IMG/VR virus record: IMGVR_UViG_3300012665_000356
Coordinates: 14,232 to 78,231 of that record
DNA from: a virus
Direction: 5' to 3' (one strand)
Length of the DNA stretch: 64,000 nucleotides
Position numbers and translations under genes: made by a program. Numbering within the stretch: position 1 is the stretch's first letter; each line of letters starts with the position of its first letter. Below the pieces are notes generated by a model. It worked only from the letters and a program-made list of their open reading frames with translations, made no database searches and was not told where the DNA came from. Below are positions 1-64,000 of the stretch, one piece after another.

Positions 1-3000
1 ATCTCAACAGGTTATAAACTTATTGGCTACGATAGATTAGATGCTAGTTTTCAATACTACACATATTTTTCAAAATTTGATGATCCGGTAATTTCAGTTG
101 GCGGAGTAAGCGAATCTTATCTTGATTGGCTTCCTGAAAAATTTTATGCCAAAGGCACTATTATAAAATATAATGGTAAATTTTTTAGAACAGTTCAGAC
201 TCATACAAGCTCAGCAACTTTTGATTTAAAAGAGTTTATAGAAATACAAACATTACCGTTAGTGGGCGCAGTAACAGCAGTGCGTCGAACTGTGTTTGAT
301 AAACAACAGGTACTGTCTTTGCCTTATGGATCTGTATTTGAAAGTATTCAATCTGTAGTTGATTTCCTATTAGGATACCAAGAATATCTTAAAGATCAAG
401 GATTGGTGTTTGACGATTTCAATAATGAGCTATTGGTTTCAAATGATTGGGAAACATCAGCTAAAGAATTTATGTTCTGGACCACACACAACTGGACTCC
501 AGGCGCAATTATATCTTTAAGCCCTGCGGCGTTAAAAATAAAAATTACTTCTGTTGGCAGCGTTGCTGATAATCTATTAGATAATTTTTATGATTATTCA
601 ATTTATGGTAACGATGGAAGAAAACTAGGATCTGATGCGGTTGATGTTTATAGAACCTACAACGAATTATTAATTGCTCCCAGCGATACAACTGTGGGAA
701 TTTATTTTGCTAAAATAAATTTTGTATTAAAAGAACATGTGGTTGTGTTTAACGATAGAACAATTTTCAACGATGTTATCTATGACAAAGGTCCGGGGTA
801 TCGTCAAGAACGAATGAAGGTTTTAGGTTTTAGAACAGCAGACTGGGACGGTGATTACACTAGCCCTGGATTTATTTTTGACGTTGCTAATATTAAACCT
901 TGGGAAAAATTTACAGATTATCGTCTAGGCGATATTGTTCAGTATAAACAATTTAATTACGTTAGTAAGTTTTTCCAAAAAGGCATCGAAGAATTTGATA
1001 GAAATGGTTGGGAAAAATTAGATTCAACTCCTGAAACTGGGCTATTATCAAACTTTGATTATAAAATTAATCAAATTGAAGATTTCTTTGAAGTTGATTA
1101 TCAGGGCATCAACGGCGAACAGAAAGTAATGGCTCGCCATTCAATTGGATATCAGACAAGATCCTATCTACAAGATATTGCCGAAGACGAAGTTAGTCAG
1201 TTTAAACTGTATCAAGGATTCATTAGAGAAAAAGGTACAATTAATGCTATCACTAAAGTATTTGACAAAGTTAGCAAAATAGAATCTGACGCAGTAGATC
1301 TTAAAGAAGAATGGGCATTTTTATTAGGTAGTGTTGGCGGCGTTAATCAGTATACTGAAATTGAAGTTTCTTTAAAACAAAACAGTTTAAAATTAAATCC
1401 TCAGCCTATTTTATTAGATGACAGACGAGTTTCAAAATCTGAGTATCAAAATTATATTTTATTGAACTCTAACGATTACAAGGTAGGAAATCAAGACTTT
1501 AAATTCCCTACAGCGCAATACAGTGTAGGAAATTGGACAGCTGGGTATGTCTTTGAAGACGACGTTGATTATGTTGTTCAAAATATCACTGACATTTATC
1601 AGCAAGATATTACAACATATAAAAATGGTCAAACAATTTGGATAACATTTACAGATACTGGATGGAATGTATTACGTTATAGAATTAGCAATATTCTAGT
1701 ATTAGCAGTTGCAGTTGTTGACCCAACAACGGTTGTATTAGAAACAAACAGAGTCCACGGACTAACTGCTGGTACTATCATTGGATTAACAAATATAAAA
1801 AATCTTACTGGATTTTATCTAATCAAAGCAGTAGGACCAACAAAAATAATTGTAACAATTGCCGGATATAAAGAAGAGCCAGAAATTGATCAAAGTTCGT
1901 TCTGTAACGTGTCTTATTTTATTCCAGCAAGAATACCAAATTCAAATCCGTTGATTAGTGATGAGTATTCTGCGTTACCATTAGGCACAAAATTGTGGAT
2001 GGACGCAGATGCTGATAATAATTGGAATGTTATTGAAAGAAAAAAACAATATTCAGTTACTGAAATTTCTGAATACGGAGTTTCATTCCCAACTGGAACT
2101 GGATCGGCGGTAGAATATCTTGAAACAAGAAATCAAACAATTGTTTCAAATCCTGGAAGAACAGTTGATGTTGGCGATGCTTCAAGAGAAGCAGCGGTAA
2201 TTGTTTATGCTCAAGGTATCGACGGCCTAGTGCCTTTACAGATATTAAATCCTCAGAGTGGGTTAGAGGATACCTTTTTAGGAGCATACGGCGACGTATT
2301 AAAAACCAGCAAAGACGGTCGCTGGCTAATTGTAGCATCACCTAACGTATCAAATGTTCCTTCTAACTATAGAGAAACATACAGTCAAACAGCCAATTAT
2401 AATGAAGGCGACACAGTATTATATGCTGGCAAACTTTGGACAGCAATTCGTCCAGTATACAGCGATGGAAGCACGGCAGTATTTGATTCGTCGGATTGGA
2501 CTCCTGCTACAACACATAAAGCAAACCCTTTGGGTAAAAATATTTTTGATATTAATCAAGGATATAGACGCCAAGGCGCAATAGAAATTTATGAGTACGA
2601 TCAAGGTCAGTACGTATTTAGAGATACACTGATTAGTCCTCGCCCAGCATACGGCGAACAATTTGGTTCGTCTGTGGCAATTGGAAAACGACAAGGCATT
2701 GAAGGCACCAGCGGCGATATTGTGTTAACTGTAAACAGTATTGACACTGAAGGCGGAATCAGCGAAGTATCAGTAGCAGGCATCAGCGGTCTTGCTGATT
2801 CTGTGTTTACTAATATCAGCGGTATTGATGTAAGTACATCAGGTGAAAATGCTACATTTGACGTGAGCAGATTTGGCGGCAACTATACTGTGACTGTGCG
2901 TTCAGGCGGCCTACGATACGTTGTTGGCGATAGATTAAAAATTATAGGAAGTAGAATTGGCGGCACAACGCCATTTAACGATTTATTAATAACAGTAACC

Positions 3001-6000
3001 GCAGTGTCGCTTACTGGTGAAATTATTGGTTCAGAAACTTATACTAATATTTCTGGAATTAATTCGTTAATTCCGACTGTGGCAGCAGTGTTTACAGTTA
3101 GTAAAGTTAGAAATGTCTATTCAGTAACAGCAACAAACTTTGGTCTTGGGTACATACCTAGAAGTGTTGTTCGTTTTTCCTCAAGAATTTATGCTTGTAT
3201 CAAAGATACTGGTATTGACAGAGGTGTGTGGGAAGGTGATAGAACCTATTACCCAGGCGACATTGTCAAATATCCATCAACATCTAGCACATACTACAAG
3301 GTGCTTTCAACTATTCCTGAAGTGTATGACGAAGGTATTGGAGCAGCAATTAAAAAGGTATCTGGAATTGAGCCAACTGATCTAGCATACTATGAATTAG
3401 CCACAACAATATTCCCAACTAACACTGAGTACTGGGAACAAGTATCTGGAGGAATTTATCCAACAGTGGCAATTCCGTGGCAAGAAAAAAATTCTCGCGG
3501 TACATTAAACAAATACGTTGCTGGATCTACCATATACATATCTGGTGATCAAGTAGGCGGAACTACACCAGATAATGATATTACAATTAAAATTAATCAA
3601 GTTGACGAATTCCAAGCAATACTTAATTTTGCCATTGCTGGTACAGCATCGACAGGTATAATTTGGGACGGTGAAGCAGCAATAGGTGAAACTACCTACA
3701 ACGACCTAACAGGCGAAGATGTTAGCGATCCTGGGTCTGGCGCAATTTTTAACATTATTAGAACTAGTGGAAACTACACCGCAGTGGTAAATGTTAAAGG
3801 AACACGATATACAGTTGGCGACCAAATAAAAATTCTTGGAACATCTCTTGGTGGTGTTAAAGAAGCATATTATATGATAGTCGGTGCTCCGGGATCTAGA
3901 GATGATCAGGGTCGAGCATATCTTTATACCTACGAAGGGTTTACTTGGAAGCATTTAGAAGACAGCAGTTTCCTAGGCGTGTTTGACTTGACTGAAAATT
4001 ACACCGCTGGTGCTACTGTCTGGAATGATACTTCATACTGGAAAGCAGTTGTAAATCATGTTGCTGACGGATCAACAGTTCCAGCAGCACCTGCCTGGGA
4101 ACAAATTGTTGCGATTAACACAGGTATATTACCTAAATCGTCTGCCTTTGTAGATGATGGGTCGACAATGGAATCTGGAACTTTTGAAGAACCGGTAGAA
4201 TTTTTAAATATTGGTGATCGGTTCGGTTCGAGTATTGACGCAAATCAAGAAGGTACTGTGTTAGTTGTAAGTGCGCCTTCCGCAGATTCGTCAGAGTTTG
4301 ATTCCTATAAAGGCATATGGAAGTCGTATCAAAATTACTACGAAGGCGATACTGTTAAAAGAAATAATTCCTATTATACCTGTACAGTAGATACTACAAA
4401 CGATATTCCTGAAGTAACCCCCTTAGTTTGGGAACTTGAAACTAATGTTGATATTTCAAGAACTGGTTCGGTATTTGTATATTTCAAAGATGAAAACGAT
4501 GTTTATCATTTAATACAAACATTAGATTCAAATACTGTAACAGAATTATCAAACACTGAAACTGGAGATCGTTTTGGTCATAAGATTCTGTTAACTGTTG
4601 ACGGATTGACTTTATTTGTATCGGCACCAAATGTTGACATGTCTGGCGCTGATCAAGGTGCTGTCTATGTGTTTAGATTAAACAATAATGTATTTGAATT
4701 TGATCAAAAAATACAAAGTGTAGTAATTGACGCAGATGAAAAATTTGGATCTAATATTTCTATTTCGCCAAATAACTCTACATTAGCAATAGGTGCCGAA
4801 GGCGGCGAAACATTTAAATCTACAACATTTGATGCTGGCGACACTGCGTTTGACAGATTCGTCACAACATTTAAAGATCCGATTGGTAAGACTGGAAAGG
4901 TATATGTATACACACAATATCTTAACAAGTATATATTGTCTGAAATATTTGAAGACGGATTGACTAACAATGAAGATTTTGGTCGTTCAATATCAACATC
5001 TAATAATTCTATAATTATTGGATCACCGGCATATCTTTCAGATGATCCAGCATTTGATCAAATAAGAATTGGACGTATACAAAAATTTACTAAACAAGAA
5101 GGCATTGATTCTTGGACTGCAGTTCGTAAACAAACAGCAGGTGTTGATATTAGTAAGATTAAAAATCTATCATTTTACAATGGTGATACTAATATTAAAA
5201 TCGCAGATGTTGATGTAATTGATCCATTTAAAGAAAAGATATTATCTATAGTTGATCAAGATATTGACTACAAAACATCTTATGACCCGTCAATATATTC
5301 TGTAGGGGCAGATGATTCTAACACAGATGAAAAACAAGCATGGACAGAAAATAAAGTTGGCACAATATGGTGGAATACATCAACTGCTAAATGGGTATCT
5401 TATGAACAAGGCGATACTTCTTTTAGACTAGGAAATTGGTCTAGACTAGCATTTGGCAGTTCTATAGATGTATATGAATGGGTTGAATCAACTATGCTGC
5501 CGTCTAGATGGGCTGCTCTTTCAGGAACCTCTCAAGGTACTGCTGACGGTATCAGTGGCACACCGTTACATGCCAATGACCAATACTATTCTAAAAAAGA
5601 ATTTGTAGATTCTATAACAGGCAAGATAAACAAAACTTATTATTACTATTGGGTTAAAAACAAAACCAATTTACCAATCAACAGTAATAAAACAAATCCA
5701 GCCTCTTCGATTGCTAATTTTATAAAATCTCCATTGACATCTGGGATACCTTTTGCTGCGTTATTAGACGAAAATAAAATAGCATTATACAATGCTCCTT
5801 ATGTTGTTGAGTCTGATAGATTTTTAATGAACATACAGTTCTTTAATAATGATAAAAATCAAAATTTAATTCACAACGAATATCAGTTATTAGCAGAAGG
5901 CACTACAGATTTACCTAACAGTGAATTAGAGAAAAAATGGATCGATAGTTTAGTTGGTGAAGATATCTTAGGTAATGAAGTACCTGATAGAAAATTAACA

Positions 6001-9000
6001 GATAAATCAAGATATGGAATATTATCTAGACCTAGACAAACAATGTTTGTTGATCGAAACAAAGCTGTTAAAATTTCAGTAGATTATATAAACAGTGTGT
6101 TGTCTAAGTATCCTCTTGCTGATACTGTAAATTATAGCACTCTTAATGCTATAGATGCAGCTCCTGCTAAAGTTAAAAATCTTTATGATGCGTCTTACCC
6201 AACCTACGAAGAAATTTTATTAATTAATACTTTTAAAATTAAAACAGCGGTGTTAAGAGCTAATATAATCAACGGTCATATTAATACAGTTGACGTAATT
6301 GAACCAGGATATGGATACAAAGTAGCACCTCCTATTAAAATTTTAGGCACTGGCACTGGCGCAGAACTGTTGGCAGTTATTGATACTTTTGGTAAAGTCA
6401 CTTCGGTTACTGTTGTAAAACCTGGAAAAAAATATTCAACAGCAGCACTACAAGTAAGACCATTTTCAGTTCTTGTAGAATCTGATTCTACAGTAGATGG
6501 CTTCTGGAGTATTTGGAGTTTTAATGATAGGTCGTTAGAGTTCTACAGATCTGCTACTCAGTCTTATGACACAACTAAATTTTGGAGTAAAGCTGATTGG
6601 TGGGAAACAGGCTTTAACGAAAAATCTAGGATCAAATACAGTTTACCTGGAATATATGCTGAACCAGAAGTAGAACTCAACGTTGGTGAATTATTACGTT
6701 TGGAAGATTACGGCGCCGGCGGCTGGGCAGTTCTTGAACGTGTGGCAACTAATGCTACACTGTTAGACAAATATAAACTTGTTGGACGAGAGCTAGGCAC
6801 TATTAAAATATCTGATCGATTCTATAATAGGAACACTGATTCTTACGGGTACGATCTAACACAAAGTTTTGACAGTGACAAATTTGATACATCGTCAGCA
6901 CTGGAATTTAGAAATATATTAAAAGCTGTAAAAGAAGATATATTTGTTAATGATTTAAATTCTGAATGGAATAAATTATTTTTTGTTAACATACATTATG
7001 TGTTCTCTGAACAGTTATATGTGAACTGGGCATTTAAAACTAGTTTCATGAACGCTGTTCATAATGTTGGATATCTAGCAAAGAAACTCAATTATAAGAG
7101 TGATAATTTGGCAAGTTTCCAAGAATACATTAATGAAGTTAAACCTTATAGAACAAAAATTAGAAAATATACTAGCAAATATTTAAATTTAGAAAATGCT
7201 AGTTTAGTAACATCGGACTTTGATCTTCCACCGACATATAATGTTGATACAAATACTATTGATCCAGTAACACTTGGGTCAGCATTGATAGATCAATATC
7301 CTTGGAAAAATTGGTTTGACAATTACAAATATTCAATAACTGATATTACTATTGTTAATTCTGGTATTGATTATACTACTGCTCCGCAGGTAATATTTGA
7401 AGGCGGGTCAGGTACCGGAGCAAAAGCTAAGGCATTTATCTCTAACGGAAAAGTAACAGCAATTCAACTATTATCAGGCGGCTACGGTTATACAACAAGA
7501 CCAATAGTTAAATTAGTTGGCGGTGTAGGCAGCAATATTCAAAATGCTGCTACTGCTGTAGCATTTATTGGAGATTCAAAAGCTAGAACTTTTGATTTGC
7601 TAGTTAAGTTTGATCGCTATTCTAAAACAGGCAAATTTAAATCATTTAGTAAAAACGAAAAATTTATTGAATCAGAAACTTTTGCCAGCGGTAGATCATC
7701 TTACGATTTAAAGTATCCGTCTACAACTGATAAGTCAAAAATTTCAATAGTTGTTGGCAACGATAAACTATTAGGCAACGAATATACAATTACATTGTTT
7801 ACTCGAGAAATTGATGGATACACTCAGTTGCGTGGCAGATTAACTTTACCAGCACCTGCTAGTGGAGTTGTTATTGTTTCCTATGAAAAGAATGATCAAA
7901 TATTAGATGCCCTTAACAGAGTAGACAAATATTACAAACCTAAACAAGGCATGCTTGGATTTGAAAAATCTGAAGTACTTGATGAAAATTATAACGTTAC
8001 AGAAATTAAAAATGATTATTCTCAATTAATGACTGGTATTGATTACGGCGGAGTCATTGTTCAGGGAGCAACATTTGATGTTGGTGCTGGATGGGATGCC
8101 CTACCTTGGTTTACAGAAGGTTGGGATAGTTCTGAAACATTAGATTCTGATTTTTATATTGCTGCCGACGGAAGTACACATTCGTTTACTCTGCCAGAAA
8201 TACCTAAAGATGGTGTTGAGTTAAACATCTATCAACGTAAAAAATCAACAGGAAAAACTACAAGATTAGATCCTGATCAAATGCCTACTTTTATTGGCGA
8301 TGGGTCAACATCAGTTGTAACAATACCTGATGAAATATTAGTTCAAGACAACGATGTGTTTATTTTCCGCAAAACAACCAGCGATGGTAGTTTAACAATT
8401 GGCGGCCGTAACTTATTAGATGCTAATATCTCAGGCGGAAGTTTATCTGGAATGACAGCGTATTCTACTGCGTTAGGCACAACAGCAGCAGAAATTGTTA
8501 TCGATGGAGATAGATTTATCAGCCCTGATCAGGTACCTGCTCCTGAAGAAAATGTTCCTGGACAAGTTTTAGAATCGGTGAGTATTAAAGTATTCCACAC
8601 TGATAGAGAAGGGTCGCCTGCGGTATTGTCGCGTGTTTATGTTGCCAATGGTGTTACCTCGTTGTACGATATAGGTCAGTCAGTATTTGAACAAGCTTCT
8701 GTATCAGTATACGTTGATAAAACATTAAAGACATTAGGCACTGATTTTATTGTAGAAACATCTACAAATCAAATAAGATTTATTGGTTCAGCACCTATCG
8801 CAAATTCTATTATTGAAATCTTTTCAATATCTGTAGGTGGTGTTGAAATATTAGATGTTAAAGAATTTGTAGGCGATGGCGAAACTAGATACTTTTTAAC
8901 TGGTGCTGCTTTTGCTGAAACACAATCTATTTTTGCTAGCATTGACGGTATTTCAGTTGTTGCTGGATGGGTAAACAGTAATGGTAGAGTAAATTCTGTT

Positions 9001-10755
9001 AATCAAACACTAATAGAATTTGGAGCGCCACCTGCGCTAAACAGAAAAATTGTTGTTATAGTGCTATCGGCAGTTAGTCGATCACTGGTTAGATTTAATC
9101 AACAGTCGTTTGAAATAACCTCGTCGGTTCGCACATACCCAATAAATTCTTTTGTAACATTTGAACAATCTGCTACTAGTGGAGCAATTGTTGAACTAAA
9201 TGGAAATACATTAACGTCAGTTGACACAGTATATGTTGTATACTCTGGAAACCCAACAATATCAATTGGCTTAGATCCATTTAGAGACTTTGGATCTATT
9301 ATTGGATCTGAGATTAAAGTTTATATTAATGGTTCTCTAAAAACATTTGGACTCGACTACGAATTCAACGGAGACACTAACACTGTAATTATTGATACTG
9401 AAGTTACACAAATAACTCACGGCGATATAGTTGTTATTGAAGATTATTCTTCAGTGAACTTTAAAATTGAAAATAATAATATTATAATTGATCCGGCTGT
9501 TACATTAACCAACGGCGATAATTTAGTAATATTTTGGGCTGATCAATATCCGCAAACAGAGTTATTAAAAGATATCCATACAGGCGGTAAAGTAAATTAT
9601 CCTATTCAAAGACCGGTGTTGTCAATATCTTATGTTAGAGTTTATAAAAATGGAATTCGTTTAACACCTGATATCGATTACTATGTTTCAAACAATAACA
9701 CCGCAATTTATATAAAGCAAGAAACATTAGAAACAGACATTATTGAAGTATTAAGTTACTCTAACTCAATTTATAATCCGCCTGTGTCTTGGGAGATTTT
9801 TAAAGATGTTTTAAATCAACATCATTTTAATAGATATTCTATTAAAGAAATGATGTTGACAACTGATCTTAATTATTTTGATAACACAGTAATGTTAAAT
9901 GATGCCAGTACATTACCAATACCTACAGTTGATAGACCTGGTATAATTTCTATTAATGGTGAAAAAATACAATATTTTTCTAAAGACGGTAATACGTTAA
10001 CAAACATTAAACGAGGAATGTATGGAACCAGCATTCCAACAATACATATTATTGGATCAGTAATAGTTGATTCTAGCTACACTGAATATTTGCCATACAA
10101 AGAATCTCAAGAAAAAGAAGATTTTATCAGCAGCGGAACACCTGATGATTCCACAATTGGTTCTGCTCAAACAGTAGGCCCGTTGACATATGTGCCCTTA
10201 AAATCATCTAGAGTTTGGGAAAAAATAACTAAAGTTATTTCTGGATTAAAAGATCAAGACACAATAACAGTAACGTCTAATACTAGCCTAGCTGTTGGTC
10301 AATATGTTAAAGGAACAGGAATCTCGGCAGATACTAGAATTACTGCTATTTCTGGAACAACAATTACACTGAGCAATAACAATACTGCGTCAGTAAGCGG
10401 TTCTGGAATATTTTATACTATTCCTGAAGATCACGGCCCTTGCGACGAAATTGAAGTTTTTGTAGGCGGTCGTCGATTACGCAAAGATCCTATGTATGTT
10501 TACAACAGCAGTGTGGGTTCAGATAGCCCACAAGGTGACATTCTTATAGAAGCAGAATTTAGCGTAGATGGTACTACAGAGTACGTGAGATTAACCACAG
10601 TACCAGCAGCTGGACAAAGAGTTACAATAATTAAAAGAACAGGCAATACCTGGTATAATCTAGGTGCTGAGAGCGTTACAAACGGGTTAGGAATGAGCCA
10701 AAGTACCACACCAATTGTTAAGTTCCTACAACAAGCAACAACAAAATTGCCATAA
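1..10755 (+). CDS. Giant virion structural protein (baseplate wedge/hub-like) with FG-GAP propeller repeats and CBM5/12-like W-x-Y-GD-V-Y modules; 5' end lies outside the window
   Basis: Frame +1 is open from base 1 to TAA at 10753-10755, so the GTG at 262 is not the true start. Repeats FGSSV/FGSSID/FGHKI/FGSNI/FGRSI followed by V-[GS]AP. Motifs such as YNEGDTVLYAGKLW and YYEGDTVKRNNSYY. Lies upstream of the fibre genes. Confidence 0.7.
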   Translation: MSTGYKLIGYDRLDASFQYYTYFSKFDDPVISVGGVSESYLDWLPEKFYAKGTIIKYNGKFFRTVQTHTSSATFDLKEFIEIQTLPLVGAVTAVRRTVFDKQQVLSLPYGSVFESIQSVVDFLLGYQEYLKDQGLVFDDFNNELLVSNDWETSAKEFMFWTTHNWTPGAIISLSPAALKIKITSVGSVADNLLDNFYDYSIYGNDGRKLGSDAVDVYRTYNELLIAPSDTTVGIYFAKINFVLKEHVVVFNDRTIFNDVIYDKGPGYRQERMKVLGFRTADWDGDYTSPGFIFDVANIKPWEKFTDYRLGDIVQYKQFNYVSKFFQKGIEEFDRNGWEKLDSTPETGLLSNFDYKINQIEDFFEVDYQGINGEQKVMARHSIGYQTRSYLQDIAEDEVSQFKLYQGFIREKGTINAITKVFDKVSKIESDAVDLKEEWAFLLGSVGGVNQYTEIEVSLKQNSLKLNPQPILLDDRRVSKSEYQNYILLNSNDYKVGNQDFKFPTAQYSVGNWTAGYVFEDDVDYVVQNITDIYQQDITTYKNGQTIWITFTDTGWNVLRYRISNILVLAVAVVDPTTVVLETNRVHGLTAGTIIGLTNIKNLTGFYLIKAVGPTKIIVTIAGYKEEPEIDQSSFCNVSYFIPARIPNSNPLISDEYSALPLGTKLWMDADADNNWNVIERKKQYSVTEISEYGVSFPTGTGSAVEYLETRNQTIVSNPGRTVDVGDASREAAVIVYAQGIDGLVPLQILNPQSGLEDTFLGAYGDVLKTSKDGRWLIVASPNVSNVPSNYRETYSQTANYNEGDTVLYAGKLWTAIRPVYSDGSTAVFDSSDWTPATTHKANPLGKNIFDINQGYRRQGAIEIYEYDQGQYVFRDTLISPRPAYGEQFGSSVAIGKRQGIEGTSGDIVLTVNSIDTEGGISEVSVAGISGLADSVFTNISGIDVSTSGENATFDVSRFGGNYTVTVRSGGLRYVVGDRLKIIGSRIGGTTPFNDLLITVTAVSLTGEIIGSETYTNISGINSLIPTVAAVFTVSKVRNVYSVTATNFGLGYIPRSVVRFSSRIYACIKDTGIDRGVWEGDRTYYPGDIVKYPSTSSTYYKVLSTIPEVYDEGIGAAIKKVSGIEPTDLAYYELATTIFPTNTEYWEQVSGGIYPTVAIPWQEKNSRGTLNKYVAGSTIYISGDQVGGTTPDNDITIKINQVDEFQAILNFAIAGTASTGIIWDGEAAIGETTYNDLTGEDVSDPGSGAIFNIIRTSGNYTAVVNVKGTRYTVGDQIKILGTSLGGVKEAYYMIVGAPGSRDDQGRAYLYTYEGFTWKHLEDSSFLGVFDLTENYTAGATVWNDTSYWKAVVNHVADGSTVPAAPAWEQIVAINTGILPKSSAFVDDGSTMESGTFEEPVEFLNIGDRFGSSIDANQEGTVLVVSAPSADSSEFDSYKGIWKSYQNYYEGDTVKRNNSYYTCTVDTTNDIPEVTPLVWELETNVDISRTGSVFVYFKDENDVYHLIQTLDSNTVTELSNTETGDRFGHKILLTVDGLTLFVSAPNVDMSGADQGAVYVFRLNNNVFEFDQKIQSVVIDADEKFGSNISISPNNSTLAIGAEGGETFKSTTFDAGDTAFDRFVTTFKDPIGKTGKVYVYTQYLNKYILSEIFEDGLTNNEDFGRSISTSNNSIIIGSPAYLSDDPAFDQIRIGRIQKFTKQEGIDSWTAVRKQTAGVDISKIKNLSFYNGDTNIKIADVDVIDPFKEKILSIVDQDIDYKTSYDPSIYSVGADDSNTDEKQAWTENKVGTIWWNTSTAKWVSYEQGDTSFRLGNWSRLAFGSSIDVYEWVESTMLPSRWAALSGTSQGTADGISGTPLHANDQYYSKKEFVDSITGKINKTYYYYWVKNKTNLPINSNKTNPASSIANFIKSPLTSGIPFAALLDENKIALYNAPYVVESDRFLMNIQFFNNDKNQNLIHNEYQLLAEGTTDLPNSELEKKWIDSLVGEDILGNEVPDRKLTDKSRYGILSRPRQTMFVDRNKAVKISVDYINSVLSKYPLADTVNYSTLNAIDAAPAKVKNLYDASYPTYEEILLINTFKIKTAVLRANIINGHINTVDVIEPGYGYKVAPPIKILGTGTGAELLAVIDTFGKVTSVTVVKPGKKYSTAALQVRPFSVLVESDSTVDGFWSIWSFNDRSLEFYRSATQSYDTTKFWSKADWWETGFNEKSRIKYSLPGIYAEPEVELNVGELLRLEDYGAGGWAVLERVATNATLLDKYKLVGRELGTIKISDRFYNRNTDSYGYDLTQSFDSDKFDTSSALEFRNILKAVKEDIFVNDLNSEWNKLFFVNIHYVFSEQLYVNWAFKTSFMNAVHNVGYLAKKLNYKSDNLASFQEYINEVKPYRTKIRKYTSKYLNLENASLVTSDFDLPPTYNVDTNTIDPVTLGSALIDQYPWKNWFDNYKYSITDITIVNSGIDYTTAPQVIFEGGSGTGAKAKAFISNGKVTAIQLLSGGYGYTTRPIVKLVGGVGSNIQNAATAVAFIGDSKARTFDLLVKFDRYSKTGKFKSFSKNEKFIESETFASGRSSYDLKYPSTTDKSKISIVVGNDKLLGNEYTITLFTREIDGYTQLRGRLTLPAPASGVVIVSYEKNDQILDALNRVDKYYKPKQGMLGFEKSEVLDENYNVTEIKNDYSQLMTGIDYGGVIVQGATFDVGAGWDALPWFTEGWDSSETLDSDFYIAADGSTHSFTLPEIPKDGVELNIYQRKKSTGKTTRLDPDQMPTFIGDGSTSVVTIPDEILVQDNDVFIFRKTTSDGSLTIGGRNLLDANISGGSLSGMTAYSTALGTTAAEIVIDGDRFISPDQVPAPEENVPGQVLESVSIKVFHTDREGSPAVLSRVYVANGVTSLYDIGQSVFEQASVSVYVDKTLKTLGTDFIVETSTNQIRFIGSAPIANSIIEIFSISVGGVEILDVKEFVGDGETRYFLTGAAFAETQSIFASIDGISVVAGWVNSNGRVNSVNQTLIEFGAPPALNRKIVVIVLSAVSRSLVRFNQQSFEITSSVRTYPINSFVTFEQSATSGAIVELNGNTLTSVDTVYVVYSGNPTISIGLDPFRDFGSIIGSEIKVYINGSLKTFGLDYEFNGDTNTVIIDTEVTQITHGDIVVIEDYSSVNFKIENNNIIIDPAVTLTNGDNLVIFWADQYPQTELLKDIHTGGKVNYPIQRPVLSISYVRVYKNGIRLTPDIDYYVSNNNTAIYIKQETLETDIIEVLSYSNSIYNPPVSWEIFKDVLNQHHFNRYSIKEMMLTTDLNYFDNTVMLNDASTLPIPTVDRPGIISINGEKIQYFSKDGNTLTNIKRGMYGTSIPTIHIIGSVIVDSSYTEYLPYKESQEKEDFISSGTPDDSTIGSAQTVGPLTYVPLKSSRVWEKITKVISGLKDQDTITVTSNTSLAVGQYVKGTGISADTRITAISGTTITLSNNNTASVSGSGIFYTIPEDHGPCDEIEVFVGGRRLRKDPMYVYNSSVGSDSPQGDILIEAEFSVDGTTEYVRLTTVPAAGQRVTIIKRTGNTWYNLGAESVTNGLGMSQSTTPIVKFLQQATTKLP

Positions 10756-10761
10756 TAAATA
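10756..10761 (+). promoter_or_regulatory. Late promoter-like TAAATA (T4 gp55-type core)
   Basis: TAAATA 6 nt upstream of the ATG at 10768; the same hexamer recurs at many gene junctions. Confidence 0.6.
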
Positions 10762-10767
10762 CATCAT

Positions 10768-11427
10768 ATGAGACAAGAAGAGCCCAACACTATGCCAGAA
10801 AATAACAAAGTAAATTTACAGTCACCGCAGAAGCCCAACGAAACTTCTGGGTTTCACATTGAAGGTCATATTAAGATTTTTGATCCAGAAACCAAAGAAG
10901 TGTTTATTGACAAACGCAATGCTATTCACTATGAAAATATGAGTATAGCAATGGCGCAAAGTTTAAGCAATCAGGGTAGCGGATGGATATCAGAAATGGT
11001 ATTTGGCAACGGAGGCACAGTAGTAGATCCTACAGGACTTATTACATATCTAACACCGAATACAAATGGTATAAATTCTAGTTTATATAATCAAACCTAT
11101 ACTAAAGTAGTTGATCAAAACTCAGCTACTAATACTGATACTATTAGAAATAAAATGGAAGTTCGACATATAACAGGGGCAACATATTCGGATATTGTGG
11201 TATCTTGTTTACTTGATTATGGTGAGCCAAGCGGCCAAGAAGCATTTGACAATTCTGTAGATATGAACGGAGATTATGTATTTGACGAGTTAGGTCTTAA
11301 ATCTGCGGTCACAGATAAGTTGTTAACACATGTGGTGTTTCATCCAGTACAAAAATCTTTGAATAGATTAATACAGATTGATTACACTATTAGAATACAA
11401 AGCCTAACAGGCTTTACTGAGGTATAA
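10768..11427 (+). CDS. Putative baseplate/tail structural protein
   Basis: 219-aa ORF between the giant protein and the fibre genes; beta-rich, FDELGL...FHPVQKS motif. Confidence 0.55.
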   Translation: MRQEEPNTMPENNKVNLQSPQKPNETSGFHIEGHIKIFDPETKEVFIDKRNAIHYENMSIAMAQSLSNQGSGWISEMVFGNGGTVVDPTGLITYLTPNTNGINSSLYNQTYTKVVDQNSATNTDTIRNKMEVRHITGATYSDIVVSCLLDYGEPSGQEAFDNSVDMNGDYVFDELGLKSAVTDKLLTHVVFHPVQKSLNRLIQIDYTIRIQSLTGFTEV

Positions 11428-11429
11428 AA

Positions 11430-13616
11430 ATGCCATATCAAGTATTTTTTACAGACCAAACTTTAAATCCAGAGCCATTAGAAGTACAAGATAATACTTC
11501 TAACGTAGACACATCAATTACAATACCTGGCAGAAATGTCACAGGGTACGGTAAAATAATTGCTGAAAATTTTGTGCGTTTATTAGAAAATTTTGCCAGT
11601 GATGTTGCTCCGCCAAGTTCAAAAGCAGTCATTGGGCAGCTTTGGTATAATTCTAATGAAAATAGTTTAAAAATCTTTGACGGCATTGATTGGAAACCAA
11701 CTAGCGGTATTTCTACTTCACCAACCGAACCACAAGCAGCCAACATTGGTGACCTGTGGGTAAACAACAGTACTCAACAATTATACCTTTGGTCTGGTTC
11801 TACATGGGTATTAGTTGGCCCTCAATTTAGTGAAGGCACTAAATCCGGTCCATTAGTTGAAAGTCTTTTAGACATTGATAACAGAACAAGAACTGTTATT
11901 ATTTTTTATACAAGAGATATTCCAGTTGTTATCATTAGTAAAGATACATTTATTCCTAAGGTTGTTATCCAAGGATTTACAAGTGTTCAAACTGGAATTA
12001 ACATTACAACTAGAACAGACATTTCAGAAGACTCGGTTATTCCAAAATTAATTGGTCGAGCTACTTCTGCTGATGCGTTAGCAATTGGAACAGCAGAAAT
12101 TCCTTCGACGTCATTTATACGACGTGACCAGATTGAAACAATCTCAGCACAATTTAACGTTAGAGATGACTCTGGGTTGTTTATAGGAACAAACGGAAAT
12201 TTTAACTTAGCAGTAAAATCAGCTAACGCAGTTTTATACAATTCAACGCCAGGCGGCTCTATTGATATTCAATCAAGTAGAACAGGCAGTTTTGGTGTTC
12301 CAACAACAGTTATTCGTGTTATAGAAGATAAAATTGGGGTTAACAATTCAACACCAACTGCTACACTTGATATTATTGGAACTGTTAAAATTGCTGGTAC
12401 TGCGTCTATCATCGACGAGTCCAACTCTACAAATTTACTAAATGGTAGTTTTGTAACTCAAGGCGGTATGGCTGTTAGTAGAAATCTTAATGTTGGCGGC
12501 GACCTAAGTGTATTAAGTGGAAGTCTGTTTACTAAGTCTATTAAACCTTTAACAGCTTCAGAAACTATCGGTGAATTAGGCAATCGATACAAAGTGATAT
12601 ATGCTGACCAGTTGGTTGCTAACACCTTTACTGGTACATTGACTGGTAATATTTCAGGAACTGCTAATTCGGCTACATCACTAACAAACTCGACTAACTT
12701 TAAATTAGAAGGTGACGTTTCTAGTAACGTAGTATCATTTAACGGTACTGGTAATCTTAACAAAACATTTACTACAACATTAACATCAGATATTATTTCT
12801 AATAAAGCATCACTTGGTGTTATTCAGCCTAATGATGAACTATTAGTATATAGAAATAACACAGGTTTGAGAAAAGTAACACGGCAGACATTTTTAGATG
12901 ATGCTGCGGTTCCGATTGGATCAATATTTCCTTATGCTGGAACAACTGCTCCTACAGGTTATTTGTTGTGTGATGGTGGTGAATTTGAATTATATCGTTA
13001 TAGAGAGCTTGGAGGAGTGTTAGGAACCACATACAATGGAAGTACTCCGTTGTTAGGGTCTCCAAAAGGAGCAACTTTTAGGGTGCCTGATTTACGAGGA
13101 AGATTTGTATTAGGCAAACAAAATATGGATAATGAAACTACAATTCCGTTTCCAGGCGGCTCATCAGCCCCAGATGCTGGCGGCGGATTAGTAGTACCAC
13201 CAAGAGTTGCTGACGGACAGGCAGCTATATTAGGTGGCACTGGCGGTGACGATCAATATGTAATTGAGCAGTATAACATTCCTGACCATGACCATGATCT
13301 AGTAGGTAGAAGGGCAGATAACACACCAAGTGGTTCACAATTCTACGTAATAAACGACATGTCGTCTGCGCAGCCTACAGATAGTTCGCCATTTACATTA
13401 ATTGGTGGTTCTGGTCGATTAAATGAAAGAACAAAAGCAGGTACGGTTATTGGTGGCGCACAAAAAATGTCATCAAGTGGCCTAGTAAGAATCAATATTG
13501 AAGATAAACGAACACCTGGAAATTCTGATTCGTTGATTGGAAGACCGTTTAACGTAATGAATCCGTTCATAACGATGAATTATATTATACGTAGTGGAAA
13601 ACCAAGTAACGATTAA
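11430..13616 (+). CDS. Tail fibre/baseplate protein with tail-collar domain (paralog 1)
   Basis: Shared N-terminus GYG..IAENFVRLLENF..GQLWY; collar motif VPIGSIFPYAGTTAPTGYLLCDG...VPDLRGRF. Confidence 0.75.
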   Translation: MPYQVFFTDQTLNPEPLEVQDNTSNVDTSITIPGRNVTGYGKIIAENFVRLLENFASDVAPPSSKAVIGQLWYNSNENSLKIFDGIDWKPTSGISTSPTEPQAANIGDLWVNNSTQQLYLWSGSTWVLVGPQFSEGTKSGPLVESLLDIDNRTRTVIIFYTRDIPVVIISKDTFIPKVVIQGFTSVQTGINITTRTDISEDSVIPKLIGRATSADALAIGTAEIPSTSFIRRDQIETISAQFNVRDDSGLFIGTNGNFNLAVKSANAVLYNSTPGGSIDIQSSRTGSFGVPTTVIRVIEDKIGVNNSTPTATLDIIGTVKIAGTASIIDESNSTNLLNGSFVTQGGMAVSRNLNVGGDLSVLSGSLFTKSIKPLTASETIGELGNRYKVIYADQLVANTFTGTLTGNISGTANSATSLTNSTNFKLEGDVSSNVVSFNGTGNLNKTFTTTLTSDIISNKASLGVIQPNDELLVYRNNTGLRKVTRQTFLDDAAVPIGSIFPYAGTTAPTGYLLCDGGEFELYRYRELGGVLGTTYNGSTPLLGSPKGATFRVPDLRGRFVLGKQNMDNETTIPFPGGSSAPDAGGGLVVPPRVADGQAAILGGTGGDDQYVIEQYNIPDHDHDLVGRRADNTPSGSQFYVINDMSSAQPTDSSPFTLIGGSGRLNERTKAGTVIGGAQKMSSSGLVRINIEDKRTPGNSDSLIGRPFNVMNPFITMNYIIRSGKPSND

Positions 13617-13627
13617 CGGAGCGATTA

Positions 13628-15688
13628 ATGGCATATACAATAAACAAAACTGACGGCACTACAATAGCAACGGTCGTTGACGGGCAAATAAATCAATCAG
13701 CAACAAGTATTACACTGATTGGAAAAAACTTTAGCGGATTTGGTGAATACCTAAACGAAAATCTTGTTAAAATTTTAGAAAATTTTGCCAGCACAGGAGT
13801 TGAGCCAACACCAGCATTGACAGGTCAGCTTTGGTATGACCTAGAAGAAAATCGAGTAAAAGTTTATTCTGGAACTGAGTGGAAAGCAGTTGGAACATCA
13901 GCATTAGCATCGACAAGACCTTTAGATATCAGCACTGGAGATTTTTGGTTTAATACTACTGATAATCAGTTATATTTTTATGACGGATCAAGAGACTATT
14001 TGATTGGACCAGACTATTCAGTATCTCAAGGGCAATCGGGACTCAAAGTAGAAACCATAGAAGATTCATCTCGAAGAAACAGAACAGTGGTAACACTGTA
14101 TATAGGAAATGCGATTGGCGGATTTTTTAGTGCTGTAGAATTTACTCCAAGATTTCCAATACCAAATTATGCTGCCAATATTATAAGAATTGGTTTTAAT
14201 CCGCTTAATGATGCTTTCAAATTTGTAGGTACTTCTAATAACTCAGATAAACTAGGTAATGTTGAAGCTATTTTTTATGCTAGAAAAAATCAAGCCAACA
14301 TTTTTACTGAACAGCTGACAATATCAAATGATCAAGGTATACGTTGGGGAACAGGACCTCAAGGTCAAGCAGGCGTTGAAAGCGGCGGCGATGTATATTT
14401 TAGAAACTCGTCTAACAATTACAAAATGGCGTTTAAGGTAACAAAAAATAATAATTCCTTAACCGCAATGACTATTGAGCCTAGCAGTACAGGTGACGAT
14501 GTAATTAATATTTTCCAATCAAACGCCAACAGTCGAGTTAATGTAGGCGGCGATATGATCATTGCCGGAGACCTAACAGTTGAAGGCGCAACAATTACAA
14601 TTCAGTCAGAAACTCTTACACTAAAAGACAAAAATATTGAACTGGCAGTTCCTAGTTCAGGATCTCCATCAGATACTGGCGCAGACGGCGGTGGCTTAAT
14701 TTTAAGAGGCAATACTAATCATTCGATACTATGGGATAATGCTACAAACACTTGGGTGTCTACAGAATCGATTGATATACCTAGTTTAGGATCTTATAAA
14801 ATAGACGGAGTTCCGGTATTAGAAGATACTGGATCAGGTATACAATTATCAGTTGCTGTTACATCTGCCCCAGGTGTAACAAGTTTTGGTGTATTGAATA
14901 ATTTAACAATTGATAATATTGTATTGAATGACAATGTTATTTCTAACAACGGCAGCACACTGCCTTATACAGATGGCGGAAATTCGGGTGGTGTAAATGC
15001 TACGGATTTACACATAGAGCCTCGAGGTGATTTATATCTTGATGGTTCTACAAGCCCAAAAATTATTGGTATACAAACTACCAACGAAAATAGTGTTATC
15101 CAAACAGTCGAAGCACAAGGAGTGTTAACTGCGACTGAGTTGTCAGAAGCCACAAGTAAAAAATATGTTACAAACTTAGTTAGGTCTAGAAGCATTGCGT
15201 TGACAATGGATGTTACTGGAAGAGGCCTTATTGGGTATGATTCTGACGAACCTGTTGGCCTTACTGATTCGGACGTTGAAGCTGAATTAACTTCAATTGC
15301 TCCAGTTAATGAATACGAAGTAGGCACTATCGCAAGAATAGCAACTTGGAGATATTTCTTAGAAAATATTCCAGCTGTGTCTACAGTTGGCGTTCAGTGG
15401 ACTGGCGGAAATATGATAGCTACAGAAACATTATATGATGTGACTGGAGCATTAACTCCGTCGGGAACTCCGGGCACTTACAACGCAATTAAAGAAGTAT
15501 CAGTCGATTCACAAATACCAACACAAAAACCTCCAAGATTTTATGTTGTTAGAGGATTAATTACTTGTATTTTAACACAAACAGGACCTACAACAATTGA
15601 GTGGGTATTAGACACAAGAACAGAAGACGACGACGTACCAGGTGCTAGTGGAGCTGGAATAAGCAGCTTTATTAGACCACTATGGTAA
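13628..15688 (+). CDS. Tail fibre-like protein (paralog 2)
   Basis: N-terminus LIGKNFSGFGEYLNENLVKILENF..GQLWYD; Gly/Thr/Ser-rich body. Confidence 0.7.
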   Translation: MAYTINKTDGTTIATVVDGQINQSATSITLIGKNFSGFGEYLNENLVKILENFASTGVEPTPALTGQLWYDLEENRVKVYSGTEWKAVGTSALASTRPLDISTGDFWFNTTDNQLYFYDGSRDYLIGPDYSVSQGQSGLKVETIEDSSRRNRTVVTLYIGNAIGGFFSAVEFTPRFPIPNYAANIIRIGFNPLNDAFKFVGTSNNSDKLGNVEAIFYARKNQANIFTEQLTISNDQGIRWGTGPQGQAGVESGGDVYFRNSSNNYKMAFKVTKNNNSLTAMTIEPSSTGDDVINIFQSNANSRVNVGGDMIIAGDLTVEGATITIQSETLTLKDKNIELAVPSSGSPSDTGADGGGLILRGNTNHSILWDNATNTWVSTESIDIPSLGSYKIDGVPVLEDTGSGIQLSVAVTSAPGVTSFGVLNNLTIDNIVLNDNVISNNGSTLPYTDGGNSGGVNATDLHIEPRGDLYLDGSTSPKIIGIQTTNENSVIQTVEAQGVLTATELSEATSKKYVTNLVRSRSIALTMDVTGRGLIGYDSDEPVGLTDSDVEAELTSIAPVNEYEVGTIARIATWRYFLENIPAVSTVGVQWTGGNMIATETLYDVTGALTPSGTPGTYNAIKEVSVDSQIPTQKPPRFYVVRGLITCILTQTGPTTIEWVLDTRTEDDDVPGASGAGISSFIRPLW

Positions 15689-15690
15689 AT

Positions 15691-15696
15691 TAAATA
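15691..15696 (+). promoter_or_regulatory. Late promoter-like TAAATA
   Basis: Hexamer in the short gap before the gene at 15715. Confidence 0.5.
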
Positions 15697-15714
15697 AACT
15701 GACGGAAGAAGCAG

Positions 15715-17523
15715 ATGCCATATCAAATTAATAAATTTAACGGTGATAGATTAGTTGTACTAGAAGACGGTACACTTGATTCTACGACCAGTGTAGGACT
15801 AGTAGGTAAAAACTTTGCCGGTTATGGCGAAATACAAAATGAAAATTTCCTATGGTTGTTAGAAAATTTTGCTGGTACTGCTGCTCCAAACAAAGCAATA
15901 ATTGGTCAACTGTGGTATGACGCCGATGCTCAGCGTATTAAAGTTTATACTGGTACAGCATGGAACATTGTAGGAAATACAACTATTTCCGCTGCGCAGC
16001 CAATTGAAAATGCGCCAGGCGACGGATGGTTAGATACAGATTCAAATCAGTTTTATGTCTATGACGGTACAGAATTTAAATTTGTAGGGCCTGAAGCAGT
16101 TACTGATTTTGGCACAACACGATTAGTGTCTACAAAAATAAGAGATACTGGATCAACTTTCCGTCCAGTAATTAAAGTAACTTTAAACGATACAGTAATA
16201 GGTATAATTACGGAAAGAGATTTTGATATACTTGTTGCTGATGCTGTGCCTGGATTTAGTTCTTTAAAGAAAGGTATAACTTTATCTTCAACATCATTCT
16301 TAAAAGGCGCAGTAGTAGGCAATGCTTCGTCGGCTAGTACTTTAGAAACTCCACGTACTATTAACGGGGTGTCGTTTGACGGGTCTGCTAACATAGTTGT
16401 TAAATCTAGTACCACTAATTATCTTGTTGGCGGAAACTATATTGTTGGCAATGATTTTGATGGTTCTGCTACCACTTCATGGAGCATTGATGCTACATCG
16501 TCTAATATTGACGATAAAATAGTAGCTAGAGATAGTTTAGGAAATTTTTCAGCAAGCACAATAACAGCAGATTTAACAGGTAATACAACTGGAACACATT
16601 ACGGAAACGTTCAAGGCAACGTTGCTGGAAACACATTAGGAACACATACTGGGCCAGTTATTGGCAATGTAACAGGTAATGTAACAGGCACTGTAACAGG
16701 AGCAGTAAACGGATTAATTGGTAACACGTCTCCAACATCGGCAACATTTACTGTAGTTTCAATAAATGATGAATTAAAATTTTTAGGATCTGCTGGAACT
16801 AGCGGTCAAGTTTTAAAATCAAGAGGTGCTGGATTGTCACCAGAGTGGGGATCTGCTACAATTGATCTTACTACTCAAGTAACAAACACATTATCTGTTG
16901 GCAACGGCGGCTTAGGAAGAAACACTTTAACACTAAATCATTTAGTAGTTGGTGGCGGCGGATCCCCAGTCCAATTGATTGCTCCTGGCCCGTCTGGTAA
17001 TATTTTATCATCAACCGGTGTAGCATGGGAAAGTATACCTAACGGTATTGTAGCACAAGTAGCATATTTCGCAAGACAAACAGCACCATCAGGATGGCTT
17101 GTGTGTAATGGCCAAGCAGTGTCTAGAACTACATATTCAACTTTATTCTCAGCAATTGGGTCATTGTGGGGCGGCGGTGACGGCGTAACTACATTTAATC
17201 TTCCTGATCTTCGCGGCGAATTTATCCGAGGATGGGATGCTGGTCGAGGTGTTGACGAAGGAAGAACATTTGCTTCGCAACAAACAGATTCTATTGAATC
17301 ACATGGACACATATTTGACGATATTCGTTGGAGTGAAATTAGCGGAAGTTATACGTACAATGATCCTCAGCTAGGAACTATTAGTGTTGGGCCAGGGGCT
17401 GGTTCAAATAGAGGTACTGACTATGATAACGGTGCCCATTTCTTACAGCACGGAACATACAACACAGGTATACACGAGACTCGTCCACGAAACGTGGCAA
17501 TGTTACCATGTATAAAATTTTAA
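15715..17523 (+). CDS. Tail fibre protein with tail-collar domain (paralog 3)
   Basis: Shared N-terminus; GNVT-type repeats; collar motif APSGWLVCNGQAVSRTTYSTLFSAIG...FNLPDLRGEFIRGWD; ends ETRPRNVAMLPCIKF. Confidence 0.85.
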   Translation: MPYQINKFNGDRLVVLEDGTLDSTTSVGLVGKNFAGYGEIQNENFLWLLENFAGTAAPNKAIIGQLWYDADAQRIKVYTGTAWNIVGNTTISAAQPIENAPGDGWLDTDSNQFYVYDGTEFKFVGPEAVTDFGTTRLVSTKIRDTGSTFRPVIKVTLNDTVIGIITERDFDILVADAVPGFSSLKKGITLSSTSFLKGAVVGNASSASTLETPRTINGVSFDGSANIVVKSSTTNYLVGGNYIVGNDFDGSATTSWSIDATSSNIDDKIVARDSLGNFSASTITADLTGNTTGTHYGNVQGNVAGNTLGTHTGPVIGNVTGNVTGTVTGAVNGLIGNTSPTSATFTVVSINDELKFLGSAGTSGQVLKSRGAGLSPEWGSATIDLTTQVTNTLSVGNGGLGRNTLTLNHLVVGGGGSPVQLIAPGPSGNILSSTGVAWESIPNGIVAQVAYFARQTAPSGWLVCNGQAVSRTTYSTLFSAIGSLWGGGDGVTTFNLPDLRGEFIRGWDAGRGVDEGRTFASQQTDSIESHGHIFDDIRWSEISGSYTYNDPQLGTISVGPGAGSNRGTDYDNGAHFLQHGTYNTGIHETRPRNVAMLPCIKF

Positions 17524-17535
17524 TTGGAGCAATAA

Positions 17536-19317
17536 ATGCCATATCAGGTAGATAGATACAACGGAACACTATTTTCAACAGTCCCTGATCAAACAGTAGA
17601 CTCGTCAAGTTGCGACATTAAACTAGTCGGCAAAAATTATGCTGGATATGGCGAAATTCAAAATGAGAATTTTTTACACCTGTTAGAAAATTTTCGTAGC
17701 GAGTACGCTCCTAGACGACCAATAGTTGGTCAAATATGGTATGACGAATTAAACAATAAATTAAAATTTAGAGATTATACAAATACGTGGAAAACAACAG
17801 CAATTGTTGATGTTTCTGCTACAGCACCAACAGGTCTAGCAGTTAGGGATAAAGGCAACATTTGGTATAATGACTCTCTTAAACAAATAAATGTTTGGGA
17901 TGGTCTAAACTTTGTTGCTATTGGTCCAGAACTTGCTGTAAATTTTGGCGAAACTAAATTAACATCTGGCACTATACGTGATAACGGCAATACTCAACAC
18001 GCTATAATCAAAATATATTCTGACGACACGGTTGTTGGAACTATCAGTAGTGACGAATATTCTATCGGTGACGTAGATGAAATCGATGGATTTACCACAA
18101 TCAAAAAAGGTGTAACATTAGTTAATACACCAACGTCTGGTGTTACTACATCTGATCACAGATTTTGGGGCACCGCAAGTAATACGTTAAAATTTGATGG
18201 AAAAACCACCGCAGATTTTGTATTAAGAACAGGGTCTGGATCGACATTTGGTGATACTGGATTTACTGTAGGCAATGATTCGGATATAAAAATATTTGTA
18301 GAAGATACAAATAAACCTGTAATATCTAACCAAGTTGGTAGTAGTATACGTGTTAGAATTATGAATGGCACCATTAAAGAAGATGTTGGCGTATTCGATA
18401 TTACTGGCATGATACCCGGTACTAATGATACTTACAATCTTGGTTCGTCTATTAAAAAATGGAATGAAATCCATGCTACTGATTTATTTGGTAATGTTAG
18501 AGGGTCAGTAACTGGTAATCATTATGCTGAAGATGATTCAGTAATGATAAACGGTGTAACTAAACAGTTATTTGGTTCGTTAACAGGGTCGTTAGACGGC
18601 ACACTTAGAGCATTAGATAGTAGTGTTGCTTACGATGGCGCTACTAAAACATTTACAGGTACTGGGGCTAATTTTGTTAATTCTTCAATAGATACATTGA
18701 CAGTTATTAATCAAGTAATTGGAGATCTTAAAGGCGATATTTACGCTAACGATAATACTATTGCGTACAACGCAGGCACAAAACAATTTACAGGATCATT
18801 GGTTGGAAACGCAAATACATCTAGTAAATTTTTAGATCCAAAATATATTAACGGTGTTGCTTTTGATGGTTCTACGAATATTACTATCGAAGATGACACT
18901 AAGGTTGCTAAATTAGGAAGCTCAATGACTGGCTATTTGACTCTAGTCGGAGCTCCAACACAACCAAATCATGCGGCTACCAAACAATATGTTGATGATA
19001 AAGTAGCTTCAAGAACATTATTTTTTAGTTTAGACACAAAAGGATTGTTATTATCAGGAGCTGGTTCAGGTTCAGTGGTAGCTATATTAAATCAGTTAGC
19101 CCCTACAGCGAATTTTTTACCTGGAACTAGAGCGCACATTGCCAGCACTATTCAAAACGTTCAGTCAGTGGCATCTTTACAATATCAGTCAAGAATTGGC
19201 TCAACATATTTGGTTGGTGTATCGGTTCAGACCACTATGCAAAATCCTACTAGAAACAATCTTTTGATATATCAAGTTAATTCTTCAGGGACAAGTTGGG
19301 AATATGTATCAGGTTAA
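17536..19317 (+). CDS. Tail fibre-like protein (paralog 4)
   Basis: Shared N-terminus LVGKNYAGYGEIQNENFLHLLENF; INGVAFDGS and AATKQYVD fibre motifs. Confidence 0.75.
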   Translation: MPYQVDRYNGTLFSTVPDQTVDSSSCDIKLVGKNYAGYGEIQNENFLHLLENFRSEYAPRRPIVGQIWYDELNNKLKFRDYTNTWKTTAIVDVSATAPTGLAVRDKGNIWYNDSLKQINVWDGLNFVAIGPELAVNFGETKLTSGTIRDNGNTQHAIIKIYSDDTVVGTISSDEYSIGDVDEIDGFTTIKKGVTLVNTPTSGVTTSDHRFWGTASNTLKFDGKTTADFVLRTGSGSTFGDTGFTVGNDSDIKIFVEDTNKPVISNQVGSSIRVRIMNGTIKEDVGVFDITGMIPGTNDTYNLGSSIKKWNEIHATDLFGNVRGSVTGNHYAEDDSVMINGVTKQLFGSLTGSLDGTLRALDSSVAYDGATKTFTGTGANFVNSSIDTLTVINQVIGDLKGDIYANDNTIAYNAGTKQFTGSLVGNANTSSKFLDPKYINGVAFDGSTNITIEDDTKVAKLGSSMTGYLTLVGAPTQPNHAATKQYVDDKVASRTLFFSLDTKGLLLSGAGSGSVVAILNQLAPTANFLPGTRAHIASTIQNVQSVASLQYQSRIGSTYLVGVSVQTTMQNPTRNNLLIYQVNSSGTSWEYVSG

Positions 19318-19798
19318 TCTTGTTGAAAATTATATGACTAATGTTGACGAAGTCATTAGTCTAGCCGAACAGCACCTAGATAAATTTACAGATAGGGGCC
19401 CTGGAAACATTCATAGTTTTAAAACCAATTACGGTCATAGTAAAATGAAAAGTTTATTTTATTTTAATATGAGTGAAGAACTAAAAAACGCAGTGTTTAA
19501 AACCATTCCAGATGATAGAGAATTTGTATCAACATTTACTATTAACCGATACGAACCTGGCGATTATCTAATAAGGCATAAAGACAGCAGCGCAGGTTAT
19601 TGGAAATTCAAATTAATTTTTCTTAGAAGCGATAAATCGCATTTTAAATATTATGATGAACAAGGAACAGGTTACATTGTTGATGAAAAACCAGGAGCAT
19701 ATTTAGATATGCCAGTTCATTTAGAACACGAAGTAACAGAAATTGGTGCTGATGAGCAACCAAAATACAGCCTAGTGCTTACATGGGGAAGAATTTAA
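19304..19798 (+). CDS. 2OG-Fe(II) oxygenase-like protein
   Basis: INRYEPGDYLIRHKD (HxD) ... HEVTEI ... KYSLV pattern of prolyl-4-hydroxylase-like dioxygenases. Confidence 0.7.
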   Translation: MYQVNLVENYMTNVDEVISLAEQHLDKFTDRGPGNIHSFKTNYGHSKMKSLFYFNMSEELKNAVFKTIPDDREFVSTFTINRYEPGDYLIRHKDSSAGYWKFKLIFLRSDKSHFKYYDEQGTGYIVDEKPGAYLDMPVHLEHEVTEIGADEQPKYSLVLTWGRI

Positions 19799-19799
19799 T

Positions 19800-20270
19800 A
19801 TGGCAAAAGTAGCTAGAGATTTATTATTCATTAAATCTACGGGAGTTCTTATAGGAGAACTAGGACCGGAGACAGATAGGGAATCTTTAAATTTTGAAAA
19901 ATTTTTAATTAAAAGCGTAGAGCTTGATCCTGAACTTGGTGAATATTGGTACGGTGATCACGACTCGGGTGAGATTAGATCTAAAGTTGAAAAGCCTGTG
20001 GTCACAGAAAGCTATATTAAATTTGATTCTAATATGGTAGTTCATGCTCATTATCCTATACACAAGCAGATTAACATAATAATAGATATGTTAGATCAGT
20101 CTGGACTGCCTAAAACTGAGGCTTTTACACGTCTTAAAGAGTATATTGATAAAGTCAAAGCACAACATTTGGAGCAAATTACCGCATACAGTTCGCATCC
20201 TGAAGCATACACGTGGGTTTCTGAAGAGGAAGAACACGATATAATTGACAAGAAGCGTAGATTCGAGTAA
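19800..20270 (+). CDS. Hypothetical protein (possible fibre assembly chaperone)
   Basis: 156-aa acidic ORF between fibre genes; YPIHKQINII resembles tail-fibre-assembly motifs. Confidence 0.45.
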   Translation: MAKVARDLLFIKSTGVLIGELGPETDRESLNFEKFLIKSVELDPELGEYWYGDHDSGEIRSKVEKPVVTESYIKFDSNMVVHAHYPIHKQINIIIDMLDQSGLPKTEAFTRLKEYIDKVKAQHLEQITAYSSHPEAYTWVSEEEEHDIIDKKRRFE

Positions 20271-20273
20271 GAA

Positions 20274-20279
20274 TAAATA
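20274..20279 (+). promoter_or_regulatory. Late promoter-like TAAATA
   Basis: Hexamer upstream of the gene at 20298. Confidence 0.5.
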
Positions 20280-20297
20280 TAGAAAACTGGAACAAAC

Positions 20298-22082
20298 ATG
20301 ACCTATCGCGTAGACAGATATAATAGAACTTTTTTAACAAATGTTGCTGATGGCACCATTGATAGTACCACTGATCTACGGTTCGTAGGTAGAAACTATT
20401 CTGGGTACGGGGAAATTCAAAATGAAAATTTTCTACACTTATTAGAGAATTTTTCAAATACAGTAGCTCCGGCTAGACCTATTAGTGGACAAATATGGTA
20501 CGATTCAGGTACAAAAAAATTAAAATTTTATGATGGTGTTAAATTTAAAGTAGCAAGCGGTGCTGAAGTAGCATCTACTGCCCCGTCTGGCCTAGCCGCA
20601 GGCGATTTATGGTTTGACAACGGTACTAATCAGTTATCAGCATGGAACGGATCTAGCTTTGTATTAATTGGCCCCCAAAGTGCTCCTGGTTTTGGTACTT
20701 CTCAGATTGTTACACAAGTAGTCAAGGATGTTAACAACACTTCTCACGTTATTTTACGTGCGGTTGTTGGTGGTGTTACTACCGCAGTATTCAGTAACGA
20801 TCCTGATTTTACATTATCGTCATCTAATACCATTGGCGGTTTTTCAGAAACTGGTCGACAAATTAAGAAAGGTATTACCCTAAATTCTGTTATTTCAACA
20901 GGCGTCAGTGATGCTGCTGGATATAGATTCTGGGGAACTGCTAGTAACTCAGAAAAACTTGGTGGCCAACCAATTGAAAAATTTATTCGTAGTGATTCTG
21001 AAGGTGGTTTTACTGCTGAAATTAATTTCAAAGCAGGGCTAACTGTTAATTCGGGTAACAGAAAAGATCTTAGAGTTTGGATCAACACCAACCAACAACC
21101 AACTATCGAAAATCAAGTTAACGGACCGATAGTATTAAGAATTTCTAACAGCGGGTCAAACGTTGATAAAGACGACATGCTGATTATGACTAGAGAACAG
21201 TTTGATAATACAGATGCTAGTTCTGCTAATGCGTTATTTCCAGGTGCTACCGGAAGATTGAATTTTGGTACTTCTACAAAACAGTGGAAAACAATTTATG
21301 CTAATACAGTTCAGGCAAATCTTGTTGGTAACGTTACAGGAAATTCTGTAGGTTCTCATAAAGGAAATCTTTTAGCAGCCAACGATACTGTGGCCTTTAA
21401 CGCAACTACTCGATCATTTGTTGGCGATAACTTTACAGGATCATTTACAGGGCCAATTAACGGTCAATCAACATCATCAATAACAGCATCAAAATTAAAC
21501 AATCTTGATCCTAGCGAATTGGCAACGCCCGGTGTTGCTACAATTCCTATTAGAACATCGGCTGGTATAATTCGAGCAGCTAGATTTGAAGGGCAGTCAA
21601 CTGATACAATTACTGTAAATGGCAGAGCATTATCGGTAACAAAAGATCCAAACACTGTGGTATTAAGAAATAACGGTGGTGATGTAGAAGCTAGATATTT
21701 CAATGGTACCGCCACATCAGCACAATACGCTGACTTAGCAGAGATATATAAAACTGATAAAGAATATGAAGTTGGAACTGTAATTGCTGTAGGCGGCGAA
21801 TTTGAAGCTACAGAAGCTAGTTTAGGTGACAGAGCTATCGGTGTAATATCAGAAAAACCAGCATACTTGATGAACAAGGATGCGGAAGGCCAAGCAGTAG
21901 CATTAAAAGGTCGTGTGCCAGTTAAGGTTTCTGGTGTTGTTAAAAAAGGTCAACGACTTGTAGCAGGAGTTTCTGGTAGAGCAGTAGCTGCCACTCATCA
22001 TACAATGATGGATGTTTTTGCCATAGCATTGGAATCACATCTAGAACCAACAGATGGCGTTATTGAAGCAATTATAATATAA
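20298..22082 (+). CDS. Tail fibre protein (paralog 5) with C-terminal intramolecular-chaperone/autocleavage-like domain
   Basis: Shared N-terminus; C-terminus AQYADLAEIY..YEVGTV..GVISEKPAYLMN..VALKGRVPVKV. Confidence 0.75.
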   Translation: MTYRVDRYNRTFLTNVADGTIDSTTDLRFVGRNYSGYGEIQNENFLHLLENFSNTVAPARPISGQIWYDSGTKKLKFYDGVKFKVASGAEVASTAPSGLAAGDLWFDNGTNQLSAWNGSSFVLIGPQSAPGFGTSQIVTQVVKDVNNTSHVILRAVVGGVTTAVFSNDPDFTLSSSNTIGGFSETGRQIKKGITLNSVISTGVSDAAGYRFWGTASNSEKLGGQPIEKFIRSDSEGGFTAEINFKAGLTVNSGNRKDLRVWINTNQQPTIENQVNGPIVLRISNSGSNVDKDDMLIMTREQFDNTDASSANALFPGATGRLNFGTSTKQWKTIYANTVQANLVGNVTGNSVGSHKGNLLAANDTVAFNATTRSFVGDNFTGSFTGPINGQSTSSITASKLNNLDPSELATPGVATIPIRTSAGIIRAARFEGQSTDTITVNGRALSVTKDPNTVVLRNNGGDVEARYFNGTATSAQYADLAEIYKTDKEYEVGTVIAVGGEFEATEASLGDRAIGVISEKPAYLMNKDAEGQAVALKGRVPVKVSGVVKKGQRLVAGVSGRAVAATHHTMMDVFAIALESHLEPTDGVIEAIII

Positions 22083-22091
22083 GGATTAGAG

Positions 22092-23309
22092 ATGGCATTA
22101 CCAGCAAGCGCAGCAGCACAATTTGACCCAGTTAGATTTAGTGATTATAATAATCTCTATAACTATGTTGCCGATACATTAGGCCCTATACCTGTTGACG
22201 GCGGCAACGTCTTTGGATATAGACTAGGGCGCGGCTATGGTCAGCTAACTACTAGTTTTAATTCTTTACTGTATCCATTTCTAAGAACTATTACAAATAT
22301 TACCAACGCTAGTCCTCCAGTTGTTACAACATCACTAAATCACAATTTAGTAGCTGAAGAACTTGTATATTTGGCAAACTTCACACAAGGTGGGTGGAAC
22401 ACATCTACCTTAGAATCAAATTATTTTGTAGTTGACCAAGTGTTAACGCCTACAACATTTACTCTTAGAGGAGTTGATACACGAACAACCAACGGCTTTG
22501 TAACTTGGGGTGTTGGTCAAACAGCACAGTGTACGCAGCCAATTATATCTGCTAATCAATTTAACAATTTAAGAGCTGACGTTAATAAAATTTATAAACA
22601 TACCACAGGTGTTAACGCAACACAAGGACAAATGCCTACAGTGGTAAGAAACGCAGGTATCAATCATAGCGTTTATTTGCCTTATTATAATTTAATAGAC
22701 AGTGTTTACAATGCTAATTTAAAATTAGGCGAAAGTATAGAATATCTAACACCAACTAGACCAACTAGAACTGCTAGTTGGAACTCAAGTATAGTCACTG
22801 AGTTTACAGTTGAGTTTCCCACAGAATATGACTTTGTTCAGTATTTTAATACTGGCGGGCTATTAAAGATGAACATATTAGTAACTTCTATCTCTGATGC
22901 TGCTAGAACTACTAAAAATCAATCATACGCAGATTTAGCCACAAATAATTTTCCATTGTATTACGGAGCATATCCTAAAGCCACAATGGGGTACACCGAT
23001 ACAACAAAATGGGCATCGGCAGGTGCTTATCAAGCTAGCTTGGCTGGATATACTGAAATTTATAGAGTTAATCCAACAGGAACATACGCGGTAAACTATT
23101 ATAGACTACAACATCGTTTAATTAATGCTAGACGCTTGTCTTTTGTTCTTACTGCGGTAGACGATGTATCAAACGCATTTGCTCAAGACGTTACAGCAGA
23201 CTTTGAATTTAATCTAAGTTTTATCTATACAACAGGATCGATTACTTTGGGCTTTAACCCATTGACTCAATTATCTGTAAACTATCAACAGACCTGGCAA
23301 GGTTCATAA
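22092..23309 (+). CDS. Putative virion structural protein
   Basis: 405 aa; ITNASPPVVTTSLNHNL beta module typical of phage tail proteins; last gene of the fibre run. Confidence 0.55.
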   Translation: MALPASAAAQFDPVRFSDYNNLYNYVADTLGPIPVDGGNVFGYRLGRGYGQLTTSFNSLLYPFLRTITNITNASPPVVTTSLNHNLVAEELVYLANFTQGGWNTSTLESNYFVVDQVLTPTTFTLRGVDTRTTNGFVTWGVGQTAQCTQPIISANQFNNLRADVNKIYKHTTGVNATQGQMPTVVRNAGINHSVYLPYYNLIDSVYNANLKLGESIEYLTPTRPTRTASWNSSIVTEFTVEFPTEYDFVQYFNTGGLLKMNILVTSISDAARTTKNQSYADLATNNFPLYYGAYPKATMGYTDTTKWASAGAYQASLAGYTEIYRVNPTGTYAVNYYRLQHRLINARRLSFVLTAVDDVSNAFAQDVTADFEFNLSFIYTTGSITLGFNPLTQLSVNYQQTWQGS

Positions 23310-23322
23310 ACGTTCGCATTCT

Positions 23323-23359
23323 AAATATCCTAGCATATATACACTGTGCTAGGATATTT
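23323..23359 (+). promoter_or_regulatory. 13-bp perfect inverted repeat overlapping TAAATA and covering the SD of the next gene (terminator and/or translational switch)
   Basis: AAATATCCTAGCA (23323-35) pairs with TGCTAGGATATTT (23347-59); AGGA at 23351-54; ATG at 23362. Confidence 0.65.
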
Positions 23360-23361
23360 TT

Positions 23362-23718
23362 ATGGATAAAAATCTTGAATCAATAATTGAACTATCGGAT
23401 AAAATGTTATCCTTTAGGACTCAGCGTCTTTACATAAAAGAAAAATTTGAAGCTGATACAGTATTTGGCTACAGTGGCGGAATATTTAAAATTGATCAGT
23501 CTTTTATTTCTTATGTTAAAGTTATGATTGATTTAGGAAAAAAATCAAACACAGTTATACTCGACATAAATTCAAATCCAATAATGATAGAAAATTTAGA
23601 TAATTTTCTTGTAGAAATTATTGACAGATACGTGAGTGCGTTAAATCGATATCACGCAGAGTATCAAGAACTTAAATCAACCAAACCTGGTTCTTGGAAA
23701 ATTTCACGTAAAGTATGA
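23362..23718 (+). CDS. Hypothetical protein
   Basis: 118-aa ORF with an ATGA overlap to the next gene. Confidence 0.6.
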   Translation: MDKNLESIIELSDKMLSFRTQRLYIKEKFEADTVFGYSGGIFKIDQSFISYVKVMIDLGKKSNTVILDINSNPIMIENLDNFLVEIIDRYVSALNRYHAEYQELKSTKPGSWKISRKV

Positions 23719-24545
23719 ACGCTGGAGCATTGATATTTGCCCATAATTCAGAGACATTAAACTATTTAAAGATGTCTTTGATAGCCGCTGGGCTTGTTAA
23801 AAAAAATTTAAATGTACCAGTTTGTTTGATCACTGATCAATATAGCATCGATCAAACAGATATTGATATTGACAAATATGTTGATTATGTAAAACTAATT
23901 CCTAGACCAGAAATTAATAATTACAGAAATTTAAATAATCAACGTTGCCAATTTATCAACGGTAACAGATTTTCTGCTTGGAAACTAACGCCATTTGAGC
24001 GCACATTAGTAATAGATTCTGATTTATTAATATTGTCCGACAGTTTGGCCCAGCATTGGGAGTCAGATGATTTTGTAATGTGCGGAAGAATGAACGACAT
24101 TACTGGTAACAAATTAGACAACGATGATTTAAGAGTGTCTGATCACAGTATACAGTTACGTTGGGCCACGGCAATAATGTTTACAAAAAATAGTTATACT
24201 GAAAAAATATTTGATCTTGTAGAATACATAAAACAAGAATACAGATATTTTTCAGATTTATATGAATTTGATCCTAGAAATTTCCGTAATGACATTGCCT
24301 TTTCAATTGCTAATCACATAATAAACGGATTCAAAGAAATTGATACGCATTTGCCTTCGCCGTTATTTTTTACAGATACTGATACTATTTTGTCTGTTAA
24401 TGACAATCAAATATTAATTCAAGCAGTTACTAATTCAAAAAATATTATAATTCCAGTATCTGGGTACGATGTACATTTTTTAAACAAAAAAAATATTTTA
24501 GAAAACTATCAAAGTTTGTGGGAGTTAGCATGTTTGGATACTTGA
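23715..24545 (+). CDS. GT-A (GT8-like) glycosyltransferase
   Basis: PVCLITD...LTPFERTLVIDSD (DxD) ... FRND pattern. Confidence 0.7.
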   Translation: MNAGALIFAHNSETLNYLKMSLIAAGLVKKNLNVPVCLITDQYSIDQTDIDIDKYVDYVKLIPRPEINNYRNLNNQRCQFINGNRFSAWKLTPFERTLVIDSDLLILSDSLAQHWESDDFVMCGRMNDITGNKLDNDDLRVSDHSIQLRWATAIMFTKNSYTEKIFDLVEYIKQEYRYFSDLYEFDPRNFRNDIAFSIANHIINGFKEIDTHLPSPLFFTDTDTILSVNDNQILIQAVTNSKNIIIPVSGYDVHFLNKKNILENYQSLWELACLDT

Positions 24546-25381
24546 TTGTAATTTCAAACGATGCTAATAAAAATTACGGAGCAATGGCTTCGCTATTAGC
24601 AATGTCTATTAAACATACTCAACCGTCGGGATACGACAATGTTGCGTTAGTTACTGATAGCGAAGAACAATTAAAAATTTTTAGAAATTTACCATACTTT
24701 GATAGAGTCATACATTGGGATCAAAAAAAGCATTGGGATGGTCGTAGTTGGATGGACAAATTAAGCCCTTGGGCTGAAACGATTTGTCTTGATGCTGATA
24801 TGATTTTTACAAGAGATTACAGCCATTGGGTAGACTATTTTATAAAAAATTGCGAGTTGTATATATCACCAACTGCTTATACATTTAGAGGTGACCCGTT
24901 AACTTCTACGTATTACAGAGAAACATTTGTAAAAAATGATATTCCTAGTGTATATTCGGCATACACGTATTTTAATAAAACCAGTGAACTTGCTAGAGAT
25001 TTTTTTAATCTACAAAGAATGATAATTGAAAATCCTTTGGAATTTAAAAATAACTATTTTGATAAATCACCACCGGAAGTAATAGGAACTGATGAAGCAT
25101 TTGGACTAGCAGTTAAAATTTTAGATATTGAAGATCAAGTTGCTTATAAACTTCCATTTCCAAGATTCGTTCATATGAAACCCATGGCACAGGATTTTCG
25201 TATACCTATTTCTCGTACAGGTTTAGATCTAGGATATTATTTTAAAAAAAATAACAAATTAAAAATAGGACAATTTGCTCAAACAGACATTGTTCATTAT
25301 GCTGATAAAGATATTAATTTAGAAAACATGATTAAAAATTATCAACAACTAATGATACAAGGATTAAAAGCCAATGGTTGA
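24530..25381 (+). CDS. GT-A (GT8-like) glycosyltransferase
   Basis: LSPWAETICLDADM (DxD), TDEAF, FVHMK, IVHY; start moved to the ATG at 24530, which follows GGAG. Confidence 0.7.
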   Translation: MFGYLIVISNDANKNYGAMASLLAMSIKHTQPSGYDNVALVTDSEEQLKIFRNLPYFDRVIHWDQKKHWDGRSWMDKLSPWAETICLDADMIFTRDYSHWVDYFIKNCELYISPTAYTFRGDPLTSTYYRETFVKNDIPSVYSAYTYFNKTSELARDFFNLQRMIIENPLEFKNNYFDKSPPEVIGTDEAFGLAVKILDIEDQVAYKLPFPRFVHMKPMAQDFRIPISRTGLDLGYYFKKNNKLKIGQFAQTDIVHYADKDINLENMIKNYQQLMIQGLKANG

Positions 25382-25964
25382 TCTTTACAAAATATGGGTT
25401 GAAAAAACTACAGGATCTATAATTTTGTATACTAACAGTGAATTGCCTGAATTAGATAATTCAATTTATGTTAGCTATACTGTGCCTGACCAATTTTCTA
25501 ATATTTTCGATAAAGTTAAAATAGGAGAATTGCCTTTAGGCAGATTGCGAGTAAATGTAGAAAGCAAAGATTTTAAGATTTTTAATTTAGATGATTTATC
25601 ATTTGACGATCCTGAGTACGGCAAATGGACAATGTTAACAGGGTATAGAAAAAATCCTCCAGCATACGCAGATGTAGTTTTAAAAATTTTTAGCAAACAA
25701 TTTAAACCGTATTTGTCAATTAAATTTGTTGGAGACCCAGAATTATTAAAAGATCCAAAAAGACATAATTTAGATTTTTATGTTACTGCGTTAAATGATA
25801 TTAATTGTTTATATGAAGCATTTCACACTAACTTTGATCAGCTAGACAAAAATTATGAAATTGTATATCCTATAGAACGTGTAGAACCTGATAACTTATT
25901 CCAAAACAATTTTAGCATTTATTATAGAAAAATTTTTAAAACGGTGTATTACATAATAGAATGA
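25374..25964 (+). CDS. Hypothetical protein
   Basis: 196-aa ORF overlapping both neighbours. Confidence 0.55.
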   Translation: MVDLYKIWVEKTTGSIILYTNSELPELDNSIYVSYTVPDQFSNIFDKVKIGELPLGRLRVNVESKDFKIFNLDDLSFDDPEYGKWTMLTGYRKNPPAYADVVLKIFSKQFKPYLSIKFVGDPELLKDPKRHNLDFYVTALNDINCLYEAFHTNFDQLDKNYEIVYPIERVEPDNLFQNNFSIYYRKIFKTVYYIIE

Positions 25965-26863
25965 AAACAACAGATTTAGATTTAATTTTTATCAGTTACG
26001 ATGAACCCAACGCAGACATCAACTTTGCTGATTTGGAAAAAATAGCTCCTTGGGCAAAACGTGTACACGGTGTTAAAGGCAGCGACCACGCACATAAAGC
26101 AGCAGCTGAATTGTCCTCGACTGAATGGTTCATCACTGTTGACGGCGATAACAAAGTTGATCCTAAATTTTTTAATATTGAAATAGAAAATCTTCCAGGT
26201 ATTAATGTCTACAGTTGGTGCGGAAAAAATTCTATTAACGGGTTAAGATACGGCAACGGTGGACTAAAGATTTGGAACAAACAATTTGTTTTAGATATGA
26301 AAACTCACGAAGCTGCTGACAGTGAAAACGCACAAGTTGACTTTTGTTGGGAAAATGGGTATATGAATTTTCCAACAGTATTCAGCGAAACAATAATTAA
26401 CTCTAATCCATTTCAAGCATGGAGAGCAGGATTTCGTGAAGGTGTTAAGATGCTGCTCAAAGACGGAGTTAAAATAGAAAAGTCTAAAATAAAAACAGAG
26501 GTATACTGGCATAACTTACATCGTTTGCGTATGTGGAGTTGTATTGGCGCACATGTTCCTAACGGAAACTACGCAATACTAGGAGCCAGGATGGGCAGTT
26601 GGATGACCTATTGCACAGATTGGAATTATATTGATGTTAGAGATTTTGATGTTCTTAAAAACATCTACAATGCTAATGTCACACATGACCAAATAGAAAA
26701 AGATATACAAGAATTATCAGTTACATTAAGAAACGAACTTGGATTAAATTGGGCCAACTTTGATGCTAAACAAAGTGAATACATTTGTGAAATGTATGAA
26801 GAATCTATAGCATTAGGCCAAACATATTACAACAAGGCACCAATATGGAAAAGTTTTTCTTAA
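25961..26863 (+). CDS. Phage GT-A-like glycosyltransferase
   Basis: IFISYDEPNAD..RVHGVKG..AHKAAA..FITVDGD (DxD)..YGNGGLK..AWRAGFREGVK. Confidence 0.65.
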   Translation: MKTTDLDLIFISYDEPNADINFADLEKIAPWAKRVHGVKGSDHAHKAAAELSSTEWFITVDGDNKVDPKFFNIEIENLPGINVYSWCGKNSINGLRYGNGGLKIWNKQFVLDMKTHEAADSENAQVDFCWENGYMNFPTVFSETIINSNPFQAWRAGFREGVKMLLKDGVKIEKSKIKTEVYWHNLHRLRMWSCIGAHVPNGNYAILGARMGSWMTYCTDWNYIDVRDFDVLKNIYNANVTHDQIEKDIQELSVTLRNELGLNWANFDAKQSEYICEMYEESIALGQTYYNKAPIWKSFS

Positions 26864-27525
26864 GTTACGACGATCCTAATCTAGTAGAAAATTTATCTAA
26901 AGCTAGAGTATTCATGCCGGATATTATTCAAGTAAACACAAAACAATCTATAGCAGCAAGCCATCAGTCCTGTGGAAAACAATCTTTAACTAGTCAATTT
27001 ATGGTTGTAGATGCTGACGCATATTTGTTAGATAATTTTAATTTAGTAGAAATTTATAATATATGTAAAGACCCAAATTGGGTTTATATTTTTTCTGCGA
27101 TTAATCCAGTTAATGATCTTGAATATGGGCATGGAGGAATAAAAATTTTTCAACGTAAATTTTTTGAAAATAACAACGTAGTAGATTTTTCTACAAGTTT
27201 TTTAGGAAAAATACGCACTGTAAAAAAGACTTTAAATATTCATCGTTTTAATACAGATCCGTTCCATGCTTGGAGAACAGCATTTCGAGAATGTGTTAAA
27301 CTAAGTTCGTCGACTATTGTTAATGGCAATAGTATAGACAACGAATATAGATTAACGACTTGGTGCGAAAAAATTAACAATGTTGAAAACGCAGAATACG
27401 TAAAAATTGGCGCACTACAAGGCAGAGATTACGGAAATAGTAATAAAAATCGTCCTGAAGAAATACAAAAAATAAATGACTTTACATGGTTAAAAAAATC
27501 TTATGAACAAGTGGTACAACGATAG
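26845..27525 (+). CDS. Phage GT-A-like glycosyltransferase (paralog of upstream gene)
   Basis: FLSYDDP..FMVVDADA..NPVNDLEYGHGGIK..AWRTAFRECVKL; collinear with 25961-26863. Confidence 0.65.
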   Translation: MEKFFLSYDDPNLVENLSKARVFMPDIIQVNTKQSIAASHQSCGKQSLTSQFMVVDADAYLLDNFNLVEIYNICKDPNWVYIFSAINPVNDLEYGHGGIKIFQRKFFENNNVVDFSTSFLGKIRTVKKTLNIHRFNTDPFHAWRTAFRECVKLSSSTIVNGNSIDNEYRLTTWCEKINNVENAEYVKIGALQGRDYGNSNKNRPEEIQKINDFTWLKKSYEQVVQR

Positions 27526-28906
27526 ACTTGAATACAAGCAAGACCTAGACAAAATAGGACACGGGTTCTGTACGGCTAAATGGTCACAAGTCACTGTTCA
27601 TCTTGGTTCTGGACACAATCATAGCTGTCATCATCCTAGAACGCATTTTATTCCTATACATGAAATAGTAGAAAATCCTAGTGCTCTACATAACACTAAA
27701 TTTAAAAAGAATATTCGAAAACAAATGCTTAATGGCGAACGGCCAATTGAGTGCGATTATTGTTGGAAAGTAGAAGATGCTGGTGAGCCTCTTAGTGATA
27801 GAATATTAAAAAGTTATGAACCATGGAGTCGTGATTATTTTGACCGTTTTATAAAAGCCGGAGCAGACGATAATGTTGACCCTACATATTTAGAAGTTAG
27901 TTTTTCAAATGTTTGTAATTTTAAATGTTCGTACTGTTCGCCCGATGTTAGCAGTCAATGGATGGAAGAAATTAAACAGCACGGCCCGTACCCTACCTCT
28001 ATACGATATAACAACATAGACTGGATTGAGCAACAGGATAAAATGCCTATTCCTGAGCGTGAGTATAATCCTTACGTAGAAGCATTCTGGAAATGGTGGC
28101 CAGATTTATATAAAAATTTACATACATTTCGAATCACCGGCGGAGAACCTTTATTAAGTAAACACACGTTTCGAGTTCTAGATTATATAATTGAAAACCC
28201 TAATAAAAATTTAGAACTTGGAATAAACAGTAACTTCTGTGTGCCCGACGAAGTGTTTGAAAAATTTCTATCTAAATTAGAAATTATTCAAGAAAGGCGA
28301 CTAGTAAAACATTTGGTAATTTATACCAGTTGTGAAGCTGCTGGTACTAAGGCAGAGTATATTCGTCACGGTCTTAGTTATGCTAAATGGTTTTCAAACT
28401 GTAATATGTTTTTAGACAGAGTTCCTAATGCCAAGTTAGGAATTATGAGTACATATAATGCGCTATCAGTAACTAGTTATACTGAGTTCTTAAAAGATAT
28501 GTGGTTATTAAATTATACGCATAAGAAAAAGAAATGGTATCAGTCAGTGGCTAATTTATTTGTGTCTGGAAATTTAGGACAGCATCCTTTAATACTAGAT
28601 ATACCATATCTTAATAACCCCCCGCATCAAACTGTAGGCATTCTTACTGCTGATTATATTCCACAAATTCAATCTTCAATTGATTATATGAATGCTAATA
28701 AAGAGTTTTATAAATCCGAAACTCAAAAATTAGAAAGATTGTTAAAAGTATTTGAACCAAAAATACTTGATACTAACATAGATAAAATTCGACACAGGAA
28801 AGATTTTGCTTTATTTGTCGATGAACACGATAAGAGACGAGGAACGAACTTTTTAAGTACGTTCCCCGAAATGACAGAGTTTTATAATTTATGTAAAAGT
28901 TACTGA
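27503..28906 (+). CDS. Radical SAM protein with N-terminal Cys-rich (twitch/SPASM-like) domain
   Basis: CNFKCSYC (CxxxCxxC), ITGGEPLL; N-terminal FCTAKW..SCHH..ECDYCW. Confidence 0.85.
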   Translation: MNKWYNDRLEYKQDLDKIGHGFCTAKWSQVTVHLGSGHNHSCHHPRTHFIPIHEIVENPSALHNTKFKKNIRKQMLNGERPIECDYCWKVEDAGEPLSDRILKSYEPWSRDYFDRFIKAGADDNVDPTYLEVSFSNVCNFKCSYCSPDVSSQWMEEIKQHGPYPTSIRYNNIDWIEQQDKMPIPEREYNPYVEAFWKWWPDLYKNLHTFRITGGEPLLSKHTFRVLDYIIENPNKNLELGINSNFCVPDEVFEKFLSKLEIIQERRLVKHLVIYTSCEAAGTKAEYIRHGLSYAKWFSNCNMFLDRVPNAKLGIMSTYNALSVTSYTEFLKDMWLLNYTHKKKKWYQSVANLFVSGNLGQHPLILDIPYLNNPPHQTVGILTADYIPQIQSSIDYMNANKEFYKSETQKLERLLKVFEPKILDTNIDKIRHRKDFALFVDEHDKRRGTNFLSTFPEMTEFYNLCKSY

Positions 28907-29568
28907 GTAACGAAATCAGTAGTCATTGGAAATATCTCAGCAATGACTTTAGCACAGGCCTTCGCAACTTCTTGGTGTTCTAATTGTGTGCCATTTGCGC
29001 TACGTAATTCGATAAAGTGTATCCATGAACGTAGTGTGCCATTCATATATAATCGACTTTCTGTAAGACCTTCTGGTAGAACAGCACGAGCTTGTTCTTT
29101 GGCTATGCCCTTAGCGATAGCCCATTGATAGGCACTTCGAGCATAGTCAATGACCTGCTGTTGTTGATGTTGCCAATCTCGCTGTAGGCGTTCATCATCC
29201 GTTTGGATACTATTCTGTCTGTTTTTTGTGTCTTGAAGTCTGGCTTCTCTTGTAACGAACGCCAAATCTTGAGTTGGGTCAGCATAGCGTTGACTGAATT
29301 CTTGGAAACTAAAACTTCTGTGTCGCAAGATTTGTCTAGCAATGTCTCTGGTTGTAGTGATTTCGATACAGGCGGAGACCATTTCGAGTGGGCTCCAGTG
29401 TTGGTGTTTGACCAAGTATCTGATGAGTTTTTCTGATGTCTCGGTGTTAAGTTGGTTTGCGGGATTGGAGACACGGGCGCAATACGCAATGAGTTCCTGC
29501 GCATCTGCGATACCCATGTCTCTAAATTCGCCTGTTGGTTGAGAATATGATAAAAGTTTAACATTCAT
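28900..29568 (-). CDS. thyX: Flavin-dependent thymidylate synthase
   Basis: RHRSFSFQEFSQRY ThyX signature; HWSPLE; EQARAVLP. Confidence 0.95.
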   Translation of the reverse strand: MNVKLLSYSQPTGEFRDMGIADAQELIAYCARVSNPANQLNTETSEKLIRYLVKHQHWSPLEMVSACIEITTTRDIARQILRHRSFSFQEFSQRYADPTQDLAFVTREARLQDTKNRQNSIQTDDERLQRDWQHQQQQVIDYARSAYQWAIAKGIAKEQARAVLPEGLTESRLYMNGTLRSWIHFIELRSANGTQLEHQEVAKACAKVIAEIFPMTTDFVTQ

Positions 29569-29571
29569 AAA

Positions 29572-29880
29572 TCACTCAAGTAAACCTTTCGTTGAATTAA
29601 TAACATCATTTTTTAATCTTTCTACATCTACTTGAAAATTAATTGTTTGAATATCTTCTTGATAATCTTTTAAAGCAACCATTAATTTTTCTACAATTTC
29701 GTCTTCATTGTTAAATTCTAGTTGTTCGCCAAGATCAATTGCCCATATTCTACCGTTAGTAAAAGAAATTTCTACACCATGGATGTATTTGATTGGCATA
29801 GAATTCATGTAGATGTCTTCAAATATCTCCGGCCATTCTTTTATGACATCCTTCGGAGGTTTGACAGATTTTTTAGGCAC
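29572..29880 (-). CDS. Hypothetical protein
   Basis: 102-aa ORF in a tightly packed - strand run. Confidence 0.55.
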   Translation of the reverse strand: MPKKSVKPPKDVIKEWPEIFEDIYMNSMPIKYIHGVEISFTNGRIWAIDLGEQLEFNNEDEIVEKLMVALKDYQEDIQTINFQVDVERLKNDVINSTKGLLE

Positions 29881-30484
29881 CTACTTCTTCTTTACTTTTA
29901 GTAGTTTTCTTTTGCGGAGGATCTAAATCGTCTGCTTGTTTACGAAGTTTTGCTGCTTCTTTATACATAGCATCTGCTTGGCTTCTGTAACTTCTAGCTA
30001 GATCTTTATCACTTAGTGGATCATTGCTAGATGATACTGTTGCTGGCACTTCTTGTATTTTAGCAGCCTCTCTAGGTTTTTCTGTTGCGCCTGGTTCTTT
30101 AACAGCTAGTTCATCAAGGCTAAGACCTCTTTGTTCTGCGATCAATTTGTTTAGTTCGTCTAATGAAATTGAGTCAGTAGTAGTTGGGGTCATTTCTACA
30201 TCTTTAGTTGCGACTTTAACAAGTCTACCTTCTTGATGTAACGCTGCTAACATTGGTCTTCCGTCTGGAAAATAACGTGATGATAATATTTCGCCAAATT
30301 CGTAGCAATCTTGTGCTTGTTGGCTATCTACTAAATTAATAATAGCATTATGTTGATCATCGTTAAGTTGGGAAGTTCCTACTACTAATGCGCTGTGCGG
30401 ATCGTCAGGAAGTGTACGAAAAGCAACAAGTACTTTAGCCTTATTATTTTTCATTCTTCCTACGTGTTTTAGGTTAGTTGCCAT
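29873..30484 (-). CDS. Hypothetical protein
   Basis: 203-aa ORF with an upstream AAGG SD-like sequence. Confidence 0.6.
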   Translation of the reverse strand: MATNLKHVGRMKNNKAKVLVAFRTLPDDPHSALVVGTSQLNDDQHNAIINLVDSQQAQDCYEFGEILSSRYFPDGRPMLAALHQEGRLVKVATKDVEMTPTTTDSISLDELNKLIAEQRGLSLDELAVKEPGATEKPREAAKIQEVPATVSSSNDPLSDKDLARSYRSQADAMYKEAAKLRKQADDLDPPQKKTTKSKEEVGA

Positions 30485-30488
30485 GATC

Positions 30489-30728
30489 TTATCCTTGTTT
30501 TGGTGGCTGAGCAGGTTGCTGTGGAGGTGTTACACTCTCCAAGAACGTATTCAACCGGTTATAGACCTTACCAATGGATTCCATCTCACTTGCTTTGAAC
30601 GCACCTCTAGTAGTTGCTACATCTAAAATGGTTCTCAATGCGTTGAGATCATTGATGGTCAATTCTGGTGTCTGCGGCGCTGCTGTTTCTGCTGGAGCTG
30701 CCTCAGGCTTCTTTGCTTCATCTGTCAT
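30489..30728 (-). CDS. Hypothetical protein
   Basis: 79 aa; AGGAG SD; RGAFKASEM motif. Confidence 0.6.
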   Translation of the reverse strand: MTDEAKKPEAAPAETAAPQTPELTINDLNALRTILDVATTRGAFKASEMESIGKVYNRLNTFLESVTPPQQPAQPPKQG

Positions 30729-30989
30729 TTATTGACTCCTTATTTGTGTACATGCTAGCATAAAATATGTGAGTTCTTTTTCTTCTTCAAAGCCCACAAA
30801 AGTAAACATTCCAGTGCTTTCTGGTTTGTTAACTAAACAGTATCTACCCTTCAATTTATATTTTATCCAATCTTCAATTTCTTGATTTAAAAATAGGCTA
30901 TCAGCACTTAATTTAATTTTAGAAAAATGAGGAGGCATCCATTTTAATGCTCGCTTGTTTAAAACATCTAACGGGTTGATATCCATCAT
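30729..30989 (-). CDS. Hypothetical protein
   Basis: 86 aa; TAAATA at 30999-30994 just upstream. Confidence 0.55.
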   Translation of the reverse strand: MMDINPLDVLNKRALKWMPPHFSKIKLSADSLFLNQEIEDWIKYKLKGRYCLVNKPESTGMFTFVGFEEEKELTYFMLACTQIRSQ

Positions 30990-31021
30990 GATATATTTAC
31001 AGTGTGTTTTTTAAAGGGTGA

Positions 31022-31411
31022 TTAATCTTGGCTCATGCGTTTTGATAGTGCTTTATTGTAGCCCATTTTTTGAACATCACCAGAAAATAGATACAATTCA
31101 AACGCAGTTCTTTCGGATATTACTGTTATGTCTTTCTTAGTAATATAATATGGGGTTTCAATAAATTTGTCGAGCCACACAAGTATTTGTGGAGTTATTG
31201 TAAATTGCCCTGGAAATTTTATGTTGTAGGTTTTTAGTTTGGATTGATTTTGAACAAAGTCAATTCCTTGTTCTGTAAGACGTAACCCGCCACCGTTTTT
31301 TTGTCTAACATTGTACCACCACTCTGCTCGTTTACTATCTATTAACTGGTCTGTTGGATCAATGTCTGCTGCGGATAAAAATGTTTTTGTGTATGTATCT
31401 TTGTTGTTCAT
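31022..31411 (-). CDS. Hypothetical protein
   Basis: 129 aa; ATGA overlap with the upstream gene. Confidence 0.55.
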   Translation of the reverse strand: MNNKDTYTKTFLSAADIDPTDQLIDSKRAEWWYNVRQKNGGGLRLTEQGIDFVQNQSKLKTYNIKFPGQFTITPQILVWLDKFIETPYYITKKDITVISERTAFELYLFSGDVQKMGYNKALSKRMSQD

Positions 31412-31698
31412 TGTCTACCAATAACTTCGCCTTGTGTCAGTTTGACAACTTCGAAGTCAGTGGTCTTAAACATCTTGTTCATCTTCTTAGCAAGATTATG
31501 AGCATGACCAGGATTTGAAAAACTTACTTTTTTATATTTAGGTCCGGGATAACTGAGTATCAAACTTCCGCTTTTGAGATTAAAAGGAGCCCCTTTGTAA
31601 AATACTGCCCAAATGGCTTCCGACTCTAACACTTGCTCAACCTTATGGTTTTCTTTGTTAGCATGTTCAAGTAATACTTTAGGTTTTGGTCTGCTCAT
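31408..31698 (-). CDS. Hypothetical protein
   Basis: Probable start MSRPKP at 31698; TAAATA at 31732-31727 upstream. Confidence 0.6.
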   Translation of the reverse strand: MSRPKPKVLLEHANKENHKVEQVLESEAIWAVFYKGAPFNLKSGSLILSYPGPKYKKVSFSNPGHAHNLAKKMNKMFKTTDFEVVKLTQGEVIGRQ

Positions 31699-31737
31699 TA
31701 ATGTTCTCAACTATAATACACGCATATATTTATCTTC

Positions 31738-31986
31738 TTAAAAAGTTCCCCCATCCATTGCTACGTTTATTTCCTGGGTCTGTATAGTCAATTTGTCCAA
31801 TTTGCCATTAATTTCGTCGATAGTTTTACCTAATTTTGAAGTAATTAAGGCTAAGTCAGTAATTAACTCTTTGGCTTCTTGTAAAGTTATGCGTATTTCT
31901 TTTTGATTAGTTTTTTCAGCAGTTGCTACTCGTTGTATAATTCTTTCAACGCTGCCGAGTCTTTCTGGTATATTATTTTGAGACAT
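31738..31986 (-). CDS. Hypothetical coiled-coil protein
   Basis: Probable start MSQNN at 31986; ends DGGTF. Confidence 0.5.
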   Translation of the reverse strand: MSQNNIPERLGSVERIIQRVATAEKTNQKEIRITLQEAKELITDLALITSKLGKTIDEINGKLDKLTIQTQEINVAMDGGTF

Positions 31987-32449
31987 GTGAAAGTACCTGA
32001 CGCATTTCAATTTCGGTCTTAAAAGGACCACGATATTCGTATCGTTGTAATGTGATTAATTTAGGACAAAAACTTTTAACCCAACCTTTTTCAAATTTAA
32101 TTGTGTAATAACCTGCGCAGTATAAACTTTTTGAATCACCACTTTTTGTAAACAGTGGTAGTTTGCGTTTTATATCAAACATTGCGTTATGCGGAATAGT
32201 GCTAGTTGGAAAGTCGTGAACTTCTAATTCCTCAGCATCTCTTTTTTCTCTAACAATTTTTGCTATAAAAAAGTCTTTGCCAAATTGTCTAGTTAGGCTT
32301 TCTTTGTTTGGATAGATTTTAATTCCGGCTTCGTTGCTAAGAACGAACCTCTCGTCTTCGTCTTTTCTTAAAGTAGCAAATCGATTTCCATCTTTTTCAA
32401 CAATCCAAAACTTGTCGTCGATGATTGGTTTAGCGTGTAAGTCTGTCAT
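31973..32449 (-). CDS. Hypothetical protein
   Basis: 158 aa; LPLFTK..YCAGYY..FCPKLITL; coupled to the nuclease gene. Confidence 0.6.
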   Translation of the reverse strand: MTDLHAKPIIDDKFWIVEKDGNRFATLRKDEDERFVLSNEAGIKIYPNKESLTRQFGKDFFIAKIVREKRDAEELEVHDFPTSTIPHNAMFDIKRKLPLFTKSGDSKSLYCAGYYTIKFEKGWVKSFCPKLITLQRYEYRGPFKTEIEMRQVLSHVSK

Positions 32450-33432
32450 AGTGTGTACCTCGCATTAAGTGGTTCTGCGTATGATTGTGCTTGATCTGCT
32501 ATTTTTTTAAGATCAAACAAATTACAAAATTTCATAAGTCTTATTCCTACTTGACTTATATCTTTGTTAGCTGTTGTTGATGTATTAATAGTTTCATTAA
32601 TAATTGCTCGAATATCTTCGGGCTGTTGTGTAAGATCGATTAACTGTCGATTGCGGTTATAGTCTTCTAACACACGATGTTCTTGACCTTCGTGGTCAGT
32701 CCATCTCTGAAGCATGAGATTGTTCCACGCATATCCTTTGCTTTTACGATCTTCGAACGCTTCAGTAAGACCCACTTTTTTGCTTGTGCCTTTAGTACGC
32801 ACACCCGGATACGCTGAGAAGACATTATCACTGGTATCACCACGCATACATTTTTCAAACAAGAGCCATTCTGGATTGGGCGCAGTTTTTTCCTCACCGG
32901 TTTTTTTATCTTTGATGCGTTTTCCTTTTTCATCAAAGTATCCTTCGTGTGTAATAGTTGTTTCACTAACACCGTTATATTGTTTTACATTTGGTGCTAT
33001 TAACTGTTCAAAATCTGTGTCTGTTGAGATAATTACATGACTATCATGCGGATGACTTTGAATCCATCCAGCAATCAAATCATCAGCTTCTAATTGCGAA
33101 TGCTGTAACACTGTACAGTTAGTTTTATCTTTGATAAAGTCTTTAAAGGTGTCAAATGCTTCCCAAAACAATTTATCTTCTTCTTGTTCTGTGGCCGTTA
33201 ACGCAGCACGAGCATCTGAACGATTGCGTTTATAAGGGGCATAATAGTCTTTGCGCCACGAGCGACCTTCTAGGCAAAAGACCACATGTTTGCCCTCAAA
33301 ATCTTTCCATGCTTTGCGTATTGAATTTAGAGTTATATGAAATGCCATGCCAATTTTAATATCGGCATCGCCACGTATAACGTGCCTAGCACGAAAAAAT
33401 GTATTAGCAGTATCTACTAAAATGTAACTCAT
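32446..33432 (-). CDS. rnh: T4 RNase H-like 5'-3' exonuclease / flap endonuclease
   Basis: ILVD..N, SWRKDYYAPYKRNR, LEADD, ISTDTDF, GDTSDNV (FEN/PolI 5'-nuclease motifs). Confidence 0.9.
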   Translation of the reverse strand: MSYILVDTANTFFRARHVIRGDADIKIGMAFHITLNSIRKAWKDFEGKHVVFCLEGRSWRKDYYAPYKRNRSDARAALTATEQEEDKLFWEAFDTFKDFIKDKTNCTVLQHSQLEADDLIAGWIQSHPHDSHVIISTDTDFEQLIAPNVKQYNGVSETTITHEGYFDEKGKRIKDKKTGEEKTAPNPEWLLFEKCMRGDTSDNVFSAYPGVRTKGTSKKVGLTEAFEDRKSKGYAWNNLMLQRWTDHEGQEHRVLEDYNRNRQLIDLTQQPEDIRAIINETINTSTTANKDISQVGIRLMKFCNLFDLKKIADQAQSYAEPLNARYTL

Positions 33433-33863
33433 GAAACTTCGCTCTTTCCTTTAGCTAGGGGTGTTACATTAATAAAACCTGAGCCAACTCTTTCTGGCTC
33501 GGCTATGCCTTCTTCTGTTAGCATATTTCTAACAATATCTCGGAACCAGCGATCTACAATTTCTTCTTCTGGATCACCTTCAAAGCCGTATCCTTCTTGT
33601 TTTAATTTTAACACAAAAAGTTCGTTCCAGTCAAGTTCAAAAAACCCGTTGCGAATATTGTCTTTGTTAACATGTGTATCTAACACAGCAATATATGGTT
33701 CGCCTTTTTTAGTAGCACGTTCCTTGGGCGTAAGTTTTGCTAATTCGGCTTCTTCTTGAGCACGAACAGTTTCTGCTACAGCTTTATCTCTCGCTGCTTG
33801 TAGTTCTTCTTTTTCTGCTTCTAACTTGTCAAGTCCTAAAAGTTTTTTAATAACTTTTTTCAT
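33429..33863 (-). CDS. Hypothetical protein
   Basis: Probable start at 33863 (TAATG overlap with queE); GFFELDWN motif. Confidence 0.6.
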   Translation of the reverse strand: MKKVIKKLLGLDKLEAEKEELQAARDKAVAETVRAQEEAELAKLTPKERATKKGEPYIAVLDTHVNKDNIRNGFFELDWNELFVLKLKQEGYGFEGDPEEEIVDRWFRDIVRNMLTEEGIAEPERVGSGFINVTPLAKGKSEVS

Positions 33864-34726
33864 TAAGTTCCCCATTCATTTTTAAATAACGGCACTTGTA
33901 ATCTATCACTGTATCGCAATCCGTTCTTCATTGCTAAATCTGCTACTGTTCGGTTGTTTAGTGTGTATACACTTTCTACACCGCCAACTGGCATCAAATA
34001 GATATGCCCTGTAAAACCTGCCGCACGATATGCGCCAATAGCACACTCTGCGTCTTTAAAATCTTGTTCTGTGGCAATAACAAACTTCAAATATGCTGTA
34101 CCAAAATTTTCGTATTCACAGACCACTTCTGGTAGAATTGCTTCTTCCCACTTCTCGCCACTACATGGAAGTTTAGCACTTACACTGAATGTAACTTCTC
34201 TAGCAAAATCCATATTAGGCATTTGCCATTGTATTAGATATTCTTTAAATTCTTCAGTTAGTTTTTGAGTACCATTTGTTTCAAATGTAATCTCTTTTAG
34301 GCCTGCCATCTTAGGATGATTGAGTAAGTCTGGATAAGCACGTTGCCAACCTAACAATGGCTCACCGCCTGTAATAACAAGATGAGCATCACCCCAATGG
34401 TTACCGGGAAGAATTTCCATTGTACGTTCTACAATAGCATCGCTTGTAAGCATTGGCGATAAGTCTTTAAACGCAGGATGCCAACTAGCATAGCTATCAC
34501 AACCCGTACTAACTAATGGTAAGTCTTCATACTTTTGAAAAGACTCAATCATTGTATGTGTTGCTGCGATGTCAGTAGCTTCGTGACTCATTTCGCCACG
34601 TGGCATACCAAAGCCAGCACACTTGAAGTTACAGCCAAATGTACGTAAGAAAACAGAAGGCACACCCATATAGCGGCCTTCACCTTGTATGCTGTAAAAC
34701 AGCTCTGCTATTTTAATTTTACTCAT
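33863..34726 (-). CDS. queE: 7-carboxy-7-deazaguanine synthase (radical SAM)
   Basis: ELFYSIQGEG..GVPSVFLRTFGCNFKC..GCDS, VITGGEPLL, FETNGT, SVSAKL, YLMP: QueE/NrdG family; context with folE and queD-like genes. Confidence 0.85.
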   Translation of the reverse strand: MSKIKIAELFYSIQGEGRYMGVPSVFLRTFGCNFKCAGFGMPRGEMSHEATDIAATHTMIESFQKYEDLPLVSTGCDSYASWHPAFKDLSPMLTSDAIVERTMEILPGNHWGDAHLVITGGEPLLGWQRAYPDLLNHPKMAGLKEITFETNGTQKLTEEFKEYLIQWQMPNMDFAREVTFSVSAKLPCSGEKWEEAILPEVVCEYENFGTAYLKFVIATEQDFKDAECAIGAYRAAGFTGHIYLMPVGGVESVYTLNNRTVADLAMKNGLRYSDRLQVPLFKNEWGT

Positions 34727-34731
34727 AGTTT

Positions 34732-34761
34732 ATTATACACTCTTTTTAGTAGTTTTGTCAA
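34732..34761 (-). promoter_or_regulatory. sigma70-type promoter for queE (likely leaderless transcript)
   Basis: TTGACA-N18-TATAAT, then 5 nt to the ATG. Confidence 0.7.
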
Positions 34762-34915
34762 CTTTTTTAAGTTGCCAACTGCCATCTTTGCGATCAATCC
34801 ATTCTAGAGTATCGCCTTCCTTCCAACCAGCTTCTTCTAAAAGTTCTGGAGGAAAGGTTAAAATGGCATCTCCGTTTTCAGGATCTTCTTCTACAGTTAA
34901 AGTCCAAGATTTCAT
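34733..34915 (-). CDS. AbrB/MazE-like small DNA-binding protein
   Basis: ILTFPPELLEEAGWKEGDTLEW swapped-hairpin pattern. Confidence 0.65.
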   Translation of the reverse strand: MKSWTLTVEEDPENGDAILTFPPELLEEAGWKEGDTLEWIDRKDGSWQLKKVDKTTKKSV

Positions 34916-35508
34916 TTAATTGCCTTTAATTTTTTAGATACAGTGTTATACACGTATTGATTTCCTCTATCGGAATAGTGATTTACTTTTCCTCGATTCC
35001 TTGGCCAAAATGTTGAAAACTCTAAATGTTCTTTTTCAAATTTAAATGGCAAACTTGATATAGAATGATCTATGGCAAGATAGGGAACAGTAATTAATGA
35101 TTCAATTTGTTTACGCATCAATTTGTAAATATCTTCTTGAAACGTTTCGTCGTAATGATATTTGAACCAATTCAATGCGGTAACTAAACTTTGATTATTG
35201 TCATCTCTGTTATGATCTAGATCATTAAAAATAAGATCGCAATCTTTATGTAGTCCTGTTCTTTCTAACGGATGTAGTGGAGTATGTATTCGAAAAGGAC
35301 TAGTATGACATACAATTACTAAATCATACTCATTAGGATTATTTTTTTCAATTTGTTTTAAAATTTTGTATTCGCTTATGCCTGCTTGCGCAACATTTTT
35401 AACTTCAAATTCTTTAGACAGCATATTTGGCCAGCCAGGAGTATCGCTGTTCCAATCCGCAGCAAAACTATCGCCTGCTAACAGTATTCTTAACTTTGTT
35501 TCAGCCAT
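34912..35508 (-). CDS. SGNH/GDSL-like hydrolase or acyltransferase
   Basis: ILLAGDSF block I; C-terminal NHYSDRGN. Confidence 0.6.
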   Translation of the reverse strand: MAETKLRILLAGDSFAADWNSDTPGWPNMLSKEFEVKNVAQAGISEYKILKQIEKNNPNEYDLVIVCHTSPFRIHTPLHPLERTGLHKDCDLIFNDLDHNRDDNNQSLVTALNWFKYHYDETFQEDIYKLMRKQIESLITVPYLAIDHSISSLPFKFEKEHLEFSTFWPRNRGKVNHYSDRGNQYVYNTVSKKLKAIK

Positions 35509-36308
35509 GGAATAAAATTTGAAGCAATCATTTTGTGATATTCTTCATTATAGTGTTCATTGTCTGGTAAGAAAAATTTACTATGATCTATAAATTTTTT
35601 CTTAAAATACGACTCTACAGTTAACGATGAAATTTTAGTTGATTTTAATTTTGAATAGAAATCTAATTTAGTTGGAAATTTAACACGATCGGTCATATTA
35701 AACAAATATAATTTACACCCGTGTTCTTGACACATTGAGTCCATTACTAAAATATCTTTAAAAAATTCTCTTTGTTCTAAATGTGTGTTTAGTTCAAAAA
35801 ATAATTTTATATCCATGTAACAGTCTTTTCGAAGATCTGGAGTTACAAGACCATTTTGATAGTTAAAATTAATATCGGCTACTTTACCAAAATCTTCAAA
35901 CGTAGGTTTATTTAATAATTGAAATCTATCTTCTTTAAAAATACAATCTTGATATATGTCAACTAACCCGTGTTTATTTTTATGAAATTCGGTAAAGTAA
36001 TCAGCTGGAATAACTTCTGGTGATAAAGTTTCGTTGAATGCTAGTATAAATCTATTCCAGCTAGCTAGTAAAACAAATACTTCGTCGGTGTCTGGATGTT
36101 TATCTAACATGGCTCTAAGCCAATCAGGATAGATTTTATTTGCGGCACCGGGTATTGCGTATACTGAAACGTTCTTATTGTTTTCTTTTGCGTAAAATTC
36201 TGCGTAATTATTGTCATTCCATAAGGAATAACTGCCAGGCCCTAATTTTCCAGGCTCAGTGATATACCCGCAGGTATGACTGTCACCTAAAAATACTGCT
36301 CTACTCAT
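35490..36308 (-). CDS. SGNH/GDSL-like hydrolase or acyltransferase
   Basis: VFLGDSHTCG block I; C-terminal DNEH (DxxH). Confidence 0.65.
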   Translation of the reverse strand: MSRAVFLGDSHTCGYITEPGKLGPGSYSLWNDNNYAEFYAKENNKNVSVYAIPGAANKIYPDWLRAMLDKHPDTDEVFVLLASWNRFILAFNETLSPEVIPADYFTEFHKNKHGLVDIYQDCIFKEDRFQLLNKPTFEDFGKVADINFNYQNGLVTPDLRKDCYMDIKLFFELNTHLEQREFFKDILVMDSMCQEHGCKLYLFNMTDRVKFPTKLDFYSKLKSTKISSLTVESYFKKKFIDHSKFFLPDNEHYNEEYHKMIASNFIPWLKQS

Positions 36309-36499
36309 AGCGCCTCGCTTATTAACAATCTACACATAAACGCATCTTTTTCGTTTTTAAACACAAATCTCATATAGTCTTCGTGAGGATGAGAATCATA
36401 CCGATCGCCTGGCAAACCAAATTGCTCAATTATTTTGTAGCATATTTCATTCCACCACTTGCTAGATTGATTTTCCCAAGCAACATCTATTGTATTCAT
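36305..36499 (-). CDS. Hypothetical protein
   Basis: 64 aa; FGLPGDRY; overlap-coupled. Confidence 0.55.
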   Translation of the reverse strand: MNTIDVAWENQSSKWWNEICYKIIEQFGLPGDRYDSHPHEDYMRFVFKNEKDAFMCRLLISEAL

Positions 36500-36684
36500 T
36501 CTAGTACCGATCTAAAACGTTGTAAAAAACTTTCTAGGTAACAACTATATTCTCTGTTTGAATCTTCCGGAGCTTTTTCTTTAATGTAATGAACCCATGT
36601 GTGACCTTCAATTTCTACTACATGTATAACATGAAACATGTCGCCGTTGTTTCCTGTCCATCTTGAACCTTCTTTTACAATCAT
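36496..36684 (-). CDS. Hypothetical protein
   Basis: 62 aa; overlap-coupled. Confidence 0.5.
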   Translation of the reverse strand: MIVKEGSRWTGNNGDMFHVIHVVEIEGHTWVHYIKEKAPEDSNREYSCYLESFLQRFRSVLE

Positions 36685-36686
36685 TT

Positions 36687-37073
36687 TCAGCCCTTTCTAT
36701 AGTTTCCTTTTCCGGGAATAGTATTCCTTACACCCCCTACAGGATCTTCAACATCGCCCTTGCGTCTTGGAATTAAATGTATATGCGGATACATTACTGT
36801 TTGACCAGCAGCTTCGCCCCAATTAAGACCAATATTAAATCCGTCCCACTCACCTTTTTCCATCATTTCTTTTCCGTGTTTAAAAGCATCAGCAAAACAA
36901 TCTTCAATAACGCCGTCGGCAGCATATTGGGGAACAAACAATAGATGCCCCGGAGTACACGGATATTTGTCTTCAAAAATTACAACATGAAAGTCTTCTT
37001 GTACTTTTTCAGTCCACGGAGCAACTCCAACTTCTGCGGCATCTTGTAAAGTATAATACTGCTTATTGCTCAT
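36687..37073 (-). CDS. HIT-family nucleotide hydrolase
   Basis: DKYPCTPGHLLFVP; GEAAGQTVMYPHIHLIPRRKGD. Confidence 0.9.
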   Translation of the reverse strand: MSNKQYYTLQDAAEVGVAPWTEKVQEDFHVVIFEDKYPCTPGHLLFVPQYAADGVIEDCFADAFKHGKEMMEKGEWDGFNIGLNWGEAAGQTVMYPHIHLIPRRKGDVEDPVGGVRNTIPGKGNYRKG

Positions 37074-37297
37074 CTAGAAAATTCCTTACGTTCTTGCGGT
37101 AGGTCGTCTTCTTTAATAACAAATTCTCGTCCTACCATATTACCAACAAATACTTTGGTATTTTCTTTATATACCATTCTTAGTTTTACAGTCTGAACAG
37201 CAACTTCTAAAAACGCTCTTGGTTTAAATCCAAGAACATGAACTTCTAGATCTTTTCCGTTATCTGTACAACGTATTTTTATTTTTGAGTCAATCAT
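37070..37297 (-). CDS. Hypothetical protein
   Basis: Probable start MIDSK at 37297 (ATGA overlap). Confidence 0.5.
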   Translation of the reverse strand: MIDSKIKIRCTDNGKDLEVHVLGFKPRAFLEVAVQTVKLRMVYKENTKVFVGNMVGREFVIKEDDLPQERKEFSR

Positions 37298-37794
37298 TTT
37301 GCCCACCAGTCTTCATAAGGGAAATCAATCCATATATCTCGTTCTGCTTTGTTAATCTCTTCACCGACAAAATCCATTTTAACATTACATTTGCTAGCCA
37401 TGTTATCAAACAATACCGCAAATTTAACATTGATATTCCAAACATCGTCTTTCCATACTTCATAATGAGGATGACACCCGCTAGGCCAATCTTGCATAAT
37501 CCAATTCAGTGTGGCACCTGTATCGTTGATATCGTCAACTATAAGAATGTTTTTACCTTTAAACGCATCTTCAGCCATCCAGAGATTGCTTTCTTGCTCA
37601 CTGCCATCACGCAACTGAACCTTTAGTGTTTCACAAGGAACTTCGAAATAGTAACTGATCATCTTAGCAGGAAGCAATCCGCCTCTTGTGATTCCTACAA
37701 CGTAATCAGGTCGCCACCCGCTGATAGCTATGTCTCGACACAGTTTACTAATTAAATTTTGATACTGCGGCCAACTTACGCTATGCTTTTCCAC
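37294..37794 (-). CDS. Type I purine phosphoribosyltransferase (Gpt-like)
   Basis: VVGITRGGLLPA; PRPP-binding ILIVDDINDTGAT; WIDFPYE. Confidence 0.9.
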   Translation of the reverse strand: MEKHSVSWPQYQNLISKLCRDIAISGWRPDYVVGITRGGLLPAKMISYYFEVPCETLKVQLRDGSEQESNLWMAEDAFKGKNILIVDDINDTGATLNWIMQDWPSGCHPHYEVWKDDVWNINVKFAVLFDNMASKCNVKMDFVGEEINKAERDIWIDFPYEDWWAK

Positions 37795-38254
37795 TGGTTA
37801 ATTTCCTTGAGGCAATGTAATTTTCATGTTGGACCCAAATATTGTTAACTAAGAAACCCCAGTCTCGTTTATGCGGTCCTGGCATAAACAATGTCCAAGC
37901 AGTAACACCGTTTTTTAATTCAATGCGATGATAAGAAGTAGGAGAACAAATGCGGAAATGTCCGGGCCCGCGCCAGTGACGAATCTCGTCAACTTTAATA
38001 CCGTCTGAATCAAATTTTGGAACCCATTCATAGTATCCACCTTTTAAAATTAATGTAGCATAGGGCCAAGGATGATCATGTACATCATCTGGGTCACCTT
38101 TAAGAAACTTATGCAAAAATACATTAAATGGAAAATGTTTACGTTCTTTTAAGAATAGGTAATAGCGTTCCAAATACGGCTCGTTGCTTTCACGATCCAT
38201 AATAATACGTTTGCGGTCAACACGATCTAACCAGTTGAGAAATTGTTGAATCAT
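37781..38254 (-). CDS. Cupin-like protein
   Basis: HDHPW..ILKGGYYE..YHRI..WTLFMPG..WGF; start likely MIQQF at 38254. Confidence 0.65.
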   Translation of the reverse strand: MIQQFLNWLDRVDRKRIIMDRESNEPYLERYYLFLKERKHFPFNVFLHKFLKGDPDDVHDHPWPYATLILKGGYYEWVPKFDSDGIKVDEIRHWRGPGHFRICSPTSYHRIELKNGVTAWTLFMPGPHKRDWGFLVNNIWVQHENYIASRKLTSGKA

Positions 38255-38261
38255 TATATTC

Positions 38262-38486
38262 TCATTTCTTGTTTTTTGGAGGCTCTTCAGTGGCAACTGG
38301 TCTTCCTTCTTGATCATAATGAATATATGTGTCAATATATCGAACCATTCTTACAGGAACCCAATGCGTTCTTAAAATTTTGTTAATAATAATTGCGGTA
38401 GCAACAATTAATAGTACAGCCAAGCAGCCAACTACTACACCGCCAAGAATTGAAAACGAAGTTATAATTGCTGAACACTCTTCCAT
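38262..38486 (-). CDS. Small membrane protein
   Basis: One long hydrophobic N-terminal segment. Confidence 0.55.
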   Translation of the reverse strand: MEECSAIITSFSILGGVVVGCLAVLLIVATAIIINKILRTHWVPVRMVRYIDTYIHYDQEGRPVATEEPPKNKK

Positions 38487-38495
38487 ATCTTTCCT

Positions 38496-38699
38496 TTAGT
38501 CTTTAAAATATTTTTCTAATACTTCTACTTTATCCATGTATTCTGCGATCTGAGAAACTTCTTTTTCGATAGCATCCATAATATCCGAATGATCGTGAAT
38601 TGCCATTGGATTATTTAAAATAACTTCAACGTTAATTTTATGTTTTTCAATGTGTGCTAGATAATGTTGTTTACTAGCTTCAATTAGTTTTTTTCTCAT
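38496..38699 (-). CDS. Hypothetical protein
   Basis: 67-aa helical ORF coupled to folE. Confidence 0.55.
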   Translation of the reverse strand: MRKKLIEASKQHYLAHIEKHKINVEVILNNPMAIHDHSDIMDAIEKEVSQIAEYMDKVEVLEKYFKD

Positions 38700-39520
38700 C
38701 TTGGGGCAAACTCCTGTTGTAATTTAATATTATCAAAGAATTCTTTCTTTGTATTTCCGTCTTCTTTAAACGCACCTTTTAACACGGTAGTCTGTGTAAG
38801 ACTAGAGTGTGCCATGATGCCACGATTTTCACAACACCCATGTGTTGCTTGAATATAGACTGCTACATTTTCTGAGTCAGTTGCTTTGCTAATCTCGCGG
38901 GCGATGTCGTTACAAAGTTCCTCCTGGAGAGTACCTCGACGGGCACACCACTGTGCGATACGTGTGTACTTTGAGAGTCCGATGAGCTTCTGTGCGGCAA
39001 TAATGCCAATATAAGCAACGCCAGCAACGGGTTGGTGATGATGACTACACATGCTACGCAACTCACTACGAACAACCAACATGCCTTCATAACGGTCTTC
39101 CGAGTCATTTGGAAATGCTGTTGCGGTTGGTGCTGGGTCATATCTGCCTTCCATTATCTCATTAAAATACATTTTAGCAAGTCTACGTGCTGTACCTTGA
39201 CTGTTGGGATCGTTTTCACGATCAATGAGCAATCGATCAAGCACTGTTTCAAACGCTTCTGTTGCCTCATCGATTAGGCGTTCTTTATCGCCATCGTGTA
39301 AATAGTCACTGATATTATCACCTGCCCAAAAACGTTTCTTATCACGTTTCATTCTAGCACGAATATTAGCACCTAAATACCCTTCTGAATATCCTTTGTC
39401 AGACATCATGTCTGCGGCTTTGACATATACTTCTTTGCCTAATGGTGTATATTTTTCTTCAACAAACTCTTGATCAATAGGAGTGTTCATTAGTGGATCT
39501 GGTTTAAATTCTTTTGTCAA
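38696..39520 (-). CDS. folE: GTP cyclohydrolase I
   Basis: SMCSHHHQP, IGLSKYTR, RRGTLQEEL, ATHGCCENRG; TTG start after GGAG. Confidence 0.95.
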   Translation of the reverse strand: MTKEFKPDPLMNTPIDQEFVEEKYTPLGKEVYVKAADMMSDKGYSEGYLGANIRARMKRDKKRFWAGDNISDYLHDGDKERLIDEATEAFETVLDRLLIDRENDPNSQGTARRLAKMYFNEIMEGRYDPAPTATAFPNDSEDRYEGMLVVRSELRSMCSHHHQPVAGVAYIGIIAAQKLIGLSKYTRIAQWCARRGTLQEELCNDIAREISKATDSENVAVYIQATHGCCENRGIMAHSSLTQTTVLKGAFKEDGNTKKEFFDNIKLQQEFAPR

Positions 39521-39561
39521 TTATAATTCTCCGAGTTAACGACGTGGATGTCATATATGTA

Positions 39562-40623
39562 TTATTTTAACATCTTTAATAGTTGATCGCAACTAAAAAA
39601 GTTTTGAGTTAACAGCTCTACCTGTTTATTTAGGCTTGGTAAGAATTTTTCATAATTCTCCATATATTGGATAATTTTATGGCATACTTCTTTTCTATGA
39701 ACTTCGTATGATTCAAAACTTTCAGTCCATTCTGAAGGATACTTAAATGTATCCAATGCCATTTCTGAATAGCTAAGTCTATCCGGAATCATTGGAATAG
39801 CATCCACTAACGCACCTTCATACCAGCTAATGCCTAATGTTTCTTGTAGATTGGCACTAAACACTAGTTTAGCCTCGCCTAGCATATTATGATATTCGTT
39901 CTTTGTCAACGGATATTCCTGACAAACTTTAAATTCATATTGTGGAAGATGTTTTTTAAGATCTTCAAAAATAGGCAGTTGCTTTTCAGGAGCGATACGA
40001 TGCGGAAACAAGATAAGATCACGCTTAGGCATGTTCTTATACATCATTAGAGTATCGGCCATATATTCCATAGGCCACCCTGTACGTACTACTTTGCCAT
40101 CAAAATCAGCGCCAGCAATTACTTTTGTATCAAACAAGTTCTTAAAGAACATTTCGATATGAAAGTCTGTGGCAAAGTAGTTATGATCAAATGCTTCATA
40201 AAAACTTTTCTCAGCATGTCTAACCCAAGGTTTAGCACCAACAAGACGTCCTAAAAAATCTTGAGGATCATAACTGCCAGCATGCCATAAACCGTGTGTT
40301 GTTACAGGAATCTGTAACAGCTCACTCATATACTTTAAATTTATAATGCCCGGGTGCCAAGCATCAGTAAAAATAAAGTGATCGCCGGGATGAACGGCTC
40401 CGTTACAAAATAGCCTGCCCATCTGCTCAACTTGAGAAGACTTGTATATATTGGTGCCACCAAAATTAAGAAAAGCACCAGGAGTAGTGGCTGAAGGAAT
40501 ATCCTCAGGGCCAGAGATAATTTGAACATCGTGACCTTTCTTTCTTAATAAGGTAGGCAAGTGGGTTTTCCACTGGCCTGTGTACCTTGTTTCAACAGCT
40601 TCTAGATCAACTAGAAATATCAT
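39562..40623 (-). CDS. GT-B (GT4-like, GTDC1/DUF3524-like) glycosyltransferase
   Basis: LILFPHRIAPEK; SANLQETLGISWYEG (E-x7-E); IPMIPDRLSYSE. Confidence 0.8.
   Translation of the reverse strand: MIFLVDLEAVETRYTGQWKTHLPTLLRKKGHDVQIISGPEDIPSATTPGAFLNFGGTNIYKSSQVEQMGRLFCNGAVHPGDHFIFTDAWHPGIINLKYMSELLQIPVTTHGLWHAGSYDPQDFLGRLVGAKPWVRHAEKSFYEAFDHNYFATDFHIEMFFKNLFDTKVIAGADFDGKVVRTGWPMEYMADTLMMYKNMPKRDLILFPHRIAPEKQLPIFEDLKKHLPQYEFKVCQEYPLTKNEYHNMLGEAKLVFSANLQETLGISWYEGALVDAIPMIPDRLSYSEMALDTFKYPSEWTESFESYEVHRKEVCHKIIQYMENYEKFLPSLNKQVELLTQNFFSCDQLLKMLK
39564..39592 (-). promoter_or_regulatory. sigma70-type promoter for folE
   Basis: TTGCGA-N17-TAAAAT with a TGn extended -10, inside the 3' end of the glycosyltransferase gene. 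Confidence 0.5.
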
Positions 40624-40865
40624 TGGTTGCGAGACCGATAATTAGTTTGCCCTCTTGGCCGATTATTTTGCCATTGGCGTTTAGGCCTTTGACTATCTAA
40701 GAAAGCACGATAGTTATCGTTATCTTTCCTGTAGAGGTGCGCCGGATCAAACGGGCGTAATTCAAATCGACAAAAGTCGAGGTATGTGTCAAGGTCGTTC
40801 CAGACCTTAACAACGTCAGGACGGTTTTCAAAGTACCGATAGTCCTTGTAGTTTTTGCTCATCAT
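40620..40865 (-). CDS. Hypothetical protein
   Basis: 81 aa between the queD-like and GT genes; GAGG SD. Confidence 0.55.
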   Translation of the reverse strand: MMSKNYKDYRYFENRPDVVKVWNDLDTYLDFCRFELRPFDPAHLYRKDNDNYRAFLDSQRPKRQWQNNRPRGQTNYRSRNQ

Positions 40866-40871
40866 TTCCTC

Positions 40872-41267
40872 TTAATATTTGATGAATGAACCATTTTCTC
40901 CGTCTTCGGAGACCTCAATCCAAACCTCACGGTCTGGATACTTTAGTGTGATAATGTTATACAAATCGTCTGACATCATCTCACAACTTTTGTAGTCAAG
41001 GCTCAAAACGGAACCTTGACCATTATACAACGACTCGAGCCATCGCTTGAACTGGATGAATTCGATGTCCCTGTCATTATGGAGCACATTGATCCACACC
41101 CTGAAATGAAAGATGTGGCGATGAGGGTTAGACAAAAACGATACATCGTATTCGTCTCCTGTAGCTAGTGTTGGATCTGTTGCGGCTGCTGGATAGCAGT
41201 GAATGCCTTCTTTACGGAAAGTAACCCAGATCATTTTATTAGGTCTGACGTCTTGACGAATAATCAT
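40872..41267 (-). CDS. queD: Divergent 6-carboxy-tetrahydropterin synthase (QueD-like T-fold)
   Basis: His motifs GIHCY and PHRHIFH, SCEMMS, terminal EVSEDGENG; next to folE. Confidence 0.7.
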   Translation of the reverse strand: MIIRQDVRPNKMIWVTFRKEGIHCYPAAATDPTLATGDEYDVSFLSNPHRHIFHFRVWINVLHNDRDIEFIQFKRWLESLYNGQGSVLSLDYKSCEMMSDDLYNIITLKYPDREVWIEVSEDGENGSFIKY

Positions 41268-41491
41268 ACTGACATCAACCCTTCACACAGTGTTTTAATT
41301 TCGTCTCTAGTCATATGAAAGTTATAAGTGCTAGAAGAAGAAACTTCGCCTTTGTCGTCTAGGCTTTCTTGAATAATGTCTATGGCCAATAATTCTTTAG
41401 GTCGAAGACATTGCCAAGATTCTACACGAACTCTGTAGGCTGAGTTTTCTTTAATAGTAATGTTTTTAATATTTAGATCAGGATGTTTCAT
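41264..41491 (-). CDS. Hypothetical protein
   Basis: 75 aa; overlap-coupled. Confidence 0.5.
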   Translation of the reverse strand: MKHPDLNIKNITIKENSAYRVRVESWQCLRPKELLAIDIIQESLDDKGEVSSSSTYNFHMTRDEIKTLCEGLMSV

Positions 41492-41847
41492 CGTAGACTT
41501 TCCATAGTGATAATTTTACCTATTTCGGCTCCAAGTTCTTTATCGTCAGTGATAACATACATATTATTAACACTTTCGTCTTTTCGACGATCGTAACTAC
41601 GTGTTTCGATAACAAAACCGCCAGAAGCACGATATACTTGTAGTCGCATGCCTTCACTGCTTAGTCGATCAGTTTCGATAGTTTGGGGAATGTCTTGTTC
41701 GTAATCGTCGGACATTATCCAATTGCGGATTCGCTGTTTTAATGATATTTTCATTGATACTTTCCTAATTTTGCGAGCAGGTCTAATAGCACCTACACTT
41801 CTGCGTTGTTTAGAACTGACAACGTTAGCATATCCCATTGTACCCAT
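41488..41847 (-). CDS. Hypothetical protein
   Basis: Probable start at 41847 (TAATG overlap). Confidence 0.55.
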   Translation of the reverse strand: MGTMGYANVVSSKQRRSVGAIRPARKIRKVSMKISLKQRIRNWIMSDDYEQDIPQTIETDRLSSEGMRLQVYRASGGFVIETRSYDRRKDESVNNMYVITDDKELGAEIGKIITMESLR

Positions 41848-42380
41848 TATTTTATAATCTCGTCTTTGCCATATTGATCCCAATTGGTAAACTTATCTCT
41901 ACCAAGTAGGTCCTGTAGGTTATGGCACCAAACCCCAGGATTGGTTGCGTTAAAATCTTTGTCGTCGATCTTTAACGTAGCGTTATACCCTAGTTGATTT
42001 AGATAAGGTAATTTTACACTAATCTGCGGAATAAATCTACGTTTTTCGGTAAGACCGCTTTCTAGCAATCCTTCTGTTTCACTGACATCAAAGTCTAGTG
42101 TACACCAAAAACCATCTTCAGCATCTAGACAGACATAGATCATATCTTCCCACGGCCGCCACGTTTCGGAATCATTTATCCCTTTGGTCTTAAAACTTTG
42201 ATTAGCACCAAAATAGATATGTTTACAATGATAATTGCGAGCAAGTTCCATAATTATATACGGATCATGAACTCCAACTACAAACAAAGTTTTCATACCA
42301 TAGGCAGGCGTGTGTTCAATTTCAATACCTGTGAAAAAAGTAATAGCGTCAGTTTCGCCTGATTGATAATTTCGTTTCAT
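41847..42380 (-). CDS. Conserved-looking hypothetical protein in the deazaguanine cluster
   Basis: 177 aa, alpha/beta pattern; EHTPAYG, HIYFGANQSF, KIDDKDF..NPGVWCH. Confidence 0.6.
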   Translation of the reverse strand: MKRNYQSGETDAITFFTGIEIEHTPAYGMKTLFVVGVHDPYIIMELARNYHCKHIYFGANQSFKTKGINDSETWRPWEDMIYVCLDAEDGFWCTLDFDVSETEGLLESGLTEKRRFIPQISVKLPYLNQLGYNATLKIDDKDFNATNPGVWCHNLQDLLGRDKFTNWDQYGKDEIIK

Positions 42381-42544
42381 CGCTTGAACCAGTTTTTAAT
42401 GGAGTTAAACAAATTATAATATCTTGCTTTATAATTGTCAAGTAGTATTTGATCCAAAGCAGACGGATGGTGAGGGCATCGGCCTTGATTATAATCGCAA
42501 GCGGGAGTATATACATCGCCGCAGGTTTTACAGTTTTTTACCAT
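42377..42544 (-). CDS. Small Cys/His (zinc-finger-like) protein missing from the ORF track
   Basis: Hand translation gives MVKNCKTCGDVYTPACDYNQGRCPHHPSALDQILLDNYKARYYNLFNSIKNWFKR* (55 aa); it fills the gap and has an ATGA overlap. Confidence 0.6.
   Translation of the reverse strand: MVKNCKTCGDVYTPACDYNQGRCPHHPSALDQILLDNYKARYYNLFNSIKNWFKR
42413..42441 (-). promoter_or_regulatory. Consensus sigma70 promoter
   Basis: TTGACA-N17-TATAAT, pointing toward the queD-GT-folE genes. Confidence 0.75.
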
Positions 42545-42750
42545 GTGCTTACATCAGTGATATCAACGACGGTGTCGATGTCTTTATCGTTATCGTTGAA
42601 AAGGTTGAACTTGACAGTGACCGAAGGGCCAATGCCGCTTGTGTGAGCTGATTCAAGAGTAAACCATTCTACTTCTTTAAATTGTGTTGCTATCTTAGTA
42701 AGTTTTTCAATCTGAGATCTATTAAGGCAAAAGTGATTTGGGTCATACAT
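42538..42750 (-). CDS. Hypothetical protein
   Basis: Probable start MYDPN at 42750 after AGGAGG; SGIGP...DITDVSTW. Confidence 0.55.
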   Translation of the reverse strand: MYDPNHFCLNRSQIEKLTKIATQFKEVEWFTLESAHTSGIGPSVTVKFNLFNDNDKDIDTVVDITDVSTW

Positions 42751-44266
42751 TTTGAGCCTCCTGCTCGTGATACAATGCTTCAAGTTCAAGGAGTTTTTCA
42801 TCTTCAGGATCCATAAAATCTTCTACGTCACCAGTTTTTTGTTCTTCTTCATACAAGGCATTAAACGTATTTTTAGCAAGACCGCCTTTTAATCGCATAC
42901 CCATCATGTTATTAAGCATTGGGCGAGCTTGTTCAATCATATCCATTGGAGTTTCGCTTTTAAACAATTCTTCAACAAAACGATCAAAGTATAATACGTT
43001 GCGTGGAACCCAATCGCTGTACTCGTCACTCATGTCCGCATCTTTAATCTTTTTCCACTCTCTCCAATCAGGTTGGAATCGAGCAGTTTCGATATCCATT
43101 AAATTGTTAGCACGTTGTACTGCGGTAATATGACAATAGGTATTATGTGCCATCATTAGAGCATAGCCAAAACTATCCCATGATGTCTTGCCTTCTTTAC
43201 CTACTTTATTCAACATTCCAGGTTTGTACCAACAAATATCGCCTTGAGTTAATCTTCGACCAATTTCTGATTCGAACGGGAAGGGGATATTAAAAGCCTG
43301 GCTAAGGGCTTTGTTGTCTGGGGCTTTGTCCATGATGACTGACCAACGTTTGTTAGTGTGTTGGGCGTTGGTGTAGACGAGTCCGTGCGCTGTCGCAATG
43401 AACGGGCTGGCACAATCAAAAGATATGGTAAAGTTTTCATTAATATTTTTCCTTACTTGTCGTTGAATGCTAGTTAGATAACATGACCAGTCTAATTGAG
43501 CAGTACCCAAAAAGTGCATCCAGTTTCTGTTATCTAACAGTTTCTCATCACGGAGTATGATAAGTCTTTTGAGTGCTATTTCCATATCGCACATATTCTT
43601 TCCGCCCATTGCCCACCCTTCAGTAGGCAAATGTTTAACAGCTTCATACCATGCCTGCGCAGTTTCCCAGTCACTGCCTTGTAGCACGTTTAAGAATTTA
43701 GTTTGTCCTAATCGATTACGTATAAAATAGTCATTGTTGTGTAGAGTTTTATCTAAACAATCTTGAAAACTTTTTAAACCAGTCTTCGGACTATGAATAT
43801 GATCACATGCCCATGTTGGCACATCTAATAACATTGACCAGTCTGCGGTAAGTTCTAACCAATTAAGGATGCTATCTCTAGTTTTATTAGCAGCAGCGCC
43901 TTCAAAGTTTTGCCAATCAAATTTTAACACACCTTTACCAATCTGATACCCGCCAGAGTCACCAACAATCACTGTATTAGCACGATCGCGATCTTGAATC
44001 ATGGCATCTTGTGTGATGGTTTTTTCTAAGTCTAGTTGTGCGTGACCTGCTGAATACAGACCGTACTTGTAAGTAAAATAACCTTGTTCGGGATTAAGAA
44101 AGTTCATACCTTCAATGCCTCGATCAAACCCCTGTGGAACTCGATCTTGGGGAACAAAGTCATTAAATCTTTGTTTACTAACATAAGTTGAATAAAAACA
44201 ACTAATCGCAGGCAGATATACTGCGTAGTCTTTTTGTAATGGTGTTAAATTAACTGGTGGTTTCAT
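42743..44266 (-). CDS. Divergent guanine transglycosylase (TGT/DpdA-like)
   Basis: GDSGGYQ, MLLDVP, LNVLQG, GWAMGG, MHFLG, SFDCASP match TGT-barrel catalytic motifs; no canonical CxCxxC zinc motif seen. Confidence 0.8.
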   Translation of the reverse strand: MKPPVNLTPLQKDYAVYLPAISCFYSTYVSKQRFNDFVPQDRVPQGFDRGIEGMNFLNPEQGYFTYKYGLYSAGHAQLDLEKTITQDAMIQDRDRANTVIVGDSGGYQIGKGVLKFDWQNFEGAAANKTRDSILNWLELTADWSMLLDVPTWACDHIHSPKTGLKSFQDCLDKTLHNNDYFIRNRLGQTKFLNVLQGSDWETAQAWYEAVKHLPTEGWAMGGKNMCDMEIALKRLIILRDEKLLDNRNWMHFLGTAQLDWSCYLTSIQRQVRKNINENFTISFDCASPFIATAHGLVYTNAQHTNKRWSVIMDKAPDNKALSQAFNIPFPFESEIGRRLTQGDICWYKPGMLNKVGKEGKTSWDSFGYALMMAHNTYCHITAVQRANNLMDIETARFQPDWREWKKIKDADMSDEYSDWVPRNVLYFDRFVEELFKSETPMDMIEQARPMLNNMMGMRLKGGLAKNTFNALYEEEQKTGDVEDFMDPEDEKLLELEALYHEQEAQNV

Positions 44267-44618
44267 AATCTCTCGCTAAGTGTGCTGTAATTTCTAATTG
44301 TTGTTGTGCCTGTTCTAAGTTGTCTAGTGCTATTTTAACAGCAGAATTCTTTTTAGCCAAGGCCTGTAATGTTACTTCTTCGTCACGTTTCTTACGTGCC
44401 CAATCGAGTAACGATTCGGCTTCAGGCGATAATCCTACAGAAGCATAATTCATTTCAATAGTTTTCCACATATTTCCGTCGTTAACTTCCATACAGCTCA
44501 TGTTTGAGTTCCAACGAAGCATACCAGCCCCAACTGATCCGGGGCTAATGTATGTATTAGATGGCGAACCACCTGAAACTGTGATATACTTTCCGTTAGG
44601 ATTAATACCTTTGATCAT
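44250..44618 (-). CDS. Hypothetical protein
   Basis: 122 aa between the clamp and TGT-like genes. Confidence 0.55.
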   Translation of the reverse strand: MIKGINPNGKYITVSGGSPSNTYISPGSVGAGMLRWNSNMSCMEVNDGNMWKTIEMNYASVGLSPEAESLLDWARKKRDEEVTLQALAKKNSAVKIALDNLEQAQQQLEITAHLARDYETTS

Positions 44619-44620
44619 AT

Positions 44621-45358
44621 TTAGGCCGCTTGTGCTGGAATAATATATTTGTAGATAGCAACACCGCTGTCTAGAGTGATCTGGATAGCACCTTCGTTGC
44701 TTAATGACATCTTAGTGTTGTTAACATCAGCAATTTTTAAGATACTTAAGATTGGAGTAACTGGCCAAGTCCAACCGCGATCTAATTTTCCTGCTACATT
44801 CTGGGCAAAAATAAACTCGCCACCGTGTGTTGACATGTCACCAAATGTAAATTTAAGATTACCGCCTTCGGTTTTAGCAAGGAATGTTGGATGTTCACTG
44901 TGAGCACCTGCTTGGAAATTGAAACGCTGAACACTAGCTACTGTTGGTTCAATTTCTACGTCCCACTTAACACCTCGAAACTTAACAGCTTTCATTTTTT
45001 CATTAATGATTTCTGAATTCATAAAGCGATAGTCGTTTTTAAAGTCGCCATCTTTGTTTTCAAAATGAATTCCTACCGGAATAGTTTCACCATTGCGCTC
45101 TGCTGACGTAATGCTAATTTTAGCATTTTCTTTATACTCAGAACCGTCTAATAGGTATTTGAGTTTTTGTAATTGTGGCATACCAAAAACGCCAATCATA
45201 TCTGGATATGGTTGATATGTTGTAGCTTCCATAATAACAGAACGGTCGTCTGCCATTGAAAAGAATGAAGTGTCTTTGTCTGTGCCTGTAATTTTAACAG
45301 TAGTCAAAAACCCTAAGTTCTGGGTGTGACTAACGATGTCTTGTAAAATGTCTTTCAT
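44621..45358 (-). CDS. DNA sliding clamp (gp45/PCNA-like)
   Basis: 245 aa directly downstream of PolB; two-repeat beta/alpha pattern ending YKYIIPA; GGAG SD. Confidence 0.65.
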   Translation of the reverse strand: MKDILQDIVSHTQNLGFLTTVKITGTDKDTSFFSMADDRSVIMEATTYQPYPDMIGVFGMPQLQKLKYLLDGSEYKENAKISITSAERNGETIPVGIHFENKDGDFKNDYRFMNSEIINEKMKAVKFRGVKWDVEIEPTVASVQRFNFQAGAHSEHPTFLAKTEGGNLKFTFGDMSTHGGEFIFAQNVAGKLDRGWTWPVTPILSILKIADVNNTKMSLSNEGAIQITLDSGVAIYKYIIPAQAA

Positions 45359-45381
45359 AAAAATTCTCCGGTTATATTAAG

Positions 45382-45410
45382 ATTATATTTAGATTGTGAA
45401 TAAAAATCAA
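45382..45410 (-). promoter_or_regulatory. Overlapping sigma70-type and late-type promoter for the clamp/TGT genes
   Basis: TTGATT-N17-TATAAT with TAAATA (45391-45386) overlapping the -10. Confidence 0.55.
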
Positions 45411-45418
45411 CCATTAAA

Positions 45419-48088
45419 TCATTCAAAATCAAATAATTTGTTAAAAGTGTTGTCGCTTCTTGTTTGACTGATATCCCATTCTAGAACACCAATAAGGTTT
45501 TCTAATTTCTCGTCTATGACAGTAGTTTCCATCTCGCCGTCGTTGAACGGCAGGTCCTTGAACCATTGTGGTAAACGAAGTTCGTCTACAGGATACGCAA
45601 CACTAGTGTACCCCATAGGATTATCTTTAACTTTACACACAATTACTTTCATACCGTCAACGATATTCATGGAGTATTTGTCATCCATCATACGCTTCAG
45701 TGTGTTCCAGTTTAGACTAGCTCGAACGTGTCCAGGCATATTGGTCTTACCTGCTTTCTTTTCCTTAGCGCCATACTCAGTAATGTTGTTGGCACGTTTA
45801 GGTGAACCTTTTTCCCAACCTGGCCGAGTTTTAAACTCTGTACGGAAGTTTGTAATATGTTCAAGAACTTGTTCTTTTGTGTGACCAGTAAGAACCTTTT
45901 CAAGAACTTCACTTAAAAAGTTTTGAATTACTACAGGAGTGTCAGAACGTTTAAGATCTAAACCCATGGCTTTAATTTTTCCTGGATTACCGCCAGTGTC
46001 TTGACGTTTTCCTTCTTTGTCGTAGTAAAGCACCGCATAGCGTTTTTTAGTAATAAACAATCCTTTACTAGCAACAATTTCACGACCTGCTTTAATAACG
46101 TCACCACGAGTTTTAGGACAATGAAATTTATCAGTCATCATTTTAGGAAAGCTCTGATTTACTTCATCAGCAATTTGATCATAAAGTTGAACTACGGTTT
46201 CTTTTGTCCAGGGCAGTTGTCCGCTTTCAATTTCTTTCTTTAGAATTGGGTACGCTGTAAAATAACAAGAATCAGTATCGCCGTATATTACAGCACGGCC
46301 TTTGTAATCATATTCAGCAGTAATGATTTCGTTGATCTTAGCAGCCATATGCTTAACAATAGTTCGACCAGTTAAAGTTGTTGATTGGCCGATACGATTG
46401 TCAAAGAATCTACAACCAGGATTAAGAATAGCACCATACAAACTGTTCAAGTTAATCTTCTTAACTAACTGTCGCTTGTCCCAGTATTCTTCTTCAATCT
46501 TATTACCGCTAGCAATACATTCTTTAAGTTTGGCCTGCATCTCTTTACGCTCGGCATACCAACGTTTTAACAAGCCGGGAATAATACCTTCTTTTTCATA
46601 GGTAAAGATTGTACCGTTTGCACTAAGCATCCACGGCTGTCCAGAGTCAAAAATTAAATCGTTTATTTGTGCTCCGGACAATACATCTTTTCCGCCTTCT
46701 TCCCAGTCGATAGTGATTTCTTTAGCAACGTTTCTCTCCATTACTAATTCGTATTCGAGTGAGCCAAACAAACCTTCCCAAGCAGCAGCAAATGATTTGC
46801 CGTGGCGTACCATTTGTTCGTCAATGTAATTTTTAGTGTAGTCTGGTCGTAATTGGCCAACAATAGTTTCTGGGCCCATGTTAAGCGCACGAATCGCAGA
46901 TGGATAAAGAGAGTTTAAGTCAACTGAACCAATCCATTCGTGAATACCTTTTTTAGGATACGCAACATACGCACCTGCGGCTGGCTCACTTCCGGGCTCT
47001 CGACGAATTCGATTTGGCACAATCATACCGCGTCTATGAGCTTCGTTAATAATTGCTTGTTCAGTTACAGCAACAGCACCCATGGCAGTTTGAAGCAATA
47101 CTGTGTTTTCGTGCGCAATTTTATTAGCTAGGTCTAAGAATTTTAATTTATTGTCTAGCTTATCGAGTAGAGCACAGTCTTGTCTGTTGTATTCAATAAA
47201 TCTTCGGAAGTCATTGTTGTATAGTTGGTCAAGTGTGCCTTCATAGACAGTCTTATTCTCGCCTATCTCCATCTCTCCAATCGCATCCAGTCGATAGGTG
47301 TGTCGTTCTTCATAGGTATATTTGCGGTACAACTCGAGACTGTCCAAATGAACACGACCAATAAGATCATAAGTAACAGCGGCTTTTCCATATTTTTCGT
47401 ATTCTCGTTTTTTTGGAAATTGATTCCATAAACAAAATCTGCGAGTGTCTTCTTTGCTTAATGCTTTGGTTACACGGTTGACTGTGTAGGGGATATCGAA
47501 GCCTTCTGAGTTCCAGCCTGATAATACATCAGCATCTTCGATCAGTGTTAGAAAGTTGTCTAACATATCTGCTTCGTTGTCAAACAAATATGTGTTTGGA
47601 ATACCAGCAACTAACTTTTCTGCTTCTTCTATAGTCATAGACTTAGGCGGAACAGCCAAACATACAAGGGTGTTTAACCATTGTAGGTGAACAGCGATAG
47701 CAGTAATTGGCATAAACGCATCGTCTGGTGACGCATAGCCACGTTCAGGGTCAAAGTCAACTTCGATGTCAAACCATGCTACGTTTAATTTAGGAGCATC
47801 GACATTGAGATAGTTGTCTTCTAAACAACGGAATATTGGATTGATGTCAGACTCATAGAGTTTTTGACTACCGTGTATTTTTTGTTCTTTGTGGAATTCT
47901 TTTAGATTTTTACAAGTAACACGACTCAGTGGTGTGCCGTGTGTGCTAACATACTTGCCTTTGGAATCTGGATAATAAAACAGATATTTGGCAGCGTATT
48001 CTTTAAAATGTCTGCGACCTTCTGTGTCTCGCTCAACAACAGAGATAAGGTCATTGTCTCTGTCGTAGAAAGCATCTACGTAACTCAT
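45419..48088 (-). CDS. polB: Family B DNA polymerase (gp43-like)
   Basis: Exonuclease motifs FDIE, GWNSEGFD, YNRQD; polymerase motifs DLNSLYPS, KINLNSLYG, YGDTDS, KKRY. Confidence 0.97.
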   Translation of the reverse strand: MSYVDAFYDRDNDLISVVERDTEGRRHFKEYAAKYLFYYPDSKGKYVSTHGTPLSRVTCKNLKEFHKEQKIHGSQKLYESDINPIFRCLEDNYLNVDAPKLNVAWFDIEVDFDPERGYASPDDAFMPITAIAVHLQWLNTLVCLAVPPKSMTIEEAEKLVAGIPNTYLFDNEADMLDNFLTLIEDADVLSGWNSEGFDIPYTVNRVTKALSKEDTRRFCLWNQFPKKREYEKYGKAAVTYDLIGRVHLDSLELYRKYTYEERHTYRLDAIGEMEIGENKTVYEGTLDQLYNNDFRRFIEYNRQDCALLDKLDNKLKFLDLANKIAHENTVLLQTAMGAVAVTEQAIINEAHRRGMIVPNRIRREPGSEPAAGAYVAYPKKGIHEWIGSVDLNSLYPSAIRALNMGPETIVGQLRPDYTKNYIDEQMVRHGKSFAAAWEGLFGSLEYELVMERNVAKEITIDWEEGGKDVLSGAQINDLIFDSGQPWMLSANGTIFTYEKEGIIPGLLKRWYAERKEMQAKLKECIASGNKIEEEYWDKRQLVKKINLNSLYGAILNPGCRFFDNRIGQSTTLTGRTIVKHMAAKINEIITAEYDYKGRAVIYGDTDSCYFTAYPILKKEIESGQLPWTKETVVQLYDQIADEVNQSFPKMMTDKFHCPKTRGDVIKAGREIVASKGLFITKKRYAVLYYDKEGKRQDTGGNPGKIKAMGLDLKRSDTPVVIQNFLSEVLEKVLTGHTKEQVLEHITNFRTEFKTRPGWEKGSPKRANNITEYGAKEKKAGKTNMPGHVRASLNWNTLKRMMDDKYSMNIVDGMKVIVCKVKDNPMGYTSVAYPVDELRLPQWFKDLPFNDGEMETTVIDEKLENLIGVLEWDISQTRSDNTFNKLFDFE

Positions 48089-48098
48089 TTTTTTCTCC

Positions 48099-48151
48099 TT
48101 GTGATTTAGGGCTCACAAATACCAAAATAATCATTTATGGCTGATCAAACC
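48099..48151 (-). promoter_or_regulatory. Tandem stem-loop translational operator candidate upstream of the DNA polymerase
   Basis: mRNA UGAUCA-GCCAUAAA-UGAUUA and UUGUGA-GCCCUAAA-UCACAA, each preceded by GGU; the second abuts the SD GGAG. Confidence 0.65.
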
Positions 48152-48160
48152 GTTCTCATA

Positions 48161-48451
48161 TTAATTAATTAGCATTCGCACTAGACCAAATGTATCAATT
48201 GCGGTTAGCAAGATATAATTAGCCAACATGCCAAACGATTTCCTAGTGTAAGCTGCCCATGCGTACATAGCACAGCCAAGAATCCAAACAGGGTATAAGG
48301 CAAGTAACGGGGGATTTGGAACAGTGACAGCCATAGTAATAGAACAACCAATACTAATCGCCCAAGCTAATATTTCAACAATAAATCGAAAGCTGTTACT
48401 GCGCCAATCAGCTTTGATCCATTTAAATGTAGGTCTAAATAATTCTATCAT
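48161..48451 (-). CDS. Small multi-pass membrane protein
   Basis: Three hydrophobic segments in 96 aa. Confidence 0.6.
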   Translation of the reverse strand: MIELFRPTFKWIKADWRSNSFRFIVEILAWAISIGCSITMAVTVPNPPLLALYPVWILGCAMYAWAAYTRKSFGMLANYILLTAIDTFGLVRMLIN

Positions 48452-48708
48452 TCTGGAAGGTGCTTTGTTACACCTAAGATCATTTCAATTTCGTTCCACT
48501 CATTTTCGTGATCTTTCCAATTATCTTTGTGTGCGATTTTAATTGCTTTGTTGATAATGCTGGGTTTGATTTGCAGTTCTTCGGCTACTGCTTTGACTGT
48601 TTCTTTAAGACCTTCTTGTAGATCTTCAACTTCACGTAGTACAGTTGAGCCTTCGTTGATAAGGCGTTCAAGTTTTGCTTTCTCTTCGGGACCGTACATT
48701 TTTGTCAT
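48448..48708 (-). CDS. T4 DsbA/GapR-like dsDNA-binding protein
   Basis: Helical EVEDLQEGLKETVKAVAEELQIKPSIINKAIKIAHK pattern; AAGGAG SD. Confidence 0.55.
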   Translation of the reverse strand: MTKMYGPEEKAKLERLINEGSTVLREVEDLQEGLKETVKAVAEELQIKPSIINKAIKIAHKDNWKDHENEWNEIEMILGVTKHLPE

Positions 48709-48731
48709 ATAATAACTCCTTGTTAATAGTT

Positions 48732-48761
48732 ATTATATATGACTACGGCCCCTTAGAGCAA
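48732..48761 (-). promoter_or_regulatory. sigma70-type promoter for the replication genes
   Basis: TTGCTC-N18-TATAAT upstream of the DsbA-like gene. Confidence 0.5.
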
Positions 48762-48764
48762 GAA

Positions 48765-49382
48765 TTAATCTACCAAAATGTGAAGTGCGTGATTGTAATG
48801 CTTGATGCGATCTTCTAAACCAATAGTACCGCCGTTGATACGTTTGGTCATTGTTAGAATATCACCGGAGTCAGCAAATTGATTAAGTTTGTTAGCAGCC
48901 CAGAACCACCCGGCTGATAATACTGCTCCCGGGGAAGTTTCAAGTAATTCTGGTTCTTCTAACAAATCTGCCCCTAATGCTTCACCGCAAGCTGTGTAAT
49001 TATTTTTACCTGTAACTTGGATTAAGCCGCGACCACGATAACGAAAACCGTCACCGCTTGCTTCGTCGCCATTGCCCATTCTATTGGCATATACTCTATT
49101 GGCAATCTTTTCTGGTTTACGTTCGTAATCGGCTGCTAAAGCATCTGTTGGAAAGTACTTTGGAAATGTACCTCTAAGACCTTTTGCTCCGTAGTTGAGA
49201 TTTTCAACCATGAAATTAAAATTACCACTTTCATGAGCACACTGAGCAAGAAATGCTGCTTGTCTTGCTGGTGTCATAATATCAAACAATTCAAATGTTT
49301 CTACAAAGCCTTCATATAGATCTGCTACTCTTTGTTTTTTTGCCTCGGGGAAGGCTTCTTGAATTTGTTCTAAAAGAATCAT
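48765..49382 (-). CDS. GH19 chitinase-like endolysin
   Basis: FLAQCAHESG, ENLNY, YRGRGLIQVTGKNNY, TKRINGGTIGLEDR; true start probably MILLEQ at 49382. Confidence 0.9.
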   Translation of the reverse strand: MILLEQIQEAFPEAKKQRVADLYEGFVETFELFDIMTPARQAAFLAQCAHESGNFNFMVENLNYGAKGLRGTFPKYFPTDALAADYERKPEKIANRVYANRMGNGDEASGDGFRYRGRGLIQVTGKNNYTACGEALGADLLEEPELLETSPGAVLSAGWFWAANKLNQFADSGDILTMTKRINGGTIGLEDRIKHYNHALHILVD

Positions 49383-49392
49383 TGTTTTTCCT

Positions 49393-50262
49393 TTACTCTG
49401 ATAAAGTTTTGCGGATATCCCATTCTCCGCCCATCTTTTCATAGGTAGCTGCGGCAAATGCTTGTGCTTTAATAGATTCGTTAAATTTGCTAGCCCCAAC
49501 TCTGTTAGCCCATGTCCATAATGTTTTGTCTACTGGATCAATCTGCATTGCTCCTTGACTTTCAGCAACAATTTTTAAACAACGTCTAAATGTCAATCTA
49601 TCTTCGCTTTCTTTAACAGCTTTTTTCTTAGCAAAAGGATTTACACCCTTCTTAGGAGCAGCACCTTTCTTAGCAGCTGGTGCGCCTTTCTTCTTGTCAG
49701 CGACAGCTTTTTTCATTGGCTCTTTCTTGTCACCGTCTTTGTCCATGTCTAGGAAGTCTGGCTTAGCACCTTCTTCCATTTTCTTTTCTTTCTTTTTCTT
49801 AGCCATAGCTATAGCAGCCTGCTGTTTAGCGTTGGCAGCTTCTTTAACATTTTTCTTTTTGTCTTTTGACTTATCGTCGTCAGCATCAGCATCAGGATCT
49901 GTGTCTTTATCGCTAGATCCACCGTAGCTGCCAGGACCTGCTTTGTGTGTGATACCTGTTTTAGTTTTAGTAACAGTACCGCCTTTGGCAGTTTTCTTTG
50001 TGTCGCCAACTTTCATTTCTTCTTTGACTGCCTTAGCAGCTTTTTTCATTGGCTCTTTTTTGTCACCATCTTTGTCAACATCTAAAAAGTCAGGTTTTGC
50101 TTTTTTAGATTCTGATAAAATAGTTGATACGCCAGCAAGTACACGGATTTCAGCATCTTCTGATAGCTGAATCTTTGGCGTTGCGGCTTCAGTTATCGTA
50201 GCTGCTTTTTTAGCAGGTGTCTCGAAACTTGCAATTTTAGATACTAGTGCTTTGAAATCCAT
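49393..50262 (-). CDS. Lys-rich putative head-internal/core protein with duplicated DxDxDG motif
   Basis: Probable start MDFKAL at 50262 after AAGGA; two copies of AKPDFLD[VM]DKDGDKKEPMKKA. Confidence 0.55.
   Translation of the reverse strand: MDFKALVSKIASFETPAKKAATITEAATPKIQLSEDAEIRVLAGVSTILSESKKAKPDFLDVDKDGDKKEPMKKAAKAVKEEMKVGDTKKTAKGGTVTKTKTGITHKAGPGSYGGSSDKDTDPDADADDDKSKDKKKNVKEAANAKQQAAIAMAKKKKEKKMEEGAKPDFLDMDKDGDKKEPMKKAVADKKKGAPAAKKGAAPKKGVNPFAKKKAVKESEDRLTFRRCLKIVAESQGAMQIDPVDKTLWTWANRVGASKFNESIKAQAFAAATYEKMGGEWDIRKTLSE
49705..50100 (-). repeat. Two 63-nt coding repeats (49705-49767 and 50038-50100)
   Basis: Both encode AKPDFLD[MV]DKDGDKKEPMKKA, with synonymous divergence. Confidence 0.8.
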
Positions 50263-50266
50263 GATA

Positions 50267-50605
50267 TTATCCTTGGGTTTTATAATTTTTCCATTGTTCC
50301 AGAAGTTGATTTTCGACTTCTTTCTTTGTTGATTCGTTAAAATCAAGATCCTGTTCGTTTGAATCTACTTCTTGTTCGGGTTCAAACTTTTTGTGATATT
50401 CCATATAATGTCCAACAGAATCTAAATAGTCGGCTGCTTTTGTAATCTTAGCAGCGACCCATCCTTCTAGGTTGTCACCTGGCTGAATCATATGGAAGAG
50501 TTTAATGGCGTATTCAGCAGCTTTGTAAAGCTCTGCTTTGGCCATAGAAGCTTCGTGATCGTGTTGACCATGATTATCAGCATTTTCTTTGAATATCTTT
50601 TTCAT
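50267..50605 (-). CDS. Hypothetical (putative head) protein
   Basis: DHEASMAKAEL..LEGWVAAKITKAADYL; TAAATA 5 nt upstream (50616-50611). Confidence 0.55.
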   Translation of the reverse strand: MKKIFKENADNHGQHDHEASMAKAELYKAAEYAIKLFHMIQPGDNLEGWVAAKITKAADYLDSVGHYMEYHKKFEPEQEVDSNEQDLDFNESTKKEVENQLLEQWKNYKTQG

Positions 50606-50613
50606 AGTAGTAT

Positions 50614-50874
50614 TTATCTTTTGATAGCAGACCCGCTTCCAAATATATTGGTACTTATATCCAGTGCGTTTTTAGCAGTGCCGTCTGAGTTTTTAATTTG
50701 TTTAGCTTTAGGTACATTTGGGGCTTTTGTGCCAGATTTACCAGGAGTTCCTGTAAAACTCTTTTTGCTGCGGTCTTTGCCAATAGCAACATGAGGACTT
50801 ACTACAGTGGCAATATTTCCTGCGCTGGTAGCTCCTGCTGTTGCTGTTTCATTAATAATTTCTGATATTTTCAT
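50614..50874 (-). CDS. Hypothetical (putative head-internal) protein
   Basis: MKISEIINE leader followed by TATAGATSAGNIATV. Confidence 0.55.
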   Translation of the reverse strand: MKISEIINETATAGATSAGNIATVVSPHVAIGKDRSKKSFTGTPGKSGTKAPNVPKAKQIKNSDGTAKNALDISTNIFGSGSAIKR

Positions 50875-51056
50875 TTTATTTCTCTTAGATTGTTAACTAA
50901 TGCTGTTTTACCGTACTGTGCTCTTAACAATCTTCTAGCCATTTCTTTATTTTTAGCGGTTACAGTAGTGTCAATCATTTGGCTGTACCCGGGTTGTTTT
51001 ACCTTTACACGAGCTGCAAATAACTGATATTGACTTAAAAGTTCTTGTAGCTTCAT
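50871..51056 (-). CDS. Hypothetical protein
   Basis: 61 aa; MKLQELL leader. Confidence 0.55.
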   Translation of the reverse strand: MKLQELLSQYQLFAARVKVKQPGYSQMIDTTVTAKNKEMARRLLRAQYGKTALVNNLREIK

Positions 51057-52702
51057 TTCTTTTTACCCTGTCTCATATTTATCTGCCAATGAGCTAGTTG
51101 TTTTTTGCGGGGGCTAGCTGAATCGCTGCTACGAATTTTTTTTAACTGAGCTATACTCATGCCCTTACTAATGCCGTGACGCTTGCTGTCGCCTTTGTCC
51201 TGAGGGTTACGTCCATCAGCAAAGTTTTCTTCTACTGGAGGACGATCAAATATTTGAGGGTTTTGATCATTAAAATGTCTCATGATCTTACCAGCCATTA
51301 TGTGTGCTTCGTTCTCGTCTGGACTTCCGGTTTCTCCGCTGTCTTGATCTAATTCGTTGTTTATCAATTGCTTGTAGTGTACTAGTTCGTGTGCTAGAGT
51401 TCTAAGAATATCGCCTGGGTGTCTATTTTTAGTTCCTAGATATATTCTTTCTTCACTGTGATTAAACATGCCAAATGACGGATGATCGCCCCCACCAACT
51501 TTACTAACCAATCTAATCTTAGGCAAATTGTTAATACCTAGATTTTTCATAGCAACAGGTAAGAATTTTTTTATAATTCCTGTTAATTCATCACGATCAA
51601 CACTGTCGTTGGTTGTTTCGCCTACGTTATATGTAGGATCAACTTTTTGTCGTTTCATTCCTCTAGGCTGATTAGGATCAACAGGGTCAATATCAGTTGT
51701 AGAAAGTCCTGTCTTTTTCAAAGCATCGATATACTTGTGTTCTTCTTCTTCGCTGCCAAACGAGAAAATAGTACTTGGAGGACCTTTGCCAAAGTCGTGT
51801 TTTCCTAAGCCTTTCATATTGCTAATATGTTGCCCTAGTTTGTACCAGTCATAAACATCACTTACATCTACACGTACTGTGCCAGCCGGCATTGTAGGTT
51901 TAGTTTCTGGGCCAGGGGGAGGATCATTAATGTCATAATCTTCACCAACACCACCGTCGCCAACCCCACCACCGTCACCGCCGCTGTAACCAGCAGCATA
52001 CCCGTACCCGCCATACGGTCCAGGGCCGTAAGCAGCGTGTCGAGCTTTTTTACGTTTCTTTTTTCTAGATTCTTCTATGTCTTTGTCACCGCTGCTGTGT
52101 ACAGCAATCATTTTACCGCGGTCTAAACTTGATAATTTTTGCGGTTCGTGTTTTTCATCACCGCCACCTACTCGTCTAGCACGATTTAAACCATCAATTA
52201 TTTTTTTAAGACTGTCTTCGTCTGCTTGGTATTTGATACCAATGCCACCTGCTGCTTCCCATGCTGATATATTACTGCCACGATCATCAATTAACACATT
52301 AGGCATACCGTTAGCATTCTTAGCATATTTGGCTTTGTTGGCAACAATATAGATATTCTTTGGAGGAATACTTAAATGTTTGTTAATCCAAACTTTTTTA
52401 TAATGAGCAGACCCTTCGTGGTCACCTCGCAATGGACTAGAACAAATATTATAAGAATCAGCAGACTGAACTACTATTTCTAATAGTTTATCTGCGGTAG
52501 GAAATTTAGGTAACCTAGCAAAAAAATCAGTGCCGACCATTTTGTCAAGTGTTGGATCAGTCTTAGCTGGCGGAATATCTCTATAGTTGCCGCTTTTGAT
52601 GCCCGCAAGTTTAGCGTACTCTGTAAAAAAGTCTGCTAGAACTCCGTCCATATCAACATAGACTTCCATACCTTCAGGCAATTTTAAATCAGTTGCTTTC
52701 AT
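51053..52702 (-). CDS. Multimodular protein: HAD 5'(3')-nucleotidase-like domain, HExxH zincin-like domain and small modules
   Basis: VYVDMDGVLADF..LIDDRGSN (HAD); RTLAHELVHYKQ..ENEA; start probably MKATD at 52702. Confidence 0.75.
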   Translation of the reverse strand: MKATDLKLPEGMEVYVDMDGVLADFFTEYAKLAGIKSGNYRDIPPAKTDPTLDKMVGTDFFARLPKFPTADKLLEIVVQSADSYNICSSPLRGDHEGSAHYKKVWINKHLSIPPKNIYIVANKAKYAKNANGMPNVLIDDRGSNISAWEAAGGIGIKYQADEDSLKKIIDGLNRARRVGGGDEKHEPQKLSSLDRGKMIAVHSSGDKDIEESRKKKRKKARHAAYGPGPYGGYGYAAGYSGGDGGGVGDGGVGEDYDINDPPPGPETKPTMPAGTVRVDVSDVYDWYKLGQHISNMKGLGKHDFGKGPPSTIFSFGSEEEEHKYIDALKKTGLSTTDIDPVDPNQPRGMKRQKVDPTYNVGETTNDSVDRDELTGIIKKFLPVAMKNLGINNLPKIRLVSKVGGGDHPSFGMFNHSEERIYLGTKNRHPGDILRTLAHELVHYKQLINNELDQDSGETGSPDENEAHIMAGKIMRHFNDQNPQIFDRPPVEENFADGRNPQDKGDSKRHGISKGMSIAQLKKIRSSDSASPRKKQLAHWQINMRQGKKK

Positions 52703-52776
52703 TAGTGTTGTCCGTAGGGATTTAAAGGACGATCCTCTTCGCCTTGCTGCGTTGGATAAACAGGATATTGGTTCAT
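52702..52776 (-). CDS. 24-aa micro-ORF coupled to both neighbours
   Basis: [24 protein letters not shown]; ATGA overlap with the erpA stop and TAATG overlap with the next start. Confidence 0.5.
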
Positions 52777-53099
52777 ACTGAAAAACTACTCCCACAGCCG
52801 CATGTAGATTGAGCATTAGGATTTTTAATTAAAAACTGACTACCTTGTAAATCTTCCTTGTAGTCAATTTCAGCATCATTCATGTATGTCATGCTCATAG
52901 AATCAATTAACACAACATGGTTTTGATCTAAAGGAATTTCCCAATCATCTTCGTTACGTTCTTCGTCAAAGGTAAACCCATACTGGAAACCTGAGCAACC
53001 ACCGCCTTGAACAAATGTTCTTAACATTAGTCCTGGATTATTTTCCTCTGCTAATAGATCTAAAATTTTTATTTTTGCTGCTGCTGTTATCTCAACCAT
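52773..53099 (-). CDS. erpA: A-type Fe-S carrier (ErpA/IscA)
   Basis: [27 protein letters not shown]. Confidence 0.92.
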
Positions 53100-53317
53100 T
53101 TATTATCTCCAACTGGTTTTTCACCAGTCATGTAAGGCAAACTAAACCATAATTGAAACCATTCCGGAGTCCCGGGTTTGATTTTATGTTTTTTCATCAG
53201 TTCCCCTTTCTCGTTGCCAGTTAAACTGATATTGCTACCTTGTTCAATGGTATATGGAGTATACCCTTTGAACTGATTAATACCAGCTAACTTTTTTAAT
53301 TCACTTATCGGATCCAT
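53087..53317 (-). CDS. Hypothetical protein
   Basis: ELKKLAGI; [13 protein letters not shown]. Confidence 0.55.
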
Positions 53318-54374
53318 CGGCTTTTTTGTGGCTCTTATAGCCTTTGTTTTTCATTGACCATGCTAGGGCAAAAGGATTGTCAATGTCTTTATTTTTTTTC
53401 ATAGCTTTAACTGTGCCTTTAAATCCAGGCGGCGCCTTTTCACCTAGTGCGCCTTTAACATCGCCTTTGACTAATTTCTTTAATGGTCCGCCTATGTCTT
53501 TGGCAATCTTTTGACCTAATGTTTTTGGCTCAGCAGCTTTTTTTGCTAACTTTTTTTCAGCACGATCAGCACGGACATTAATTTCTGCTTCACGAGATTT
53601 TGCCATAGCGTCTTTATATGCCTGACTTGTTTCGGCAATGCTTTCTGTAGCTGGTTCACCGGTAACAAACACCTGCCATTTTTTGCCAGTAGCCGCAGAC
53701 TTTTGTTGCGCCCAGTTTTGTAACTGACGAAAATGATCTCTTTCTTTGTAGTCGTCGGCATATTGACCACGGCCTTTGAATACTTTCCATAGTTTGCCGT
53801 TAATATACACAGCAAAGTTATTAGGGGGTTCTGTATTGCCTTCGTCCCAATCTTCCGGATCTCTTACTTCGTCAAGTCCAAACCCGCCGTGAAGTTCGCT
53901 GGTAATTTCTTCCCATGTACTACCGTATTCTGTTTTAATATCGCCAAGAATATCTTGAACAATCTCTTTCATGCTAGTAGAGTCGGCGTAAGAATTATTT
54001 GAGTCGTTGTAATCTTCGTATTCAAGATCTATCTTACCAGTGTTAAGATTTGCGACAAAATTAAAATACCCTGATGATTCGCCACCGTCTTGATCTGCGT
54101 ATCCGCCTTCGATGTCTTCACCGTGTACTAATACACCTTCGTTGGTATTTTCAACAAAGATGTTATCATAATACTTTAAATTTAATTCTTCTTTGCCTTT
54201 CAACCAGTCAGCATTTTCTGCTATCTCTTTATTCTTGTGTTTAACATCGCCTTGTTTCTGTGCTTTCTTTTTGTCTTTGTGCGCACCAGCGCCGCCCATC
54301 TTAGCATTTTTAGCAACAAAGTTGCGTGGCTTTGGCGGTTCTTTCTTTTCTAAAATAATATCTTTGATTTTCAT
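53301..54374 (-). CDS. Multimodular putative head-internal protein
   Basis: MKIKDIILE leader; alternating basic and acidic modules separated by xxE junctions. Confidence 0.55.
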   Translation of the reverse strand: MKIKDIILEKKEPPKPRNFVAKNAKMGGAGAHKDKKKAQKQGDVKHKNKEIAENADWLKGKEELNLKYYDNIFVENTNEGVLVHGEDIEGGYADQDGGESSGYFNFVANLNTGKIDLEYEDYNDSNNSYADSTSMKEIVQDILGDIKTEYGSTWEEITSELHGGFGLDEVRDPEDWDEGNTEPPNNFAVYINGKLWKVFKGRGQYADDYKERDHFRQLQNWAQQKSAATGKKWQVFVTGEPATESIAETSQAYKDAMAKSREAEINVRADRAEKKLAKKAAEPKTLGQKIAKDIGGPLKKLVKGDVKGALGEKAPPGFKGTVKAMKKNKDIDNPFALAWSMKNKGYKSHKKADGSDK

Positions 54375-55273
54375 ATTCTTTCAATACCTCTAGATTTTAT
54401 TCCGCCCTTGGCTCTTACTTTTTTTAATTCGTCGAGACCGTGACGTATTTGATTAATGTTCATAGTGAGTTCTTCAAAATGTTTGGAAATTAAATCCCAT
54501 TCACCGGCAGATGCTCCTTGTGCTCTAGCAGCTAGATCTTTTAATTGATTGGCTGCTCGCATCATTCTGTATTGTAATTTTGCTGGATTGCCGCCTGCTC
54601 CGTAAATCATAGGATTCATCGGCTCGCTAGGATCCATTTCAATTGGGGATTCTTTTACTTGATCGTTAGTAGAATCTTTTTCAATCCATGGGTCAAGTCC
54701 TTGACGAACAGCTGAAAATACTGCCTGGGCATTATTTTGTAAACCAATAGCAAGACCTGATTTAAATTTTTCAAAATCGTTATCGATAGCAGCCTGTCGC
54801 ATTTTACTGCCGCTCATACCTTCAACACCTTCTCCGTCTGGGTCTCTAAACCCACTAGATTTTATTTCAATTGATTCGATATTATAGTCAATGCCATTTT
54901 GACCATTTAACAATTGTGTAAAATCAGCAACACGATCTGAACCACATACTAAAGTCACATTCTGATAACCTTGATTTTCTAAATGTTTCATCATCTCTAT
55001 GACTGTTTTAACTGATGTGTCACCTATGTTAACATTAGAAAATGCCTGCTGTATAAAACCTAATTTAATATCGAATGGCAATGGGTTTTCGTATCTTGTT
55101 TTGTTTTTACCAGTGGACTTGTGTGTGTGCGACACAAATAAGAAATGAGCATCCGCTGGTTGTTTTAGTAAAGCTTCAATTAGTTTTCCATGACCAATCG
55201 TAGGAGGGTTTAATCTGCCAAACGCAACAGCTACCGTCTTGCCCGATTGTTCAAATAGTTCTAGAAGCTTCAT
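54371..55273 (-). CDS. HxGH-superfamily nucleotidyltransferase (cytidyltransferase-like) plus C-terminal module
   Basis: AFGRLNPPTIGHGKL, NPL, VCGSDR, MSGSKMR. Confidence 0.8.
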   Translation of the reverse strand: MKLLELFEQSGKTVAVAFGRLNPPTIGHGKLIEALLKQPADAHFLFVSHTHKSTGKNKTRYENPLPFDIKLGFIQQAFSNVNIGDTSVKTVIEMMKHLENQGYQNVTLVCGSDRVADFTQLLNGQNGIDYNIESIEIKSSGFRDPDGEGVEGMSGSKMRQAAIDNDFEKFKSGLAIGLQNNAQAVFSAVRQGLDPWIEKDSTNDQVKESPIEMDPSEPMNPMIYGAGGNPAKLQYRMMRAANQLKDLAARAQGASAGEWDLISKHFEELTMNINQIRHGLDELKKVRAKGGIKSRGIERI

Positions 55274-55617
55274 CGATCATACTCTCCGGACTCGATGTGG
55301 CCTTTTTGTTCTTCAGCAAATCTTTTAGCAATGTTAGTAAATGTTTCGTCGCTAAAGATTTCATTCTTGATGTCATCAAGATCGTATTCTTTTACATATA
55401 ATTCGGCACAGTGTTTTACAGGCTTAAGATAGTGTTTATAAAAATCTGGGCTGTGTATGTGTTCAGACTGCTGTTTAACAACTGGGAAGAAAAATTTAGA
55501 TAACAGTTCGTTATCGTTATCGATATAAAACTTTAAATCGCCAGCATAATCTATATCCTGACTTAGACGTTTGTCTTTAGTATCGGCGGGAATGTCGAAT
55601 AATTCAAGTAATCTCAT
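55270..55617 (-). CDS. Hypothetical protein
   Basis: 115 aa; MRLLELFD leader. Confidence 0.55.
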   Translation of the reverse strand: MRLLELFDIPADTKDKRLSQDIDYAGDLKFYIDNDNELLSKFFFPVVKQQSEHIHSPDFYKHYLKPVKHCAELYVKEYDLDDIKNEIFSDETFTNIAKRFAEEQKGHIESGEYDR

Positions 55618-55856
55618 TATTTCTTTCTACCCCAATAAGAAAAGGCTTCAAACACGCCAAGTGTTTGTGCTTCACGTTCTAGGTCTGCTTTTCGTTGATC
55701 GATAGCCGCTGATATTTCTGGATCGTCGGCAGCAACTGGGTCTGCTTCTAAATCAGCAAGGGCTTGCTTTTTGGCTGCGTAGTCACCCTTAGGATCCTTA
55801 GGGTTTAACGCTGTTTCTGTTACTGGTTTGTATAATTTGTTAAGAATATCACGCAT
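55617..55856 (-). CDS. Hypothetical protein
   Basis: 79 aa; AGGA SD; TAAATA at 55887-55882. Confidence 0.55.
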   Translation of the reverse strand: MRDILNKLYKPVTETALNPKDPKGDYAAKKQALADLEADPVAADDPEISAAIDQRKADLEREAQTLGVFEAFSYWGRKK

Positions 55857-55901
55857 AGTATGTTCCTGCTAGGGCATACTATATTTAGCTAGGTTTTATG
55901 C

Positions 55902-56237
55902 TTAGTGATTATAACGAATTTCGCGGATTGCGCCTTCTTCTACAGTACCTACAACACGGAGCCATACAAAATTGCCGGTTATATTTTGATAATACGCAGA
56001 CTGCGCAAATACTGTGCTGTCGCCGCCTAATTCGTAGACTGTAAACCAATCTGACTCACCGGGATTAACAGAAAGAGTTGCTTGTAAGGTAACTGTTCCT
56101 TTAAACGCATCAAAAAGAAACACAACGGTGTGTAACCCGTCGCCTAGATTATAGTAACCGTCACCTTTTTGCTTTTCGCTGGTGAAATCGCCTACTGCGG
56201 TTGTTTGAGGTAATAATTGTACACTGTTTGCTGGCAT
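55902..56237 (-). CDS. Small beta-rich putative virion protein
   Basis: KGDGYY..GLHTV..GNFVWLR; TAAATA 5 nt upstream (56248-56243). Confidence 0.5.
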   Translation of the reverse strand: MPANSVQLLPQTTAVGDFTSEKQKGDGYYNLGDGLHTVVFLFDAFKGTVTLQATLSVNPGESDWFTVYELGGDSTVFAQSAYYQNITGNFVWLRVVGTVEEGAIREIRYNH

Positions 56238-56241
56238 ACTA

Positions 56242-56910
56242 TTATTTATCTACTAGTTTGTAATCGTAGACAGGGCCAACTAAATCCCCGCAACGCAGTT
56301 TTAGCATTAACAATGATTGTTCATTTTGAGCCATAATGTATCTACGATCCCAGTTCCAGTTAGTGGTAACAAACCACTGTGCTGTTGAATCAGTGATATG
56401 TAGATAATCTTGACTTTTGATCCATTTAACAATCAGTGCTTTGTTTGTCATATCGCTGCTTTTGTGCGGATGCAGAAATACTTTGTGCTGAAATTTGTTT
56501 TCTGGAAACTTTTTAACTAATATATTTTTTTTGTTAGACAACAAATCGTCAGTACCGGGAGCCGGCGAACATGTGCTGCTTATTTTTTCAGACAACACTG
56601 ATATAGCTTGAGAAAACACTACATCGGTATCTGTATAGATATCTAAGTTATTAGTTTCTATGCGAGTCTGGTATCTTTCTTTTGGTAGAGTTTCTAGAAA
56701 ATTTATCATGGTTGTGATATTTCCTTTGTTGTCCATGATATTGTGTATAAAACTACCTCGCCAACGCAATGCTCTATCGGGCGGATCTTCTAAATACTCC
56801 CGGATCTGCGTGAAATTTCTTTCACGCATCACACTGATTCCGGGAATATTATAACTTACCTTATACGGCCATTTGCCGTAAAACAATTTTTTAGTTTGTT
56901 TGTGTTTCAT
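56242..56910 (-). CDS. Hypothetical protein
   Basis: 222 aa overlapping the clpA 3' end. Confidence 0.55.
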   Translation of the reverse strand: MKHKQTKKLFYGKWPYKVSYNIPGISVMRERNFTQIREYLEDPPDRALRWRGSFIHNIMDNKGNITTMINFLETLPKERYQTRIETNNLDIYTDTDVVFSQAISVLSEKISSTCSPAPGTDDLLSNKKNILVKKFPENKFQHKVFLHPHKSSDMTNKALIVKWIKSQDYLHITDSTAQWFVTTNWNWDRRYIMAQNEQSLLMLKLRCGDLVGPVYDYKLVDK

Positions 56911-59233
56911 CAGTTAATAAAGGAGCGCCATCGTTAATACGTCGTTGTTGTTTTAAAGCTCGTTTTTCAAACTTACTTAATTCGTCACCAAGATTTTTAA
57001 TATCAAACACTAGTTTGTCGTTTTCACAGCCAACAAATACTCGACCACCTTCTTTAAGTTCGCCAAATAAAATTTTGCGACTAAGTGGAGATTTAATTTC
57101 GTTGTCGATTAGTCGAGCTAACGGCCTTGCCCCCATCTTAGAATTGTAGCCATTCTTAGCTAACCAGTCTCTAGAATCTTCGTTAAGGATAATTTCAACG
57201 TACTTGTCTTTGATTTGTACATTAAGTTCTCGAATAAATTTATCAACAATAATTCTTACAGTATCTACTGATAGTTTACCAAACTTAACAACAGCATCTA
57301 AACGATTGCGGAATTCTGGCGGAAAATGTTTTTTAATTGCTTTGTCATCTTCGCCTTCTTTATCTAAATCACCAAAGCCGATGGCATTCTTTTCGTTGTC
57401 AGCAGCACCTAGGTTAGATGTCATAATAAGAATAGTATTACGACCGTCTGCTTGTTTACCATTTGACCCTGTAACAAATCCATTGTCCATAAATTGTAAC
57501 AATATGTTAGAAACGTCTGGATGTGATTTTTCAATCTCGTCAAGTAACAGTATTGCGTTTGGTGTTTCTTGTAGTTTAGTAATCAGTTGGCCAGCATTGT
57601 CCTCAAAACCTACATAGCCTGGAGGAGCGCCAATTAATCGTGCTACGGAGTGTTTTTCTTGATACTCACTCATATCAAATCTTAACAATGGCATTCCCAT
57701 TTTTTCAGACAATGCTTTGGCTGTTTCTGTTTTACCGCAACCTGTTGGGCCAACAAACAAAAAACAACCAATTGGCTTGTTAGGTAATTTCATTCCGGCT
57801 TGCGCTACAAAGATTTTATCTAGCAAGTTTGTAATAGCATTGTCTTGGCCAAACACTGAATTTTTAAGATTGTCTTCTAAGTCCGAAAGATTTTTGCTTT
57901 CTTTTTCGGAAACTGTTTCAAACGGCATCTTGGTCATTTTACTAACTTCGAACATGACTTGTTCAATGTCTACAAAATTAATTCCTTCGCCTTCAGTAAC
58001 ATCGTCTTTAATTTTATATCGAGCACACGCACAGTCAATAATATCAATTGCTTTGTCTGGCAATTTTTTATCTGGCATATATTTGATACTCATCTTAACT
58101 GCGCTATCGATAGCAGCATCAGTAATGCGAACTTTATGATACTGTTCGTAATATCGTTTGATGCCTTTGATAATCTTAACTGACAGTTCTGGAGTAGGCT
58201 CGTCAACAGTAACACGTTGGAATCGACGCATTAGAGCACGATCCTTTTCAAAGTGCTTACGATATTCTTCCCATGTAGTTGACGCAATGACTTTCATTGT
58301 GCCTTTGGTTAACATAGGTTTAAGCATATTAGCTAGATCATTAGCAGATCCGTTAGCAGCACCAGCGCCACTCATCATATGTGCTTCGTCGATGAAAAGC
58401 ACTACCTTGCCTTTTCGTTCTAACGCAGTAATAACTGCCTTAAGGCGTTCTTCAAAATCTCCGCGATATTTACTGCCCGCAAGTAACGCACTAATGTCTA
58501 AAGTGTATACTTGATGATCGTGTAAAAATTTAGGAACTTTCTTTTCAAATATTTTACGAGCTAGTCCTTCGGCAATAGCAGTTTTACCAACACCGGGTTC
58601 ACCAATGAGCAACACATTAGATTTAGAACGTCTTGCTAAAATTAATTGAATATTTTCTAATTCTTCTTCGCGTCCAATAACAGGGTCAATCTTTTTCTGT
58701 TTGGCCATAAGGCTAAGATTAGTACAGTAAGCATTTAGAATTTTATCTAATTGATTAGAGTTAAGATTTTTAATATTTTGCTCGCCTTCTTCTACGTTAT
58801 CAAATTTTTCTTGATAAAATTCAATAAACTTCTCTTTGTTAATTCCTGCTTTGGTTAGATAATAATAAGAAAAACTTTTCTTTTCAGATAAAATAGAAAT
58901 TAATACATCGTGAACTTCAATTTTTTGTCGTCCGCTGAATAGTACCTGTGTAAAACTGCGATTTAACACACGCTCAACAGATGCTGTTCTTTTTGGTTTC
59001 TGAGTAGGATTTTCAATCTTAATTTCGGAAAGATTGTTTTTTAAAAATTGTTCCAGGTTAACTTTAATAAATTCGCCATTGGCGCCATACTCTGTTAACT
59101 CTTTAAAAATTTCTTCGTCGCACATTATGGCAAACACTAAATGCTCTAGAGTCACATACTCGTGTTCTAGTTTTTGTGCTACGTCAATGGCTCTTTCAAA
59201 AATTGCTTGTAGTTTATCACTGGGTTCTAACAT
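56891..59233 (-). CDS. clpA: ClpA-like Hsp100 AAA+ unfoldase
   Basis: N-domain HEYVTLEHL; Walker A motifs GEPGVGKT and GPTGCGKT; IGF loop (NAIGFG); no ClpB middle domain. Confidence 0.92.
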   Translation of the reverse strand: MLEPSDKLQAIFERAIDVAQKLEHEYVTLEHLVFAIMCDEEIFKELTEYGANGEFIKVNLEQFLKNNLSEIKIENPTQKPKRTASVERVLNRSFTQVLFSGRQKIEVHDVLISILSEKKSFSYYYLTKAGINKEKFIEFYQEKFDNVEEGEQNIKNLNSNQLDKILNAYCTNLSLMAKQKKIDPVIGREEELENIQLILARRSKSNVLLIGEPGVGKTAIAEGLARKIFEKKVPKFLHDHQVYTLDISALLAGSKYRGDFEERLKAVITALERKGKVVLFIDEAHMMSGAGAANGSANDLANMLKPMLTKGTMKVIASTTWEEYRKHFEKDRALMRRFQRVTVDEPTPELSVKIIKGIKRYYEQYHKVRITDAAIDSAVKMSIKYMPDKKLPDKAIDIIDCACARYKIKDDVTEGEGINFVDIEQVMFEVSKMTKMPFETVSEKESKNLSDLEDNLKNSVFGQDNAITNLLDKIFVAQAGMKLPNKPIGCFLFVGPTGCGKTETAKALSEKMGMPLLRFDMSEYQEKHSVARLIGAPPGYVGFEDNAGQLITKLQETPNAILLLDEIEKSHPDVSNILLQFMDNGFVTGSNGKQADGRNTILIMTSNLGAADNEKNAIGFGDLDKEGEDDKAIKKHFPPEFRNRLDAVVKFGKLSVDTVRIIVDKFIRELNVQIKDKYVEIILNEDSRDWLAKNGYNSKMGARPLARLIDNEIKSPLSRKILFGELKEGGRVFVGCENDKLVFDIKNLGDELSKFEKRALKQQRRINDGAPLLTDETQTN

Positions 59234-59234
59234 A

Positions 59235-59729
59235 TCACCTTCTCTTTTTTAGTTTTTTCATTGCTAAGTCTAACTTCATCTTACTTACTCTGTCAACAAA
59301 ACATATACCTTCTAAGTGGTCGTACTCGTGTTGAAAACATTTAGAAAGATATCCGTCAATTTTAATTTCGTGTGTATTGCCTTTACTATCCTGATATTCG
59401 GCAACAATCCATTCGGGACGTTTTACCATCAACCATAGATCTGGAAAACTTAAACAGCCTTCCTTATCTAATTTCATTTCACCGCCTGCTTCTAAAATTA
59501 CAGGATTGAATAACGCAAACGGCGCCGGAAATCCTTTGATATGATTACTGCCCATAACAAATACACGCTTAGTTAGGCCTATTTGATTAGCAGCTAGTCC
59601 AATACCACCGTTTGACAACATAAAGTCTATCATATTTTTTTCTAATTCTTCGGCATTGCCGTCGGTATTGAAATCCCACGGAGTGCTTGGAACAGTTAGA
59701 CTTTCTTGGATACCTAATTTAAATTCCAT
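59235..59729 (-). CDS. def: Peptide deformylase
   Basis: GIGLAANQIG, EGCLS, QHEYDHLEG. Confidence 0.95.
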   Translation of the reverse strand: MEFKLGIQESLTVPSTPWDFNTDGNAEELEKNMIDFMLSNGGIGLAANQIGLTKRVFVMGSNHIKGFPAPFALFNPVILEAGGEMKLDKEGCLSFPDLWLMVKRPEWIVAEYQDSKGNTHEIKIDGYLSKCFQHEYDHLEGICFVDRVSKMKLDLAMKKLKKRR

Positions 59730-60540
59730 TGTTTTTTATCTTTTCAATCAAATCTTTTTGTGTATTGTTTAAATTTTTTGGAATCTTTATTTTAATTTTT
59801 ATTAATAAATTCCCTCGTTGTCCTGATCTAGGATGTGGAAGTCCTTCGCCTTTGCAACTTAACACAGTATCTGGTTGTGTTCCTGCTGGAACAGCAATAG
59901 TAAAATTCTTACTATCAATGGTATTTACTGTTATGCTAGAACCTACTATAGCTTCCCATACATCTATTTCTTTTTCAAATATTAAATCAATACCATTTCT
60001 TTTAAAAATTGGGTGTGGTCTAATTCTAATAGTTACAATAAGATCTCCTGGCGGCATTTTAGGTATACTATGATCGCCCATGCCTGGGTATCTTATTTGA
60101 ACATTATCATCTATCCCTGCTGGAATTTGTATAGACACTAGTTTCTTTTGACCATTTCGAAACGTAACTTCTGCGTCTATGGGTTTTCCAACCATTACTT
60201 CTTCTAAATTTAATTCTACAGTAGCACCAATGTTACTATTCTTTGGTCCTTGATTAAATTGAAAGCCAAAACCTGGATTGCCAAAAAACGTAGAAAAAAT
60301 ACCGTCGTCGCCTTGGAAGGGATTATACCCTCCGCCGTGTCCAAACGGATTAGGGTTATCATGCTCGGATCGTTTTTGATCGTCGCCTAACGTGTCGTAC
60401 GCTTCCTGGATCTCCTGAAACTTCTTAGGATCACCGCCGCGGTCGGGGTGATGCTTCATCGCAAGTTTGCGATAAGCAGATTTAATTTCATCTTGTGTTG
60501 CTGAGGCGGGAACGCCTAATACTTTATAATAATCCATCAT
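59719..60540 (-). CDS. dnaJ: Class B J-domain co-chaperone (DnaJ/CbpA-like)
   Basis: DYYKVLGV..HHPDRGG; G/F-rich region; C-terminal GDL..GEGLP; no zinc finger. Confidence 0.9.
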   Translation of the reverse strand: MMDYYKVLGVPASATQDEIKSAYRKLAMKHHPDRGGDPKKFQEIQEAYDTLGDDQKRSEHDNPNPFGHGGGYNPFQGDDGIFSTFFGNPGFGFQFNQGPKNSNIGATVELNLEEVMVGKPIDAEVTFRNGQKKLVSIQIPAGIDDNVQIRYPGMGDHSIPKMPPGDLIVTIRIRPHPIFKRNGIDLIFEKEIDVWEAIVGSSITVNTIDSKNFTIAVPAGTQPDTVLSCKGEGLPHPRSGQRGNLLIKIKIKIPKNLNNTQKDLIEKIKNNGI

Positions 60541-60545
60541 ATATT

Positions 60546-60574
60546 ATTTTAGTATCAGGCGTCGGTTTTGTCAA
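60546..60574 (-). promoter_or_regulatory. sigma70-type promoter for dnaJ-def-clpA (likely leaderless)
   Basis: TTGACA-N17-TAAAAT, 5 nt before the first ATG. Confidence 0.7.
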
Positions 60575-60586
60575 TGATTATTGACT

Positions 60587-61114
60587 CTATTTTTTAGATA
60601 ATGAGCTTTTTCCAGGCATGCCTGCTGGTGCTACTGATTCTCCAAATCCTTCGGCCTTTGGTGATCCGAACGGTTCTGGAGTCGACGCTGTAGGTGCGCT
60701 TCCAAAGCTGCCTCCGCCAAACCCTGTTGTAGCTGGAGTTGTGGATCCGAAGCTTGTGGTTGGCGCTGGTGTTGTTGGAGGTACGCTAAACCCCGCTGCT
60801 GGTGTTGTTGCTCCGCCATTGTTAGCTCCTGCTAGTTTTTCTTGTGTACGTCCGTATGCTGCTAGACCAAGAACAGCACCCATAGCAATGTGGAATAATC
60901 CAGCACCTTGTAATGTTAATGGTTGCCATTGTGTAATTTGCGATACGTGCATTACTGCTTGTAACAAACTCCACATAATTGGAAATAGAACAAAGTCAAA
61001 GGCACATACTCCCATGTATAGCCATCCCATCATTGGGCGCCATTTACTGTTCATCCAATCTTCTTTTTTCTTTTCTGAATCACTCATTGCTTGATATTCT
61101 TCCTGTGTTGGCAT
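60587..61114 (-). CDS. Putative holin (3TM/GTA-holin-like)
   Basis: KWRPMMGWLY, transmembrane segments, AYGRTQEK; downstream of the spanins. Confidence 0.55.
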   Translation of the reverse strand: MPTQEEYQAMSDSEKKKEDWMNSKWRPMMGWLYMGVCAFDFVLFPIMWSLLQAVMHVSQITQWQPLTLQGAGLFHIAMGAVLGLAAYGRTQEKLAGANNGGATTPAAGFSVPPTTPAPTTSFGSTTPATTGFGGGSFGSAPTASTPEPFGSPKAEGFGESVAPAGMPGKSSLSKK

Positions 61115-61132
61115 AATTCGCTCCTTTAAATT

Positions 61133-61696
61133 TTACATCCACAGTAACACGCCTTGGGCACTTAATAGTACACCAATGCCTGCTACTACAAAACTACCCC
61201 AAAACATTGGCATACTAACAGCAAGGATACTTGCTGATAGGACAACAATGGCTAACTGGTATGCTGTTGATGCGTAACCGATCCATGGACTAGATTTCTT
61301 AGCCTCTTCACGAGCGGCTTCCATTGCTCTTGCTTTTTCAGCAATTTCTTTCTTGTCAGCGTCCATGCGTTCTTTCTCAGCCATGAACTCTGCTTTTAAT
61401 TTTGGATCGTTTGTTGTCTTGGCCGCAATCTCGTAGCTGACACCACGACCTGCTTTGGCTTGATACTGTGCCCATGTGTTGTTAGCACCTAGCGTATTGT
61501 TTAATACTGTGCTACCTAGCTTGCCACCGTACCATGCGTTAACTGCTAGTAACAGAGCAAAGATGGAAATGACCATACCTGCTTTGTCTTTTAATTTTGC
61601 TTCACGCTCTGAACGTGAACCAGGTGCTGGTTTAGGAGCATCCGGATCTTTAGTTTCTTTCGTGAACATTTTTAAAATAGTATCTACTGCACTCAT
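61133..61696 (-). CDS. DUF4337-like membrane protein
   Basis: TM segment, NNTWAQYQAK, coiled coil, QLAIVVLSASIL, TM segments. Confidence 0.6.
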   Translation of the reverse strand: MSAVDTILKMFTKETKDPDAPKPAPGSRSEREAKLKDKAGMVISIFALLLAVNAWYGGKLGSTVLNNTLGANNTWAQYQAKAGRGVSYEIAAKTTNDPKLKAEFMAEKERMDADKKEIAEKARAMEAAREEAKKSSPWIGYASTAYQLAIVVLSASILAVSMPMFWGSFVVAGIGVLLSAQGVLLWM

Positions 61697-61714
61697 TGTC
61701 GCTCCTTTATATGG

Positions 61715-61984
61715 TTATCTTACTTCATCAAAGATTTTTTTCTGTTGGTTGTACCATTCAATCCAAAGGTCTACTTTAATTTGACACTCTTTGTATTGAC
61801 TATAGTTTTCTGTGACTGTTTTTAAAACATCGCTAAGTTTTGTTGTGTCTTCTTGAACTGTTTTCAAATCTGGACACGCAACCTTAAGATCTTCAGGAAC
61901 GTCTGGGAATTTGTGTTTTACAGGCACAGTTGTTAAACAACCAGTTAATAAAAAAGCTGACAAAAGGATTAATAGGCTTTTCAT
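61715..61984 (-). CDS. Outer-membrane spanin (Rz1-like lipoprotein)
   Basis: Lipobox LLTGC; Pro-rich region, ACPDL..YKEC. Confidence 0.7.
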   Translation of the reverse strand: MKSLLILLSAFLLTGCLTTVPVKHKFPDVPEDLKVACPDLKTVQEDTTKLSDVLKTVTENYSQYKECQIKVDLWIEWYNQQKKIFDEVR

Positions 61985-62472
61985 TTGCTTACTCCTTTTG
62001 GTTCACCAACAGTAACTATGCCTCTTTTTGTTTTTGCTGCGTCGTTTAGTATACTTATTGCTTCTGGAGCAACTTTACATTCTGCGTCGATGATTTTTTC
62101 TTTTTCAACAATTCGATCTTGTATGACAATTTTTTCTTGATTGACAACTTTTATACGATCAACATACACTTTTTTAATAACTGTATTTGTTTCTTGACTT
62201 TTTTGTTCTGCTAGTTTGACTTTTGCTTCCATTTCGGCAACACGTTCTCTCCACATCATTTCAGTGCTGTAGCCTCCCTTGAGCCATACACCTGCGGTTA
62301 AAATTAAAACGCTAATTATTTGAACTGGTAAACGATATGTGTTTACAAAAGGAATGAATTTAATAAAGAACCCTGCAATGGTTCCTACAACTCCCACAAG
62401 AAGAATTGTGTTAACAATCCAAATTAGGAAGCTATCTGGGATCAAACTTAATGCCCATGATACTTGCCACAT
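61981..62472 (-). CDS. Inner-membrane spanin (Rz-like)
   Basis: N-terminal TM segments, coiled coil, C-terminal ECKVAPEAISILNDAA; overlaps the lipoprotein gene. Confidence 0.65.
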   Translation of the reverse strand: MWQVSWALSLIPDSFLIWIVNTILLVGVVGTIAGFFIKFIPFVNTYRLPVQIISVLILTAGVWLKGGYSTEMMWRERVAEMEAKVKLAEQKSQETNTVIKKVYVDRIKVVNQEKIVIQDRIVEKEKIIDAECKVAPEAISILNDAAKTKRGIVTVGEPKGVSK

Positions 62473-62474
62473 AA

Positions 62475-63215
62475 TTAAACTCCTGAAACTTTAATAGCCA
62501 TTGCCCGGTTACCATTTTCTAATACAAATGCGTCACCATGTTTATTGATGTTAAAATCACCTAACAATTTTGTTAACCATATTGCTTCGGCAGTACTTTT
62601 GGTATCAAGTTTTAATGTTTCAGTTAAATCTTTTTGTATATCGTCTTTAGATCCAAACTGTACAATGTCAAAACTAAGTTTCATACCAAACGGTTTAGTA
62701 ATAATAACTTTGTTTCCTTCGACTACAATAGAATCTTTATATGTCTTTCCAAAGAATCGTGTAATACCATCGACACGTTTTGATTCCATTACAGTTTCGT
62801 ATTCAAGAGCCGAATTAGGAACATAGCGTTTGATATTTTCTTCGCTAAGGTCGTGTGCTACTGAACTTCTATAGTATTTAAATTTCCATTCTTTGATGTT
62901 TGTTAAACGACCAATGCCGTCAACAAGCTCATCTATTTGTTTTGATAAGGCTGGACTACGAGCAAGCTCGACAAACACATGATATGTTCCTTCGCGATCT
63001 TCGCCTGCGCTAACGTCAGCATCTAAAACAAATCCATAACCTTTTTCAACGAACTCCATCATATCTTTAGCAGGATTTCGATCGCGAGCTCTAAAACTTA
63101 AAACGCAAACATCTCGATCTTCACCCATCTTACTTTGAAAAGCATCAATCTCAAAAATATTAAACACCATATCTTCAAGATCGTTTGGTCTTAAACCTTC
63201 TCTTAACGTTCTCAT
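62475..63215 (-). CDS. Hypothetical protein
   Basis: 246 aa; EIDAFQSKMG..VLDADVS. Confidence 0.6.
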   Translation of the reverse strand: MRTLREGLRPNDLEDMVFNIFEIDAFQSKMGEDRDVCVLSFRARDRNPAKDMMEFVEKGYGFVLDADVSAGEDREGTYHVFVELARSPALSKQIDELVDGIGRLTNIKEWKFKYYRSSVAHDLSEENIKRYVPNSALEYETVMESKRVDGITRFFGKTYKDSIVVEGNKVIITKPFGMKLSFDIVQFGSKDDIQKDLTETLKLDTKSTAEAIWLTKLLGDFNINKHGDAFVLENGNRAMAIKVSGV

Positions 63216-63727
63216 TGTTGTGTCTCCGCACTTGCAGGTTCCATAGTTTCTTGTGCGTTTGCTGGCATGTTTACTTTAGGAATGTCTGAATCAATTTTGT
63301 TTTTATCAAGATTTCGATATCCTTTGTCGATATCAAACATAAGTTTTTTAGGCATACGGATTTCAACAATCCACACGGGTTGTCGATCAATCTTACCTTT
63401 TTTAGTACCAGGGCGTATATCGTCTGGTGTTTTAATTTTTCTTACTTCGGATATTTCATCTCGTTTAAAAAATACTTTACATCCGTAGTCAAGCAATCTT
63501 TTGCCACCTTGCGGGTTTGGCATTTCTTTTAGCGGCCACATAAACTTGCAGGTAACCCAATATCTAGAATCTAGCGGGCCAGCCACTAATTCTCCGTCTA
63601 GCCAATTTTCGTAGACATACAGGTCAAGTTCGTCTAAAACTCGCTCGAAGTCCTTTAAGACCCCTAGGCTAGTAGTAGATCCGTATATGTTTTCGATGTT
63701 TTTTAGTATGTCTTTTATGTCATTCAT
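63212..63727 (-). CDS. Hypothetical protein
   Basis: 171 aa; DFERVLDELDLYVYENW; GAGG SD; TAAATA at 63753-63748. Confidence 0.6.
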   Translation of the reverse strand: MNDIKDILKNIENIYGSTTSLGVLKDFERVLDELDLYVYENWLDGELVAGPLDSRYWVTCKFMWPLKEMPNPQGGKRLLDYGCKVFFKRDEISEVRKIKTPDDIRPGTKKGKIDRQPVWIVEIRMPKKLMFDIDKGYRNLDKNKIDSDIPKVNMPANAQETMEPASAETQQ

Positions 63728-63800
63728 AGTCTATAATTCCTCACATGTATTTATTTCAATCAAAAAGTTATCATAAGTTATTATTTTTCTGTACAATCTG

Positions 63801-63856
63801 TAAATAGTTTTGTGTTCGGCTTCCGGGCACAGCGGTTTGAGTCCGGACTAAACACC
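63801..63856 (+). promoter_or_regulatory. TAAATA promoter followed by two stem-loops in a 5' leader
   Basis: TAAATA at 63801-06; hairpins at 63811-63831 and 63835-63853; AGGAGG at 63862-67. Confidence 0.5.
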
Positions 63857-63875
63857 TTAATAGGAGGCTTACCCT

Positions 63876-64000
63876 TTGAGAAAAAACCGAAAAGCAGCTA
63901 GAAATCTAGCGATACAAGAAGTTGATAATGTTGTTCCAATCAAGCAATTCCTACCAAAAAAGAAAAATAGAGTACTGATATATCCTAAAAACCTCAATCA
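63876..64000 (+). CDS. Probable PhoH-like protein, N-terminal fragment (runs off the window)
   Basis: TTG start after AGGAGG; MRKNRKAAR...VLIYPKNLNQ resembles the P-K-x-x-N-Q entry to phage PhoH; only 41 codons are visible. Confidence 0.45.
   Translation, partial: MRKNRKAARNLAIQEVDNVVPIKQFLPKKKNRVLIYPKNLN

Follow-up and report, generated by a model that had tools for sequence, protein, structure and literature searches.

A widespread phage glycosyltransferase family with a QTMAN-like donor domain is linked to DpdA genes and predicted to act in 7-deazaguanine DNA modification

A glycosyltransferase (GT) gene in a 64,000-nucleotide stretch of viral DNA (the window) lies within an operon of 7-deazaguanine genes, and across phages and bacterial islands the gene linkage between GT and DpdA is near-obligate. 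With somewhat more confidence than doubt, we predict that this GT is an active, retaining-type GT-B (GT4-like) enzyme dedicated to tailoring in a QueC-independent 7-deazaguanine DNA-modification pathway. We infer a deazaguanine-derivative acceptor, because of the gene linkage, as well as the order of the steps, the sugar, and the biological role. A wider proposition, which we hold tentatively and rate slightly short of probable, is that this widespread phage and bacterial-island family, with its QTMAN-sister donor domain, makes a glycosylated 7-deazapurine in DNA through new acceptor chemistry, and that the islands mark their own DNA via an undescribed Dpd-like form of restriction-modification.

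The glycosyltransferase, its fold, and its kinship with QTMAN

The GT open reading frame (ORF) at 39562-40623, which the first-pass annotation had called without its strand, does exist; it runs on the minus strand from an ATG start and encodes 353 amino acids (aa). The ATG overlaps the stop of an 81-aa ORF upstream (ATGA). This ORF is more than a chance reading frame, because of both its homologue counts and the quality of its AlphaFold2 model (pLDDT 96.6, pTM 0.93). All 8000 of the 8000 candidate homologues scored reached E <= 0.001, with a best identity of 90%, and the family comprises 1093 cluster representatives at that threshold. It is overwhelmingly viral. The family is also acidic (pI 5.84 for the window GT; median 5.71 across 97 members), unlike an expected stand-alone DNA binder, and this was counted against a role on DNA.

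The three C-terminal motifs quoted in the first-pass annotation are all present in the translation, with FPHRIAPEK at residues 206-214, SANLQETLGISWYEG at residues 256-270, and IPMIPDRLSYSE at residues 276-287. These motifs form the conserved core of a large GT family. Across 97 aligned full-length representatives, conservation reaches at least 90% at F206, R209, K214, S256, E261, G264, I265, P280, L283, S284, Y285, and E287, and E269 never varies. As a single query, the protein had no matches in PHROGs or NCBIfam and nothing significant in the PDB by phmmer, and its only Pfam match was Rsbr_N (E 0.0012), below that model's cut-off. The Pfam Glycos_transf_1 model (PF00534) did not match the window GT at E <= 1, and it matched 77 of the 97 family members at E <= 0.1 (best, 4.5e-09).

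The model aligns over residues 1-353 with GT4 structures and has a GT-B fold of two Rossmann-like domains. GT4 enzymes have a C-terminal EX7E motif and a basic R/K pair, the latter of which binds the donor diphosphate. In the window GT, E261 and E269 stand eight residues apart and the basic pair R209/K214 is kept; the protein has a GT-B/GT4-like fold with conserved GT4 residues. Its best structural match is sucrose-phosphate synthase (6kih; Z 25.8, rmsd 3.1, 315 aligned), and BshA scores highly in both comparisons (6n1x, Z 25.1; 6d9t, Foldseek E 8.8e-11). Many of the best matches are small-molecule GT4s, among them BshA, sucrose-phosphate synthase, MshA, and LmbT, which acts on ergothioneine. 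Generic GT4s (BshA, MshA, PimA, and sucrose-phosphate synthase) are thus the nearest structures and share the R/K and EX7E residues, whereas their sequence similarity to the window GT is marginal, at no more than 14.8 bits with the GT-family HMM.

The first-pass annotation had likened the GT to GTDC1/QTMAN, the tRNA-queuosine alpha-mannosyltransferase, which uses GDP-mannose to modify queuosine-34 of tRNA-Asp. This resemblance proved to be real and specific, going beyond generic GT4 similarity in hhalign comparisons, HMM scores, and phylogeny. As a QTMAN-like comparison set we used 12 bacterial proteins with the QTMAN_N domain (PF12038), and as generic controls 30 PF00534 proteins. The consensus of the 12 (LILWNHRWEYDKxPE, STAxHEFQGLAVLEA, and PLVPxRLAYPE) bears out, for bacterial members, the GTDC1/DUF3524 motifs that the annotation had given. 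For the QTMAN motif set NHRWEYDK, HEFQGxxxxEA, and PxxPxRLxYPE, the window GT has the counterparts FPHRIAPEK, LQETLGISWYEG, and IPMIPDRLSYSE. The C-terminal halves of the two families share a distinctive variant of the GT4 motifs, which reads NHRWEYDK, HEFQGLAVLE, and PLVPxRLAYPE in QTMAN/GTDC1 and PHRxxPEK, QETLGIxxxE, and PxVPDRLSYxE in the GT family.

Full-length hhalign of the GT family against the 12 QTMAN_N proteins gave a probability of 99.6 (E 4.6e-24). The GT-family HMM scored all 12 of these proteins at 35-86 bits, compared with at most 14.8 bits for the 30 generic GT4s; conversely, an HMM of the 12 QTMAN-like proteins scored 97/97 GT family members at 28.8-71.7 bits, compared with at most 25.7 bits for controls. 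A tree of 20 GT family members, 12 QTMAN-like proteins, and 30 generic GT4s was built by a quick search from a full-length alignment, with T4 AGT and human GTDC1 left out. In this tree the GT family and the QTMAN-like proteins split from the generic GT4s with SH-aLRT 99, although on long stems (1.47 and 1.26) that make long-branch attraction possible. The GT therefore does not group with generic LPS/EPS GT4s, the outcome that the first-pass annotation had named as refuting its assignment (SH-aLRT 99), and the tree is consistent with a sister position of the GT family to the QTMAN-like family.

The likeness is confined to the C-terminal half of the protein. For the QTMAN-like C-terminal domain (residues about 186-353, within the GT-B/GT4 fold), hhalign of the GT family against the 12 gave a probability of 99.8 (E 1.3e-27), and single QTMAN-like sequences scored 62-119 compared with at most 45.7 for controls. 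For the family-specific N-terminal domain (residues 1-185), the same comparison with the 12 true members gave a probability of 1.5% (E 0.035) and a score of 18.9, within the generic GT4 level (control maximum, 30.9). QTMAN_N itself had no match in the window GT at E <= 1 and none in the contig. Nor is PF12038 among the 25 families listed of the 32 that match the 97 members, the other 7 of which match at most one member each. The GT is not a member of the QTMAN family, because the N-terminal QTMAN_N signature domain is undetected in it and so not shared.

In GT-B enzymes, the C-terminal half binds the donor. Because the likeness lies only in this donor-binding half, the case for a deazaguanine acceptor rests on DpdA linkage and not on QTMAN homology, which is silent on the acceptor of the GT. 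The further suggestion of the first-pass annotation, that resemblance to QTMAN points to the same kind of acceptor, thus did not hold. At the domain level, the combination of a shared donor half with a different acceptor half is new information about how QTMAN is built, and it cautions that an acceptor cannot be read from the QTMAN family name.

Whole-fold similarity, as far as predicted models tell, fails to single out this kinship. When a bacterial QTMAN-like protein was modeled (pLDDT 87.5) and compared with BFVD, members of the GT family came third (E 4.8e-12) and twelfth (E 4.7e-10), standing among generic viral GT4s, which we counted against our proposal. ESM Atlas look-alikes of the GT were its own family's viral clusters and generic GT1 families, none with PF12038. 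Against the PDB, the 12-member QTMAN-like profile found only generic GT4 chains (best, 5i45, E 4.3e-08); the PDB set searched has no QTMAN-family chain, so the absence of QTMAN from the GT's fold matches carries no meaning.

The deazaguanine operon and its linkage to DpdA

The genes around the GT form a tight minus-strand operon with 4-base overlaps (all features below are on the minus strand). The first-pass annotation had placed the GT inside a deazaguanine operon, rightly so, since homologues of FolE, QueE, DpdL, and DpdA3 lie nearby. GTP cyclohydrolase I (FolE; 38696-39520), matched by PF01227 (E 3.7e-40) and by NCBIfam FolE, is 41 bases downstream of the GT. A QueE-like radical SAM protein (7-carboxy-7-deazaguanine synthase; 33863-34726) matches PHROG 2076 (E 7e-49) and, always below their cut-offs, NCBIfam QueE models. 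It is 28.5% identical to the PA5oct ORF at the annotated 7-carboxy-7-deazaguanine synthase position and 28.3% identical to the ACP17 ORF annotated as QueE.

Between these two genes are three others. A HIT-family nucleotide hydrolase or transferase (36687-37073; PF01230, E 6.7e-11) is kept in 21/33 close relatives, and a purine phosphoribosyltransferase-like protein (PRTase; 37294-37794; PF00156, E 1.1e-15) in 27/33. The latter also matches a xanthine PRTase model (E 2.6e-14, below cut-off) and has a homologue in PA5oct. The third ORF (37781-38335) matches PHROG 4786 ("cysteine dioxygenase"; E 2.7e-38), has no Pfam match, and is no farther than 5 kb from the GT in 33/33 close relatives; its role, which we infer, is possibly that of a pathway oxygenase.

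Upstream of the GT, the 81-aa ORF (40620-40865) overlaps the GT start by 4 bases and is translationally coupled to it. It has no Pfam or PHROG match, and BLAST homologues lie directly upstream of the GT in loci L007, L009, L010, L013, and L048. Next to it is a DpdL homologue (40872-41267; PHROG 17812), a QueD-like T-fold protein and predicted CDG decarboxylase that the Pfam PTPS model misses. It is 54.6% identical to PA5oct QCG76199.1 and 53.7% identical to the ACP17 ORF at the YP_009609725 position, both of which are DpdL in Data S1 of Cui et al. 2023 (PMC10516641). Three ORFs without family matches follow: one of 75 aa (41264-41491) with 4-base overlaps with its neighbors, one of 131 aa (41488-41883) with BLAST homologues in L007, L010, L011, and L048, and one of 177 aa (41847-42380). 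The last is a conserved cluster member, which 33/33 close viral relatives have at most 5 kb away from the GT, and its ACP17 homologue (32% identity) sits between ACP17 FolE and DpdA.

The 507-aa homologue of DpdA3-type DNA guanine transglycosylases (42743-44266) is 43% identical over 542 columns to PA5oct QCG76197.1, which is DpdA3 in the same data set (PMC10516641). Its family alignment keeps DSGGFQ (D103-Q108) and an invariant D284. Pfam TGT misses the protein, and the family profile has no PDB match at E <= 0.01; nearly all of its weak PDB matches (best E 0.031) are to tRNA-guanine transglycosylases, with the alignment falling on DSGG[FY]Q. The same profile gave 0 matches to the BCSR5 DpdA2 protein (Cui et al. 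naming). When the DpdA3 homologue and the GT were modeled together, both runs, made without controls, scored 0.00, which speaks neither for nor against a complex.

Neither QueA nor, above the Pfam cut-off, QueC was found in the 78-kb contig, in agreement with the first-pass annotation, which had ruled out the Q cyclopentenediol as the acceptor. The same held for the four complete phage records searched. QueD (CPH4 synthase) had no PF01242 match at E <= 1 in the contig, a record estimated to be 22% complete; in PA5oct, QueD is far from its cluster. No tRNA genes were found in the window, and none of the 39 ORFs scanned with Pfam matched a hydroxymethylase.

Related loci were found with a 12-row alignment of the GT family, and linkage was counted in those with at least 5 kb on both sides of the GT, a partner being scored within 5 kb. 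These loci are not independent of one another: the viral ones are relatives sharing 73-90% identity, a single genus supplied several of the genome loci, and the HMMs used for counting had been built on these very loci. Among them, a DpdA homologue accompanies the GT in 28/28 genome loci, 32/33 viral loci, and 4/5 cultured-phage records. The corresponding figures for DpdL are 17/28, 33/33, and 5/5. FolE is this close in only 4/28 genome loci, and QueE in 2/28. Where a genome locus has a DpdA match, the two ORFs overlap or lie within 100 bp of each other in 10 of 36 cases. All DpdA homologues accompanying the GT were detected by a single family model. The linkage holds across phage lineages that are 25-52% identical and across bacterial islands, the latter including compact GT-DpdA(-DpdL) modules without the PRTase.

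The cultured phages that carry the GT are PA5oct, ACP17, BUDD, BCSR5, and Phosso. In PA5oct, the GT (QCG76198.1) lies between QCG76197.1 (DpdA3) and QCG76199.1 (DpdL), as named by Cui et al., and the accession order in ACP17 implies that its GT likewise lies between DpdA and DpdL. The BUDD GT (USV40851.1) is directly before DpdA2 (USV40850.1) and DpdL (USV40849.1); the BCSR5 GT (QRE00063.1) is directly before DpdA2 (QRE00062.1), with DpdL (QRE00068.1) upstream. Some 172 kb separate the GT and the DpdA3 homologue of Phosso. This distance and the non-independence of the linkage counts were both counted against our proposal.

The proposed pathway and its alternatives

In the pathway that we favor, FolE, QueD (not on this contig fragment), and QueE would produce 7-carboxy-7-deazaguanine, which the DpdL-like T-fold protein, perhaps together with the PHROG-4786 ORF, would remodel. 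The DpdA3-type transglycosylase would swap guanine in phage DNA for the remodeled product, and the GT would glycosylate the deazaguanine-derived base with a nucleotide sugar as donor, most likely when the base is already in DNA and less likely while it is still free. The resulting sugar-bearing deazapurine would protect the DNA against restriction. As 7-deazaguanine is without a hydroxyl, the acceptor chemistry itself would be new; if the wider proposition is true, candidates are a glycosyl ester of the 7-carboxyl, an N-glycoside, a C-glycoside at C7, or a hydroxylated intermediate made by the PHROG-4786 protein.

The alternative that survives best, though we consider it rather unlikely, leaves the end product unchanged and differs only in order. 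The GT would act before insertion, on a deazaguanine-derived base that is still free or on a nucleotide that the PRTase has made, and DpdA or a polymerase would then insert the decorated unit. The acidity of the GT family (median pI 5.71) suits such an enzyme, as do the small-molecule GT4s that make up many of its best structural matches (BshA, sucrose-phosphate synthase, LmbT, MshA, and 5zer) and the presence in the cluster of the PRTase and HIT genes, kept in 27/33 and 21/33 close relatives. That the DpdA beside the GT is always of one model would also be expected if the transglycosylase pocket had adapted to a bulky base. However, QTMAN reportedly acts on a base already within nucleic acid, and the compact bacterial modules pair GT with DpdA, with or without DpdL, in the absence of a PRTase.

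A second possibility dispenses with DNA altogether: the GT, like the cyanobacterial tetrahydrobiopterin glucosyltransferase, would act on a pterin, one that FolE and a T-fold enzyme make from GTP. FolE is directly downstream of the GT, DpdL is a QueD/PTPS-like T-fold protein according to Cui et al. (PMC10516641), and UDP-glucose:tetrahydrobiopterin glucosyltransferase is among the structural matches (5zer; Z 20.2, rmsd 3.2, 281 aligned). This match ranks only 25th, below many unrelated GT4s. Moreover, the GT keeps DpdA in 28/28 genome loci and FolE in 4/28, so its obligate partner is the transglycosylase and not the pterin branch, and we regard a pterin glycosyltransferase as improbable.

Phage GT4s often decorate envelope or virion components, and the linkage could be incidental, with the GT acting on glycans of the host envelope, on a protein of the virion, or, as the T4 glucosyltransferases do, on a hydroxymethyl-pyrimidine in DNA. 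The match to T4 alpha-glucosyltransferase (AGT; 1y6f, Z 17.9, rmsd 4.4, 297 residues) and the distance of the Phosso GT from DpdA would fit. Yet 1y6f ranks 36th among the best 50 matches listed, below generic GT4s, no hydroxymethylase was found by Pfam scans of the 39 ORFs examined, and the linkage is kept across phage lineages 25-52% identical and bacterial islands, all of which makes an incidental linkage very improbable. A functional analogue of QTMAN, acting on queuosine or some other deazaguanine in tRNA of the host or the phage, would explain the specifically QTMAN-like C-terminal domain, but it is just as improbable given that the GT does not share QTMAN_N, that no tRNA genes were found in the window, that neither the contig nor the four complete phage records searched yielded QueA or, above the Pfam cut-off, QueC, and that the constant partner belongs to DpdA families tied by Cui et al. 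to DNA modification (PMC10516641).

Returning to glycosylation of a deazaguanine-derived base in DNA, 7-deazaguanine DNA modifications are a major phage counter-defense. From the firm attachment of the GT to DpdA, in jumbo phages as in bacterial islands, we predict that the deazaguanine series has one more member, which bears a sugar; if this is true, a genome would contain a purine analogue with a sugar attached. It would bear on how the phages evade restriction and CRISPR, on work with these genomes by nanopore or enzymes, and on the specificity of nucleases that depend on modification, among them the END nucleases targeting PA5oct. If the wider proposition is true, the DpdA-GT pair in alphaproteobacterial defense-type islands would label the DNA of the very cell that carries it, within a restriction-modification system of a Dpd-like, undescribed type.

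Comparison with known systems

One of the closest known systems is the DpdL-type cluster of Cellulophaga phage phiST, which yields 2'-deoxy-7-deazaguanine (dDG), the only product measured for such clusters (PMC10516641). Like the window cluster, it has FolE, QueE, DpdL, and a DpdA3-type transglycosylase and lacks QueC; unlike the window phage, phiST has no match to the GT. GT-bearing clusters add the GT, and close relatives of the window phage further add the PHROG-4786 ORF, the PRTase, and the HIT protein. PA5oct, ACP17, BUDD, and BCSR5, which carry the GT, are in the DpdL list of Cui et al. 2023 (PMC10516641). In phiST, Rhizobium phage RHph_I1_18, and Aeromonas phage Ahp1, DpdL is present and tblastn found no GT match at E <= 1e-3. 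The GT is therefore in only 4 of the 7 named DpdL phages, and dDG can be made without it. Both this and the lack of an obvious hydroxyl for glycosylation in dDG were counted against our proposal. A role for the GT in the pathway could, on the other hand, explain the failure of the ACP17 dpdL and dpdA pair to yield a product in E. coli.

The main text of Cui et al. 2023 contains the word glycosyltransferase 0 times, and none of the eight 7-deazaguanine derivatives catalogued there is glycosylated (PMC10516641). We found no literature linking a glycosyltransferase to DpdA or DpdL, or describing a glycosylated deazaguanine in DNA, in a search whose scope did not extend to PMC10966956 and Zhao et al. 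2023.

Queuosine in tRNA is further glycosylated, and PMC11755703 describes an animal member of the QTMAN family that glycosylates queuosine, a 7-deazaguanine nucleoside. QTMAN/GTDC1 and the GT family are both associated with 7-deazaguanine chemistry, the former through its substrate and the latter through its gene neighbors, and they share the GT-B fold. The QTMAN_N signature domain of QTMAN/GTDC1 is not detectably shared by the GT family, however, and the partners of the GT are, unlike those of QTMAN, DNA-modification genes, with no route to the queuosine side chain found. The bacterial QTMAN-like genes examined, for their part, have unrelated neighbors; of the 4 loci scanned, 2 contain an alpha/beta hydrolase.

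The T4 alpha- and beta-glucosyltransferases (AGT and BGT) are likewise phage GT-B enzymes that decorate a non-canonical DNA base after replication, an activity that is only proposed for the window GT. Sequence searches detected no relationship between the GT and either enzyme. Among the structural matches to the GT model, AGT ranks below generic GT4s, and BGT is absent from the best 50 listed. The acceptor of the T4 enzymes is hmC, whereas that proposed for the window GT is a purine analogue.

Gene linkage of the glycosyltransferase to DpdA and DpdL

The window glycosyltransferase (GT) is encoded by a single ORF of 353 amino acids with an ATG start (39562-40623, minus strand), within a tight minus-strand operon that runs from 44266 down to 38696 with several 4-base overlaps. 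The stop of an upstream 81-amino-acid ORF overlaps the GT start (ATGA), and the start of FolE lies 41 bases past the GT stop. BLAST identified a homologue of the DNA guanine transglycosylase DpdA3 (42743-44266, minus; 43% identical to that of PA5oct) and a homologue of DpdL, the QueD-like predicted CDG decarboxylase (40872-41267, minus; 54%). An alignment of the DpdA proteins retains DSGGFQ and one invariant Asp; its only PDB matches are weak, and nearly all are tRNA-guanine transglycosylases aligned at the DSGGFQ motif. Even at an E value of ≤1, the window DpdA3 and DpdL homologues escape the curated Pfam models for TGT and PTPS, and routine annotation will therefore overlook the whole pathway in such phages. 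Neither the contig nor any of four complete phage records with the GT yielded a QueC above the Pfam cut-off, and no QueA was found in the contig.

The source IMG/VR virus record is 78,231 bases long, with an estimated completeness of 22%. Relatives are found on contigs as long as 384 kb, indicating that the source is a jumbo phage. Elsewhere, the window encodes a ClpB-like double-AAA chaperone (780 amino acids), a peptide deformylase, and DnaJ consecutively (56891-60540, minus), as well as a ThyX thymidylate synthase (28900-29568). What appears to be one ORF of ~4958 codons extends on the plus strand from contig position 10110 (locus L003) to window position 10755 and would specify a giant protein, encoded ahead of the structural genes.

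Using tblastn, we detected the GT in 22 cultured-phage records, including Sinorhizobium phage Phosso (52% identity), the Pseudomonas PA5oct group (43%), Acidovorax phage ACP17 (36%), and Xanthomonas, Burkholderia, and Erwinia jumbo phages (about 25%). The gene lies amid deazaguanine genes in all five phage records inspected. In PA5oct, the GT (QCG76198.1) is flanked by QCG76197.1 and QCG76199.1, listed as DpdA3 and DpdL in Data S1 of Cui et al. 2023 (PMC10516641). The same data set lists DpdA (YP_009609723) and DpdL (YP_009609725) for ACP17; DpdA2 (USV40850.1) and DpdL (USV40849.1) for BUDD, where the GT (USV40851.1) immediately precedes both; and DpdA2 (QRE00062.1) for BCSR5, where it immediately follows the GT (QRE00063.1). 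The word "glycosyltransferase" does not occur in the main text of that paper. In Phosso (PV764938.1), the GT (at 150.8 kb of the record) is near DpdL, FolE, and QueE but ~172 kb from the DpdA3 homologue (323.2 kb), the only such separation among the inspected phages. Independent experimental hints are confined to PA5oct, the DNA of which resists five restriction enzymes and is a target of nucleases that sense modified G (PMC12191111).

A search of public collections with a 12-row alignment yielded 45 genome_contigs loci and the best 80 of 566 viral_contigs loci. Partner HMMs were built iteratively from these same loci, with window and phage proteins as seeds, and a partner was counted if it lay ≤5 kb from the GT in a locus with ≥5 kb of sequence on each side of the GT, which leaves out 17 genome loci and 47 of the best 80 viral loci. 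Among the 28 genome loci counted, several of which come from one genus and some of which are "MAG" loci that are probably phage contigs, DpdA was present in 28, DpdL in 17, FolE in 4, and QueE in 2. Among the 33 viral loci counted (from the best 80 of 566), which are relatives 73 to 90% identical, the corresponding numbers were 32, 33, 31, and 27; among the five phage records, they were 4, 5, 4, and 5. Loci without DpdA (8 genome loci and 17 of the best 80 viral loci) all have <4.2 kb of upstream sequence, with the exception of Phosso. The GT thus resides in a deazaguanine operon with near-obligate linkage to DpdA, and these counts identify the transglycosylase, rather than the precursor pathway, as its constant partner.

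Bacterial GT-DpdA modules

Alphaproteobacterial isolates of Magnetospirillum, Methylobacterium, Pelagibacterium, Devosia, Ochrobactrum, Sulfitobacter, Shimia, and other genera carry the GT in compact modules (GT-DpdL-DpdA or GT-DpdA) in which ORFs often overlap. The Sulfitobacter GT has a Vut_1/YhhQ-like transporter gene immediately upstream. Pfam annotation of four of these chromosomal loci (L032, 8321-13079; L036, 9351-14306; L018, 1367-11047; L014, 5036-11029) revealed no phage structural genes, and instead integrases, a resolvase, HEPN_LA2681, a CoiA-like nuclease, AAA_15, nSTAND3, Mrr, and GmrSD. Judged by domain content, these loci look like defence-type genomic islands, so the GT-DpdA pair may also self-mark bacterial DNA. 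The alphaproteobacterial modules may constitute an undescribed Dpd-like self-marking or restriction system.

Fold of the GT family and its relationship to QTMAN

As a single sequence, the window GT has no match to Pfam, PHROG, or NCBIfam glycosyltransferase models or to PDB chains. Together with its homologues, it forms a very large and mostly viral family: all 8000 scored candidates had E values of ≤0.001, as did 1093 representatives at the 50% identity level, and its ESM Atlas neighbours are 95 to 100% viral. In an alignment of 97 full-length representatives, Q64, E138, and E269 are invariant, while R209, K214, E261, H114, and many aromatic or acidic N-domain residues are ≥90% conserved; 77 of the 97 match Pfam Glycos_transf_1. 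E261 and E269 form an EX7E motif; we take this motif, with R209 and K214, to be the set of residues by which retaining GT4 enzymes usually bind the donor. The AlphaFold2 model (pLDDT 96.6, pTM 0.93) has a two-domain GT-B fold, and the GT is an intact enzyme of GT4 type. The closest structures are generic GT4 enzymes, and the matches include sucrose-phosphate synthase (6kih, Z 25.8), BshA (6n1x, 25.1), tetrahydrobiopterin glucosyltransferase (5zer, 20.2), phage HY126 glycosyltransferase (9iqz, 19.0), and T4 alpha-glucosyltransferase (1y6f, 17.9), and the top PDB sequence-profile match is an Actinobacillus glucosyltransferase (8xsg, E 7.1e-06); the fold searches are uninformative on QTMAN kinship because the PDB structures searched include no QTMAN-family chain.

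The first-pass annotation had proposed that the window GT resembles GTDC1/QTMAN, citing three motifs that are all present in the translation: FPHRIAPEK (residues 206-214), SANLQETLGISWYEG (256-270), and IPMIPDRLSYSE (276-287). GTDC1 is the former name of QTMAN, and PF12038 is called QTMAN_N in current Pfam (PMC11755703). Bacterial PF12038 proteins, which passed the Pfam cut-off in 16 of the 401 sampled genomes of the G001 class, stood in for human GTDC1. The consensus of 12 of these, once aligned (LILWNHRWEYDKxPE, STAxHEFQGLAVLEA, and PLVPxRLAYPE), bears out the family motifs that the annotation had given. In two of the four QTMAN_N loci scanned, an overlapping alpha/beta-hydrolase gene precedes the glycosyltransferase (L133, 2009-2830; L137, 681-1502); no queuosine genes were seen in these 3.5-kb loci.

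Full-length comparisons support a specific relationship between the two groups. Profile-profile alignment gave a probability of 99.6 (E 4.6e-24, 278 columns). The GT-family HMM scored all 12 QTMAN-like proteins at 34.9 to 86.2 bits and 30 generic PF00534 controls, drawn from five bacterial genomes, at ≤14.8 bits; the reciprocal HMM scored all 97 GT-family members at 28.8 to 71.7 bits (median, 50.8) and the controls at ≤25.7 bits. A quick maximum-likelihood search with 20 GT-family members, the 12 QTMAN-like proteins, and the 30 controls split the first two groups from the controls (SH-aLRT 99), though both have long stems and may be subject to long-branch attraction. When a bacterial QTMAN-like model was searched against BFVD, the GT family appeared at ranks 3 and 12, amid ordinary viral GT4s.

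This resemblance lies in the C-terminal half, where the profiles align with a probability of 99.8 (E 1.3e-27) and single QTMAN-like sequences score 62 to 119 (controls, ≤45.7). The N-terminal halves gave a probability of 1.5 (E 0.035) and a score of 18.9, within the range of the generic controls (maximum, 30.9), and PF12038 is absent from the Pfam families matched by the 97 representatives. We therefore reject the window GT as a QTMAN family member, as the defining N-domain was not detected. GT-B enzymes bind the nucleotide sugar mainly in the C-terminal domain and the acceptor mainly in the N-terminal domain. Thus, what the GT family shares with QTMAN is the donor half and not the signature half for the acceptor; the shared half hints at a donor type in common with QTMAN. 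The first-pass proposal is borne out in part: the resemblance is genuine and specific, though confined to the donor half, and a deazaguanine acceptor is suggested not by this resemblance but by gene linkage.

Proposed function and relation to known systems

On the basis of this linkage, we infer that the GT would glycosylate the deazaguanine-derived base placed in DNA by DpdA. The sole product measured for a DpdL-type cluster, that of phiST, is dDG, which has no hydroxyl; tblastn found no match to the GT in phiST. Candidate acceptors are CDG at its 7-carboxyl, a nitrogen (exocyclic or in the ring), C7 itself, and a hydroxylated intermediate. The last might be supplied by an ORF matching PHROG 4786 ("cysteine dioxygenase," E 2.7e-38; 37781-38335, minus), which may be an oxygenase that provides the GT with a hydroxyl to act on. 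This ORF has no Pfam match and lies ≤5 kb from the GT in all 33 close relatives (from the best 80 of 566 viral loci).

The GT might instead act on a free base or nucleotide. Consistent with this alternative, the GT family is acidic (pI 5.84 for the window GT; family median, 5.71), small-molecule GT4s are among the top structural matches, and the deazaguanine cluster includes a purine phosphoribosyltransferase (PRTase)-like gene (37294-37794, minus) and a HIT-family gene (36687-37073, minus), kept in 27 and 21 of the 33 close relatives (from the best 80 of 566), respectively. This arrangement resembles the step that a PRTase performs in toyocamycin-type deazapurine nucleotide pathways, and it hints at a nucleotide-level branch alongside DpdA base exchange. 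PA5oct also has the PRTase. Between QueE and the HIT gene are two adjoining ORFs of 198 and 272 amino acids (34912-36308, minus) with only weak GDSL/SGNH-hydrolase similarity (E 0.01 to 0.056); homologues of the two are found at the corresponding position in locus L012.

In the literature searched, we found no paper linking a glycosyltransferase to DpdA or DpdL and no report of a glycosylated deazaguanine in DNA. Taking glycosylation of the DpdA-placed base as the preferred reading, the window GT would be a tailoring glycosyltransferase like T4 AGT and BGT, which tailor hmC in DNA hypermodification, here situated in a phiST-type DpdL/DpdA pathway. With the QTMAN family, it has the donor domain in common, but not the defining N-domain.
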